In this document: positions 1 to 64,000 of the stretch, one piece after another
Layout: every line of letters begins with the position of its first letter
How positions within the stretch are numbered: position 1 is the first letter of the stretch
DNA from: Mobula hypostoma
Lineage: Eukaryota
Direction: 5' to 3'
DNA: 64,000 bases
Assembly: GCF_963921235.1 (NCBI RefSeq)
Contig: NC_086097.1
Location: 166,658,001-166,722,000 of the forward strand
Program-made: the position numbers and the translations under genes
Notes under the pieces: model-generated
What the model saw: the letters and a program-made list of their open reading frames with translations, nothing else
Database searches by the model: none
What the model was told of the DNA's origin: nothing

Positions 1-149
1 ACAGAGTGTTAAAACGCTTGGACTATGAAGTCAAGGGAGTGTATTTGAGGCTGGTAATAAAGTTTGATTATGATCCATATAGCCGAATAGGCTTGAATTG
101 TCAAATAGCCCCCTTCGCCTTCCATGTCTATTGTTTCTATGTAACTTTA

Positions 150-920
150 TCAATCAGGGCATAGAAGTTGGGAAATTATGTTGGACTCTACAAGACATTG
201 TTGAGCCCACACCTGGAGTATTATTTTCAATTTAGGTCATCCTGTTACAGGATGGATGTGACTAAACTGGAAAGAGTGCAGAAAAAGATTTGCAAGGATG
301 TTGCTGGGACTCCAGGACCAAATTATAGGAAGAAGTTAAACAGGTAAGGAATTTACTCCTTAGAGCATAGGAAATTGAGGGGTGAATTCATAGGGGTATA
401 TAAAGTCACAAAGAGGTGAGTACTCTTATTTCAAGGGTTAGTGAATCCAGAAGACATAGTTTAAAGTTTAGATATGAAAAGTTTAATAACCTGAAGGGCA
501 ACATTTTAACACAGTGGGTGGGACCAGCTGCTAGAGGAAGTGGTTGAGGCGGGTACAGTATATTAGATACATTTAAGAAATATGTGGACAGGTATATGGA
601 TAACAAGAATTTAGAGAGATTATTGTCTAAACGTTGGAAAATGGGATTTGCTATAATACAGATTTTAGTCAGCATAGGCACATATGGGCTGATCACAAAC
701 AAGAGAAAATCTGCAGATGCTGGAAATCTGAGCAACACAAAATGCTAGAGGAACACAGCAGGCCAAGCAGCATATACGGAAAAGAGTACAGTTGAAGTTT
801 CAGGCCGAAACGTCAACTGTACTCTTCTCCTAGATGCTGCCTGGCCTGCTGAGTTCCTCCAGCATTTTGTGTGTGTTGCACATATGGGCTGAAGTGCCTT
901 TTTGTGTGCTGTATCACTGA
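150..920 (+). mobile_element. Old CR1 3' fragment interrupted by a fold-back element
   Basis: cccacacctggagtat (PHLEY) and gaaagagtgcag (ERVQ) remnants; 3'UTR resumes after the duplication at 878-892. Confidence 0.7.
693..877. mobile_element. Fold-back element copy, 15-bp TSD
   Basis: GCACATATGGGCTGA at 678-692 and 878-892; inverted arms; centre deleted. Confidence 0.85.
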
Positions 921-1113
921 ATTTCCCAGAATTGGTCGATATACAGAGACAAAGTGTGAGCTTGCTTCTGAAGAACTCAGAAAAGCGGACTATCACCTCC
1001 ATGGAAATAACAGATCAGAACTAATTGCATTTACGTTCCTTCCATAGTTACTCCTTTATTGTTATATATTTATGCACTGTAAAGTTGAAAACATCTTAAA
1101 GAGGTACACTTAC

Positions 1114-1193
1114 GAACATAAAGTTGTTTCACAGGCTTTGTGTCAGAATCGCTGGGAGCTCTGATATAGTTTGGAAATATCTTTGAAATTTTT
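1114..1193 (-). CDS. PIEZO2: PIEZO2 coding exon, cap domain (KISKIFPNYIRAPSDSDTKPVKQLYV); absent from the ORF track; gene continues beyond position 1
   Basis: Acceptor ttttcAG|A, donor C|GTaagt; 80 nt; resembles 'IYPYYVKAPSDSNSKPIKQL'. Confidence 0.93.
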
Positions 1194-2799
1194 CTGAAAA
1201 ATAAAACCATTTCATTAAAATATAATTTGTATCAAAACACATGAATGAGTTATTTGTTCATAATAAATCATCAACACGAAGGAGGTTGAAAGGTGTCTTG
1301 ATAGACATGTGTAAGATTATATAGGGCATAGACAAGGGTGGACAGCCAGTGCCTTTTACCAGAGGACATCCTTTTAAGGTGAGTAGACAAAAGCTGAGGG
1401 GAGAAGGCAGAAATGGATTTTTTCAGAGAAAATGGTAAATGACTGGAATGTCCTGCTGGGTGGTGGGAGAGGCTGATACGTTAGGGACATTTAAGAAACT
1501 TAGACACTTGGATGAAAGAAAAGTGGAGAGTTATGGACAACATAGGAGAGAAGAGTTAGATTGGTTATGGAGTAGGTTAAAAGGCTGCTACAACATGAGC
1601 CTCAGAGCTTGTACTGTGCTGTACAGTTCTACGACAATCGTCCATAGCAGAAAAACTTGTTCCCCTCTGCCATTTGATTTCTAATCAGTGCATGAATACT
1701 ACTTTGTTATTCCTCTTTAATTTATTTTTGTAACTTATAGTAATTTTGTGTCCTTACACACTGTACTGCTGCCTTAGTTCAACAAATTTCATGTCATAGA
1801 AGTTAATGTTAACAAATATACTGATCCAGACATAGGTTCCCCAGCAGAGGGTACAATTTACAACTTTCTTATGGCATTTAATTTTCCACTGAAATTAAGG
1901 TGAAATGTCTAAAAAGCGTAAGTGATAGCTTGCACCTTAGAAAATATCATTGTTGGAAGCTTTAATTCGGCAGTCAGAGACATCAAACTGTGGGTTCTAG
2001 ACACTTGCAAATTGCCATGGAGGCACAAGAGGCTGCAGATACTCTAACTTGGATTAATAAATTCACTAGGTTGAGCAACATGTGGATGCAGGAATGTTAA
2101 CATCAGGATCCTGCATCCTAATACAGTGTTTCAATCCTATTTTTTTCCCCTCCTACCCTTGAGACTTGACTAGCTGAGTTCCTCCAGCAAATGTTAACCC
2201 AAAGTGAAAACAAGAGTTACTGCTGCCCCACTGCAGGCTAGGTCATTGGGTGTATTTAAGGCAGAGTTGAGTAGGTTCTTGATTAGGTGTGAAAAGTAAC
2301 GGGGAGAAGGCAGGAGAATGGATTTGAGAAGGAAAATGAATCAACCATGATGAAATGGCAGAGCACACTCAAAGGATCGAATAGTCTCATTCTGCTCCGA
2401 TATTTTGTGGTCACTGAGAGTGCTGCAGCCTTTCCATATGTGGTGACAGCCATTTATTCATGCGATGTGAGTGCCCCTGGAAAGAACTTCCATTTATTTT
2501 TATGGGAGAGCTGAACCTATAGGATCAGGTTTATCATCACAAGCATTTGTCAAAAAATGCAGCAGCAGTGCAAAACATAAAAATGGTTATAAATTATGTA
2601 AATCCTTAAGTAGTGCAAAAGACAAATAAATGAGGTAGTGTTCATGGAATGCCAACAGGCACGTGCAGAAGTGAACTCCGTGAAGTTCAGACATGCTTTA
2701 GTTTATAAGGTAAATATGAAGTATCTGTTACTGGGATTTCCACAGGTTAAGTGAGTGAGAAAGAAAGTGGAATTTATTAATCTGGGAGATTTGGAGTTA

Positions 2800-2891
2800 C
2801 ACACACAAAATGCTGTTGCGTCCCACCGGCATTTTGTGTGTGTTGCTTGAGTTTCCAGCATCTGCAGATTTTTTTGTGTTTGCATTTTTAA
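2800..2891. mobile_element. Fold-back element copy (collapsed), 11-bp TSD
   Basis: ATTTGGAGTTA at 2789-2799 and 2892-2902; acacacaaaatgc...gcattttgtgtgt hairpin. Confidence 0.8.
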
Positions 2892-3909
2892 ATTTGGAGT
2901 TAATTACTTTGGTAGGAAATATGAAAATTTCTGCTTTTTAGACCAAGGCTGTAAATTGATCACCTTTGAAGGGATGATGAGGTGTTTGTGTATGAATCGA
3001 TAAAGGTTAACATGCAGGTGCAACATGGAAATAAACAGAACATTAGGCTTTATTGTATATGTGGGGGAGTATAAGAGAAAATAAGTCTTCCTGCAACTGC
3101 ATAGAGCATTACGCACAGGGAAGACTACGTGCAGTCTGGTATCCCTCCTTAAAGAAAGGTGCATTTGCTAGTGCATGTACCAGTGTACCTCAACAAGACC
3201 ACCTCTTGCACTGCCATGGTCTTATCTCTGAGTCTTTTTTTGTTGCATTAATTCTTATTTTTGCACAGTCTTCCTCCCTCCCTCTTCATAGGCCTGTAAA
3301 ATTTATATCCTGTGTGCCTGTGATACTGCAGTAATGAAGGCTTGTGTTGTATCTGTATCTCATCACATTTATGCCCATGACAATAATCTTGACAGGACTT
3401 GCAAATGGGAAGGTGGTTCAAAAGATTGATTCCAAAGATGAAGAGACCTATGATCCATAGCTTGTAGGAAAATGGAAAAAAAAAGAAATTGCATTTAAAC
3501 ATGCATTGTTCTTGTTGAATGGACAGGGAAGATATTGGTAAACCATTATATTGGTAACCATCCTAATATTGATTGGCATCTCCTTAGTGCAAGGCGTTTA
3601 GATGGGGTGGAGTTTGTTAGGTGTGTTCAGGAAGGTTTCCTGACACAATATGTAGATAAGCCAACTAGAGGAGAGGCTTACTTTATCTGGTATTGGGAAA
3701 TGAACCTTGTCAGGTGTCAGATCTCTCAGTGGGAGAGCATTTGAGGTAGTAACCACAAATCTATCTCCTTCACCATAGCGCTGGTAGGATTTATGAGCAC
3801 TTGGAGAGACATAATCTGATTAGGGATAGTCAGCATTGTTTTGTTAAGGGTGGGTCGTGCTAATCCCGATATGTAATCAAGAGGTAATTAATTCAAATGA
3901 CTAACTTAC

Positions 3910-4023
3910 ACAGATTTGTTGCCCCCTTCCATCAACTCCGCAAGCTCAGTTTTGGTTTTTGGTGGAACAGGGAATGATAATTTATTAGAAGCAATTTCAG
4001 ATTTTCCACCAAGAGTGACATTC
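3910..4023 (-). CDS. PIEZO2: PIEZO2 coding exon, cap domain (NVTLGGKSEIASNKLSFPVPPKTKTELAELMEGGNKS); absent from the ORF track
   Basis: Acceptor tttgcAG|G, donor GT|GTaagt; 114 nt, phase 2/2; resembles 'RNLSLGAKSEIATDKLSFP'. Confidence 0.93.
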
Positions 4024-4163
4024 CTGCAAATTGAAAGAGTGTTTGTAAAGTACAGTCAGAATAGTGATACTGGACTATATTTTACTAAAGTAAATTTAGC
4101 AGTGAAAATGATGAAGTATTCTTATGGAGGTTTTAAACATTTAACAAAGCTAAGGTATAAACA

Positions 4164-4377
4164 TACAAAATGCAGGAGGAGCTCAGCAGGTCAGGCAGCA
4201 CCTGCGAAAAGGAATGAACAGTCAACACTTCAGGCTGAGACCACTCCTTGGGTCCTGGTGGAAGTTCTTGGCCTGATAGGTCAACTGTTCATTCCTTTCC
4301 TGACTGACCTGCTGAGTTCCAACAAGCACTTTTTACGTGCTACTCTGGATTTCCGGAATATGCAGAATCGGTTGTGT
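4164..4377. mobile_element. Fold-back element copy (older), 14-bp TSD
   Basis: CTAAGGTATAAACA at 4150-4163 and 4378-4391; degenerate inverted arms. Confidence 0.8.
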
Positions 4378-5051
4378 CTAAGGTATAAACAAGGTGTCAG
4401 CAGCGCGAAGTGAAGTACCAGTGATCACAAACTTCAGCAGATGTGACGTTACATATGAAACAGAAACAGGAGTTGGTCGTTCCAACACATGCTCAGTTTT
4501 TCCAGCGGGTTTTGCATAATTTTGTACAACTCCTTCAATGATGACTTCATTGGGTAGCAAAGTCAATTTGGGTGTAAAACAGGCCTAGTGGGTGCATTAA
4601 ATTATTCTCCTCTTCTGTGTTTCTGATTTTCTATCATAGAATATTCCTGCTTCCTATAATTCTGAAGGATGGGAACAAATGTAAATTTCTGAGACACTAG
4701 CATTATAGTTAGATAAATAAAATTATAAGACTAAACTATTTTTACAAAAAACTTATTATTTACATATGTTCATAAAGAAGATGTAATGTGCTTTAAACTT
4801 GGAATTCTGAAATTGCCTGAGTTATGGTCTGTAATTTTCTAAGGGTTTCTCTAATCTAGCAAATTTCACTTTTTCAATTTATGATAGTAAACCATTATGA
4901 TAGCACATAAGCACCAACATTCCTGGTCATAATATTTGAATAAGGTAACTATTTTATTCATACAAATTAAAAGATAATATTACACCATAGAGGGTAACTC
5001 TAAACATGAAAGATGGTAGTGTATCCATAATCAGGTAGCTAACTAATTTAC

Positions 5052-5224
5052 CTTTGAATAGACCATGCAACAACAATGGAGACAGATGACGTGTTATCAC
5101 TCAATCCTTCTATCATTTTGGATCGACTTGGTGGACTGATGGTCCAAAGAGAATTTGAATTTCCTTCAAGTTTTGCAATCAAAATGTCTTCTTTCATGTA
5201 GGCATCCAGAAACTGCAGAGCACC
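5052..5224 (-). CDS. PIEZO2: PIEZO2 coding exon, cap domain (GALQFLDAY...LEGNSNSLWTISPPS...WSIQ)
   Basis: Acceptor tttctaaAG|GGT, donor AG|GTaaat; 173 nt, phase 0 to 2. Confidence 0.96.
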
Positions 5225-6539
5225 CTTTAGAAACACGTAATTAACCCATCAGTCATTGAGAATTCCACCTCAAGAGACTCATTTCCAGAGACATTAAGTC
5301 AGGTTATTTTTCATCAACCAATACTCTATCTGTGAGACAGGTTTAACTTAGTTTGCATTGTCTTAAGATCTCCTTGAATTTCTAAGCAGTTGTTTTGTCT
5401 ATGTTCACAACTCCAAGTGCAAACTCTGGAGTGATCACATTGTATCCTCAGCCACGTAACATTGTAAGATGTACAAGGCCAGTTTACACAGAGCAGCCTT
5501 GATAAGATGAAGGAACAGGTTAAAATAAAGGAAGATGAAGGACAAGCAAACTGTACACTATCTACTTTGTGAACAGCCAAGTGATTACTGATGGATTCTT
5601 AAATGCATGTGAAGAAGTTTGTAGTCTGAGACAATCCATGACACCATCTCACAGGTTAGAATGCAAACTGACCACTATAAGTAGAGTCAAAATTCAAGGA
5701 CCACTATTTATTACAGCTAATCTTTATAATCCCTGTGCAAATACAAGACCATAATGTCCTTACAGCAGAACACATTGTTCAGTAGTTAGCCCTCTACTGT
5801 ATCACACCATTACTCTGCAGTATTGGTGTCAATTTCACAGGTGATGATGGTTCCTGATCATCCTAACACGCCATCTTTCATTAAGGATGAGGTGTTGCTG
5901 AAATGCTTTTGCTGAACTTTCAGGAAAATACATGCTCAGGAAACTGAAGCTACACCATCTCTGAGAAAACTTGTATCATCAACACCCCTGCCAACAGGGT
6001 TACCAGTTTCTCGAGATGTATAAATGTGGTGTTAGCAAAGAGAACATGGAGGATCTCACGATAATGGCTGCCTTTGAGTATACACTTGGACTTAGCTACA
6101 ATTCACTGGATACGCTCCATTATTGCACAAGCCATTTGGTAAGAAAGAAAAGTCACAGGGAGTAAACTGAGGGTGAGCTGACGATCCAGGGGATGATTAG
6201 GTGGTGTATCGGACCATCTGACCTGTGTTCAATGTGCATTGTTTTCATACGTACAGCACCAATGCAGTGAAAGCTGACTGGGTTGGCAGACAGGTGGCAA
6301 TCCCTTCTGCTAAGTTAGCAGGCAAGGAAATCTACCAAAAAGCAAAATAGTGCAAATACTGGAAAACTGAAATGAAAACAGAAAAAGATCATGATATTCA
6401 CCAGATCAGGCAAAGTTCAAGAGAGGAACAGAATTAATGTTTCAGGTTGATGATCTTTTATCAGAACTGATGTCCTGAAGAAACATCTACCCTTTAACTT
6501 CCATAAATGGGACATAAGGATGATTTAATGATTACTTAC

Positions 6540-6632
6540 AGAATTATCATGAAATTCCTTTAAAAGTCTGTTGTACTCAGTATGATCCAAATCTTGCAGC
6601 TGGTTCTGCTGGGCACTCATTGTAAAGATGGG
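6540..6632 (-). CDS. PIEZO2: PIEZO2 coding exon, cap domain (PIFTMSAQQNQLQDLDHTEYNRLLKEFHDNS); absent from the ORF track
   Basis: Acceptor ttttttcaAG|CCC, donor TCT|GTaagt; 93 nt; translated by hand. Confidence 0.95.
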
Positions 6633-7874
6633 CTTGAAAAAAATACAAATAAATATTACAAATAAGTGACAAATAATCAAGGACAAAAGATAATGATTTT
6701 TCTTGTATTTGGGTGGTAAAAGTTTGCAAGCAATTCTTACAAGGAATTACATGGATATGAACAGACTATTAGCATTAATGGACATCTGCTGTCATTTATG
6801 TCAGATACTTAACCCCACTCCCTTGTTATGCCTCTTAACTTAACCTCTTTGATCCTCCTTAAATAAAGGCAGATTTTAATGTTTCCCAAATGAAGTCTAA
6901 TATCTTGTCTTGAAGTAATATGCCTTCCCAGTCAGGCCAAGATCGGAATTCCCTCCCTATGATAAGGAAATAAACTTAGTATGTTACCCCTCAGTAACAA
7001 ACAATATATAGGCCTTTTAACTCTCTCCTCCTTGATCCTCAGATAAAACTGAAAGTTGATCATAGTTTTATGAGAAAAGAGATTTGAAATATGCTTTACT
7101 TTGCCTATTTAACAGTTGGAATGGTTGCACCATTTGTACTCTGTTGGTACTTGGATTAAGGGGTTGAATTGTCCTTCTTTATATTCCAAGAGAACTAATA
7201 AACAGGCACGATTCATACTTAAATTTATTAATTAGAAAATGTACTTCTTCCTTTTTGAAATAAGTTACGAGTGCATTTAAGGCTCTCTCTCGGATACTAA
7301 CAGCAGACTTATGGTCACCAGTACACATGAACAAGCTGACTGATGAATTTATGACTTTATAAACATTTTCTGATGTATTTTTCAACAAGTTCCCTAACTT
7401 GATAGTGTGGCTTCACCAGTGAGTGCAAGAAAGAATCAGGTGATTTGGAGTGTGCCAAAGGGGTTGGAGCCTGATCACACAGTTGCGGTGTCAACTGTCC
7501 AGAGATCTGTACGGTGCTGGATTTGATGGCTACTCTGAGGCTGCAGGCGTCCTTCTCAGGGAGAGAAAGCGGCATTTCCGGTGCTTTCCCTCTAGTTCTC
7601 TCCTCAAGCCACAACAAGCAGGAGCCGCCATCAGGCAGAGCTAGGAGCACTGAGCAGACTCACTCGCTCACTGAGTTAGTGAGGCCAGCTGGCAGCCATC
7701 TGTCCTATGCCCGCTCTCTCTCCCACTGTAGTTTCTCTGTGCTCCCTTGTTTTTGCTCATTTCCGACATAGAAAAAAAATCAGATTAGGAACAGTTTTTA
7801 GGAATGGGAAACCTGTCATAACCTGGGGCGTGCCTACATATTGATCCAGAATTTGTCCTAAGAAGTTAATCCAT

Positions 7875-8380
7875 ATAACATAGAATAATACAGCACAGTA
7901 TGGGCACTTTGGCCATGATGTCATGCTATCCTTTAAACCTACTCCTCAATCTATCTAGCTCTTCCATCCCATTTAGCCCTCCATTTTTTTCTTTCTTCCT
8001 AGTGTCTGTCTAAGTCTCTTAAATGACCCTAATGTATCAGCCTCTACCACCATTCCCGGCAGTGCATTCCAGATATTTACCACTTTGCCTGAAAAAAACT
8101 ACTTCTGACTTCTCCACTCACCTGTGTGGAAAAAAAACACCTCGCCTAAAATTTCCTCCAATAATTTTAAAAGGATATCCTCTGGTATTAGTCATTGCCA
8201 CTGTGGGAGAAGAATGCTGGCTATCCACTCTCTCTATGCCTCTCATAATCTTATATGCCTCTACCGTCACCTCATTGTCCTTCGTTCCAAAGAGAAAAGC
8301 CCTAGCTCACTCAACATTTCCTCATAAGACATGCTCTGTAATTCAGGCAGCATCCTGGTAAACATCCACTGCACCATTTC
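7875..8380 (-). mobile_element. Old CR1 3' fragment
   Basis: catagaa tail, CR1 3'UTR and RT C-terminal remnant (caggcagcatcctggtaaa). Confidence 0.65.
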
Positions 8381-8719
8381 GTAGAACTATAATGATAGTT
8401 ATAGGAAGGAGCGTGCTCAGCCTACTGAATGTGCACTGCTCCTATTGCACCAGTGATAGGGCAGATTCTCCTCATGGCCTTGCTCTTTGCAAACATGACT
8501 TAACCTGCTTTCATGGCCCTTTCAGGGAATGAATGCCACATTATGACCACTTGATATGCTTATTTCTTATGTCACCCCAAATCACCTTAAATCTGTGTGC
8601 TCTGATTCACAGAAGAAGAATTTCACACTATTCATGATACTGAACATTTCTGCAACCATTTCCAGACCTTCACTTCTGCTAAGAAGAGCAATCCCAGCTT
8701 TCGCAACCTATTTCTTTAC

Positions 8720-8908
8720 CTGATAGCCTCCAATGGTGATTGTAACAGAAACGTCCAAAGGTCTGTTTGTCACACCAGCAACAGACTTTATCAATGACAT
8801 GAAGAGGAGCGGGAACCACACAATGCAGATTAACAAAAAGACGATGAGACCACCCATGCCATATTTTACAACCTTCTTTTTCTTCTGCCCTCGTGGCTGA
8901 GGATATCT
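8720..8908 (-). CDS. PIEZO2: PIEZO2 coding exon ([20 protein letters not shown]...WFPLLFMSL; outer helix)
   Basis: Acceptor aattgcAG|AGA, donor CAG|GTaaag; 189 nt, phase 0/0. Confidence 0.98.
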
Positions 8909-10050
8909 CTGCAATTAAATGCAAGCATTAGGTTAACAAGTTCCTACCACCACTCAGGCAGGAGGCTGTTTTGCAAATGCAAAGTAATCAGAATCAGGTT
9001 TATTATCACTGATGTATGTTGTGAAATTTGTTGTTTCATGGCAGCGGTTCAGTACAAGACACTAAATAAATAGGTAAAAAGGAATAGCAAGGTCGTATTC
9101 ATGGGATCATGAACCATTCAGAAGTCTGATGGTGGAAAGGAAGAGGTTGTTCCTAGAATGTTGAGTATGCACCTACAGGCTCCTATACCTCTTTGATAGT
9201 GGAATGAAAAGAGGGAGTGTCTTGGATGGTCAAAGCCTTCGTGCTGGACGCTGCCCTCTGGATGCCCTTGATGAAGGGGAGGCTTATGCCCGTGATGGAG
9301 CTGGCTGAGTTTGCAACCCTTTACTGTCTCTTTCAATCCTGAGCCTCCTCACTAGGCTATGATACAACCAGCTGGAATGCTCTCAAACATGCATTTGTGA
9401 CACCAGACCTCCTCAAACTCCTAATGAAGTATAGCCACTGGCTTGCCTTTTTCAAAGTTCAAAGTACATTTATTATCAAAGTATGTATACATTATACAAC
9501 CTTGAGATTTGTCTCCTTGCAGGCAACCACAAAACAATGAAACCCAAAATAACTCATTAAAAAAAAGTCAAACACCCAATATGCAGAGAGAAAAGATAAA
9601 ACAGATTGTGCAATCAATAAAAGTAAGCAAACAGCATTCCAGACAAAAATGCATCCATAGACACAAAACCCAGAGTAGTTGGAGCAGGCCGGAGCCTCAG
9701 CCTCAGTTCAGTGCAGAGCCAAGTAAGCATTACAGAGCAGTGATCAGAACTGGCCCGTCCCTTGACTCTTGTCCCGACACCCTGTCTTTTCTATCCACCA
9801 TCCAAACATCGGGTCATTCCTCGCATTGTCACCCAGGCCCTGCTGCTCTGGGACTTCACAGTCATGTTTTAGTCCGTACCCGACCTTTCCAAATCAGCCA
9901 GCTGCTTAGATGGATCAAACCCTGATCTTAGTTTAGGTGGACGGCCCTCGAATCTGCCTCTCCTCCACTCCATTTGCTCCGACTTTACCTTGAATATGCC
10001 TCAACCTCACCCTGATTTTCCCTCGAACGTGTCTCAATGTTGCCTCGACT

Positions 10051-10320
10051 GCCATGCACCCACCCACTCTGACTCTACACTCAGCTTCACCTTTGGCCAC
10101 GCACCCACCCACTCTGACTCTACACTCAGCTTCATCTTTGGCCACGCACCCGCCCACTCTGACCCTAGTCTCAGCTTCACCTTTGGCCACGCACCCACCC
10201 ACTCTGACCCTAGACTCAGCTTCACCTTTGGCCACGCACCCACCCACTCTGACCCTAGACTCAGCTTCACCTTTGGCCACGCACCCACCCACTCTGACCC
10301 TAGACTCAGCTTCACCTTTG
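10051..10320. repeat. Minisatellite, 6 x 45 bp
   Basis: Unit GCCACGCACCCACCCACTCTGACCCTAGACTCAGCTTCACCTTTG, six exact-length units. Confidence 0.97.
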
Positions 10321-11529
10321 CTCGTCTCTCCATTGTTTGCAGCGATTGTTTACCATACTTGTTTGTGATTGTATTGGTATGTTGGGCGCAAGATAGATCC
10401 TCTGAGATATTGATACCCAGCTGTTCACCTTTTCCACTGCTGAAATCTCAAAAGGCTCTGGTGTGTGTTCCCTGGACTTCCCCTTCCCCAAGAAAAAGCT
10501 CCAATATATGAACTCATGCAAAATACTGAGAAAAATAATGATAGGATTTTACCATCGTAACAGCCCTGAAATGAGTATATGTTTTATACTTATAACATTA
10601 TGAATCTGACAACAACGTCAGAATTCCCACATTGCATAATTTACCAAACCTGCTGTTCATACTCCAGCAGTCCCTTGTTTGCAGCCTCTTCCAATGTATT
10701 CTGAGATTTGACAATAGATGCAAGCATTTAAAAAGCATTCTTTCCTGCAAATCGTATGCTTTGCTGTGTAGGTGCAAAGAAATTTTAATGGTGCACTAAG
10801 TCATAAGTAATGTATGACAAAATTCTGTGGACCTCAAAAAATAGATTTTTGAATTTTATTACCCTCAGATACATATTTCAAAATATACTGTAGCACATTG
10901 TCATATTTTTAAATTTTGAAAGTGTTACTGATATTTCAGTTTCAACATCTTACGTAAATATTAAAAATACTGGTTGAAAATCTGTATTTTCCTTCCTGGT
11001 TTGCTGTCAAAGAGGATTCTTCATTATGATTGGATGCTCAACCAGCGAGTTGCTGGGCACCAGTGTCACATTTGAACTGATACCTGAGGATAGCTGGGAT
11101 TGGATAAGTATCTTGGCCAGGTTCTGATGAAGTCATCGTGACAGCCACTGACCACACTGACCAATGCATTTAAGTTTAAAAGGGACTTGAGAGGCAACTT
11201 CTTCTCCCAGGAATAGTTAGTATATGAAACAAGCTGTCTGAAGCAGTGGTTGTTGTAAGTACAATAAGAACATTTAAAAGATACTTGGTGAGGTACCGTG
11301 GATAGCAAAGATTCGGAGGGGTATGAGCCAAGTAGGACTAGCATAAATCTTAGTTGGCGTGGGTAAGGAGGGTAGAAGGGCCCATTTCTGTGTCATATAA
11401 CTCTGACTTTATGAGGAAAACCAGGAACCAGAGAGCCATTAGTGCTAAAAACGTATGACTTGATCAAAAGTTTAACAACATATATTACAAGGGGTTGATT
11501 TAACTGAGAATAATATGCAATTTTCTTAC

Positions 11530-11677
11530 CTTTTCAGATTCACGCCAGCACTTCAAAACAAAAATATGGGCATAAATGTCCTCTATACAGATCCAGCTTG
11601 AAAGACTAAGGGTTGTGTCTGTCCAGACCCAGTCCATCACTGCTCTTAACTCAGTCAGGAAAGGCACCAGTCGGAAT
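11530..11677 (-). CDS. PIEZO2: PIEZO2 coding exon with the Piezo PF(x2)E(x6)W signature (anchor region)
   Basis: Acceptor ctccccAG|A, donor AAG|GTaaga; 148 nt; encodes FRLVPFLTELRAVMDWVWTDTTLSLSSW...WRESEK. Confidence 0.98.
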
Positions 11678-12292
11678 CTGGGGAGACCAGGTGACAATCA
11701 GAATGCCACAGACGAACAACATTGCAAAATTCACTGACGTCAGAATCAGATTATTATCACTGAATGATGATTTGTTGTTTTGGGGTAGCAGTATAGTGCA
11801 TGTAGTGCACTATTTTATAAGCAGGATACTGGATGCATATTACATAACACACAAATCTGACGTGAGTGCCGAGCCAGGAGTATTCAGGTACGACAAGGGC
11901 CTCATTAATGGTGAGCTGCCAATGAGAGATGGAGTGAGCTAAAACTCACATTGCTAATCTGTGACTTCTGTTGAAATGATCACAGAGATGAAACTGGTGA
12001 TTTCCATTCAGAACAATCTAGCAATACTTTTTATATGGCTTCCAATTTTCTTTCATTTTGCAGTTAAAAGAAAACGAAGGGTGTAATGATCTGCTGATTC
12101 ATTCCTACTGGTGAAGATCAATTTCACCATTATTTGTGTCTAGCATTTAGATTAAGTCTGCACTTCAAAATGCCACATCGTTGGATAGCCTCCCTTCTTA
12201 CTCTTTGATCCGTTTGAAAAATGGTCATTTGGGTGAGATGCCAGAATAGGTGGCTATAAAGTTACACATTGTATAAGATTACACACTGTATA

Positions 12293-15200
12293 AGAGGGAT
12301 GGGAACCAGTGCAGAGAGACAGAGGGGTGTAAAGTGAGCGTAGAAGCAAAAAGTACAAAGGGGAAAAGTAAAAGTGGCAGGCCGACAAATCCAGGGCAAG
12401 CATTAAAAAGGGCTAAGAGAGTTGTAAAAGAGCGCCTGAAGGCTTTATGTGTCAATGCAAGGAGCATTCGTAATAAGGTGGATGAATTGAAAGTGCAGAT
12501 TGTTATTAATGATTATGATATAGTTGGGATCACAGAGACATGGCTCCAGGGTGACCAGGGATGGGAGCTCAACGTTCAGGGATATTCAATATTCAGGAGG
12601 GATAGACATGAAGGAAGGGGAGGTGGGGTGGCGTTGCTGGTTAAAAAAGAGATTAACGCAATAGAAAGGAAGGACATAAGCCGGGAAGATGTGGAATTGA
12701 TATGGGTAGAGCTGCGTAACACTAAGGGGCAGAAGACGCTGCTGGGAGTTGTGTACAGGCCACCTAACAGTAGTAGTCAGGTCGGAGATGGTATTAAACA
12801 GGAAATTAGAAATGTGTGCAATAAAGGAACAGCAGTTATAATGGGTGACTTCAATCTACATGTAGACTGGGTGAACCAAATTGGTAAAGGTGCTGAGGAA
12901 GAGGATTTCTTGGAATGTATGCGGGATGGTTTTTTGAACCAACATGTCGAGGAACCGACTAGAGAGCAGGCTATTCTGGACTGGGTTTTGAGCAATGAGG
13001 AAGGGTTAATTAGCGATCTTGTCGTGAGAGGCCCCTTGGGTAAGAGTGACCATAATATGGTGGAATTCTTCATTAACATGGAGAGTGACGTAGTTAATTC
13101 AGAAACAAAGGTTCTGAACTTAAAGAGGGGTAACTTTGAAGGTATGAGACATGAATTAGCTAAGATAGACTGGCAAATGACACTTCAAGGATTGACGGTG
13201 GATATGCAATGGCAGGCATTTAAAGGTTGCATGGATGAACTACAACAATTGTTCATCCCAGTTTGGCAAAAGAATAAATCAAGGAAGGTAGTGCACCCGT
13301 GGCTGACAAGAGAAATTAGGGATAGTATCAATTCCAAAGAAGTAGCATACAAATTAGCCAGAGAAAGTGGCTCACCTGAGGACTGGGAGAAATTCAGAGT
13401 TCAGCAGAGGAGGACAAAGGGCTTAATTAGGAAGGGGAAAAAAGATTATGAGAGAAAACTGGCAGAGAACATAAAAACGGACTGTAAAAGCTTTTATAGA
13501 TATGTAAAAAGGAAAAGACTGATAAAGACAAATGTAGGTCCCCTGCAAACAGAAACAGGTGAATTGATTATGGGGAGCAAGGACATGGCAGACCAATTGA
13601 ATAATTACTTTGGTTCTGTCTTCACTAAGGAGGACATAAATAATCTTCCAGAAATAGTAAGGGACAGAGGGTCCAGTGAGATGGAGGAACTGAGCGAAAT
13701 ACATGTTAGTAGGGAAGTGGTGTTAGGTAAATTGAAGGGATTGAAGGCAGATAAATCCCCAGGGCCAGATGGTCTGCATCCCAGAGTGCTTAAGGAAGTG
13801 GCCCAAGAAATAGTGGATGCATTAGTGATAATTTTTCAAAACTCGTTAGATTCTGGACTAGTTCCTGAGGATTGGAGGGTGGCTAATGTAACCCCACTTT
13901 TTAAAAAAGGAGGGAGAGAGAAACCGGGGAATTATAGGCCGGTTAGCCTAACGTCGGTGGTGGGGAAACTGCTGGAGTCAGTTATCAAGGATGTGATAAC
14001 AGCACATTTGGAAAGCGGTGAAATGATCGGACAAAGTCAGCATGGATTTGTGAAAGGAAAATCATGTCTGACGAATCTCATAGAATTTTTTGAGGATGTA
14101 ACTAGTAGAGTGGATAGGGGAGAACCAGTGGATGTGGTATATTTGGATTTTCAAAAGGCTTTTGACAAGGTCCCACACAGGAGATTAGTGTGCAAACTTA
14201 AAGCACATGGTATTGGGGGTAAGGTATTGGTGTGGGTGGAGAATTGGTTAGCAGACAGGAAGCAAAGAGTGGGAATAAACGGGACCTTTTCAGAATGGCA
14301 GGCGGTGACTAGTGGGGTACCGCAAGGCTCAGTGCTGGGACCCCAGTTGTTTACAATATATATTAATGACTTGGATGAGGGAATTAAATGCAGCATCTCC
14401 AAGTTTGCGGATGACACGAAGCTGGGTGGCAGTGTTAGCAGTGAGGAGGATGCTAAGAGGATGCAGGGTGACTTGGATAGGTTGGGTGAGTGGGCAAACT
14501 CATGGCAGATGCAATTTAATGTGGATAAATGTGAAGTTATCCACTTTGGTGGCAAAAATAGGAAAACAGATTATTATCTGAATGGTGGCCGATTAGGAAA
14601 AGGGGAGGTGCAACGAGACCTGGGTGTCATTATACACCAGTCATTGAAAGTGGGCATGCAGGTACAGCAGGCGGTGAAAAAGGCGAACGGTATGCTGGCA
14701 TTTATAGCGAGAGGATTCGAGTACAGGAGCAGGGAGGTACTACTGCAGTTGTACAAGGCCTTGGTGAGACCACACCTGGAGTATTGTGTGCAGTTTTGGT
14801 CCCCTAATCTGAGGAAAGACATCCTTGCCATAGAGGGAGTACAAAGAAGGTTCACCAGATTGATTCCTGGGATGGCAGGTCTTTCATATGAAGAAAGACT
14901 GGATGAACTGGGCTTGTACTCGTTGGAATTTAGAAGATTGAGGGGGGATCTGATTGAAACGTATAAGATCCTAAAGGGATTGGACAGGCTAGATGCGGGA
15001 AGATTGTTCCCGATGTTGGGGAGGTCTAGAACGAGGGGTCACAGTTTGAGGATAGAGGGGAAGCCTTTTAGGACCGAGGTTAGGAAAAACTTCTTCACAC
15101 AGAGAGTGGTGAATCTGTGGAATTCTCTGCCACAGCAAACTGTTGAGGCCAGTTCATTAGCTATGTTTAAAAGGAAGTTAGATATGGCCCTTGTGGCTAC

Positions 15201-15343
15201 AGGGGTCACGGGGTATGGAGGGAAGGCTGGGTTCTGAGTTGGATGATCAGCCATGATCATAATAAATGGCGGTGCAGGCTCGAAGGGCCGAATGGCCTAC
15301 TCCTGCACCTATTTTCTATGTTTCTATGTTTCTATGTTTCTAT
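12293..15343 (+). mobile_element. Young CR1 LINE copy A, 5'-truncated, with uninterrupted ORF2 (APE endonuclease + reverse transcriptase)
   Basis: ORF 12334-15237 (967 aa) with NARS, GITETW, GDFN, SDHN (endonuclease) and [19 protein letters not shown] (RT) motifs; 3' tail of TTTCTATG repeats. Confidence 0.97.
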
Positions 15344-15659
15344 TACAAATAGCATTATTTAATTCTATGACTGCTACAATACTGTCTACAAATTCAGAAG
15401 AAACATTAGAAGGATAAATTGTTAATTTATAAAAATACTGATATATTACATAAATATCAATACTCATATATGTTACATTGGATTTCAGTTTTTGTGATTA
15501 TAACTTTTGCGTTTTCACTGATTAACAGCTGGTTTATTGAAATTGTGTGGTATGTCATTGGCAACTGTTTCCAAACTACAGACTAACTATGTAAACATTT
15601 AATAAAAAATGAGGTGATGTCTACATTGAGTTCTTGTATATAAAGAGGAATACTCTTAC

Positions 15660-15818
15660 CCTTGAAACAGGAACAAGTTGATATAGTTGTAGCTCTTAGT
15701 CAGAAAGTTACCAAGGACACGTGTTGGGTAACCACAACGTATCTGATATGCTGACAATCCAAAGTAAACACATTTAACAAAGTACCAAACCTGTGCAACT
15801 GAGTTCTGGCTAAATTTT
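15660..15818 (-). CDS. PIEZO2: PIEZO2 coding exon (KFSQNSVAQVWYFVKCVYFGLSAYQIRCGYPTRVLGNFLTKSYNYINLFLFQG)
   Basis: Acceptor ttcttgcAG|A, donor GG|GTaaga; 159 nt, phase 2/2. Confidence 0.97.
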
Positions 15819-16044
15819 CTGCAAGAAAATGACAAAGAAAGCTTTTTTTGGAGTTCCATGCCAACAAAGATAAATACACCAACAGAATTAAACTGTACTT
15901 CTAGAAATTTCCCTCAAGTATAAATTAGCTGCCATTGTTAGCAGCAATTTTTGGCCTACATTTAAATAACAAAGTAATTTTTCTACAAAACTAACAATTT
16001 CTTCCCATAAATTTTATATTTAGTTAAAATAAAATAAAACCTAC

Positions 16045-16259
16045 CGCTCTGTCACCCTTGGCAAGATAAAGAACATCCAGAAGTGGATTCCAAAAACAAG
16101 GATGACTTGGAAGATAACTTTTCCTAAGACTGTCTTTCTGAGGTAGAGTGCTCGGTCTACCACCATTGTTCCAAACTGAATTATCAGCATCACCAAAAAT
16201 GCCTCTGGCACTTGATCCTCTGACAAAGATGATGTTATGTCAGCAGCTGCTGAATGTTT
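16045..16259 (-). CDS. PIEZO2: PIEZO2 coding exon (KHSAAADITSSLSEDQVP...DRALYLRKTVLGK...FILPRVTE)
   Basis: Acceptor ttccacAG|AAA, donor CG|GTagg; 215 nt, phase 0 to 2. Confidence 0.97.
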
Positions 16260-16376
16260 CTGTGGAAGTCAAAGGAAACATGATTCACATATGCCAAAAG
16301 ATATAGGAGCAGAATTCGGCCATTTTGGCCACTGAATCTGCTTTGTCATTCAATCAAAGCTGATTTTTCTTTAAAA

Positions 16377-17778
16377 CCCTTCTTTAAAAGAAAGGGAGTA
16401 GAGGTAGCCCAGGAAATTATAGACCAATGAGTCTTATTTCAGTGGTTGGTAAGTTGATGAAGAAGATCCTGAGAGGCAGGATTTATGAACATTTGGAGAG
16501 GTATTATATGATTAGGAATACTCAGCATGGCTTTGTCAAGGGCAGGTCGTGCCTTACGAGCCTGATCGAATTTTTTGAGGATGTGACAAAACACATTGAT
16601 GAAGGAAGAGCAGTAGGTGTAGTGTATTTGGATTTCAGCAAGGCATTTGATAAGGTACCCCATGCAAGGCTTATTGAGAAAGTAAGGAGGCATGGGATCC
16701 AAGGGGACATTGCTTTGTGGATCCAGAACTGGCTTGCCCACAGAAGGCAAAGAGTGGTTGTAGACAGGTCATTTTCTGCATTGAGGTCGGTGACCAGTGG
16801 TGTGCCTCAGGGATCTGTTCTGGGACTCTTACTCTTTGTGATTTTTATAAATGACCTGGATGAAGGATGGGTTAGTAAGTTTGCTGATGACACAAAGGTT
16901 GGAGGTGTGGATGGGTGGAGGGCTGCCAGAGGTTACAGCGGGACATTGGTAGGATTCAAAACTGGGCTGAGAAGTGGCAGATGGAGTTCAACCAAGATAA
17001 GTGTGAACTGGTTCATTTTCGTAGGTCAAATATGATGGCAGAATATAGTATTAATGGTAAGACTCTTGGCAGTGTGGAGGATCAGAGGGACCTTGGGGTC
17101 CGAGTCTATAGCACGCTCAAAGCCACCGCGCAGGTTGACTCTGTGGTTAAGAAGGCGTACAGTGTATTGGCCTTCATCAATCGTGGAATTGAATTTCGGA
17201 GCCGAGGTAATATTGCAGCTGTATAGGACCCTGGTCAGACCCCACTTGGAGTACTGTGCTCAGTTCTGGTCGGCTCACTACAGGAAGGATGTGGAAGCCA
17301 TAGAAAGGGTGCAGAGGAGATTTACAAGGATGTTGCCTGGATGGGGGAGCATGCTTTATGAGAATAGGTTGAGTGAACTCGGCCTTTTCTCCTTGGAGCG
17401 ACGGAGGATGAGAGATGACCTGATAGAGGTGTATAAGATGATGAGAGGCATTGATCGTGTGGATAGTCAGAGGCTTTTTTCTAGGACTGAAATGGTTGCC
17501 AGAAGAGGACACAGGTTTAAGGTGCTGGGGAGTAGGTACAGAGATGTCGGGGGTAAGTTTTTTACGCAGAGAGTGGTGAGTGCATGGAATGGGCTGCCGG
17601 CAAAGGTGGATATGATAGGGTCTTTAAAGAGACTTTTGGATAAGTACATGGAGATTAGAAGAATAGAGGGCTATGGGGAAGTTCAGTGCTTTCTAGGGTA
17701 GGGACGTGTTTGGCACAACTTTGTGGGCCGAAGGGCCTGTATTGTGCTGTAGGTTTTCTACATTTCTCTGTTTCTATG
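16377..17778 (+). mobile_element. CR1 LINE, 5'-truncated RT region with frameshifts (different subfamily), nested in an older CR1 3'-end fragment
   Basis: RT fragments at 16427-17035, 16915-17226 and 17054-17701 (KFADD present); TTTCTATG-like tail; flanks 16297-16370 and 17780-17815 look like the two halves of a minus-strand CR1 3' end. Confidence 0.9.
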
Positions 17779-17860
17779 TAATCCATTCTCCCACCTTGTC
17801 CCCATAAACTTTTAATCTCTGCCCGATTACATGGCTTGAGCAGATCACACTGAACTAAGC

Positions 17861-18009
17861 AACACACATCAAAGTTGCTGGTGAATGCAGCAGGCCAGGC
17901 AGCATCTCTAGGAAGAGGTACAGTCGACGTTTCGGGCCGAGAACCTTCGTCATGTGTGTTGCTTGAATTTCCAGCATCTGCAGAATTCCTATTGTTTGCG
18001 TTTTTAAAT
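17861..18009. mobile_element. Fold-back element copy, 16-bp TSD
   Basis: TCACACTGAACTAAGC at 17845-17860 and 18010-18025. Confidence 0.85.
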
Positions 18010-19485
18010 TCACACTGAACTAAGCTACATCTTTGGCACAAGCCATGTACTAAGGGCTTCAAAATGAGCATAACAATGTTGCTGCAGTTTGATAAACAGA
18101 AGGGCAGAGATTACCAGCATTTATAAACTTATTCATGTTTTTACATCTAGGATGTTTAACTCTGAACCTGCCAGTTTATCCTGCATTTTGCTGAAGCGGA
18201 CAAATCCTACTCCCTGTGACAGGCAAACAAACCCAGATGTATTAAAGAACCTGGATGGTTAATTATCTGCAACATCCAAGAATCTCCCAAACTCAGCTAC
18301 TGGAAAATGAAATGTAAGAAATCATTGGTTATATTCACATATTTATGTCAATTTGGAGTAATCGAATCCCGTTTTGGCAATTGTCAACATTCAGAAAATG
18401 GACATCTGGAATTTAAACAGCTGAGGGTTTTGTTCTTGCCATATGAGAAACAAGCATCATAAGTTAGAAAGGCATAACAACCAGCATAATTTACCACAGG
18501 TGTGTGATTGCATTGAATATACTTATTATTAGGATTATTATGGCAGCATGGTTCATTAGTAATAATAAAGGCTTGCCTCTGTAGTCCAAACACAGTGGGT
18601 GACGATGATTTGGAGAAGAGAAGCATGTATTAAATGGTGAATATTCAATGCATATTTCCTAAACTTCTAAGTAACTCATTTCAATTTACAGTTGTGTAAA
18701 GAAGTAGCTCAATCTATTTTGGATCAACAGGTTCTGAAGAATTGGTGTATGAAATGCACTAAGACAATCGTGAAGAGATGTGAATTGCTAGAGATCTTCT
18801 TTATGTTAATTGAAAAGGTCTCCTTTATTGTTGGAGCTTTCTTTGCAAGGCTACTGCAGTAATATAGAATAAACTTTTCAATTTCTCTACCATTTCATAA
18901 CAGGTTTCATTCTTTTCTGTCTGAAGAATTCATTGATACCCAAACCTAAGGAACACCAAGAAAGTAGAACATGTGGGCATGGCATATTAATAGTGTGCAC
19001 GGGAATGTAGTATAAATTGCAGGAATATTGTATTAAAGAATGAATATTGTACAGGATAATCATTTAACAATTCTGTAGGCTTGATGATTTACTGTGCAAG
19101 TCTCTAAGAATGTGACACCAGTACATAAAAACCAGATTTAAAAAAAAACTAAATAGCTGCAACAAAAGTAAAAGAAATATTGCAGGAAAAAAGTCATCAT
19201 GGAAAATATATTATTGAACTAACGTCAAGTACTGTCACAAAGTGGAATGAATATTATTATTTATAGATAATACATTGAGGAAAAAATGTTTGCTCTGAAT
19301 CAATTTGAAAGCAATAGTATGATAATATCCATCATCATCTGCTAAAGTTTCAAAAGAAAATCAATGAGTGACTTTAAGAAAGACTGGCAAACAGGCAGGG
19401 TTCTGGGTAAAAATGAAGAAAATTTCAGAAACCTTACAGCAAGTACTCTAGATCTTGTCAGAAATGCTTTAAAACATTTACATAC

Positions 19486-19633
19486 CCCAAACGCTCCAAA
19501 ACCAAAGACAATAACAATGAAGTCCACCACATCAGCCATGAACATCAACACATAAACATCTGTCACCGCACTGTACTCTGGGTGGATGATGTTGTAGAAG
19601 AAATGTCTGATTGGGAAATAGATTTGAAGTATT
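19486..19633 (-). CDS. PIEZO2: PIEZO2 coding exon (ILQIYFPIRHFFYNIIHPEYSAVTDVYVLMF...FGFGAFG)
   Basis: Acceptor tttttcAG|A, donor GGG|GTatgt; 148 nt, phase 2 to 0. Confidence 0.97.
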
Positions 19634-21279
19634 CTGAAAAACAACACAATTTGATTGAAATTCTCCAGCAAGTGCTCACAGGTGAAGCTGACATATGTTA
19701 AACCTTATATAGCATACAAAAGCTAGTGAAGCAGTGATTTGAGAGTTCTCCTTCTAATTTAATAATTTGTAATCACTCTTATCAATGTGGACTCCTCAAC
19801 ACTGGAGAGATGAGTTTGGGTGACTGCTTTGCGGAGCATCTGTGCTTATGTCTGTAGCTGTACTCTACTCTCAGGTTACAACTCTCTGACTTTGACCTTC
19901 TACCTAGCCTAATAAAGTCCAAGCCAACACAAAGGAAAAGCATTTTCATCCTTCAGCTGGACAAATACAAGCAGGCTCTTTTCCACTGAGGTTGGGTGAG
20001 AGTACAACTGGAGGTCATGGGTTAAGGATGAAAAGTGAAATGTTTAAGAGGATCATGAGGAGAAACTTCACTCAGAGGGTGGTGACAGCATGGAACGAGC
20101 TGCCAGCACAACTGGTGGATGTAGGTTTGATTTCAACATTTGGTTAGGTACATGGATGGGAGAGGCATGGAGGATAATGGTCCAGCTGCAGGTCAATGGG
20201 ACTAGGCAGATTAATAGTTCAGCACAGGCTAGATGAGCCAAAGGGTTTGTTTCAGTGCTGTAGTGTTCTAGGATTCTAATCCTGTAGAGATTCACAGTTA
20301 GATTTGTACTGCAGGGAAACAGCTCCCTCGTCCCAACACATCACTAGTGACCTTTTTGCCCAATCTACACTAATTCTATTTGTCCACAATAGGACCATAT
20401 TCTTCTAAATCTTGCCTGAGTGCCTTTCTAAAGGTTTCCTGAACATAGTAGCTGTAAATGCCTTTTAAACATTGAAATCGTATCTAGCTCCATCACATCC
20501 TCAGGCAGTACATACCAGATATTAACCACTTAATGAATGAAGGAACAAATAAATTAGACACTTTTAGCAATTTCAGGACATTTCAGTTAATGTATATTTT
20601 TTGGGATTTGAGCGCTATAGTTAAATTGGATGTAAAAGATTTGATTTCTCTATGATTTAAGCTTTAGTAATGTGCATGTTGTACTTGTTACCTTTTAATT
20701 ATCGAACTATTTGAATCTGTATCATGTAAAATTTGCTTGCTACACTGACAATACTGTGATTTAATATTAAAATAAAGAAAATAAGAAACTTTCTATTCAT
20801 TAAAAGGATAACTAATGAATTCTAGTATTAATTTCACCTTTAACATTATTAAATTTGTCAATAAATTGCTAAAAGAAACAGTTCTTGAGCATATGAAAAT
20901 CACTGGGAAAGCATTGGCTGCAAGTTAATCATTAGCTTCCTCAGATACATTTGCTCAGATATAAAACAACCTCCTTGTCAGATCTTTTCTCTCTAAACTG
21001 GCTCTCTAAGTTGTTGTTAAGCTGATATTTATATATTGAATCAGGTAAATTAAATGTACTTAATCGACATATTTCATAAACTGCATAGCAAAAATATAAG
21101 GAATGGGAGGAGGACACCAATACAAACAGTGGAACTTGAGTATCCCCTTCACAAAGTTATGACAAATTCCAATATGGTTTGGCTAGTGATATGGAGGGAA
21201 GCAGATAATACTTCATCAAAAATTCTGGCAATACTTGACAAAGCATGCAAGGGATTTTGTTGATCTATTTTGACAATTC

Positions 21280-22940
21280 TTCCATGTAGATGATTCCAAA
21301 ATTGGTGCTGTAGTGGACAGAGAAGAGGGATGTCTAAGATTACAACAGAATCTAGATTGACTAGGAAAGTGCGCTAAAGAATGGCAGGTGAAATTTAACT
21401 CAGCCATAAGGTGTTGCATTTTGGTAAGTTAAACCAGGGCACAAATAGAAAGTGAATAGTAGGGTCCTGGAGAGTGTTCTGGAACAGAGAATCCTAGGCA
21501 CACAGGTACAATGATCCCTGGAAATGGAAGCATATGTAGATAGTGTGGTGAAGAATGTGGCATGGTTGCCTTCATTGGTCAGAGCATTAAGTACAGGAGC
21601 TGAAACATTACATTACAACTACACATGTTGCTCAGACTGCATTTGGAGCATTGCGGGTAGTTTCGGTCACCCAGTTTTAGGAAGAATGTCATTAAGCTGG
21701 AAAGGGTACAGAAAACATTTATGAGGATGCTGCTGGAACCGGAGAGCTTGAGTTATAAAAGGAGAGACTGGATAAGCTGGTTCATTTTGCCCTGCTGAGT
21801 AGGATGCTGATGGGTGACCTTACAGAGATACTGTATACAAAATCATGGGAGGCACATATAAAGTGAAAGGTCACAGTCTTTTTCTAAGTGTAGTGGAGTC
21901 TAAAACTAGAGGAAATAGGATTAAGGTGAGACGGGAAAGATTTAAAAGTGACTTGAGGGGTGTTTGCTCTTGCACAGAGGGTGGTAGTAGTGAGCCACCA
22001 GAGGGAGCTGTAGAGGTGGCTACACTTACCAATGTATAAAAGGCATTTGGACATGTACACAGATAGGAAAAATTTAGAGGGATCTGGCAATAAGCAGGGG
22101 AACAGGACTTGCTTAGGTAGAAAACTTGGTTGGCATGGATGATTTGGCCCAGTGATCCTGTTTCCATCCTCTATTACTTTTTGACTATGACTCGATATGT
22201 ATCTGTGATGAGAAGTCATTTAGTTCTGTTATTGGGTTATTGATGCTTGACACTGGTAATCCATTCCAGAGAGACAGATGATGTTAGCCTAATTGTACCA
22301 GTACTGAGGCTGATCCTTCTCTTCAAGAATCTATCAATTAAGATTGACTTAAGGAAAAGAAAAATACATCAGAAAGTCAAAACGCAGCTGCATAAAATTT
22401 TGGTTCAGCTTCACTTGGGGTATTGTGGGCAGTTCTGGTCACTCCATTATAGGAAGGATGTGGAGGCTCGGGGAAGGGTGCAAAATAGGCTTACCAGAAT
22501 GCTGCCTGGAATAGAAGATGATTAGAAATAAGGAGAGGTTGGACAAACTTGGATTGTTTTGTCTGGAGCATCAGAAGCTGTGGGGAGATATGATTGAAGT
22601 ATAAAGTTGTGTGATGCATAGATAGGGTAGACATTCAGAATCTTTGTCCCAAGGTCGAAATGTTGAATGCTAGGGGGCACAGATCAAAGAAATCGTAGGC
22701 AAGTTTTTTCTTACACAGAGGGTGCTAGGTGACAGGGACTTGCAGCCGGGGTAGTAGTGGAAGCGGATATAACAGTGGTATTCAAGAGGCTTTTAGATAA
22801 GCACATGAACTTGCAGCAAACGGGGAGAGAGGAGGATCACGTCTGGGCAAAAGGGTTAGTTTAATTCAGCGTCAGGGTTAGCACAGACATGGTGGGCTGA
22901 AGGATCTTTCCCTCTGCTGTACAGTTCTACATTTTATGTA
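21280..22940 (+). mobile_element. Two adjacent old CR1 3' fragments (about 21280-22190 and 22380-22940)
   Basis: Degenerate DDSKIG and HLGYCGQFWSLHYRKDV sequences; CR1-type 3' ends. Confidence 0.75.
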
Positions 22941-23018
22941 CATTTAGGTGCATGAAAGATACCTTAAAATTTATTCTCTTATAGTCGGTGATGAGTTTTC
23001 CTTATTAATTCAAGAGTT

Positions 23019-26000
23019 ATAGAAACATAGAAACATAGAAAATAGGTGCAGGAGTAGGCCATTCGGCCCTTCGAGCCTGCACCGCCATTTATTATGATCA
23101 TGGCTGATCATCCAACTCAGAACCCTGCCCCAGCCTTCCCTCCATACCCCCTGACCCCTGTAGCCACAAGGGCCATATCTAACTCCCTCTTAAACATAGC
23201 CAATGAACTGGCCTCAACAGTTTGCTGTGGCAGAGAATTCCACAGATTCACCACTCTCTGTGTGAAGAAGTTTTTCCTAATCTCGGTCCTAAAAGGCTTC
23301 CCCTCTATCCTCAAACTGTGACCCCTCGTTCTGGACTTCCCCAACATCGGGAACAATCTTGCCGCATCTAGCCTGTCCAATCCCTTTAGGATCTTATACG
23401 TTTCAATCAGATTCCCCCTCAATCTTCTAAATTCCAATGAGTACAAGCCCAGTTCATCCAGTCTTTCTTCATATGAAAGTCCTGCCATCCCAGGAATCAA
23501 TCTGGTGAACCTTCTTTGTACTCCCTCTATGACAAAGATGTCTTTCCTCAGATTAGGGGACCAAAACTGCACACAATACTCCAGGTGTGGTCTCACCAAG
23601 GCCTTGCACAACTGCAGTAGTACCTCCCTGCTCCTGTACTCGAATCCTCTCGCTATAAATGCCAGCATACCATTCGCCTTTTTCACCGCCTGCTGTACCT
23701 GCATGCCCACTTTCAATGACTGGTGTATAATGACACCCAGGTCTCGTTGCACCTCCCCTTTTCCTAATCGGCCACCATTCAGATAATAATCTGTTTTCCT
23801 ATTTTTGCCACCAAAGTGGATAACTTCACATTTATCCACATTAAATTGCATCTGTCATGAGTTTGCCCACTCACCCAACCTATCCAAGTCACCCTGCATC
23901 CTCTTAGCATCCTCCTCACTGCTAACACTGCCGCCCAGCTTCGTGTCATCCGCAAACTTGGAGATGCTGCATTTAATTCCCTCATCCAAGTCATTAATAT
24001 ATATTGTAAACAACTGGGGTCCCAGCACTGAGCCTTGCGGTACCCCACTAGTCACCGCCTGCCATTCTGAAAAGGTCCCGTTTATTCCCACTCTTTGCTT
24101 CCTGTCTGCTAACCAATTCTCCACCCACACCAATACCTTACCCCCAATACCGTGTGCTTTAAGTTTGCACACTAATCTCCTGTGTGGGACCTTGTCAAAA
24201 GCCTTTTGAAAATCCAAATATACCACATCCACTGGTTCTCCCCTATCCACTCTACTAGTTACATCCTCAAAAAATTCTATGAGATTCGTCAGACATGATT
24301 TTCCTTTCACAAATCCATGCTGACTTTGTCCGATCATTTCTCTGCTTTCCAAATGTGCTGTTATCACATCCTTGATAACTGACTCCAGCAGTTTCCCCAC
24401 CACCGACGTTAGGCTAACCGGTCTATAATTCCCCGGTTTCTCTCTCCCTCCTTTTTTAAAAATTGAGGTTACATTAGCCACCCTCCAATCCTCAGGAACT
24501 AGTCCAGAATCTAACGAGTTTTGAAAAATTATCACTAATGCATCCACTATTTCTTGGGCTACTTCCTTAAGCACTCTAGGATGCAGACCATCTGGCCCTG
24601 GGGATTTATCTGCCTTCAATCCCTTCAATTTACCTAACACCACTTCCCTACTAACATGTATTTCACTCAGTTCCTCCATCTCACTGGACCCTCTGTCCCT
24701 TACTATTTCTGGAAGATTATTTATGTCCTCCTTAGTGAAGACAGAACCAAAGTAATTATTCAATTGGTCTGCCATGTCCTTGCTCCCCATAATCAATTCA
24801 CCTGTTTCTGTCTGCAGGGGACCTACATTTGTCTTTACCAGTCTTCTCCTTTTTACATATCTATAAAAGCTTTTACAGTCCGTTTTTATGTTCCTTGCCA
24901 GTTTTCTCTCATAATCTTTTTTCCCCTTCCTAATTAAGCCCTTTGTCCTCCTCTGCTGAACTCTGAATTTCTCCCAGTCCTCAGGTAAGCCACTTTCTCT
25001 GGCTAATTTATATGCTACTTCTTTGGAATTGATATTATCCCTAATTTCTCTTGTCAGCCACGGGTGCACTACCTTCCTTGATTTATTCTTTTGCCAAACT
25101 GGGATGAACAATTGTTGTAGTTCATCCATGCAACCTTTAAATGCTTGCCATTGCATATCCACCGTCAATCCTTTAAGTGTCATTTGCCAGTCTATCTTAG
25201 CTAATTCACGTCTCATACCTTCAAAGTTCCCCTTCTTTAAGTTCAGAAACTTTGTTTCTGAATTAACTATGTCACTCTCCATATTAATGAAGAATTCCAC
25301 CATATTATGGTCACTCTTACCCAAGGGGCCTCTCACGACAAGATCGCTAATTAACCCTTCCTCATTGCTCAAAACCCAGTCCAGAATAGCCTGCTCTCCA
25401 GTTGGTTCCTCGACATGTTGGTTCAAAAAACCATCCTGCATACATTCCAAGAAATCCTCTTCCTCAGCACCTTTACCAATTTGGTTCACCCAGTCTACAT
25501 GTAGATTGAAGTCACCCATTATAACTGCTGTTCCTTTATTGCACACATTTCTAATTTGCTGTTTAATACCATCTCCGACCTCACTACTACTGTTAGGTGG
25601 CCTGTACACAACTCCCACCAGCGTCTTCTGCCCCTTAGTGTTACGCAGCTCTACCCATATCGATTCCGCATCTTCCCGGCTTATGTCCTTCCTTTCTATT
25701 GCGTTAATCTCTTCTTTAACCAGCAACGCCACCCCACCTCCCCTTCCTTCATGTCTATCCCTCCTGAATATTGAATATCCCTGAACGTTGAGCTCCCATC
25801 CCTGGTCACCCTGGAGCCATGTCTCTGTGATCCCAACTATATCATAATCATTAATAACAATCTGCACTTTCAATTCATCCACCTTATTACGAATGCTCCT
25901 TGCATTGACACATAAAGCCTTCAGGCGCTCTTTTACAACTCTCTTAGCCCTTGTACAATTATGTTGAAAAGTGGCCCTTTTTAATGCTTGCCCTGGATTT

Positions 26001-26632
26001 GTCGGCCTGCCACTTTTACTTTTCTCCTTTGTACTTTTTGCTTCTATGCTCACTTTACACCCCTCTGTCTCTCTGCACTGGTTCCCATCCCTCTGTTGTG
26101 AACTAACCTCCTCACGCCTAGCCTCTTTAATTTGATTCCCACCCCCCAACCATTCTAGTTTAAAGTCACCTCAGTAGCCCCCGCTAATCTCCCCGCCAGG
26201 ATATTGGTCCCCCTAGGATTCAAGTGTAACCCGTCCTTTTTGTACAGGTCACGCCTGCGCCAAAAGAGGTCCCAATGATCCAAAAACTTGAATCCCTGCC
26301 CCCTGCTCCAATCCCTCAGCCACGCATTTATCCTCCACCTCATCGCATTCCTACTCTCACTGTCGCGTGGCACAGGCAGTAATCCCGAGATTACTACCTT
26401 TGCGGTCCTTTTTCTCAACTCCCTTCCTAGCTCCCTATATTCTCCTTTCAGGACCTCATCCCTTTTCCTACCTATGTCATTGGTACCTATATGTACCACG
26501 ACCTCCGGCTCCTCACCCTCCCACTTCAGGATATCTTGGACACGATCAGAAATATCCCGGACCCTGGCACCAGGGAGGCAAACTACCATCCGGGTCTCTG
26601 GACTGCGTCCACAGAATCGCCTATCTGACCCC
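23019..26632 (-). mobile_element. Young CR1 LINE copy B (same family as copy A), including the 3' part of ORF1 (SGNH/esterase-like); ORF2 broken by one TGG>TGA
   Basis: ORF1 part 26155-26589 (CLPGARV, HIGTND, DGLHLN); ORF2 split by the stop at 23855-23857; (CATAGAAA)n tail on the + strand from 23019; near-identical to copy A. Confidence 0.97.
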
Positions 26633-27124
26633 CTGGTGTTGACAGATGGAAACTGATTTTTCTCTTTTATTGAACATCAGCATTAAGTGATCTGATGGCA
26701 GACACCAGCCTAACAGAAAGTTTTCCGAAAGCCTGTTCTTAGAATAACGTGACTTATTGCATAAACTTCATATGTTCCTTTCCCAGAAAAAGAGGTAAAA
26801 ATCCTTCTCTCAGACCAGAGGCAATTCGTATCAACCTAAAAATTGACAGCCATTTTCTGTCATGGACTCACATCCATTAGGAAAGAGCGAATATCATCCA
26901 ACTTATTTTAACCTCATAATTATTGGCAAATGCAACATTACATCCATTTCAATGGCATGAATTCAAACTGAAGATACAAAGAATATAGGGCCATGATTCA
27001 AATATTTTACAACATCTTTCTACGTGTGCTAAATCTTTAGCAAAACAGATTTTTTTAATAATTAGATATTTCATCACCTGCCACAAAGATGACCATTTTC
27101 CAGAATTAGAATTATATCACTTAC

Positions 27125-27260
27125 TTGGCGATAATAATGGCCTTTGCCTTTATCATTTGTTCTCTTAACTTTTCCAATAAAAGCTCTCTTTTATTCTTTG
27201 GTTGAACACTGAGGGACCCACTTCCTTTCCGACTGCTGCTGTTTCGAGTACTTATGCTTC
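27125..27260 (-). CDS. PIEZO2: PIEZO2 coding exon (GSISTRNSSSRKGS...KRELLLEKLREQMIKAKA)
   Basis: Acceptor tttcatacAG|GA, donor AA|GTaagt; 136 nt, phase 1 to 2. Confidence 0.93.
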
Positions 27261-27389
27261 CTGTATGAAAATAGTGAAAGAATTTGCCTTGAATTTCAAA
27301 ATCAATCAAATGACCTTAAAGTCAATCAATTAAAAGCAAAAGAAAACTACAGATGCTGTAAATCTGAAATAAAAACAGAAAATATTCAA

Positions 27390-28925
27390 AGTTCAAAGTA
27401 AATTTATTATCAAAAAATGTACTGTATATGTCACCTTATACAGCCCTTTGATTCATTTTCTTGAGGGTAATCACAGTAAATACAAGAAACACAATAGAAT
27501 CAATAAAATACCACACTTAATAAGATGGACAACAATCAATGTGCAAAAAAACAAACTGTAAGTACAAAAGGAAGGAACAAATAAGCAATAAATATCGAGA
27601 ACAAGATGAAGAGTCCTTGAAAGTGAGTCTACCTCAGTAGGAACAGTTCAGTCGCAAACAACAGGAATTCTACAGATGCTGGAAATTCAAGCAACACACA
27701 TCAAAGTTGCTGGTGAATGCAGCAGGCCAGGCAGCATCTGTAGGAAGAGGTGCAGTCAACGTTTCAGGCCAAGACCTCTTCCTACAGATGCTGCCTGGCC
27801 TGCTGCGTTCACCAGCAACTTTGATGTGAGGAACAGTTCAGTGATGAGATGAGTGATGTTGAGTGAAATTATCCCCTCTAGTTAAAGAGCGTGATGTTTG
27901 TTGAGTAATAACCATTCCTGAGCCTGGTGGTGCAAGTTTTGAGGCTCCTGTACCTTCTTCCTGATGGCAGCAGTGAGGAGAGGTGGGGGTCTTTGATGAT
28001 GGATACTACTTTCCTGCAACAGCGCTCCATGTAGATGTGCTCAATGGTGGGGAGGACTTTACCTGTGATGGACTTTTTGTGGGATTTTCCATACCAGGCT
28101 GTGATGCAACCAGTCAATATACCTTCCACCACACATCTACAGAAGTTTGTCAAAGTTTCACACGACATGCCAAATCTTTGCAAACTTCTAAAAAACTAGA
28201 GGTGCTGCTGTACTTTCTTCGTAATGGCACTTACATCATGAAGCCAGGACAGATCTTCTAAAATGATAACTCCAAGGAATCTAAAGTTGCTGACCATCTC
28301 CACTTCTGACCTCCCGATTACAACTTGCTTGTGAACCTCCAGTTTTCTCCTCTTGAAGTCAATAATCATCTTCTTGGTTTTGCTGACATTGAGTGAGGGG
28401 TAGTTGTTGAAGCACCACTCAGCCAGATTTTTATCTCCCTCCAATATGCTGATTTGTCACCATCCTTGAATTGGCCAACGCCAATGGTGTCATCAGTAAA
28501 CTTAAATATTGCATTGGAGCTGTGTCAATTGGAGCTCACAGTCATAAGTGTAAAGCATGCAGATTGGGGGCTAAACACTCGACCTAGTGGTGTACCTATG
28601 CTGGGGCAAATTCTGGAGAAGATGTTGCTACTAATCTGAACTGACTGAGGTTTGCAAGTTAGGAAATCGAGGATCCCATTGCACAAGGAGGTATTGAGGC
28701 CTAGGACTTGGAACTTATTGATTAGTCTGGAGGGGACGATGGTATTGAATGCCGATCTGTAGTCAATGAACAGCAACCTGGTGTGTGGATCTGTGCTGTC
28801 CAGATGTTCCAGGATTGAGTGAAGAGCCAATGAAATGGAATCTGCTGTTGACCTGTTGTGGCAAATTGGAGTCAAATCAAGTCACTTCACAGGCAGGAGT
28901 TGATATCTTCACCAACCTCTGAAAC
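27390..28925 (-). mobile_element. Decayed Rex1/Babar-type LINE, 3' half
   Basis: Fragments RLLFIDYRSAFNTI, SLNVSKTKKMIIDF and LLPSGRRYRS; 3'UTR interrupted by a fold-back element. Confidence 0.85.
27653..27828. mobile_element. Fold-back element copy, 14-bp TSD
   Basis: AGGAACAGTTCAGT at 27639-27652 and 27829-27842. Confidence 0.85.
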
Positions 28926-31509
28926 AATGTTGTAAATATTCAAAAAATCAGGCAGCTTCTGTGGAGAGAGTGAAACAGAGTTAATGATTCAAAGAATGAA
29001 AAACATGCAAAATCTAATAATCTGAAATAAGAACAGAAAAACAGATCTTTCTAACCTGAAATGTTAATAGTTGTTCCAATATGCTGTCTGATCTGCTGAG
29101 TGTTTCCAGCAATTTCTGTTTTTATTTGAGTTGCCACATCCAGTTGAAGGCCTTTTATCAGAACTAGGAAAAGTATTAAAAATCAAACACATTTTATGTG
29201 TAGAGAAAATGGAGGAGATGCTGGTACTGCAAATGTCTGTGGCAAGTAGTGTGGCTGTCTCACAGCTCCAGGAATTTGCATTTCATCCTGACCATGGGTG
29301 CTCTTTTGCAGTTATAATGGTATTCACCTGGTGCTCCAGATTTCCCTCCCATCCCAAAGATGTGCTGGCTATTAGGTGAAATAGCTATTGTAAACTACCT
29401 CCTTTTTAGGGGTGGTAGGAGAATTGAATGTTTGAGGTAAATGGCTGGGTGTGTAGGAACATTTGGCAGAGAAATGAGGAGGTGTGGAATTGGTCTGAGA
29501 ACCAGCATAGTCCCAGTGGGTGAAATAACTGCTCACTTCATGTGCGAATATGAAAAATGCACAGTTAGTGGCCTTTAGAATGTCTTAAGATCTTGAAAAA
29601 TCCTGTAGACGAGGATTATTGACTGTCCATTTTCCTCTACAGATGCTACCTTATTCACTGCGCTCCTCCAGCAGTTTCTTTGTTGGTCCAGTTTCAGCAT
29701 CTGCAGTACAAGACCTATAATTCATTCAATCTCAGAATCTGAGAAATTGGATCTTTCCTTTGCTGTGGTATTCTTAGTTCAGACATCTGTATACTGTGTT
29801 GTGGATGAACCACATCAAACATCAACAGCCTCAATTAATCTCTTCTGTGCTCAGTTTGGTATTTGAGCACAACCTGACAAAGATTTTCATATTTTCATAT
29901 GTTCAACTTTCATTAGAGTTTCCAAAATAAAAGGGAACTTCATTGAAACATACAAAATCATGAGGAAAATGGATGTGGAGAAGATCCTGGCTATCTCCTC
30001 TTGTGGAAAATTTCAGAAAGGGATTACTTTTACAAAATAAGAGATCCTCCATTTAAGAAAGCAAAAATTTTCACACAGAGGGTCAGAAATCTTTGAAACT
30101 CATTTTCTCACAAAACAGTGGAACTAGAGTTTGAGTACATTTAAGGCATTAAGAAGGGGTTAAAAGTTACTGTAAGTAGATGTGAATGAAGAATTGAAGT
30201 AACAATGCTTATAGCCATGATCTTATTAAGTGGCAGACTAGGCTTGATGCACTGAGTTGCCCACTCCTGTTCCTAAATCTTGAACAAATACCAAAGCAGA
30301 TTTAGAACTGGAGTTGATTTATTATTGCCATGTGTACCAAGGTACAGTGAAAAGGTTGTCTTTCAGATAGATCGTACAGATCAATTCATTACACGGTGTG
30401 TTGAGCTAGAACAAGGTAAACAAGTAACAGAATACAGAATAAAGTGTAACAGCTACAGGGCAGGTAAACAATAAAGTGCAAGACCATGATTACGTAGATT
30501 GTGAGGTCAAAAATCCATCTCATCATTCTACAGAACTATTTAATAGTCCTATATCATTGGGGGTAGAAGTTATCCTTGAGGCTGGTGATAGATTTCTCAA
30601 CTACCTACCTTGTAAGAAGAATTTGCTTAGAACATAAGTAACAGAAAGATTAAAATTTACAGTCCTTTGTGCTTTTTGCATTATTTGCCATAAACATTAT
30701 TTCCCTTGATTTCCTAGACACTGAATGGCCTATCCAGCCAGTAACAGAGTATTTCCAATCTTCTGAGATATTCAAACATGTAGAATAATATCAACAAGGA
30801 CACATCTTCACATTGTTAACCTGAATAATCTACCTTTTTTCCATTTTATATTGAAACTGATGTCTCTAATTCTAGACTTTCCAGCCAAGGGAAGCGGCCC
30901 TGGGTCCCTGTCCTATAGGAGCTTGAAAATCTGCCTCAAGGTGGTTATGTCTTGTTTTTCTGAATTCCAAATCCAAAATCCTGAAAATATGTATCACCAG
31001 TCTCAAGGACAACTTCTACCCTGCTGTTATAAGACTATCAGGTGGTTCCTTGATATGATAAGATGGACTCTTGACCTCACAATCTACTATGTAGTGAACT
31101 TGCTCATTATTATTTAGCTGTACTGTATTTTCGGCATAGTTGTTACACATTGTTTTGCATTGTGCTACTTGTTCCAGCTTGTTCTAGTTCAATACACTAG
31201 GTACTGATTTGATAGAACATAGAACAGTATAGCACAGTGAAGGCCCTTTGACCCACAATGTTGTGCCGACCTTTGAACCTACTTCTATTTGATCTGCATG
31301 ACAAGACAATGTAAGACAAGCTTTTCGCTATATCTTGGTATATGTGACAATAGTAAACCCAATTCCTGTTTAGGATCTTCTCACTCAGTCTTTTCACACA
31401 GGATATGAGTTTAATAGGCTCAAAGGCAAATATTTTCTTTCTTGGTCATAGAAACCATAGCTGAATGGAGTGGATGTAGCTCACCAGAGCACAAACATCT
31501 ACAACATGG

Positions 31510-32140
31510 ATAGAACATAGAAGAGTACAATACAAGAACAGGCCCTCAGCCCACAATGCCATGGCAAACTAGAAACCAAATGTTCAACTAAAGCCTTCTG
31601 TCTACACAATGTTCATATCCTTTCATTTCCTGCACATTCAGGAGCCTTTTGAACGCCCCTATTGTATTTACCTCCACCACCACTCCAGGCAGCACATTTT
31701 AGATACCAGTCTCTGTGTAAAAATACTTACCCCACATATTTCCTGTAAGCCTAACCCCATCACTTTAAACATATGACCTGTGGTATTCTTATAAACCTCT
31801 GTCAGCCTCTGCCACTCCACAGAAAACAACCCAAGTTTGTCCAATCTCTCCTTACAGTACATGCCCTCTTAGTTCAGGCAGCATCCTGGTAAATCTCTTT
31901 TGGCACCCCATCCAAAGCCTCGACATCCTACCTATAATGTGATGACCAGAACCGAATGCAATACTCCAGATGAGGTCTAACTAGAGTTTAATAAAGCTGA
32001 AACATAACGTCCCAACTCTTGAACTCACTCGACTAATTTTACCAGAGGAAAATACACCATTCATCTTCTTTACCTCACTCTCAACGTGCGTAGCTACTTT
32101 TAGGGAGCTATAGAATTGGATCCCGGGGTCCCTCTGTACT
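31510..32140 (-). mobile_element. Old CR1 3' fragment
   Basis: ERLDKLGLFSVEWQRL and FTQRLV remnants; atagaacatagaa tail on the + strand. Confidence 0.7.
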
Positions 32141-32779
32141 TCAGCACTGTGCTGCATGTGTAAAGAGACTGTGCACTGTTAATGAGTCTTGCCTTTTTAG
32201 TTATACAGTAAGACATCATCACTCTTCTAATCAGCTGAAAGTGCAAATTGATCTTCTAATTGCTCTCTGTAGTGTGGCGTGGTTGTGTAGCAATTCGGGC
32301 ATTGCTGTACAGGGCCACTAATCACTAATCAGGTTTCAATTTCCACAACTGTCTGTAAGGAGTATGTATGTTCCCAGCACAAGAGCATGAGCTTCCTCTG
32401 GATGCTTCAGATTCCTCCCTCATTCCAGAGCCATTTGGGTCAGTAGGTTAATTGGTAGCATGGGTTTGTTAGGCTGGAATGGTCTGTTACTACGCTAAAT
32501 CAATTTTTAAAAGCTTACCTATCTTTCTCTCTCAATATTGCCCAAATCTAGTTTCCCTATCTGTGGGGGTTGTATCTTCAGCTGTCAAGCCCCCAGGCCC
32601 TCTTTCCCATATGACCTGACATCAATTTAGTTTTGTTCAACAATGCTCTTCTGATCGGTTCTGAGATTTTTTAAAGTTCTGCCATAGAAGCCATATAAAT
32701 GGGAATTTTTTTTGGCGCATCGAGTTTAAGTATTTTCAAATCTTCACACACAAGTCTCAAATATAAAAATGTGCCATAC

Positions 32780-33017
32780 CTCTTTGTGACCTATGGGATG
32801 ATCGATTTGAGATCTGTGAACCTGTTGAACTTGATCTTCGGGCTGTTGCCTGTTCTGGAAAGTGGACGTGAATGGAATCCATAGATGCTTGCAAATTAAT
32901 TGACTTTAGAGAACCAAGTGAGCTTTTCCTTTGACAGTCATTTCTGTGATCTTCCTCACTCTCATCTTTACCAGAAGCATTTTCACTCTTTTCATCTTCA
33001 TCCCACAAACCATGGCA
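32780..33017 (-). CDS. PIEZO2: PIEZO2 coding exon (CHGLWDEDE...SLKSINL...FPEQ...RSQR)
   Basis: Acceptor ttttattctAG|TGC, donor G|GTatgg; 238 nt, phase 0 to 1. Confidence 0.95.
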
Positions 33018-34563
33018 CTAGAATAAAATTTTCTTTGTTTTATAAAACTGTAGCACATAGCTGTAGTAGTGTATGGCAATACAATAATATGATGTCTGAT
33101 TTTCAAGTGAATGCCTTACAAATGTAGCTTTACACTTCTTGAGTGACACATCCAGTATTAATAACCAAGACACAAATCTCAAATCAAAAAGGGGAATGTA
33201 TGTTCTCCCCATCACCGTGTGGGTTTCTTCCAGGTGCTCCAGTTTCCTCCCACATTCCAAAGTCAATAGGTTAATTGGTCACATGGGTGTATTGTTTGGA
33301 TGATCTCAAACCTATGATCACTAACTATAGAGCACATTGTCTGATGACCATTCAAAATAGAAAAAGGACATTTTATGAATAGTAAAACTATTGCTATGGT
33401 ATTCCATGAGGTAAACATTATCAATATTCCAATCACCAGTGACTTTATTACATAATAGTCATGTACCAAATAAATACTTTGAAACTTTGGATGTGACATT
33501 ATAAAGAGGCCAAATTTGTTTCAAACTCTGTTATATATCCTACCTGGTCACATTTTCCACAAATTTCAACATAGAAAATTACGTTGACTAATGTTTAAGT
33601 GGTAGAAAGTTGTCCTATACTTTCAGTGATCAATAATATGTAATATGTCTTTTTTAGCTCAGTTAATAAGGACATTGTAATAAAGGCCAAAATGGAGAAT
33701 GATTAGGCTACTGCACCAGCATCTCATCTGGACACATTTATTTGTTCTTTGCTGGTCCCATTACTACAGGGGTGCTGCTAGTAAAACTACTGCCTCTCTG
33801 CTCCTGCAATCGTAACCTAAGTTAATTATCATCCTATGTATATGTCACCCTATACAACCCTGAGATTTATTTTCTTGCAGGCATATTCAGTAAATCTAAG
33901 GACCATAATAGTAACTGCACCCAACAGGACGGACAAACAATCAACTTGTAAAAGACAATAAACTGCAAATACAAAGGGAAAAAAAAAGTAATAAATATCG
34001 AGAACATGATGAGTCATTGAAGTAAGTCCATTGGTTGTAGAAACAGTTCAATGATGGGGCAAGTGAAGATGAATGAAGTTATCCCCACTGGTAAAGGGCT
34101 TTTTGACCAAAAGACCCATAAGATATACAGTAGGAGCAGAATTAGTCAATTTGGCCCAACAAGTCTACTCCACCACTTCATTACGGCTGATCCAATTTTC
34201 CTCTTGACCCCAATCTCCTGCCTTTCTCTGTATCCTTTTGTGCCCCAACCAATCAACAATCTATCAATCTCCGCCTTGAATATACATAAAGACTTGGCCT
34301 CCACGGCTGCCTGTGACAACAAATTCCACAGAGTCACCACTCTCTGGCAAAAGAAAATCCTCCTCATCCCCATTCTAAAAGGATACCCCTCTATTCTGAG
34401 ACTGTGTACTCTTGTCTTAAACTCTCGCACCACATCCACTCTATCAAGGCCTTTCACCATTCGATAGGTTTCAATGAGGTCACCCCTCATTCTACTGAAT
34501 TTTAGTGAATACAGGCCCAGAACCATCAAACACTCTTCATATAACAAGCCATTCAATCCTAGA

Positions 34564-34788
34564 CAACAGGAATTCTGCAGATGCTGGAAATTCAAGCAAC
34601 ACACATCAAAGTTGCTGGTGAACACAGCAGGCCAAGCAGCATCTGTAGGAAGAGGTGCAGTCGACGTTTCAGGCCGAGACCCTTCGTTAGTCCTGACGAA
34701 GGGTCTCGGCCTGAAACGTCGACTGCACCTCTTCCTACAGATGCTGCTTGGCCTGCTGCGTTCACCAGCAACTTTGATGTGTGTTGCT
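34564..34788. mobile_element. Fold-back (palindromic) short element, Penelope-pLTR-like, with 14-bp TSD
   Basis: Near-perfect inverted arms of about 95 nt; CATTCAATCCTAGA duplicated at 34550-34563 / 34789-34802. Confidence 0.85.
34688..34725 (+). ncRNA. Putative minimal type I hammerhead ribozyme
   Basis: UAGUC-CUGACGA-AGG(GUCUCGG)CCU-GAAA-C-GUC^GACUG: both core boxes present, stem I UAGUC/GACUG, stem II, and a stem III reduced to the palindrome ACGU. Confidence 0.55.
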
Positions 34789-37700
34789 CATTCAATCCTA
34801 GAATCATTTTCGTGAATCTCCTTTGAACTCTCTCCAGTTTCAGCACATCCCTTCTAAGATAGGGGGCCCAAAAATGCTCATAATTACATCCTTCCTTTTA
34901 TATTCTAGTCCTCTTGAAATTAATGCTAACATTACATTTGCCTTCCTTGCCACAGACTCAACCTGCAAATTAAACTTTAGGGAATCCTGGACAAGGACTC
35001 CCAAGTCCCTTTGCACCTCAGTTTTTTGTATTTTCTCTCCATTTAGGAAATAGTCAACACTTTCATTTCTTTTACCAAAGTGCATGGCTGTAAATTTCCC
35101 AACACTGTATTCCATCTTTTATTTCTTTGCCCATTCTCCTAATCTGTCTACGTCCTTCAGTAGCCTCTCTACTTCCTCAAAACTACCTGCCTCTGCACCT
35201 ACCTTCATATTATCTGCAAACTTTGTAACAAAGTCATCGATTTTAACATCCAAATCATTGACATATAATTTAATAAGAATTGGTCTCAACACAAAACCCC
35301 TATGAAACACCACTAGTCACTGGCAGCCAACCGGAAAAGGCTCCCCTCATTCCCACACTTTGCCTCCTGCCAATCAGCTACTGCTTCACCCATGCCAGAA
35401 ACTTTCCTGTAATACAGTACCATGGGCTCATAGCTTGTTAAGCAGCCTCTGAATATCCCAAGTACATAACATCAAGCAACTCTCCTTTGTCTGTCCTGCT
35501 TGTTATATCTTCAAAAAATTCGAACAGATTTGTCAGGCAAGATTTTCCCTTAAGGAAACCATGCTGACTATGGCCTATTTTATCATGTGCCTCCAAGTAC
35601 CCTGAGAGCACATCCTTGATAATCAACTCCAACATCTTCCCAACCACTGTCAGACTAAGTAGCCTATAGTTTTCTTTCTTCTGCCTCTCTTCCTTCTTGA
35701 AGATTGGAGAGACATTTGCAATTTCCCAGTCTTAAGAACTATTGCAGAATCTAGTGTTTCTTGAGAGATCATTACTAATGCCTCCACAATCTCTCCAGTC
35801 ACCCCTTTCAGAAGTCTGGGATGTACACTATCTGGACCAGGTGACTTATCTACCTTTAGACCTTTCAGTTTCCCAAGAACCTTCTGCTAGTTATGGTAAC
35901 TTCACACACTTCATGTCCCCTGACACCTGGAACTTCCACCCTACTGCTAGTGTCTTCCACAGTGAAAACTGATGCAAAATACTTATTCAGTTCATCTGCA
36001 ATTTCCTTGTTCCCCATTACTACCTCTCCAGCATCGTTTACAAGCAGTCTAATATCCACTGTCATCTCTCTTTTACACTTTTATGTATCTGAAGAACTTT
36101 TGGTACCCTCTTAAATATTATTGGCTAGCTTACTTTTGTATTCCATCTTTACCTTGTTAATGACTTTTCAGTTGCCATCTGTTGGTTTTTAAAAGATTTC
36201 CAATCCTCCAACTTCCCACTATTTTTTGCTCTATTATATGCCTTCTATTTGGCTTTTATGACAGTTTTGACTTCTCTTGTTAGCCACAGTTGTGTCATCT
36301 TTCCTTTAGAATGCTTTCTTCTCTTTGAGATGTATTTATCCTGTGCCTTCCGAATTACATCCAGAAATTCCAACCATTTCTGCTCTGCGGTCATCCCTGC
36401 CAGTGTTCTTTTCCAATCAATTCTGGCCAACTCCTCTCTATTGCCTCTGTAGTTCTCTTTACTCCACTGTAATACTGATACAGCTGTCTTTAGTTTCTCC
36501 TTCTCAATTTTCAGTGTGAATTCAATCATATTATGGTGGCTTTCCCCTAAGGGTTCTTTTACCTGAAGCTCTCTAATTAATTCTGTTCCATTGTCTAACA
36601 CCCAATTCGCAATAGCTGATCCTCAACCACCAGCTGCACTAAAAAGCCATCTCATAGGCACTCTAGAAATATACCCTCCTGTAATCCAACACCAACAAGA
36701 TTTTCCCAATCTACCTGCATATTGAAGTCCCCCATGCCTTTTGGTACGCATTTTTTAATCTCCCATTATAATTTGTAGGCCACATCCTTACTACTGCTTG
36801 GTGGTCTGTATACAACTCCCACCCATGTCTTTTTACTCTTACAGTTCCTTAGCTCTATCCACAATGATCCAACACCTTCCAAACCCATGTCACCTCCTTC
36901 TAATGATTTTTCATTTTTTTTTAATCAACAGAGCAATGCCACCCCCTCTGCCTCCCTGCCTGTCCTTTCGATACAATGTGGATTCTCAGTCATTAAGCTC
37001 CCAGCTATAATCTTTCAGCCATGATTCAGTGATGCCTACAACATCAAACCTGCTAATCTGCAACTGTGCTACAAGTACATCTACCTCATTCTGTATGTTG
37101 TGCGCATTGAGATACAACACCTTCAGTCCTGTATTCACCCTTTTTGATTTTGTTGTACCATGCTCAACCTTTTAATTCCTAACTTTGTCTGACGTCTTAC
37201 ATACATCTACCTCCACTGACAGTTCTGGCAGTCTGGTTCCCATCCCCCTACGACTTTAGTTTAAACCCTATCATTAACAAACCTTCCCGCTGGGTTATTA
37301 TACTTCTCCAGTTCAGGTGCAAACTGTCCCTTCTTTACAGGTTCCACCCTCCCTGGAAGAGAGCCCAATGATCCAAAAATCTTATGCCCTCCCTCCTACA
37401 CAAACACCTTAGCCACGTATTAAACGATATAATCTTTCTAGTTCTTGCCTCACTAGCACGTGGCATGATAGCAAACCTGAGATCACAACCCTGGAGATCC
37501 TTCCCTGTAACTTAGCACCCAACTCCTTGAACTCCCTATGCAAAGCCCCATCACTTGTCCTTCCCATGTTATTGGTACCTACATGGACCATGACTTCTAT
37601 CTGTTCACCCTCCCACTTAAGAATGCTGAGGTCTTGATACAAGGTATTCCGGACCCTGGTACTGGGAGCCAACATACTGGGAATCTCGTTCTCGCCCACA

Positions 37701-38549
37701 GAACTTCCTGTCTGTTCTCCTAACTAATGAGTCCCCTGTCACCACAGTGTGCTCCTTCTTCCCCCTTCCCTTCTGAGTTACAGAGGCAGACTCAGTGCCA
37801 GAGACCCAACCACTGCGACTTTCCTCTGTTTGGTCATTCCCCCCGACAGTATCTAAAGTGATGTACCTATTGTTGGGGGGGGGGATGGCCACAGGGGTAC
37901 TCTGTACTGGCTCCTTAACTTCTTTCCCCTTCCTGACTGTTACCCAATTTCCTGTCTCCTGTACCTTGGGTGTAACTACCTCTCTATATGTCCTGTCTAT
38001 CACACCCTCAGCCTCCTGAATAGTTCAGAGTTCATCCAATTTCAGCTCCAGCTCCTTAACACGGTTTCTTAGAAGCTGCAACTGGATGCACTTCTCACAG
38101 TTTCAGTGGTCAGGGATATTGGAGGTCTTCCTGCCTTCCTACATCCTGCAAGAGGAACATTTCACTATTCTGCCTGCTATCTGCAGAGCTGAGCAGATGT
38201 AAAGAAGAAAAGGAAAAAAACTCTAGCTTTCCTTTTCTTTGATTTCTCTAAGTGAAGCCCCTCTTCGCTGAAGCCTCAAAGAGCTAAAGCCTTAAGATCA
38301 CCACTCTGACTATGTCCACTCAGACGATGGCCACTGCGATGATGGCTGTCGCGCTTGCCCCTGCGTTCCTTTAACTTGCTTTTACTAATCAATCCCAAAC
38401 ACTGATTGGCTGCTGGTCAAAACTCTATTACGCTGCCACAAACCACTCCTGCCTTTTATCTTCGGACAGTGGACCTGTTCGAAGTCCAAACCTTCGATGT
38501 CCAGATTGGCTGCTGGTCAAAGCTTCAGTCATCATCTATTCTATCATCA

Positions 38550-40630
38550 CCTTTGGTGGTTGAGAGGTAGTAACTGTTCCTGAACCTGGTGGAGTGAGGC
38601 ATGAGGCTCCTGTACCTCCTTCCTGATGGCAGCAGTGAGGAGAGCATGTCTTGTGATGTGGGATCCCTGCTGGTGGATGCTGCTTTCCTGCAACAGCTCT
38701 CTGTTTAGATGTGCTCAATGGAAGGGGAGGGCTTTATCCTCGATGGACTGGGCCACATCGACCACTTTTTGTAGAATTTTCCGTTCAAGGGCATTGGTGT
38801 TTCCATACCAGGGTGGGATGCAACCAGTCAATGTATTATCTACTGCACATCTATAGAAGTTTGTCAAAGTATTAGAGGTCATGCCGGATCTTCACAAACT
38901 TCTAAGGAAGTCGGGGTGTTGCTGTGCTTTCTTCATAATGGCATTTACGTGCTGGGCCAAGGACAGGGTCTTCCGAAACGATAACATTGAAGAATTTAAA
39001 TTTGTTGACCCTCTCCACTTTTGAATCCCTGAAGAGGACTGCCTCATGGACCTCCAGTTTCCTCCTCTTGAAGTCAATAATCAGCTCCTTGGTCTTGCTG
39101 ACATCGAGTGAAAGGTGGTTATTGTGGCACCACTCAGCCACATTTTCAATATCCCTTCTGTACGCTGATTCACCTTTGACAGTGGTATCATCAACAAACT
39201 TTAATGTAGCATTGGAGCTGTGCTTAGCCACACAATCATAAGTGTAAACGAGTAGAGCAGGGGATAAGCACAGAGCCTTGTGGTGCACCTGTGTTGATGG
39301 GGATTATGGAGGAGATGTTGTTGTCAATCTAAACTGACTGAGGTCTGCAAGTGAGGAATTCAAAGGTCCAATTGAACAAGGAGGTACTGAGGCCAAGGTC
39401 TTGAAGCTTATTGATTAGTTTTCAGGGAATGATAATTTTGAATGCCAAGCTGTAGTCAGTAAAGAGCATTCTGATGAATGTACCTTTGCTGTATAGATGT
39501 TCCAGGGTTGAGTGAAGAGCCAGTGAAATGGCATCTACTGTGGACCTGTTGTGCCAGTAGGCAAACTGGAGCAGATCTAAGTTGTTTTTTTTCTGACAGG
39601 AGTTGATGTGTTCCACCATCAACCTCTCAAAGCCCTTCATTACAGTGGATGTAGATTAAATGCTATTGGTCAATAGTCACTGAGACAGGTTATCACATTC
39701 TTCTTAAGCACCAGTATAGTTGAGGCCTGCTTGAAGCAGGTAGGTACATCGGAGCGCCAAAGTGAGAGGTTATGAACATTCCAGCCAGATGATCAGTAGA
39801 GGTCTTCAGTACTCCGCCAAATACCCCGTCTGGGCTGGATGCTTTCCATGGGTCGACCTTCTAGATGGATTCTCTCATGTCAACCTCAGAACCTGAAATA
39901 ACAGGGTCACTGAGGGCTGTGGGATTTTGTGAAGGTTCTTCCATGTTTTGATAGTGAAAGCCAACACAGAAGATATTCAGGTTATCTGGGAGCGAAGCCC
40001 TGTTGTCACCAATGTCGCTTGATTTCACTTTGTAAGACAGCATTCAAGCCCTGCCACAGCTGTCTTGCATCCTTCAGCGAATCAAGTTTAGTCCAGAAAT
40101 GGCACTTTGTCCACAAGGTGACTTTCTCGAGAACGTACCTGGACCTCTTGTATCTTACTTGGTCACTAGACCTGAATGTGTTGAATCTGGCCCTCATCAG
40201 ATTGCAGATCTCCTGGTTCATCCAGGGCTTCTGGTTGGGGAAGGCTGAGTGAGTTTTTGGGGACACACTCGTCTAAAACACACTTGTTTTTATGAAGTCC
40301 GTGACAAGTGTGGTATATATACTGATGAGTCCATGAACACGGCCCAGTACACAGCCTCAAAGCAATCCCATAGCTGTTCCTTTGGTTCCCTCAACCACCA
40401 TTTTGTCATCCTTACCTCTGGAGCTTTGCTCTTTCGCCTCTGCCTATACACAGGTAGGAGAAGGATCAGATTTCCTGAAATGTGGTCCTGGCATGGAACA
40501 GTCAGCATTCCTTATCATAGTATAGCAGCAGTCTAGTGTACTGGGACCGCTGGTGCTGCAGGTTATATTCTAATTGTAATTAGGCATTGATATCTTCAAA
40601 CAAACCTGGTTAAAGTCCCCGACAGTAGTT
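38550..40630 (-). mobile_element. Decayed Rex1/Babar-type LINE; its 3' part continues at about 33820-34105, beyond the nested CR1
   Basis: Fragments KFVDDTTV, WCHNNHLSLDVSKTKELIIDF, LQFAYWHNRST and FPNQKPWMN. Confidence 0.85.
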
Positions 40631-40631
40631 G

Positions 40632-40772
40632 CTACCTGTGTGTGAGTTTGCACGTTCTTCCTGTAACAGCATGCATTTCCTCTGAGTAGCTCCAGTTTCT
40701 TCCCACATCCAAAGTTGTGTTGGTTGGAAGGTCATGGTAAATTACTCCCTTCATGTGAGTTAGTGGTAGAAT
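40632..40772 (+). mobile_element. V-SINE (HE1-like) core fragment; related copies at about 29250-29400, 32272-32500 and 33195-33290
   Basis: gagtttgcacgttc...tttcctc...gctccagtttcttcccacatccaaag resembles the V-domain consensus as I recall it. Confidence 0.65.
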
Positions 40773-41424
40773 GGGTGAGCAGGTGGTAGAATGGGTGAGC
40801 TGATGGTAGAATGGGTGAGCTGATGGTAGAATGAGTGAGCGGGTGCTGGAATGGGTGAGCTGGTGGTAGAATGGGTGAGCGGGTGCTGGAATGGGTGAGC
40901 GGGTGGTGGAATGGGTGAGCTGATGGTAGAATGGGTGAGTGGGTGGTAAAATTGGTGAGCGGGTGGTAGAATGGGTGAGCTGATGGTAGACTGGGTGAGC
41001 GGGTGGTGGAATGGGTGAGCGGGTGGTGGAATGGGTGAGCTGGTGGTGGAATGGGTGAGCGGGTGCTGGATTGGGTGAGCGGGTGCTGGAATGGGTGAGC
41101 TGGTGGTGGAATGGGTGAGCGGGTGCTGGAGTGGTTGAGCTGGTGGTGGAATGGGTGAGTGGGTGCTGGAATGGGTGAGCTGGCGGTGGAATGGGTGAGC
41201 GGGTGCTGGAATGGGTGTATGGGTGGTGGAATGGGTGAGCGGGTGGTGGAATGGGTGAATGGGTGGTAGAATGGGTGCGCAAGTGGTAGAATGGGTGAGC
41301 GGGTGGTAGAATGGGTGAGCGGGTGGTAGAATGGGTGTACGGGTGGTAGAATGGGTGAGCGAGTGGTAGAACGGGTGAGCGAGTGGTAGAACGGGTGACC
41401 GAGTGGTAGAATTGTGAGCAGGTG
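40755..41424. repeat. G-rich minisatellite, about 33 x 20 bp
   Basis: Unit GGGTGGTAGAATGGGTGAGC with point variants. Confidence 0.97.
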
Positions 41425-41895
41425 AAAGAATTTTCTACTTCCCAGTTAATTCACTTGAAGCTTTTCTTCTCAATTTGCCCATTTCCACAGCGAGTAGCTA
41501 CAATTTTCCTCAACTGTTCAGATGGACTTCATTTATAGGGAAGATTAAAAACTAGGATTCAGCCCCAGGTCTGTGAGGTGGGCAGGTAAACCAACAGTTA
41601 ACAGTGTAATCATCATTCATTCCATTAGCAATTTTGCATCAATAGTATTGACTGTGTTCCAATCAGCCTACAAAATTTTAGCTCTGAGGGATGATTGAGA
41701 AGAGAGTGGCTGTTTTCTTTAGCAAGGAGTTGATGGACACTTAATTGAAGTGCATAAAATTTTGTGAGATCCAGAAAGAGAAAATACAGAGGACTATTCT
41801 TTTGGAGAAAGGGTCAAACACCCTGGAGCATAAGAGATGGTCAGGATCTCTTTTCTTCCCTGCCAACCATTCAATTGGCTACCCTTGATCAGGTA

Positions 41896-43775
41896 CAGTG
41901 CCAATAAGAAGTATTCACTCGCCCTTCCCTTGGAAGTTTTTGTGTTTTATTGTTTTACAACATTGAATCACAGTGGATTTAATGTGGCTTTTTTGCCATA
42001 TTAGATGAGTCCACGGCCAGATCAGCCATAATCTAATTGAATGGCAGAGCAGGTTCAACAGTTGGCCTACTCCTGCTCCTACTTCTTATGTTCTGACATT
42101 TTGACACTCATGAACAGAAAAAGACTCTCCTGTGCCAAAGTTAAAACAGATCTCCACAAAGTGATCCAAATTAATTACAAATATATAACACAAAAAAATT
42201 GATTGCATAAGTATTCACCCCCCCCCCTTAATATAGCACACCAAATCATCACTGGTGCAACCAACTGGTTTCACAAGTCACATAATTAGTTAAATCGAGC
42301 TCTGTTTTTGGAGATCTATGTGTAGTCAAGGTGTTTCAATTAATTGTAGTAAAAATACTCCTGTATCAGAAAGGTCTAGCTGCTGGTGAGTCAGTATCCT
42401 GGCAAAAACTACACCATGAAGACAAAAGAACATTCCAAGTAACTCCGTGAGAAGGTTATTGAAAAGTATAAGTCAGGAGATGGAGACAAGAAAATTTCCA
42501 AGTGACTGAATATCCCTTGGAGTACAGTTAAGTCAATCATCAAGAAATGGAAATAATATGACACAGCTGTAAATCTGCCTAGGGCAAGCCATAGAACCAT
42601 AGAACACTACAGCACAGAAAACAGGCCATTCGGCCCTTCTAGTCTGTGCCAAAACATTATTCCGCTAGTCCCATTGACCTGCATCCAATCCATAACCCTC
42701 CAGACCTCTCCCATCCATGTACCTATCCAATTTATTCTTAAAACTTAAGAGTGAGCCTGCATTTACCACGTCAGATGGCAGCTCGTTCCTCAAAAACCGA
42801 GTGGCCGTGCAAGAAGGTGACTAGTGAGGGAGGCCACCCAGAGACCTTTGACAACTCTGGAAGAGTTACAAGCTTCAGTGGCTGAGATGAGAGAGACTGT
42901 CGATACAACAACTGTTGCCTGGGTGCTTTACCAGTCACAGCTTTATGCAAAAGTGGCAAAGAGAAAGCCACTGTTGAAAAAAAAAGTTTGCCAGAAGGCA
43001 TGTACGGACTCTTAAGTCAGGTGGAAGAAGGCTCTATGGTCTGATGAAACCAAAATTGAGCGTTTTGGCCATCAGACTAAACGCTATGTTTGATGTAAGC
43101 CAAATACCGCACATCATCAGAAACATACCATCCCTACCGTGAATCATGGTAGTGGCTGCATCAGGCTGTGGGGATGTTTCACTGCAGCAGGCCCTGGAAG
43201 GCTTGTGAAGGTAGAGGGTAAAATGAATACTGCAAAATACAGGGAAATCCAGGAGGAAAACCTAACGCAGTCTGCAAGAGAAATGTGACTTGGGAGAAGA
43301 TTTGTTTTCCAGCAAGTCAATGACCCCAAGCATAAAGCCAAAGCTACACAAGAATGGCTTAAAAACAACAAAATTAATGTCCTAGAGTGGCCAAGTCAGG
43401 GTCCAGACCTCAATCCAATTGAGAATTTGTGGCTGGACTTGAAAAGGGCTGTTCACTCACAATCCCCATGCAATCTGACAGAGTTTAAGCAGCTTTGTAA
43501 AGAAGAATGGGGAAAAATTGCATCATCTAGATGAGCAAAGCTGATAGAACCCTATCCACACAGACTCAAGGCTGTAATTGCTGCCAGAGGCACATCTACT
43601 AAATACTGACTTGAAGCGAGTGAATACTTATGCAATCAATTATCTTGTGTGTTATATTTGTGATTAATTCAGAGAACTGTTCTCACTTTGACATGAAAGA
43701 GTCTTTTCTGTTGATCGGTGTAAAAAAAGCCAAATTAAATCCACTGTGATTCAATGTTGAAAAACAATAAAACGT
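41896..43775 (+). mobile_element. Decayed Tc1-like (IR/DR-type) DNA transposon; transposase pseudogene at about 42416-43609
   Basis: TA|CAGTG left end; long inverted repeats (acattgaatcacagtggatttaa versus ttaaatccactgtgattcaatgt); internal gtattcac/gtgaatac repeats; [27 protein letters not shown] and [15 protein letters not shown] motifs with stops; right terminus eroded; CR1 3'-end inserts at about 41997-42095 and 42589-42789. Confidence 0.92.
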
Positions 43776-44613
43776 GGGGGTCGGGGGAGCTCAAACAGTG
43801 GTGGTCTACTGTCAAGTGAAGCCAACTGCTTGCTTTAAAACCTAGTGAGAAAACGTGGTTGATTCTAGACTGCGACTTTGGCTTATATCATGAACTTCCC
43901 CTGGGGCATTCTAGCCTTTGTCTACATGGTCACATCATAGTCCATTAAAAGTAACCGTAACCTTGAGCTACAACAAGCAAGATGCTGGAGAAACTCTGTG
44001 GGTCAGGCCTGACCTGTTGTGTTCCTTCAGCACACCCTGTTCATTCCTCCAAATTCTAGCATCTGCATCCCTGTGTCTCGGCCTTGTTTCTGACTTCAAT
44101 TTTCTTCTAAAATTCCCACAAGGAAGACATAAGTGGCCCTGAAACATTATCTCTGATCTTCTCACCACAGATGTTGCCTGACCCACATGTGCACAATCTT
44201 GCTTTTGTAACATGGATATTGACTGGTTTCAGCTTTGCCCTGAGACTTGTTCCATAGCATATTACTGATCGAAATGACACATTCCTTAAAAATGTTGGGA
44301 TGATTGCGAGGATTTAACTACATGTACTGAAAGATACAGGTGAAATATGGACCCAGGTAAAATGTATTAGCTGAGCTTTATTTAAATTACATCTAACTCA
44401 GGAAGTTGTCATATTGGAAAGAAGGAAAGATATCAGATTTCAAGAATATTTATAGCCCTTAGTAAAATATTAACAAAAGCACCCATAAATGTCCAGTTTT
44501 ACAATTTGTGTAATAGAATCTTTAATATTGAAAGTATTGTCCTCAATTCAGTGTTTTAAATGAGGGGAAGTAACAAAATCAATTGGTTAAATTTTTCAAG
44601 CTGATGGGTGTAT

Positions 44614-45541
44614 TGTGAGGGAATCCAGGAGTGCCCCTATTAGCTGTTTGAAAAGAGACAGAGAGAGACATTCATCATTGATGGGTTGTTTGAAAAGAGA
44701 GAGAGAGATGAAGATTAACGGTTGGACTGTCACTTTAAGGCATTGGAAGTAACTTTGGATTTCTACTGAGTTGGGTTTGGAGACAGCACCGAGCAGCTCG
44801 AAAGTTGCTATAGTGACCGACAGCACATTATTGATGTTACTTTCAAGGACTTGTTGCCTGCTTGTGCATTTCTTCACAGACAAAGGAAGGAGGGACTCTT
44901 TGAATGACAGGTGATGCTCAGCCTGGTGAAATAAATGGGAGGTCAGATGATACAGACCTCAGACATATGATCCGGACACTGAATGAACATTGTTGTGCCC
45001 GCAGAGAAAGTGGGTTTTGGAGGATCGATCAGGCGGATCGATCTAAATTGCTATTCCAGCGGTGAAGAAGGGGTTGACTGATGGGGAGTTGTCTATGTGT
45101 CCACCCTTGCCGGGGTGATAGCTCCATCACAGGAAAAATGGTCCCCCAGTTAAAGTCACAGTCGGTGACTTGTGAAGGATTTCGGAGGACGACGAGAAGA
45201 TCGACGGCATCAGCTCACCTGAAGACTCAACTCTCTCTCTCTCACTCTCTCTCACTCTCCATCACTACTCAACTAAATACCACAAACTGAACTGAACTAA
45301 ACTTACTCAACATCGTAAGACTGTATCTTTTTACCCCTAGACTTAAAGAAGTTTGGTTTTTCATACATATATATTCCACACTTATTTTTATATATAATCA
45401 TTGCTAACCTGTTTGATTTATTTACATTGATATGACTGTATTGCGTAATTACCAATAAATATTAGTAGGTCATAGCAATATGAGACTCCAAAGTGTTTTC
45501 TATTTCTGCCGGTTCTTTATCCCCGTCAGGGGTACGTGACA
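44614..45541 (+). mobile_element. Solo LTR (928 bp), probably Gypsy-type
   Basis: TG...CA termini (TGTGAGG...GTGACA) flanked by a 4-bp direct repeat GTAT (44610-44613 / 45542-45545); AATAAA near 45454; no coding content. Confidence 0.75.
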
Positions 45542-45669
45542 GTATGGTATATTGTTTTAAATTACTGTTGAATCTGATCAATTGATCCCCATGTGGATCA
45601 GGACACAAAATTATACTTAAATCAATCTGTCCTTATATTTTTGCAAATCTTGTATTAATATACTCTGTC

Positions 45670-47795
45670 CTTGAGCACATCAACAAGTGTGTAGATAGAG
45701 TGACATCACAAAAACAAATAAAAGTTTTCCCCAATCAGAAATCATGGACGATCAGAAAAGTTTGTCTCCTGCTCAAAGCCAGAGATACAGCCTTCAGGTC
45801 TGGAGACCGGGAGGCTTACAGCTCAGCCAGGGCCAACCTGAGGAGGGGAATCTCTCAGGCTAAACACATATACAAACAGAGAATCGAGGAGCATTTCAAC
45901 TCTTCGGACCCCCGGCACATGTGGCATGGCATACAGGTCATTTCCGACTTCAAACCACCTAGTACTGTGCCCCTTTCCAGCTCTGCTTCCCTCCCTGATG
46001 AGCTCAATTACTTCTACGCTCGCTTTGACCGAGAGAACAAGGAGGTCACCCTCAAAGCGGATCTCCCACCTGGTGAACTGCCTCTCTCACTTTCCACCTC
46101 CGATGTTTACGCCACCCTGAGCAGGGTGAATGTATGGAAGGCAGCTGGTCCGGATGGAATACCTGGCCGTGTGCTCAGAGTCTGTGCAGGGTAGTTGGCC
46201 GGGGTCTTCACGGACATTTTTAATCTGTCCCTGGCCCAGGCGGTTGTCCCCACAAGCTTCAAGATCGTCACCATCGTGCCAGTGCCGAAGCATTCCACTG
46301 CCAAGGGCCTGAATGACTTCTGTCCAGTTGCACTCACCCCCATCATTGCAAAGTGCTTTAAGGGACTGGTTCCATCACATCTAAAATCCTGTCTGCCCAC
46401 TACCCCGGACCTATCAATTAGCCTATTGCACCAACAGGTCAACAGAGGATGCTATCTCCACAGCACTTCACTCTGCCCTGACCCACCTGGACAGCCCCAA
46501 CTCTTACGTCAGAATGCTGTTCATTGACTTCAGTTCAATATTCAATACTGTCGTTCCCTCCAAGCTGATCACCAAACTTCGCCGGCTTGGTATCAGCTCA
46601 TCCCTCTGCAATTGGACCTTGGACTTTCTGACTAACAAAACCCAATCAGTTAAGTTAGACAACCTCTCCTCCTCCACTCTCACCCTGAACACCGGCATAA
46701 GAGACTACTAGACAGGTATATGGAGGAATCTAAGGTGGGGGCTTATATGGGAGGCAGGGTTTGAGGGTCAGCACAACACTGTGGGCTGAAGGGCCTGTAC
46801 TGTGCTGTACTATTCTATGTTCTACGCCTCAAGGCTGTGTGCTGAGCCCTCTTCTGTACTCCCTTTTCACCTATCACTGTGTTCCTGTACATGGTTCTAA
46901 CTCCATAATCAAGTTTGCAGAAGACACCACGATGGTTGGCCTGATCAGAGGGGGTGATGAGACGGCCTACAGGGACAAGGTCCAGCACCTGGCCGCATGT
47001 TGTGCCGACAACAACCTGGCCCTTAACACCCAGAAGACCAAGGAGATCATTGTGGACTTCAGGCATGCTAGGAGCCACACTCACGTCCCCAGCTACATCA
47101 ACGGAGCTGTAGTGGAGCGTGTACCAAGCTTCGAATTCCTTTGTATCCACGTTTCTGAGGATTTCACCTGGTCCCTGAACTCCTCCATCCTGATCAAAAA
47201 GGCACAACAGTGCCTTTATTTCCTGTGGAGCATGAAGAAAGCTCACCTCTGTCCCAGGATACTGACGGACTTTTACCGCTGTACCATTGAGAGCATACTC
47301 ACCAACTGCATCTCAGTGTGGTATGGCAATTGTCCCGTATCGGACCGCAAAGCACTCCAGCGTGTGGTGAAAACTGCCCAGTGGATTATCGTCACCCAAT
47401 TGCCCACCATTGAGAACATCTACCATAAACACTGCCTGGGCAGAGCGAAAAGCATTATCAAGGATGCATCTCACTCTAACCATGGACTCTTTACTCTCCT
47501 CCCATCCGGTAGGCGCTACAGGAGCCTCCACTCCCACACCAGCAGGCACAGGAAGAGCTTCTTCCCTGAGGCTGTGACCCTGCTGAACCTCACATCACAG
47601 CGCTAAGCAGTATTGCACCGATATTGTACTGTCTCAGTACTTTTATATTTGTGTGCTGTAGCACTTACTTTTTATTCACAGTTATTTTGTAAATAACACT
47701 ATTCTTTGCATTTCTGGTTGGATGCTAACTGCATTTCATTGGCTTTGTATCTGTACTCGACACAATGACAATAAAGTTGAATCTAATCTAATCTA
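45670..47795 (+). mobile_element. Rex1/Babar-type LINE (RT region, a few stops and frameshifts) with (AATCT)n tail
   Basis: [57 protein letters not shown]; tail aataaagttgaatctaatctaatct; CR1 3'-end insert at 46698-46824. Confidence 0.92.
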
Positions 47796-48009
47796 TCTGG
47801 AATTTTCCTTAGTTATACTGTATTTTATCTGGTAAAATTCACCTTAAACCAATGAAAATTGTAAAATGAGGTTGCTGAATTTTAAGTGCAAATTAACATT
47901 CTGTGGAAGTTGAGCTTTCACAGTCTTTTGCATTCAAAAACATGCAATAGAAGCTAGTAGAATAAATAAATGCAAAATGCAATGGTAGATGGTAACTACC
48001 AAAACAGAG

Positions 48010-49125
48010 AAAGGCGAAATTGTTGATGTGATGTGTATATGTTTCAGAAGCACCTTAAAAAGGTGCTTTATGGGGGATTATTAAATAAGAGTGTACAGTA
48101 TTAGGAGTAAAATGCTGGGATGGATTGAAGATTTGTTAATGGACAGAAAACAGATTAGGAATAATTGTGTTATTTTTGGGTTAGGAGGTATGATTCATGG
48201 GGATCCATGGAACTGTGCTGAGGCCTGTATCAATAATTTAGATAAGATGATCAAATGCAATATATCCAAGTGTATTGATAGACAAAGCTCTGTGGCAGTG
48301 CAGGCAAGAGCAGAGAAGGATTTAGATGGGCTTCCTGGAGAGGTAGACATGTTATGCTGATCAGCAAAAACATGGTAGATGGAATATTATGTGAATTAAG
48401 CAAGATTGCCAACTTTGATAGGAAAGATTGAAAACCATTCTTATTTTTAAGCAGAGAAAGACTTAAAGCCGTTGCTGTTCAAAGGGATTCAGGAGTCCTT
48501 GTAGATGAATCATCCAAGTAGAGGAAGCAATTGGAAAAGCAAATCATCAGTGGCCATAATTTCAGTACTTGAGGTATCTGCTCCAATGACATCGAGCCCT
48601 GGTGAGATTGTACCTGAAATATTGTGTACCAGTTTGGTCTTGCTACCTAAGGAATGACATACTTAGAATTTTGGGGAGCGCAATGAAGCTTCACCAGGCA
48701 GATTCTTAGAATGGCCTTCTGGTGATTGAACAAATCAGGAATACACTTGCTAGAACCTGAAAGAGTGATAGATGATCTAATTTAAACCTACAAAATTGTT
48801 ATGGGGCTTAACCAACCATAAGGAGGAATGATATTTCCCTTCGCCGTGGTGTCTATAATTGGAGTGTTACAGATATAAAATAATCTGTTAGCTATTCAGA
48901 ATTGAGACCAGAAGAAAGCAAATCTCTGGAATTCTCTTCCCAAAAGAGTTGCAGCAGCTAAGACAGCTAATCACTCAAGAAAGTGATTTTTAGATTTTAA
49001 AGGAGTCAATGGGATATAAGATTACTATAGGCAAATGGTTCTGAGGTAACAGATCAGCCATGATCACACTCGATGGCAGAACATGTGTCAGGGATCGAAT
49101 GGCCAACTCCTGCTTCTAGCTCTTC
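48010..49125 (+). mobile_element. Highly decayed CR1 fragment
   Basis: Remnants LGWIEDLLMDRKQ and IKCNISK; CR1 3'UTR (gatcagccatgatc...gaatggccaactcctgct). Confidence 0.7.
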
Positions 49126-49593
49126 TGCAGGTTTGTTCTTAAACTCATCCTGCTGATAAAACTATCTGTGTCGTTAGATCAAGTTCATCACCATCAGCAG
49201 TATTTCACTAATTGAACTTGGGGACAGAACATTAAATCCATCCACAGCAGAGTCTTTATCTCGCTGCAGAGATGTATATATAAAAACCTTATTAACTGTC
49301 TGGGTTTGAAAGGGTAGGGTGAGGAGATTTCGATGGTGATGGGAGAGTGAAGTGGTTATGAGTACCCATTCCAAAATGTACATTCCTACAAAAAGATTTC
49401 CAGTGATCAACAGGCTGATTTGAATCTGGTTAGTAACCCTTTGTAAGCTCAGTGCAGTTCCTTCATTTTATAATTAACAACATGATAACAAATGCAGTAC
49501 CTTGGCTTTCCATCACCCATATACCATAAAAGTTTGTAAAGGATTACCCAAAAAAGAAAATCTTCTGTGGGGAGAAATGTAACATGTTATTAC

Positions 49594-49776
49594 CTTTAAG
49601 ATGGATCGGTGAAAGAACAGTGCAAGCAGTTGTACGAGGTCATAATGCACATAGCCATCCTTCTTCTCAATGCCGATTATGTTCGGCACAAAGTCAGGTT
49701 TGTCTCGGTTTATACTTAAATTCTTATTCCACGGAAAAAACCCAAACTGGAAAAAGTACTTGATCACAATTGTTAC
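49594..49776 (-). CDS. PIEZO2: PIEZO2 coding exon (VTIVIKYFFQFGFFPWN...YDLVQLLALFFHRSILK)
   Basis: Acceptor ccccacAG|GTA, donor AAG|GTaata; 183 nt, phase 0/0. Confidence 0.97.
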
Positions 49777-50861
49777 CTGTGGGGAGATGAAATACCATTT
49801 TCTTAAAAAAAATTTTTAATTCAATTTTCAAACCTGATTACATAGAATAATATCTACCCTCCCCCCTCCGCTTAACCCTTCCCCCCGAAACATACCCCTA
49901 CCTAAAAAAAGGAAAAAAAGGAAAAAAAAGAAAGAAATACCATTTTTACACAGCACATTCCTTTGTATTCTAAGAAGTTAAGCAAGCTAAATGTTTAAAT
50001 GCCTACCTTAAGAACAAAGTACAGTTATGCATAATTATACTTTGCCTAAATGTAACAGGATTACATTTGAGCTGAACAGATGATGTAACCTCCTGTACTG
50101 AGGGTTGATGCTATAATTTCAGATGGGCACTACAGGTTGACTGACTTCACAGAATGCCTTCCCTCTGTACTGCTGGTGCGTGAGAGCATCACACAAGCTT
50201 TCATTGTTACCAACACGGTGAATCCCCTCTGCCATCGGATTTCAGAATGGTCCATGAACCCATGAACACTACCCCGTTATTCATCTTTTGCACTATTTAG
50301 TTATTTTGTAACTTATAATAGTTTGTATGTGTTGTAATATACTGCTGCCACAAAACAATAAATTTCATGACATACGTCTAGATAATAAATCTGATTCGGT
50401 TTCTGATTGGTGTGACATGTGTTAAAAACATCTTCCATTTAAATTGGCAACAAGCAATTGATTCCATTAAGCCAGTTACATGACCCTCTTGTTCATTTCA
50501 GAGGCATGGCTCGGAGTAATAAGGGGTATCAGATGCAAGAACACCACCAATGGAGACAGACAAATATACAATATTTTTCAGCAACCTAAACACTGGAAAC
50601 TGCTTTCTGTACCCCAAAGTTATTTCACTTTATTTATATTCCCTCTCCCCATCTACCACCATCACCCACATAACTTGCAAGTTCTTGGCTTTAATTTGTC
50701 ATTTAACCTGGATTTTAAGGAATTGTAGTACAGTATATTTAGCTTTCTCATTCCAATGTCATGGAATAGACAATTTGCAAAAGCTGTTCAGTTCTGAAAA
50801 GTGTTAATCTCCAGTTTTAGCCTATAAGGTTACAGAACATGACAAAACAAAATCTACAGAC

Positions 50862-51120
50862 CTCTGTATACACAATTGCTGTCATCCAGAAACGCTTGCT
50901 TGGCCTAGGAACGGACAGCATAGCCCAGAGAAAAATGAGGATGGGAAGTACCAAGGTAATCATTGACGCTGAGACTATGTGATTGAGGATAATGACAAAG
51001 AAACACAGCATTTCTGACCGGGCTACCAGGGTATTATAGAGGGCAAAGAAGAGCAGCAGTGGCCGAGGTTGAGCTTTGTAGAACTTCTCCGAGTCTTCCA
51101 ACTCCTCATCATAAAACATC
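50862..51120 (-). CDS. PIEZO2: PIEZO2 coding exon (MFYDEELEDSEKFY...LWAMLSVPRPSKRFWMTAIVYTE)
   Basis: Acceptor tttcAG|G, donor GAG|GTctgt; 259 nt; follows an 88-nt intron; conserved Piezo transmembrane segment. Confidence 0.97.
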
Positions 51121-51208
51121 CTGAAATGTAAGATGTTGGAATAACATTAGAGATGGGTAAAGGCCCAATAATAAGAGATTCTGTATAGAACTGAGATATA
51201 CAACTTAC

Positions 51209-51511
51209 TTGTTGAGAAGCAGTTCACTGGCTGTTAGTTCGTGGCTTAGACTTGGAAAGATAGGGTCTTCAAGTAGATCCGCTTTGCTATCTGGGGTGAG
51301 TGCCATAATCTGCTTTCCTCCAGCAGAATCTGAGCTAATGGTCAAATGCTCAAGGCTCACAGCTTTGCTGTATGAAGGAGGAACCTCTTCAGTCATGGTG
51401 TCTGTTGTATACACAGGCACTGTCGCTTCTTCATCCTGCTCATCTTCCACCTCCTCAATCGTATCAGTGGTCCCTTGACGTGAATACAACATGGTGCACT
51501 GTGTTGGCTCG
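51209..51511 (-). CDS. PIEZO2: PIEZO2 coding exon (EPTQCTMLYSRQGTT...PPSYSKAVS...HELTASELLLN)
   Basis: Acceptor ttctcttAG|C, donor AA|GTaagt; 303 nt, phase 2/2. Confidence 0.95.
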
Positions 51512-53425
51512 CTAAGAGAAGAAATAATAAGGTTCAGACCTTCCTTTCAAAGATGTTTCAGATTTTTAATCTTTCCCCATTCAAAGGCCTTGAAATTTTC
51601 CACCACTGTTAAAGCACAAGTCTGGAAGCTTTAAGTAGGAAGAGATTGACTGTACTTTTAGCTCCATTTCATGCACATATTCCTCCCACATGCCATGAAT
51701 GCTAACACAATTATACAAGAGCCCATGCTTGTAGATCATTACAAATGGTACTGATGCAATTAAAATGCGTGGATATGATGAAACCTACGTGGAGTAAAAA
51801 ATACACAGAAAGGAGATAATGAATGTAAATACTTCTAATCTACTTGTACTGTATTCATCTGACTTAAACACTCAAGAAAAAAATCTGTTGATTTCTTTCC
51901 AATTCTCGTTGTGTGCTCTAAGTTTGCTGGCTCTCATTTTTATGTCAAAGTGACCATTCATGACAGTTAAACTCTTCACAGTAAGGATTTACAGGTCATC
52001 TGATAGTAACAGGCATCACAGTGTCCTTACACAACATGCATACATGTTCCAGCAGGCAGCAAGCAGAAGAAAGATTCATTGACTATTTCCCCCCTTTTCA
52101 AGACACTGTATTCAAATACAGTATCTTCATCAATGCCTGACCAACCCCAGCTGAGTCAACAGAGGTCAGAGCCTGAATTGTGGACCTTCTTTTCCTGGAC
52201 CCCTCAGTATCACAATGTCATAATTAATGAAAGGAAAAGAACTTGCCCTTTATTTTTAGTCCTTTCCTTAATCATAGCATAAGATTATCAAAGAAACTTT
52301 TAAGGCAAAAGTAGAACTCTAGGAAAATTTGCAGTGAAATTTATAGGTTCTGTTAGAATGCGTTAAGTGTGTATTTGAGTATCTATAATACCAATGGAGA
52401 AGAATATTATGGGATATATTAAATATTTGTCTTAATTCTGATCCTTCAAAGTATTTATGACTGAGCATCTTTGGAAACTGGATATTGGAATATCACAGCA
52501 ACTAAGACGCTGCACAAGCCTCAACAAATAAATAGTTTAAGAACCAACAGTAAGATAATCAAGAGATCCTTGTTTCAAGTCTGCTGAAAATACATTCTTT
52601 ATTTAAAATGTTTCATCTTCTTTCTTGAATCTCAGATTTCTGTTGGTACAAAGCCCAAAACAAGAAACTGTTTCATTTATGTGAGAGCTTGGTTATAATG
52701 TGAAGCTCCAGCTTCTGTGTTGAGGATATTGAGCCATTGGAGAATGTGCAGTTATGGAAGATAAACACTGGTACTCTGTGCTTTGATGAAGGGAAGAATG
52801 ATGGTGACCTAAAAGAGTTTGTCAAAACAACAAAGGGTATCAATAGCTTAGATGTTGTCAAAGTCTCTCCATTTGCTGGGGAGTTCAAAATTAGTTAGTA
52901 TAAACATAACATAATTAATAATAAATCACCTAAACAATTCGGGCAAAAGTTCATAATGCATGACATTGTAAGAATGCAAAGTTTAGTGCCATATGGAATC
53001 ACATTTATATGGTAGGTGGAGATGACGCATACCCAAGGCAGAAAGGACTATTGGAATGTGGGCACAGGATGGGAAAAAGCAGTTGGAGTCACCAACAGTT
53101 GGGCTAAATGACCTGTTTCCATGCTGAGAGCTTCTATATAACTCTAAAGGAATTCGAAGTATAGCCTCCACATTAAATTGCACAATGGAAAGTAATTGTG
53201 TAGGTTGGAGTAATGATATGGCTTTGAGGCTTCTTCATACAGAATCATTTAATAACCATATTCTATTATCAAATTTATGGCTCCCGTGATTAAGTGTGCT
53301 GTTACGCTGTGTAAAGTAGAAACACATTTAAAGGTAGTAATCATGCCAACACATACTATGCAAACATATATATGCATTTAGTACATATATTAGTTATTAA
53401 AATTAAGCATGCATGAATAAGGCAC

Positions 53426-53584
53426 CTTGACACTATACTGCCAGTTTCAACCGATGAGGAGGACATATCAAGGCTGTACATTTTACGAAGCCTAGGTCGA
53501 GCACGCTCACTTGTTTTAGGAATATCATCTATATCATCTAGAGTTGACTGCCGTGAGTACAGCATGGTAGCTTCAGTGTAGCAG
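53426..53584 (-). CDS. PIEZO2: PIEZO2 coding exon (CYTEATMLYSRQSTLDD...PKTSERARPRLRKMYSLDMSSSS)
   Basis: Acceptor tgatAG|C, donor AG|GTgcc; 159 nt, symmetric phase 2/2; PIEZO2-specific peptide. Confidence 0.92.
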
Positions 53585-56500
53585 CTATCAGTACAAAACA
53601 TTAAAATGACACAGAACATAGCAATTAGACAGAAGTGCACAAAACAGCCACATGCACAAAAGATTGCTTTAAAGAAAAAGGGGCAGAATTGCCAAAATTC
53701 TGTGAGTGTGCACTACTCTGAGGACTTTATTTCACTCTGTGACAATTTGAAAAAAAATACACATGAATAAAAGGAGTATCATCCAGTTAAAAAATTAAAA
53801 AAGAATTGACTAATTGTCATTTAGTAGTCCTCCTACATCAAAGAACCACCTCATTGATAGCAATAGAGCAAACACGACTGATTGAATTTCACTGATCAGT
53901 GGAAAGATAAGAATGAAAAGATTTACTGGGAAAAAAATCAAAAAGAACCTCCAAAATACAAAAAGTACAGCAGATAATAAACACCTGTTTTAAAATATAT
54001 GCTTTTTAAATATAAGAATTAGGAACAGGAATCTGCCATTTGTCTTGTTGAGTCTGTTTAACAAGGTCATGCCTCTACTTCTATTCAGCTCCATTTTCCT
54101 GTCCCCTCCCCACATCTCTCGGTCTCCTTAACACTACAGCTGGAGAAATTGTTGGACTTGTGTAAAAATCCAACTGATTCACCAGTGAAGAAAAGAATGA
54201 TCCACCTCCCTCTTCCCTGTCCAAGATGTGATTCCAATGTTATCTACAGAGTTGATGCATTGGAAGTGAAATCTTCAATGCTGGCATTGCAAAACAGGCT
54301 GATGGTGAGTCAAAAGTTAGTTCAGTCTTCACCTGAACTTTCAAAGAAATGGAAGATCAGGCACGGTGTAAGTTGGACTCAGATTTGTTAACGGTCTTTT
54401 CTGTACAATGAGTGTATATCAGTTTTAATCCTTTAATGCTCTAAGCCGTTTTGCCCAATATCTAATGGAAATTTAGAGGCAAAGAGTAGGGTTGAGGTCA
54501 GGTGCAATGCACTCGAACAGGAGGATATAGAGACAGGTACAGAATATACATAATCTGAATGTATATCACGCAGTAAGTTAGAAAGAATGTAAGAAAGCTT
54601 TAAGACTGCTTGGAATCATCACATTGTTTTTCTTCTTTATTTCAATGTTTGAAGCAAATAAGGTACAATTTAAGCCGGTGTTTAGCTCAAGAAACACTTA
54701 GAAAACTGATAGAAGTTTGTCCAGCTGCACCGGCTAAATTTTCCTCGTGCACATTAGAATTTAGATATATTTGGTCCTGAGATAATGTTATGTAACAAAT
54801 TTAAGTAGTAAAAGAAAATAAGCAATAAGGGATGGGTAAATTAAAGAAAGCAAACTGACAGTCTCTGAACATAAATAAAAACACAAAATCTAATAATATT
54901 TTTCATTATGATTGTACCTAGATCACACACAAATAAAATTTAAACTGCAAGATCAAGAATAAAACAGATAAGTATGCTTGCAAATCAGTCACAGATGTTA
55001 ATATGCAGGTAGGCCAAGCAGTCAGGAGAGAACTGTGAACATTTATTACAAAGGAGTGGAATGTAAGATTAAGTGGTGGGTAGATGGGGGGTGTGAGGTA
55101 GGATGGTGAAGACAAAATTGGTGACTAAACTGTTTATCTATATGCAAGGATGATATTTACCTATCACTAGACCGATACCTGGGTAGAGGATGTTGTCACT
55201 TCAGGAGCGATTATGCTGAATAGTCCTTACGTTCCCAGCAGTATAGAAGGCAAATTACCACCACTGAAATGCATACAATTCTTCAGGCTTGCTAGGATAT
55301 AGACGATTTACTTAAGCTAGAATTTGGAGTCTGAGCTCCAGCTTATGGGTCAAGATAAGTGGAAATGTCTTCTCTTATTGCATTTTGACTCTTTGGAAAT
55401 CTGAACCCAGTAATGATGCTCAGTTATGTGTGTATTCACAAGTAAAGTCATAAACTCTTCAAGAGATCTTAAGGAGATAGAATTGGAAAGGTTTAAGCAA
55501 GATGTTATAACCACACTCATCATTTCAGGAACAGCTTCTTCCCCTTACCATCAGATTTCTGAACAGCCCATGCACCTATGATCACTTCCTCAGTATTCCT
55601 CTTCTTGCACCATTTCTTTATTTTTATAACCTATAGTAATTTTTATACCTTGCACTGTTCTGCTGCCACAAAACAACAAATTTCACATGTCAGTGATAAT
55701 AACACTAATTCTGAGTTAAGATGGAGACTCTAAGGGCTGCAATACCATCACCTGCTTGTATTCCTTAATATTCTGAGTGATTAATGAGTTCATTAGAGAT
55801 CCTACAATCAGTATGTCCTTCCCCTAATAAACATACGTAGAAGCTGAATAGGCTTAAATCAAACCACTGAGCTGATGAGGGAGACTAGCATAATGTAACA
55901 CCAGTCTTTAATGGGTAATTATTATAACACAGGGGCATTTGCTAATATCCTTTAAAAAAAAGACATTTAAGGGCCTTAGATAATTAAAACTCATCACCCC
56001 AACTTTAATTCTAATTCCATGAAAATATCAATATCAGAGGCAAGTTGGTGGAGATCAGTGTAAAGTATCATTCATAAGGAGAAAGTTGGGCAACATGATT
56101 TTCCATGAAGAGTGCCAAAGCAACTGAGGATTAAATTAAAAAAGATCTGGAGGTCCCAGTAAAAAGAGCAGTCAACATGTCAACAAAGTACAGTTGAAAA
56201 AGTAGAATCCGGACACAATAGACAGCTCTTCAGTTATGTTATTCTGTGACTAGACTACGAGAAACAAGTGGAAAATAGCAGTGGGAGCCAAGCACAGGGG
56301 TGCACATTAGAAGGGTGATGAGACTCAAAATGTCACTGAAGGTTGGGATTTTCAACAAGCAACCACCTTATTCGGGCAGATAAACAATATTGAAAGATTA
56401 ATCTAAACTACTGCTTTAAATTTAACAGTGGGAAGAGGCCGGGGAGTGCATGTTGTTGTAGATAGTTAAAGAAAGTTTTAACACTAATATCAGGACATTG

Positions 56501-56889
56501 TTCTTCAGCTGGAGGTGATCAACACAGAGTAGAAAACCTGGAAGCATTTAGGAAATAATTAGATACAGCAAAGGAACACTGAAAGGCTGCTTTGGAATTA
56601 CATATTTTGTTGAATATATGGACCTCTTCTGGTGTAAATATTGAACTTTTGGAAAATAAGATTCTGTGATAACATTCACATTCGGGCTGTTTGTAGGGGA
56701 CAAAATTTCATCTAAGAATGCAGCATCACTGCATTGTATTTAAAATGTTATTATGTTGATAAGTCCGAGTTTCAGTGGAAATAATAATCACAGCATGATG
56801 AATAATCTTGTTCTGACAAAGTAATACAGAGGCTATGAGGCTAGTTGTCTCTGTACAAACTTTCAGAATGAGAGCAATATTCTAGAGAC

Positions 56890-58166
56890 ATTATAGTAGG
56901 GCTTTACCACAAACCACAACATGGAGATGGCCCTTGCCAAAGTTGTCAGTGACCTGCAGCTCAGCACTGATGCCAACAGAGTCTCAGTTCTAATTCTTCT
57001 CGATCTAAATGCTGACTTTGACACAATTGACCTCAATATTCTCTTAGATCATTTTCACAACTGGGTTGGCCTCTTTGGTAATGCCCTTAATTGGTTTTGT
57101 TTATATATCTTGGGGAAAATTTTTTGTGCATCTTGGAGACCAGTTTTCTGACATACAATGTACCTTTTGGTGTTGTTCATGGAAGCTGTCTTGGTCCCCC
57201 ACTCTTCTCCTTATGCATGCTTCCCTTTGGAGACCTCATTAAAGAGCAGAAACTTGATTTCCACAGTAGCCTGATGATAACATCCTATTGTCTCCGACTT
57301 CTGGTATGGCTACACCAAACAAATGATGGCTGCGATAAGACTGTTATACTTTTGGCTGTTCCCAAAGCCAAAAGTGATAAACTTATTGATTAACTTGGAA
57401 ATTTGTCTCCCATTGGAAAATCAGAAGTAACAAGCCTAGATGTTATTCTTGACTCAGATTTGAATTTTAAATCCCTTGTAAAGAAATTGACCAGAGCAGC
57501 ATTTCTACACTTAAGAAATATTGCAAAGGTACATCCGTTTCTGACAGATTATGATGCTGAAAAAATAATTTATGCTTTATATCAAATAGACTAGATAACT
57601 GCAACGCACATTTGAGTGGCCTTTCAAAGTAATCTATAGATAAACTTCAACTCTTTCAAAACACCACTGCTAGACTTTTAACCAAAACCAGGATGAGGGA
57701 ACATACCATTCCCATACTAGCTATTCTGCATTGGTTTCCTGTAGCCTTTAAAATCGATTTTAAAGTTATCTTACTTGTTTTTCAAGCTCTTGATAATCTG
57801 GGACTGGAGTACCTCATAGAATCATTTTTGTTTTATAATCCTGGTTGAGCTCTCAGGTCTCCTGGGGTCTCATAAATTTAAACAATCTCCCTCAAAAGAT
57901 AACTGGCAGGTCAGCTTTTTCAAACTATGCTTGTAAACTGTGAATTTCAATACCTAAATCTATAAGGGCTGCAGACTCAGTTGACACTTTTAAATGCCAG
58001 CTCAATACTTATTTTTTAACCTTGCTTTTAACAAACATCACCTTATCTTTAATTTTCATGTTTATTTTTATTTTTTTTATTTTATTTTCATGTTTGTACT
58101 TTTATCCCATTGTAACACACTTTGAACTAAATTATCTGTATGAAAAACGCATTTTAAATAAAGTTA
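56890..58166 (+). mobile_element. Decayed L2-clade LINE, RT and 3' region
   Basis: Fragments ALAKVVSDL...VLILLDLNADFDTID, GVVHGSCLGPPLFSL and AFLHLRNIAKV; L2-like 3' end (tgtaacacactttga...tatgaaaaacgc...aataaa). Confidence 0.8.
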
Positions 58167-58338
58167 CACACACAGAATGCTGGAGGAACTCAGCAGGCCA
58201 GGCAGCATCCTGATGAAAAGTCTCAGCCTGAAACATTGACTATACTGTTTTCCATATATGCTGCCTGCCTGCTGAGTTCCTCCGGCATTTTGTGTGTGTT
58301 GCTCAGATTTCCAGAATCTGCAGATTTTCTCTTGTTTA
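58167..58338. mobile_element. Fold-back element copy, 12-bp TSD, inserted in the L2 tail
   Basis: TAAATAAAGTTA at 58155-58166 and 58339-58350; degenerate CTGATGA...GAAAC core at about 58210-58235. Confidence 0.8.
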
Positions 58339-59439
58339 TAAATAAAGTTATTATCATTATTATTGCTATTATTAAGTGTGCTAGCCTCCAAAGACTATAG
58401 TAATTCAGATCAGTGAATTGTGTTAATACCTCCCCCTCGTATTGCTTATGCAGTGAGAGAGGACTAAGTCTAGTGCCAGCAAGTAAAACGTCAATGGTCA
58501 GTGAAAGGCCACGCATACCTTCTACGCATTTAACGCAGCAGCCTCCTTGAAACCATTAAAAAAAATTTGGTGCACCATATTCATAGAATGTTGCATCCTG
58601 ACTGAATGCATGATCAATAAATGATTATCAATAAATGCACCAAACTCATTTAACACTACATAGCACAGTACAGATGGTACAGTCAAAGGGTGTCATTACA
58701 CCATTCCCACTGAATGTAAAACTCACTGAAAGCACCATCCTCATTGAAGGCATCACACTTGTTTAACACAACAGATGCAACGAATGCAGCAAACACTGTG
58801 AATACCCCACTCGTTCTGAGGTGTAGCAAGAGGCTGGGATCAAAAGCTTTGTAATATCAAATGCATCAAGGTCACCTGGATAAAGTTTGAAAATGGTTTT
58901 GCAAATCTCCTTTGCACAACTATTTGCAACAGTAAATGGTGTGATTCTCAAATGGAGAGTATTTCTTCTCATCCAACATGTGTGGAATAGCATTCCGGGT
59001 AGGCTTTGAGACACTGAAATTCTGAATCAACCTGCAGATGTGGGAGACGCAGTGGTTTCCCGGAAGGAAATTTGCTCAAGGTGGCCATAAGCACCAGTAA
59101 GGCTTTTTTTGAACAACTTCAAACTCAGGCAATGGTTAAAGGAACATAGATTTAATTACATTAATTATGCTGAAGTAGAACAAATTACTTGATCACTTGG
59201 TGAAGACTTGCAAAGGTTCAAGGTCACGACACAACCATCACACACCTTGAGCTATTTACAAATGAAGCAATTCATAGTCAGCTTTTGGAATTGAATCAAA
59301 GAACTGGACCATTCCAGTATTATGGAATTTGGTATAAAACTTCAGACCAAATAATTAAGTGTATTCATAAGAATAAAGCTAACATAATTCTTCAGATAAA
59401 ACAAAAAGTGCTGGAAACATTAAGTAGGTCAGGTCGTAG

Positions 59440-61680
59440 ATTCATAGAGCAATACAGCACAAATACCAGCCCTTTGGTCCAACAAGTCCATACTGACCAT
59501 GATGCCCTGCCAGCTAGTCCCAATTTCCCATTTTCAGCCCATATCCCTCGAAGACCTGCCCTTCCAAGTACCTATCCAGGTGCTTCTTATTGCACCTACT
59601 TCGTCTGCGTGAAATAGTTGCCCCTCAGTCACTTTTAAATCTTTCCCCTCTCACCCTAAACCTACAGTATATTCTCTAGTTTTAGACTTCCCTACCCTGG
59701 GGAAAAGGCTGTTATCGTCCACTTTATTGATGTCCCTTATAATTTTAAACATTTCTTTCAGATCACCCCCTCCTCATTTTCCTATATAACAAGGAATAAT
59801 GATCTAGCTTGGCCAACCTTTCCCTTTCACTTAGGCCCATAGTCCTGACAATATTCTTGTAAACCTTTTCAGCACTCTTTCCAGTGTAACCATACTGCTA
59901 CTATAACTGGATGCACAGTACACTAGATGCAGCCTCACCAACAACTTAAATCACTATTAAATGCCTTGTTCTCCACACTACCTGTGACATTGCTTTCAAA
60001 GAACTGCATACAGTACTTGTATTCGCAAGTCCCTCTGTTCCATTCCACTCTCCTGTGCCCTGCTGTACATTGTACAAGTCTTATGCTAACTTGACATCTC
60101 AAATGCAGCTTCTCACATTTGTCTGCACTGAAATCTTGCTGCTCCTGGACCTACTCCTTTAATTGATTAAGATCCCCTTGTAATCTATGATCATTTTCTT
60201 CACTTTCAACAGCACCTCCTATTTCTGTGTTTAATGCGCTGGTTAAGATTTCTACTGCTATGCTGTTAAGTATTTTATTTTAACAGTTTTCTGCAAAAGC
60301 TGATAAGAGTATTTTGTCTTTGGCTAAAAATAAGGAACTATGTTGCCGAACTTAGGACTATTGTGTCAGCCAATCAGGATTGTGGGATGTAGAGAAGGTT
60401 CTGCAGAGTTGGGTGGGAAGAGGTTTCTGAAGGACTGTAGTCTGCTTTGGGGTCCTTTGGTGGGAGCTGCAGAGCGGGGCCCAAGGGAAGATAGCACAGA
60501 AAGCCTTTGGAACGAGGGTCCCTGTTTCAGGAGTGCTTTCTGCAGATAAATGGCTCCAAGGATGAAGGGCCAATACGCCTGTGAGATCCAGTTCATTCAA
60601 GATGGCCTTCGAGTGAAATTTGGACTGTACTGGGTGCTTTTATGCAAACCATGGCTCTAGCGCATGAGTAAAGCGATACACCCCCAATTCCTCCAGAAAT
60701 GAGCTCCAATGTTTATGTGCACATTGGACTGGTTTAACTGTAATGGGCCCTTTTATTTTTCTTCTCTTTTTGCTGTAACAGTAAATTTGGTAAATATACT
60801 TTCTTTGTAACTTCATGCTGGCGTACAATCTGTCATTTCTGGGCTATCGATAACTGTGTATAGGCAGTATTTACACAGCATTCGCTCAAATTGAGGTGCC
60901 TTTTATCAGAACATCCCAATGTTCCTGAACCCCAAATCATACCAATCCTGGATGCATGTTGCTTATGAAAGGTGGTCTTCTCACCGCTGAGTCACATGGC
61001 TGTTAGCAGACGTAGCTAACGAGCCAAGTGAGTGTATGAACCCCAGTGAGAGGGTTACATGTGTCATTTGCAAATTTACTGACCAAGTCTTGTGCATTCG
61101 TATTAAACTCAGTTAAATAAATAATGAATAGCAAGCATCCATCACTGATCCCTGAGGCACACCACGAGTCAATGGCCTCCATTCCGAGAAACAACCCTCT
61201 GCTTCTTATCTCCAAGCCAATGAATCCTTCCAACTACCATGTCTCTCCCTGGATTCCATGACTTTCCACTAACATAGCCATGACGACTACAGCTAATCAG
61301 ATTGTACCTATCCAAATGTTGGTAGATTCTGTCTCTCAGAATTCCCTCCAGTGGCTAATAATAAAGCAGCTATCTCCACAAGTGTCTCTAGCATTTCACC
61401 TCCAACTTCCCATAATGTCTGAGGATGCACTCTGTCATGTTCTGGGGATTTATCCACATTAATGCGCTGTAAGGGTGCAAATACTTCCTCCCTGCTAGTC
61501 TGAATGTCTACCAAAATATTCTCACGTGTTTCCCTTATCTCTAGAGCAACCACGATTTTCTCAGTAAACACAGTGAGAGATATTTGTTAATAATCACACC
61601 CACCCCCTGCAGCTCAAGAAACAGATGCCCTTGCTGATCATTAAGGGAACCTATTCTCTTCCTGCCTACTATCTTAGCCT
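59440..61680 (-). mobile_element. Old CR1 LINE fragment split by the solo LTR
   Basis: Remnants VDKSPEHDRVHP and SKFANDT; CR1-type 3' end near 59440-59520. Confidence 0.75.
60230..61059 (+). mobile_element. Solo LTR (about 830 bp) inserted into the RT motif of an old minus-strand CR1
   Basis: Ends ...GGGTTACA; starts TTTAA (probably mutated TGTAA); TGTG duplicated at 60226-60229 / 61060-61063; removing it restores the CR1 peptide KFANDTEIGG. Confidence 0.75.
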
Positions 61681-62601
61681 TTTATAACTGGAATGAGAAA
61701 GACAGTTCAGTTCGTAGTCCTGATTAATGGTCTTTTGACCTGAAATTTTAAGTCTGTTTTCTGCCCCCCAGTTTTTTTTAGCATTTGCTGGTTTTATTTC
61801 AGATTTTCAGCATCTGCAATTTTAGAACACCAACTTCTCAAAGGAAACTGCTGACGAGCACCTCGGCTTGCACTATCTGCCATATTGGTGAACTATAGAG
61901 TGCTCAATTCTCAATGGAAATTCAAGATCGACCACAAGCAGTCAATGCCTGAACTGGGAGCGTTCATTAATGCCAGGGTCCAGAGGAGGTTCACAAGAAT
62001 GATCCAGGAGTGAAACACTTAACATATGAGGAGGATTTGATGCTTCTGGGCCTGTAGTCGATAGGGTTCAGAAAGATGGGTGCGGGGGGATCTCATTGAA
62101 ATTTACTGGATCCGAAAGGCCTGGATAGAGTGAATGTGGAGAGAATGTTTCCATTAGGAAAAGAGGCTAAGATCCAAGGGCACAGCCTCAGAGTAAAGGG
62201 ACATCCATTTAAAACTTAAAATGAGGAAGAATTTCTTCAGGCAGAGGGTGGTGAATCAGTGGATTCATTGCCACAGAAGGCTGTGGAGGGCAAGATCGTT
62301 ACTGAAACATCAACTGTTGATTTCCAACCTTAGATGCTGCCAGTTCCTCCAGGATCTTGTATGATGTAAAAATATTAAGTCTATTAAGCAGGAAAGCTAA
62401 CTTAGTGGTACTTGCACAGACGTCTATGATTACACCATACAGTTCAAGATTACCACACAATTGCACATCTGCTTCAAGAGTATTTCAGCTAAGATTTTCG
62501 TTAATAATTCATATCAGCTTAGACAGAATTGAATGATTCAGTATTTTCTCGCTGGATACACATAAAAGAATGCTCGGAACATACTCTTCCCGAGCCACTA
62601 C

Positions 62602-62801
62602 CTGGACAAGCTGTCGCGAGAGGCTCCAGAGTCTGTGCTGTCCATTCTGTGAGCACCCAGTTCTCGGGCTCCTTCATGGACGACTAAGGCAGCACATCGG
62701 GCACTGTTATCACTTCTGTCCAGACCTGACTCCCGGGAACTGTTCAGCTTCATTTGATGCTTGTAGTAATTATGGATACTGTCCCGGCATGGAATGTTTC
62801 C
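62602..62801 (-). CDS. PIEZO2: PIEZO2 coding exon (1st in window; GNIPCRDSIHNYY...SRESGLD...HRMDS...)
   Basis: Acceptor tttattgcAG|GGA, donor AG|GTagtg; 200 nt, phase 0 to 2. The peptide resembles the PIEZO2 'GNVPTRESIHMYY...SRESGLD...HRMDS' segment as I recall it. Confidence 0.9.
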
Positions 62802-63119
62802 CTGCAATAAAGTGACATAGGATAATTAGCAACTATGTAATATTAACTTGTATTCAATGTGTTGATGAGAGCAAATTTTGCTTAAAGTTGGTTTAACTTT
62901 CTGCATTATTTCTTAAGAATCTCTACAAAAGTTCTTGATTCCTCTATTCCTTCTAAAAATAGTTGACTCACAATCAGAATAAGATGTAATCTCACTGGTA
63001 TATGTCATGAAATGTGTTGTTTTGTGGCAGCAGTACACTGTAATACATAATAATAAAAGCTATAAATTACAATAAGAAACATAAATAACAATAAATTAAG
63101 CAAGTAGTGCGAAAAGAGC

Positions 63120-63630
63120 ATAACAAGTGAGTCATGTTCATGGGTTCATTGTCCATTTGAAGATCTCTGACTGCAGCAGTGAGAGATTGAAGATGTCCCT
63201 GAACGCTCCTGCCAGTTGGTTGGTGCAGGTTTCCAATGCCCTACCGGGTACACCATCAGGCCCTTGAAAGGGTTCACACTCTTGAAAGATGCTCTGATGT
63301 TGGCCTCAAAGACAAAGATCACAGGGTCGTCAGACTCTTCCGGAATTCGCACAGGTATAGCTTTATTCTCCCTTTCAAAGTGTGTATAAAAGGCATCTGG
63401 GAGTGAAGTATCACAGCCATTCATGATGCCAAGTTTCACTTTGTAGGAAGCAATGGTCTGCAACCCCTGCCTGAGCTGACTCGAACTTCAATTGGAATTG
63501 TTTTTCTTGCCCTTAAAAGAGCCTTTTGTAGGTTGTACCTGGAGCTCTTGTATAGCTCTGGATCACCGGTCCTGAATGCCATGGATCTAGCCCTCACCAG
63601 ACTACAAATCTTCTGACTCATCCACGGCTT
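63120..63630 (-). mobile_element. Decayed Rex1-like LINE fragment
   Basis: ARSMAFRTGDPELYKSSRYNL and SLPDAFYTHFE remnants. Confidence 0.7.
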
Positions 63631-63899
63631 TTAGTTTGTTCTGTAACACTATATTCTCCATTCTGCTTTCCTTTTTATGGCCTCAATGTACTTATAAATT
63701 GAATTTCTGTCTGGGCAGCACACAAACTAAAGCTTTTCACTTGATCACAGTACCTGTGTGAATGATAAACAAATACTGACACCATAAACCTGCAGTCTTG
63801 TGCTTTTGACTCTGGATTGCACTAGATTGGTTTATTATTGTTATGTACAGTGAAGAACTTGCTGTACATTGCTCATTCAGATCAGATCATCACATAGTA

Positions 63900-64000
63900 C
63901 AGGTCGACCTTCACTAACCCGGACCCGGCACCATTGGGACTGGAGGAGTGCCGGATTAGTGAAAATGCCGAATTACAGAAGGACCATATTAAGCATAATC
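63900..64000 (+). mobile_element. Possible left end of a pogo/Tigger-like DNA transposon (cut by the window edge)
   Basis: TA|CAG start and internal inverted motif ttcactaacccgg...ccggattagtgaa; the other end is not visible. Confidence 0.45.

Follow-up and report, generated by a model that had tools for sequence, protein, structure and literature searches.

A young inverted pair of CR1-like insertions around three PIEZO2 exons in Mobula hypostoma

Introduction

What happens to the transcripts of an essential gene when two long, nearly identical retroelements come to lie in opposite orientations on either side of its coding exons? Inverted pairs of any sequence are described as able to cause the skipping of exons as well as back-splicing (PMC8330042; PMC10901737), and exon 6 of TBXT in hominoids is reported to be flanked by an inverted AluSx1-AluY pair (PMC10901737). 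The pairs that flank circRNAs are, in the account of PMC8516420, mostly young, species-specific elements, and the RNA is read there as a by-product. A young inverted transposon pair around coding exons is a known and common configuration; what is new in the present case is that the two insertions are separate and very recent.

The case lies in a window of 64,000 nucleotides of the M. hypostoma genome (NC_086097.1, positions 166,658,001 to 166,722,000, forward strand), to which all coordinates below refer. A preliminary description of the window had proposed that an inverted pair around three PIEZO2 exons yields a lineage-specific circular RNA with a potential rolling-circle reading frame, an isoform lacking 174 amino acids, or both. 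We consider it fairly probable that this is a chance pair that forms a duplex in part of the pre-mRNA and leaks low levels of circular RNA, exon-skipped RNA and edited intron RNA, a by-product for which no role has been selected; the last part is argued from the youth of the pair and the conservation of the exons that it brackets.

Three PIEZO2 exons form a frame-neutral unit

The exons that matter here are the following.

27125..27260, minus strand: 136-nt PIEZO2 exon upstream of the unit, whose donor would be used in the predicted skip
19486..19633, minus strand: first PIEZO2 exon of the unit, 148 nt; would-be back-splice acceptor, 3386 nt from the tail of copy B
16045..16259, minus strand: middle PIEZO2 exon of the unit, 215 nt; equivalent to human PIEZO1 1984-2054
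15660..15818, minus strand: last PIEZO2 exon of the unit, 159 nt; would-be back-splice donor, 318 nt from the tail of copy A
11530..11677, minus strand: 148-nt PIEZO2 exon downstream of the unit, encoding the main part of the anchor; its acceptor would be used in the predicted skip

Judged by protein similarity, the gene is PIEZO2, as first proposed, and the exons encode its THU9-anchor region. The middle exon scores 124.5 bits against mouse Piezo2 2283-2353 and 111.8 bits against human PIEZO1, and the three exons together match an electric-ray PIEZO2-like protein (P0241) at 169 of 173 residues. The comparison was between PIEZO2 and PIEZO1; vertebrates have a third paralogue, Piezo3.

The three exons have AG/GT ends and sum to 522 nt (148+215+159) with phase 2 at both outer ends. 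Skipping them would join GCC AA|A TTC in frame. Back-splicing would join CAA GG|A ATA (Gln-Gly-Ile). The resulting circle contains five in-frame ATG codons and, when doubled, is free of stops in the PIEZO2 frame. The preliminary description was right on the unit, its junctions and its open circular frame, but these do not distinguish the unit: 31 of the 91 possible exon blocks in the window (34%) are frame-neutral, and all 31 give a stop-free circle, so that neither the frame neutrality nor the rolling-circle reading frame is independent support.

As deduced from the sequence, the skip would delete the whole innermost helix bundle of the blade, THU9. The 174 residues had been placed just before the anchor, but roughly 10 residues at the start of the anchor itself also fall within them. 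By hydropathy, three of the four helices of THU9 were recovered, and the fourth is placed from published residue numbers; the residues given for TM33 and TM36 of mouse Piezo2 fall within 2234-2407, inside the deleted part. Because THU9 has four helices, membrane topology would be kept after the skip. Conservation of the three-exon unit is 91% (median of 112 full-length matches among 120 homologues) versus 56% in the upstream linker. A skip-like junction was seen in 0 of 113 homologous proteins from other species that contain the anchor start, and a search with the upstream exon for isoforms in cartilaginous fish yielded one protein among 22 candidates, which is normally spliced.

Copies A and B are CR1-like elements arranged tail to tail

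The repeats and their junctions are listed below.

12278..12283, plus strand: left target-site duplication of insertion A, 6 bp, ATTACA, matching 15342-15347; empty-site contigs join 12277 to 15342
12284..12295, plus strand: some 12 additional bases at A's 5' junction that nearly repeat the adjacent upstream flank (17-bp tandem, 12262-12295)
12293..15341, plus strand: CR1-like LINE copy A, 5'-truncated, antisense to PIEZO2 (domains, tail repeat, fold of a 3' hairpin)
15342..15347, plus strand: right target-site duplication of insertion A (empty-site contigs, junction sequence)
16340..17780, plus strand: older, decayed CR1 copy within the loop, inverted relative to B, about 64% alike to A and B
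23020..26634, minus strand: CR1-like LINE copy B, in sense orientation to PIEZO2, its 5' truncation point lying within ORF1, 5' end approximate (domain search, alignment)

Self-BLAST of the window gave a single long inverted match, 12293-15335 against 26094-23019 (3076 columns, 97.2% identity with gaps counted), so a reverse-complementary match is present in both introns that flank the three-exon unit. Pairwise alignment of the copies showed 53 substitutions in 3043 aligned bases (98.3% identity) and two gaps, of 27 and 6 nt, with the extra bases in B both times; the near-identity with scattered substitutions and two small indels was thus correctly described. The differences are rich in transitions (42 of 53), lie in CpG context in 13 of 53 cases and are scattered over the whole length, the longest identical run being 283 bp. 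The tail-to-tail arrangement also stands: the 3' tail of A runs to ~15341 and that of B begins at ~23020, facing inward across a loop of 7678 nt. Past the shared part first given, B as a whole reaches about 540 nt further in the 5' direction, to ~26634, and includes part of ORF1.

Both copies carry PF03372, PF14529 and PF00078 above cut-off, corresponding to an ORF2 with AP endonuclease and reverse transcriptase. In A this frame is open for 986 codons from stop to stop, and in B it contains one premature stop at 23855-23857. ORF2 has no start ATG and is preceded by a slippery heptamer. The part of ORF1 kept in B, from which the rest is missing, encodes an SGNH/GDSL esterase domain (PF13472, E 1.9e-16). 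Copy A ends in 4.5 units of the 8-mer CTATGTTT (15309-15343) with no poly(A), and folding predicts a putative hairpin directly upstream of this tail. On the ORF1 and ORF2 domains, the 3' end, the truncation and the empty site, we class A and B as CR1-like non-LTR retrotransposons, in a broad sense in which their clade may be CR1, L2 or another CR1-like group. These traits recall CR1-clade elements as described in PMC4316615, which have an ORF2 with endonuclease and reverse transcriptase, 5' truncation, a 3' hairpin with an octamer repeat and empty sites in relatives; an esterase in ORF1 of CR1-like elements appears in the title of a work cited there. The ORF2 without a start ATG, behind a slippery heptamer, sets the present elements apart from that description. 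Among named proteins, the element comes closest to an uncharacterized one from bamboo shark (76% across 41% of the query). Rfam gave no matches at the gathering score.

The insertions are separate and very recent

We compared read contigs from 4 of the 24 listed runs over 11450-23050, an interval that includes copy A and just the tail of B and stops short of exon 27125. In two related organisms, B and C, empty-site contigs join 12277 directly to 15342 and so are without copy A; the one from run X5 is 1648 nt long, extending 661 letters to one side and 987 to the other, and the one from X9 is 1488 nt. Another contig of organism B departs from the window's sequence at 23020, from which we infer that copy B, too, is absent from this nearest relative. 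Flanks of organisms A and B differ by ~1.3%, and the pair is younger than this split. The proposed circular RNA had been called lineage-specific and a comparison with relatives lacking an insertion had been suggested; the empty site of A and the probable absence of B support a lineage-specific pair and point to such relatives.

The copies also carry subfamily marks. The mark at 12339, present in both copies, makes up 35% of summed contig depth in organism A and ~0 in organisms B and C; this shared mark is nearly confined to the present species. The mark at 13800, present in copy A alone, makes up 27% in organism A and less than 0.1% in the other two. Summed depth over copy A is 0.78-3.3 million, which is not a copy number, versus ~10 in single-copy flanks. 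A and B are separate, very recent insertions of one highly amplified CR1-like LINE family; their separate origin follows from the different 5' ends, the target-site duplication on A and the mark at 13800 on A alone. No target-site duplication was seen at copy B, whose 5' end is approximate. The extra bases at the 5' junction of A were likely templated during integration.

Two other sources of the likeness between the copies were considered and rejected. Gene conversion is contradicted by differences spread throughout with no clear tract, and a local duplication by the same spread of differences; the separate subfamily mark and the target-site duplication on A speak against both. A 3-kb match at 98% is not what random sequence gives, yet it is expected for a young, highly amplified family. 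As an illustration in which all inputs are assumed, a genome of 3-4 Gb with 2,000-30,000 long copies would hold between 5 and 1,500 inverted pairs closer than 10 kb; summed depth, itself no copy number, bounds these inputs loosely.

The decayed CR1 copy within the loop was absent from the preliminary description. It is likely common to relatives, and contigs of X1, X5 and X9 all end at its edge (16316-16327). As a rival pairing partner it is weak, and the 148-nt exon would be the only one that it brackets.

Pairing potential and RNA-like contigs

Tiling covered the 3' kilobase of B, over which the A-B duplex is predicted at about -296 kcal/mol per 150-nt tile, compared to -78 for a control intron. 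Rival pairings fall between -78 and -110 kcal/mol per tile. Within this tiled part, neither the inner CR1 copy (about -110) nor fragments in the same intron are serious competitors, the two kinds together spanning -92 to -110. The A-B alignment holds nine perfect stretches of at least 100 bp, the longest 283; 20 of the 53 mismatches become G-U pairs, and 22 A-C mismatches are predicted. By this modelling, A-B pairing in unspliced RNA is physically plausible.

Run X10 resembles RNA in that its pieces are bounded at exon edges. One contig is identical in extent to exon 19486-19633, and another covers 16045-16260, with 78 further letters that lie elsewhere. A third, 19604-20001, runs across B's intron at its unspliced acceptor, a weak sign of persisting unspliced precursor; X10 may include DNA. 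The 15 joints listed, with 3185 more beyond them, all fall within repeats and reflect CR1 paralogues (contigs drop rare forms), and the 24 loose ends listed, with 12475 more beyond them, are likewise filled by CR1 paralogues. No back-splice, skip or edited read appears among these rows, an absence that carries no weight. Plus-strand T>C differences occur at 24 of 201 places in X10 versus 42 of 277 in the DNA run X1, counts that come from different samples, are dominated by paralogous copies and cannot be read as editing.

A probable by-product and its alternatives

The by-product reading would work as follows. Two recent insertions of one family, in opposite orientations, lie in the two introns that flank the three conserved PIEZO2 exons. 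In part of the pre-mRNA a duplex of up to 3 kb would likely form, provided that splicing has not yet removed B's intron when transcription reaches A, 4.3 kb past the acceptor of that intron. The duplex would promote low-level back-splicing from 15660 to 19633 and low-level skipping from 27125 to 11677, and A-to-I editing would be expected at the 22 predicted A-C mismatches and nearby. The skipped mRNA, being in frame, would escape nonsense-mediated decay and would likely encode a misfolded or silent subunit. Several features count against this reading: 3.4 kb separate the acceptor from the stem's base, the loop has to take in three exons, and the splicing of B's intron may precede the synthesis of A.

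The same features could mean that the pair is inert in RNA, with B's intron spliced first or exon definition overriding the stem, and with nothing above the background of relatives. We judge this unlikely, though it keeps appreciable weight. The 7.7-kb loop and distant acceptor are in its favor, as are the splice sites of the three exons, which are as near consensus as those of the other ten (donors 6-7 of 9 positions, compared to 6-8). Also in its favor, a living animal carries the allele, and the gene's bracketed unit shows high conservation. For human inverted Alu pairs, predicted stability is reported to differ only slightly between skippable and constitutive exons (10.1101/2025.03.07.642063); given so weak a link, an inverted pair alone does not predict skipping. 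However, a perfect inverted pair of 220-297 bp is reported to suffice for skipping in mouse Tbxt (PMC10901737), and the A-B duplex is ten times longer; the contig over the unspliced acceptor also points, weakly, away from an inert pair.

That the pair makes a functional, species-specific product, either a PIEZO2 subunit without THU9 that alters channel behavior or dosage or a translated circle that repeats the four-helix unit, appears improbable. The in-frame skip, the stop-free circle with its ATG codons and the preserved topology are compatible with it, and so are the TBXT precedent (PMC10901737) and the detection of rolling-circle products from some natural circles (10.1101/473207). Published work describes mouse PIEZO2 without THU1-3 as still functional. 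On the other side, frame neutrality is a 34% chance event from which the stop-free circle follows, two of three tested rolling circles are reported to yield products that are degraded by the proteasome (10.1101/473207), and the pair is younger than the ~1.3% split. N-terminal truncations beyond THU1-3, which are not internal deletions like this one, are described as abolishing PIEZO2 activity, and THU7-9 as tied to the beam, the anchor and the C-terminal domain. Because the skip removes the THU9 bundle and the anchor start, ~91% conserved across vertebrates, the working isoform first envisaged is unlikely.

Slimmer still is the chance that a large share of transcripts is diverted, so that a THU9-less subunit co-assembles and retunes or dampens touch channels while the circle is translated into a four-helix homopolymer. 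If true, two LINE insertions would have caused a TBXT-like, species-specific change in a sensory channel, and the product of the circle would mimic the repeated Piezo blade. Should skipping turn out to make up a large fraction, or the circle to be translated, one species would offer a rare example in which a mechanosensory channel has been reshaped by LINE insertions.

The pair could also act at the DNA level, recombination between A and B flipping the 7.7-kb segment so that, in some individuals or cells, the exons would lie antisense and the allele would skip them constitutively and in frame. Inversions between repeats are known at F8 intron 22, IDS and FLNA-EMD. The length, 98% identity and short spacing of the copies suit ectopic recombination, which transposons are reported to mediate across vertebrates (10.64898/2026.06.26.733778). 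No inverted haplotype appeared among the contigs, which are too short to cross a 3-kb repeat. Against it, A and B differ along their whole length, with 283 bp as the longest identical run and no clear conversion tract, and selection would probably have removed such an allele; we think it improbable.

Least credible is an assembly error or a single inverted local duplication in place of two insertions: X1 may be the assembled sample itself, no contig spans a whole copy and a 31-letter bridging rule leaves only A's 5' junction bridged (45 letters, compared to 20 at A's 3' and ~21 at B's 3' junction), but the 53 scattered, transition-rich differences, the different 5' ends, the clean target-site duplication and private 13800 mark of A and the single-copy depth of the junction contigs (6.7-9.7) all speak for two insertions.

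Relation to known systems

One close parallel is TBXT (PMC10901737), which shares with this locus a lineage-specific intronic retroelement pair around coding sequence, an in-frame predicted skip and relatives without the configuration. However, the TBXT pair is described as 0.3-kb SINEs matching at 228/297 around one exon and 1.4 kb, whereas here two 3-kb LINEs at 98% surround three exons and a 7.7-kb loop. Here, too, both copies appear species-restricted, the bracketed unit is a core membrane module and the skip is only predicted. Mammalian circRNAs from young transposon pairs (PMC8516420) and the reverse complementary matches of C. elegans (PMC8330042) share the flanking-intron match and the reading as by-product; here, by contrast, the circle is a prediction and the partner, in a cartilaginous fish, is a long LINE of CR1-like type. 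Like circPSAP, circPFAS and circABHD12 (10.1101/473207), the candidate circle consists of coding exons, is divisible by three and lacks a stop; unlike them, it is predicted from sequence and its repeat unit is a four-helix membrane module.

Splicing is known to tune PIEZO2 function: mouse Piezo2 isoforms are described as combinations of single alternative exons (18, 19, 33, 35 and 40 in mouse numbering), one of which encodes the lateral plug (PMC12490864). A skip of three exons at the present position would differ from these and, as noted, has no counterpart among the homologues. The available main text of a shark circRNA survey (PMC7759564) contains neither 'piezo' nor an analysis of flanking introns. 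In literature outside subscription papers and supplements, two papers contain circPIEZO1 and none circPIEZO2 under the spellings searched; neither this locus nor CR1 pairs together with circRNA in cartilaginous fish turned up there.

For an inverted pair, the predicted duplex is unusually long and clean, and the pair is missing from a relative diverged by ~1.3%. Because such relatives exist, the locus offers a natural experiment on whether a LINE duplex spanning a 7.7-kb loop can drive back-splicing, skipping and editing in a cartilaginous fish; it also bears on how an essential gene tolerates long LINE duplexes.

Structure of the locus

The 3′ part of the PIEZO2 gene lies on the minus strand of the window, where its 13 exons (51120 to 1114, with AG/GT ends) together form one open frame of 711 codons. 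Three of these exons are bracketed by two CR1-like LINEs of opposite orientation:

12293..15341 (+), copy A, antisense to PIEZO2
15660..15818 (-), PIEZO2 exon, 159 nt
16045..16259 (-), PIEZO2 exon, 215 nt
19486..19633 (-), PIEZO2 exon, 148 nt
23020..26634 (-), copy B, sense to PIEZO2

Self-comparison of the window gave a single long inverted match, 12293-15335 to 26094-23019. In the pairwise alignment the copies differ by 53 substitutions over 3043 aligned bases, with two gaps (27 and 6 nt). This bears out the near-identical inverted pair of about 3 kb noted in the preliminary description; the pair is real, clean and very young. Exon reconstruction likewise confirmed the exon lengths and phases proposed there (522 nt, phase 2 at both ends) and the sequence across both predicted junctions, a 15660-to-19633 back-splice and a 27125-to-11677 skip. 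The three exons match P0241, an electric-ray PIEZO2-like protein, at 169 of 173 residues, and the middle one has its best score against Piezo2 structures. The host is accordingly most probably a cartilaginous fish, and among these probably a ray.

Both copies encode an endonuclease and a reverse transcriptase. The 5′ truncation of copy A falls at the start of ORF2, where 986 codons read without a stop, and its 3′ end has a hairpin with an 8-mer repeat, like CR1 as described in PMC4316615 (excerpt); we term both copies CR1-like. Copy B has about 540 nt more 5′ sequence, which takes in part of an ORF1 carrying an esterase domain; its ORF2 has one stop codon. Copy A is probably no source element, since it lacks ORF1 and the 5′ end even though its ORF2 frame (12277-15237) is unbroken. 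The ORF1/ORF2 junction is preserved in copy B (26164-26155, minus strand), with T TTA AAC, a slippery heptamer read in the ORF1 frame, immediately 5′ of the ORF1 stop and an ATG-less ORF2 in the -1 frame relative to ORF1; an older CR1 has the identical heptamer ahead of a stop at about 37267-37260. Judged from these motifs, ORF1/ORF2 expression is likely to involve programmed -1 frameshifting.

Origin and age of the insertions

Four public contig sets were compared with window positions 11450-23050. In two relatives of organism A, the carrier of both copies, one contig connects 12277 to 15342 (1648 nt in organism B, 1488 nt in organism C), and copy A is absent from both. Compared with this empty site, the insertion shows a target-site duplication of 6 bp, along with about 12 added bases copying the upstream flank. 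A 1229-nt contig of organism B, at single-copy depth, tracks the flank to 23020 and then departs into 738 letters not on the stretch 11450-23050, whereas the contig of organism A continues into the copy B tail. We infer that copy B is absent from organism B as well, its far flank being outside that stretch. The lineage-specificity proposed for the pair is thus observed for copy A and indirect for copy B. Flanks of organisms A and B diverge by about 1.3% (72 differences in 5565 bases, contigs summed). Relatives without the pair would allow a direct test of its effect, which is the main value of the locus.

The base at 12339, common to both copies, accounts for 35% of the summed depth in organism A and for about 0 in organisms B and C; that at 13800, found in copy A only, accounts for 27% in organism A, against under 0.1%. 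The copies therefore derive from two branches of one subfamily that expanded in the source species, and some of the 1.7% by which they differ is older than insertion. Summed contig depth over copy A exceeds that of the flanks by some five orders of magnitude, which is not a copy number; the family is plainly abundant, and the subfamily looks recently active in the source species. The assembly is supported by junction contigs of organism A, although under a 31-letter rule just one junction, the 5′ one of copy A, is bridged, and the run may be the assembled sample. A segregating inversion of the bracketed segment seems to us very improbable.

Predicted pairing and its possible consequences

In PIEZO2 pre-mRNA the copies could pair over about 3 kb, including nine perfect stretches of at least 100 bp; of the mismatches, 20 would form G-U pairs, while 22 are A-C. 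The donor is 318 nt and the acceptor 3386 nt from the stem, and pairing would require the copy B intron to be still unspliced when copy A appears.

Predicted pairing energies (kcal/mol per 150 nt)
Copy B 3′ kilobase tiles with copy A: -296
Rival pairing, older CR1 inside the loop: -110
Rival pairing, fragments in copy B's own intron: -92 to -97
Control intron: -78

Inverted pairs can drive skipping as well as back-splicing (PMC8330042, excerpt), and in mouse Tbxt 220-297 bp of inverted sequence of any kind was enough (PMC10901737, excerpt). The effect may not be automatic, however, since inverted Alu pairs have nearly the same predicted stability around skippable and constitutive exons (10.1101/2025.03.07.642063, excerpt). 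Pairs flanking circRNAs are mostly young and species-specific, and best interpreted as by-products (PMC8516420, excerpt). An illustrative estimate from assumed inputs, with long young copies numbering in the thousands, puts the expected number of inverted neighbours within 10 kb at several to hundreds per genome.

The bracketed unit had also been singled out as frame-neutral with a stop-free circle. Its predicted junctions and frame stand; its distinctiveness does not. Among the 13 exons, 31 of 91 contiguous blocks are frame-neutral (for blocks of three exons, 3 of 11), and every one of the 31 yields a stop-free circle. The rolling-circle ORF and the frame neutrality therefore amount to a single fact, with odds of one in three. 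We consider a chance arrangement with a predicted low-level RNA by-product the most likely reading. That the pair is inert at the RNA level is a lesser but real possibility. No paper on this PIEZO2 locus was found in the literature searched, subscription papers and supplements being outside that search.

A functional product, by contrast with a by-product, we regard as highly unlikely. The 174 aa that a skip would delete are equivalent to residues 1935-2108 of human PIEZO1 and 2234-2407 of mouse Piezo2 (alignment offsets, assuming no indels). From the published boundaries of THU9, the innermost four-helix blade unit (1803-2098), and the anchor (2099-2165; PMC12308237, excerpt), together with TM33 and TM36 residue assignments (PMC9532583, excerpt), the predicted skip would remove the THU9 helix bundle and about ten anchor residues. 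The segment, previously described as transmembrane sequence just before the anchor, thus also takes in part of the anchor itself. It is conserved at 91%, compared with 56% for the preceding linker, and a skip-like junction was present in 0 of 113 homologues. In deletions that differ from the predicted skip, PIEZO2 withstood the loss of THU1-3 but no larger loss, and the same source describes THU7-9 as linked to the gating parts (10.1101/2024.04.06.588398, excerpt). An even helix number would preserve topology, which gives a folded skip product a slim chance. Some natural circles do give rolling-circle products; of three that were tested, two were quickly degraded (10.1101/473207, excerpt).

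RNA-like contigs and other features

In X10, a guessed RNA run of organism A, one contig equals the 148-nt exon exactly, another spans the 215-nt exon and has 78 more letters that lie elsewhere, and intronic contigs include one across the unspliced acceptor of the copy B intron. These contigs, which give no levels, fit spliced and unspliced PIEZO2 RNA, with DNA in the run possible. Among the matches listed there were 15 joints, all in repeats, with 3185 further joints beyond these, and 24 loose ends, with 12475 beyond these. In the rows listed, no back-splice, skip or editing was seen.

Other repeats in the window
697-885, 17857-18000, 27647-27828, 34552-34815, 58166-58338: short fold-back (palindromic) elements, family of about 190 nt
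10051-10320: intronic tandem array, 45-mer x6 (96% matches)
40763-41424: intronic tandem array, 20-mer x33 (86%)
34230-38024 (-): older near-full-length CR1 with many breaks, in a 16.6-kb intron, sense to PIEZO2
27878-28924, 38567-39631, 45586-47606: decayed copies of a second LINE-like family

One fold-back element is inserted inside an old CR1, and summed depth is very high across the 17642-18028 bin. Residues about 853-1009 of P0241 match two of the second-family copies, which points either to a repeat taken into that gene model by mistake or to one that was exonized. Two fish database proteins, P0001 and P0002, each contain the THU9 region twice and are probably fused or mis-annotated gene models. 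At 15484 the window has T, whereas all listed DNA depth of run X1 (organism A) and both relatives has C; X1 may thus represent another haplotype or individual, or the window may be in error at this base.

Follow-up and report, generated by a model that had tools for sequence, protein, structure and literature searches.

A candidate programmed −1 frameshift signal at the ORF1–ORF2 junction of CR1-type LINEs

INTRODUCTION

Canonical sites of programmed −1 frameshifting combine an in-register X_XXY_YYZ heptamer with a downstream ORF that is open in the −1 frame, and a stem-loop or pseudoknot lies 5–9 bases downstream. The coronavirus U_UUA_AAC sites use a downstream pseudoknot. This heptamer is among the most shift-prone for mammalian ribosomes (PMC5009743, where the frameshift of HeT-A is also treated). 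The −2/−1 frameshift of the arterivirus PRRSV is stimulated by protein and has no obvious 3′ structure; its motif follows a 10-base spacer, and spacers of 9–11 are tolerated (PMC4937337). Among retroelements, the APE-type non-LTR elements TRE5-A and TRE3-A of Dictyostelium need a −1 frameshift for ORF2 (PMC5911963), and in Penelope-like elements a frameshift that involves a pseudoknot can separate off ORF1 (PMC8557442).

The worked examples of LINE ORF2 translation are of reinitiation, and translation of the second ORF of LINEs has been called unclear (PMC3708506). CR1 is the main LINE of birds (PMC11835228). The LINEs of the CR1 clade (avian, turtle and cartilaginous-fish CR1, and elements with a ZfL2-1-type esterase, PDB 4c1b) share an esterase ORF1, an ORF2 with APE endonuclease and reverse transcriptase (RT), and a repeat tail. 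A 1997 study of chicken CR1 by Haas reportedly calls the ORFs closely spaced.

Here we describe the junction between the two ORFs of a CR1-type LINE in the ray Mobula hypostoma and its relatives. A reading of the sequence alone had proposed that ORF2 of this element is expressed in the manner of gag-pol. From the comparison of families we consider it probable, at roughly 85%, that ORF2 is made as an ORF1–ORF2 fusion through programmed −1 frameshifting on U_UUA_AAC.

RESULTS

A CR1-type LINE with an esterase ORF1

The window, a stretch of 64,000 nucleotides of M. hypostoma DNA, contains a young LINE copy on its minus strand (Table 1). The element belongs to the CR1-type LINEs with an esterase ORF1: APE and RT domains in ORF2, an SGNH domain in ORF1 and a repeat tail are all present. 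A short tandem-repeat 3′ tail in place of poly(A) is a feature of CR1-type LINEs, and the copy ends (near 23040–23019) in a short TTCTATGT repeat, not poly(A). The nearest named relative of its ORF1 is a ray protein (P0001) of 97% identity, which matches the ORF1 esterase of PDB 4c1b with E 9e-28, and a stork gene model has 49% identity over 613 columns to the ORF2 of the window family. The copy is a dead relic of the signal, since the first half of ORF1 is missing (the element starts only at about 26634) and a premature TGA at 23857–23855 cuts ORF2, two defects that the sequence-only reading had overlooked; ORF1 is 311 residues long in intact copies.

Other repeats lie in the window. A sister copy of the same family (12293–15337, plus strand) is truncated at its 5′ end just past the junction, and its open frame of 986 codons covers nearly all of ORF2. 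Fragments of other RT-encoding LINEs are found at 45586–47606 (plus), 27878–28881 (minus) and 16388–17701 (plus), and tandem repeats at 9873–10511 and 40632–41450 yield long spurious open frames. Elsewhere in the genome, the full-length copy L241 is immediately preceded by the 3′ end of a further member of its family (L241:1-485).

Table 1. Features of CR1-type copies and their ORF junctions in the window
Feature	Position	Strand	Remarks
Young CR1-type LINE copy, 5′-truncated	23019..26634	−	97.7% identical to L241, a full-length copy (3,616 columns)
ORF1 3′ half: SGNH/GDSL esterase domain, Leu-Asn-stop end	26155..26634	−	Pfam Lipase_GDSL_2, E 1.9e-16
Candidate slippery heptamer U_UUA_AAC (TTTAAAC), in ORF1 register	26158..26164	−	Kept in 11/11 ray families and 11/14 bird-type loci
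ORF1 stop TAG directly 3′ of heptamer	26155..26157	−	
Conserved G-rich 3′ motif (GGGGGGTGGGAA), candidate stimulator	26136..26147	−	Begins after 10-base spacer
ORF2 frame: APE endonuclease and reverse transcriptase	23855..26170	−	Pfam Exo_endo_phos, RVT_1; 771 codons
ORF2 linker, shift site to endonuclease N-A-R-S motif	25907..26157	−	Open only in −1 frame, no ATG; offset 258 bases
Rest of ORF2 behind premature stop	23117..23854	−	Continuous with ORF2 frame in intact copies
Junction cassette of older, decayed CR1 family: TTTAAAC TAA, 7 bases, GGGGGATGGG	37236..37265	−	~65% DNA identity

The junction between the two ORFs

ORF1 ends GTG ACT TTA AAC TAG (V T L N stop), with TTTAAACTAG at 26164–26155 of the minus strand. 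ORF2 is the −1 frame, open through the endonuclease and RT domains; it opens at 26170 behind a TGA and reads G D F K L E W L G. The sequence-only reading had described this arrangement correctly, including the want of an early ATG: the first in the window ORF2 is at codon 218 (25519, MGDFN), inside the endonuclease and well past its N-A-R-S motif, and the 'M' of the program-made ORF track is a TTG at 26149, codon 8 of the −1 frame. A G-rich tract starts at 26152, five bases past the heptamer.

Taken alone, the 10-mer TTTAAACTAG is not above chance in the 64-kb window (5 matches with at most one mismatch, 7.5 expected). Counting the cassette heptamer-TAR-N7-GGGGRNNGGG over the genome gave 19,050 matches, against 3 for the reversed control. 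The junction signal is a family feature far above chance and is not peculiar to the window copy. An older, decayed CR1 family with a zinc-finger-like ORF1 start (window 37721–35128, minus strand) carries the same heptamer, stop and G-motif, with heptamer and stop at 37265–37256.

Conservation of the heptamer

How strongly is the heptamer held in the genome? An anchor that does not include it, H-L-N-x-x-G-T-N-I, gave 19,318 matches (reversed control 0). At the fixed distance from these anchors stood TTTAAAC in 13,402 cases, a heptamer with another first base in 433, one with a CTN Leu codon in 79 and TTTAAAT in 449; the genome-wide count covers these four classes, TTG-Leu variants falling outside them. 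A looser anchor (113,195 matches, control 78,432) was excluded from the counts. The variants listed are scattered over many families. A suspected A_UUA_AAC subfamily was rejected: variants with A (4), C (5) or G (2) come to just 11 against 1,199 intact heptamers, so that no variant has been amplified.

For a comparison by family, 192 sequences were given and 189 placed, of which 163 were distinct and fell into 31 clusters. Once the 30 loci that had been chosen because their heptamer is altered were set aside, 11 clusters of at least two copies remained, one of them (family 13) found only by a heptamer-containing pattern. The majority sequence is T TTA AAC TAR in all 11 of these ray families, which are related, so that the counts are not independent trials. 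Among 103 copies fetched regardless of the heptamer, 85 were in register, and these keep the seven positions in 82, 84, 79, 81, 81, 77 and 74 copies.

Beyond rays, a metagenome scan gave 46 loci, 14 of which reach the end of ORF1 (8 of the 14 from one data set); we call them bird-type solely by their likeness to named avian proteins. TTTAAAC is present in 11 of the 14, one of these read by eye as out of register, and the other three carry substitutions. For column counts, eight bird-type rows were chosen for having heptamer, stop and enough downstream sequence, giving 19 rows with the 11 from rays; because of that selection, the presence of the heptamer in 19/19 is partly by choice on the bird side. 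The stop that follows it in these rows is TAG in 14, TAA in five (all in ray families, 5/11) and TGA in none. As it is always TAG or TAA, the first codon of the −1 frame is always CTA, a rare codon (6% of Leu codons).

It might be supposed that nothing acts here except coding need and common descent, Leu-Asn ending an esterase helix and the rest being inherited. ORF1 proteins that end in Leu-Asn are indeed very widespread (40 of 54 hits, counted by eye; 50 of the 69 cluster representatives that reach the end, among 150 listed), and 3 of 23 control codons are likewise invariant among ray families. These controls are degenerate codons elsewhere whose amino acid is invariant, and the other 20 vary synonymously among nine ray families; with three bird-type rows added, 11 of 12 vary. 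The codon before Leu encodes any of six residues (T, A, S, G, D or V), yet it always ends in T. TTA makes up only 23% of the Leu codons of ORF2 and AAC 24% of its Asn codons. Against coding need as the whole explanation stands the concentration of constraint, the heptamer being 7 of the 10 invariant columns in the last 69 bases of ORF1 (17 rows). In families that have no AUG before the endonuclease, moreover, its N-terminus would be untranslatable. On these comparisons coding need alone appears largely refuted, and we give it very little credence. The sequence-only reading had asked whether TTTAAAC is conserved beyond the need to encode Leu-Asn, with ORF2 always in the −1 frame; at the level of families the heptamer is invariant beyond that need, and every family that could be placed has its ORF2 in the −1 frame. 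No second in-register X_XXY_YYZ was found at the 1,298 codon positions of one intact copy.

Intact copies and the open linker

Twenty stretches were fetched around ORF1 matches chosen for few or no stops, and 16 of them belong to the window family. Both frames are whole in 11 of the 20, where ORF2 is a single frame of 1,006–1,008 codons and the layout of the junction is identical. Since 11 intact full-length copies share this junction, the −1 offset is not due to decay. In these copies the first Met comes only at codon 209, after the endonuclease motif at codon 80.

The linker between the shift site and the endonuclease motif is open in one frame only. In the window family the −1 frame has no stops and the other frames have 4 and 8. 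Over 16 rows, with linkers of 34–108 codons, the −1 frame again has none, and the other two have 2–9 and 1–11; family 6 was excluded from this count, having no endonuclease motif and, in the majority sequence of its four copies, a stop at linker codon 39. The −1 frame opens just 1–5 codons ahead of the heptamer in the 11 ray families, and 2–37 codons ahead in six bird-type rows. Linker length changes only in whole codons: among 58 copies whose linker length is shared, that length keeps the −1 frame in 56. That no other frame of the linker is free of stops implies that translation crosses it from the junction itself. The window linker is nine codons longer than that of the fetched full-length copies (258 against 231 bases, at about 25970–25940 of the minus strand), an in-frame difference between subfamilies.

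AUG codons and reinitiation

The open linker would be accounted for equally well by termination and reinitiation, in which ribosomes stop at the ORF1 UAA or UAG and restart nearby in the −1 frame, at AUG or another codon, so that ORF2 protein is made free of ORF1; on this view the conserved bases serve as a reinitiation signal. A rat L1 paper reportedly argues for reinitiation instead of frameshifting. SART1 uses a UAAUG stop-start (PMC3708506). An AUG adjoining the ORF1 stop, as in SART1, occurs in none of the 11 ray families. In bird-type rows an in-frame AUG lies two bases past the stop in three of eight and one codon later in a fourth, and the codon at two bases past the stop is ATG, GTG or TTG in 9 of the 19 rows.

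That ORF2 is AUG-less, as the sequence-only reading had it, is true of the window family and of 6 of 10 ray families, but not of some bird-type copies. In those six families the majority sequence has no AUG before the endonuclease (in one of them, three of six copies have one). The other four have a linker AUG, at codon 15, 29, 38 or 74, as do all six bird-type rows scored. The missing AUG proves little by itself, because human L1 retrotransposes with the AUG of ORF2 swapped for other sense codons (PMC1965478), and the AUGs present in some rows leave room for reinitiation, at the least as an additional route in certain lineages. Yet AUG positions differ between rows, and the heptamer is retained even in the rows that have an AUG. 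Reinitiation also leaves unexplained why a canonical in-register X_XXY_YYZ should precede the stop, down to the wobble base of a codon that otherwise changes freely, and how ORF2 would start in the 6 of 10 ray families and 11 intact copies that have no AUG before the endonuclease. We consider it unlikely as the explanation of the junction, although it may operate alongside frameshifting in bird lineages. Three bird-type loci (L121, L122 and L124) have the in-frame AUG two bases past the stop and retain the heptamer, and so possibly have two routes to ORF2.

Other vertebrates and predicted proteins

How widespread is an ORF1 of this kind? The named hosts of proteins ending in Leu-Asn include sharks, rays, birds, turtles, lizards, a snake and a frog. 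The end is not shared by all esterase LINEs, since esterase models from catfish end otherwise. Some distant esterase ORF1 proteins (P0308 and P0315, also P0281, P0322 and P0313) end Q-G-N, a terminus that could be encoded by G_GGA_AAC, itself a shift-prone heptamer; in others the last residues are FFH, KDF or TLK. Related loci were found in neither viral contigs nor prokaryote genomes; the sole pattern match in viral contigs (L276) was rejected, because neither an esterase nor an endonuclease frame is present where the pattern matches.

Certain predicted proteins (P0010, P0031 and P0035) read from the esterase into the −1 frame. We identified no CR1 family with a single in-frame ORF, and the fused predicted proteins look like frameshifted copies or spliced models. 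Splicing, or an internal transcription start, might put ORF2 behind another AUG, with the conserved bases serving as splice signals. CTAG does resemble a 3′ splice site, and three automatic stork gene models (P0183, P0186 and P0194) enter the −1 frame exactly at the heptamer (S/FKLDSKGEGD). These models are predictions that pick up an open frame, however, and TAA replaces TAG in 5 of 11 ray families. Nor is there a polypyrimidine tract, the 30 bases upstream being only 27–43% pyrimidine. We regard this explanation as highly improbable.

The downstream G-rich motif

Beyond the stop a second element is conserved. Counted from the heptamer, positions +11 to +15 and +18 to +20 are G in 17–19 of the 19 rows, and positions +4 to +10 are variable. 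The motif follows a 10-base spacer in both rays and birds, and comes one base earlier (spacer 9) in family 1. There the same G6-T-GGG begins at +10 and the peptide becomes R-G-V-G-S; this one-base shift alters the peptide and therefore points to a nucleotide signal, not a peptide. GGG, which makes up 25% of the Gly codons of ORF2, is the usual codon at both Gly positions that the motif spans.

The suggestion that the tract forms a weak hairpin or a G-structure found no support as a conserved feature. Folding of one real copy per row (17 rows) gave mean z values of −0.33 and −0.01 and empty consensus folds under a model that excludes pseudoknots and long-range pairs, and the downstream region of the window copy gave z −0.13, pseudoknots again being outside the model. 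The region has no Rfam match at gathering score. A quadruplex is predicted in only 5 of 17 rows, several families having just three GG runs in the first 35 bases. Row-wise folding and the Rfam search thus gave no conserved hairpin or quadruplex, and a stimulator of that kind was rejected. Judged from the alignments, the motif behaves as a sequence motif at a fixed distance.

Several other functions for these sequences were considered and rejected. The core of a TURBS is UGGGA. A calicivirus-type TURBS does not fit a motif that lies 3′ of the stop, not 5′, and that reads AGGGG in bird-type rows. The 2A motif is DxExNPGP, and the window linker has NPG without it. Slippage within the G-run could not join the frames, because the run lies 3′ of the stop. 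Finally, the ATG that certain families have inside GGGGGATGGG belongs to the ORF1 frame, and other families have GTG or AAG in its place.

DISCUSSION

The invariance of the heptamer, the −1 placement of ORF2 and the identical layout of the intact copies support the frameshift reading of the CR1 junction at the level of sequence. On this mechanism most ribosomes would stop at the end of ORF1 and release the 311-residue protein. A minority would slip back by one base with tRNA-Leu and tRNA-Asn, in tandem −1 slippage of low frequency, and would read CUA next, so that the junction becomes T-L-N-L-E-W. The slipped product would be a fusion of esterase, endonuclease and RT of about 1,313 residues, and the rate of slippage would fix a high ratio of ORF1 to ORF2 product, as in gag-pol. 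More tentatively, the pause might come from the G-rich sequence, by way of a protein bound there or of direct contact between sequence and ribosome, and not from folded RNA.

How does the junction compare with the systems already described? It shares with canonical −1 sites the in-register X_XXY_YYZ and the downstream ORF open in the −1 frame, but differs from them in having no conserved stem-loop (pseudoknots being outside the folding model). The heptamer and its register are those of coronavirus ORF1a/1b, and the order of an upstream structural ORF and a polymerase in the −1 frame is found there and in retroviral gag-pol. In contrast to both, the CR1 stop comes directly after the heptamer, a conserved stem-loop is absent, and the element is a cellular non-LTR retroelement. 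The CR1 junction thus appears to work like a gag-pol −1 site, yet it fails the test of a folded stimulator.

A parallel to the motif downstream may be offered by PRRSV. A short unstructured motif at 9–11 spacing is also present in CR1 (10, or 9 in one family), although this is an analogy: PRRSV has a C-rich motif (CCCANCUCC), to which PCBP and nsp1beta bind, and a different shift site, whereas the CR1 motif is G-rich and is not known to bind a protein. As a G-rich 3′ element without conserved structure, the CR1 motif may represent a new kind of stimulator.

Among retroelements, TRE5-A and TRE3-A differ from CR1 in being amoebal elements with another ORF1. SART1 and mammalian L1 resemble CR1 in having a bicistronic LINE RNA with low ORF2 output (PMC3708506, PMC1965478), but CR1 does not have the overlapping stop-start of SART1; its ORF2 overlaps ORF1 in the −1 frame.

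A −1 frameshift as the route to CR1 ORF2 appears undescribed in the literature searched. A full-text search, the scope of which leaves out key older papers, supplements and Repbase libraries, returned no description of a frameshift signal at the CR1 junction; 'CR1' is absent from the first 300,000 characters of PMC5009743, and 'frameshift' from PMC3905857.

A bolder proposal is that the fusion of esterase, endonuclease and RT is the only source of RT in vertebrate CR1, from cartilaginous fish to birds, and that the −1 frameshift is switched by a protein that binds the G-motif, either a host G-tract binder or the ORF1 protein. This we hold to be possible but doubtful. If it were true, the motif would be the G-rich counterpart of the arterivirus signal, an instance of protein-controlled frameshifting in a cellular retroelement, and it would offer hosts a means of controlling what is, in many vertebrate genomes, the most abundant LINE.

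The frameshift itself has consequences for the family. The cassette is present in some 19,000 copies in the genome of Mobula hypostoma, and the whole signal fits into about 30 bases, so that it is directly testable in a reporter. If the reading is true, the ORF2 protein of CR1 would be redefined as a fusion, annotations that start ORF2 at an internal Met would be corrected, and the way to build a working CR1 assay would be shown.
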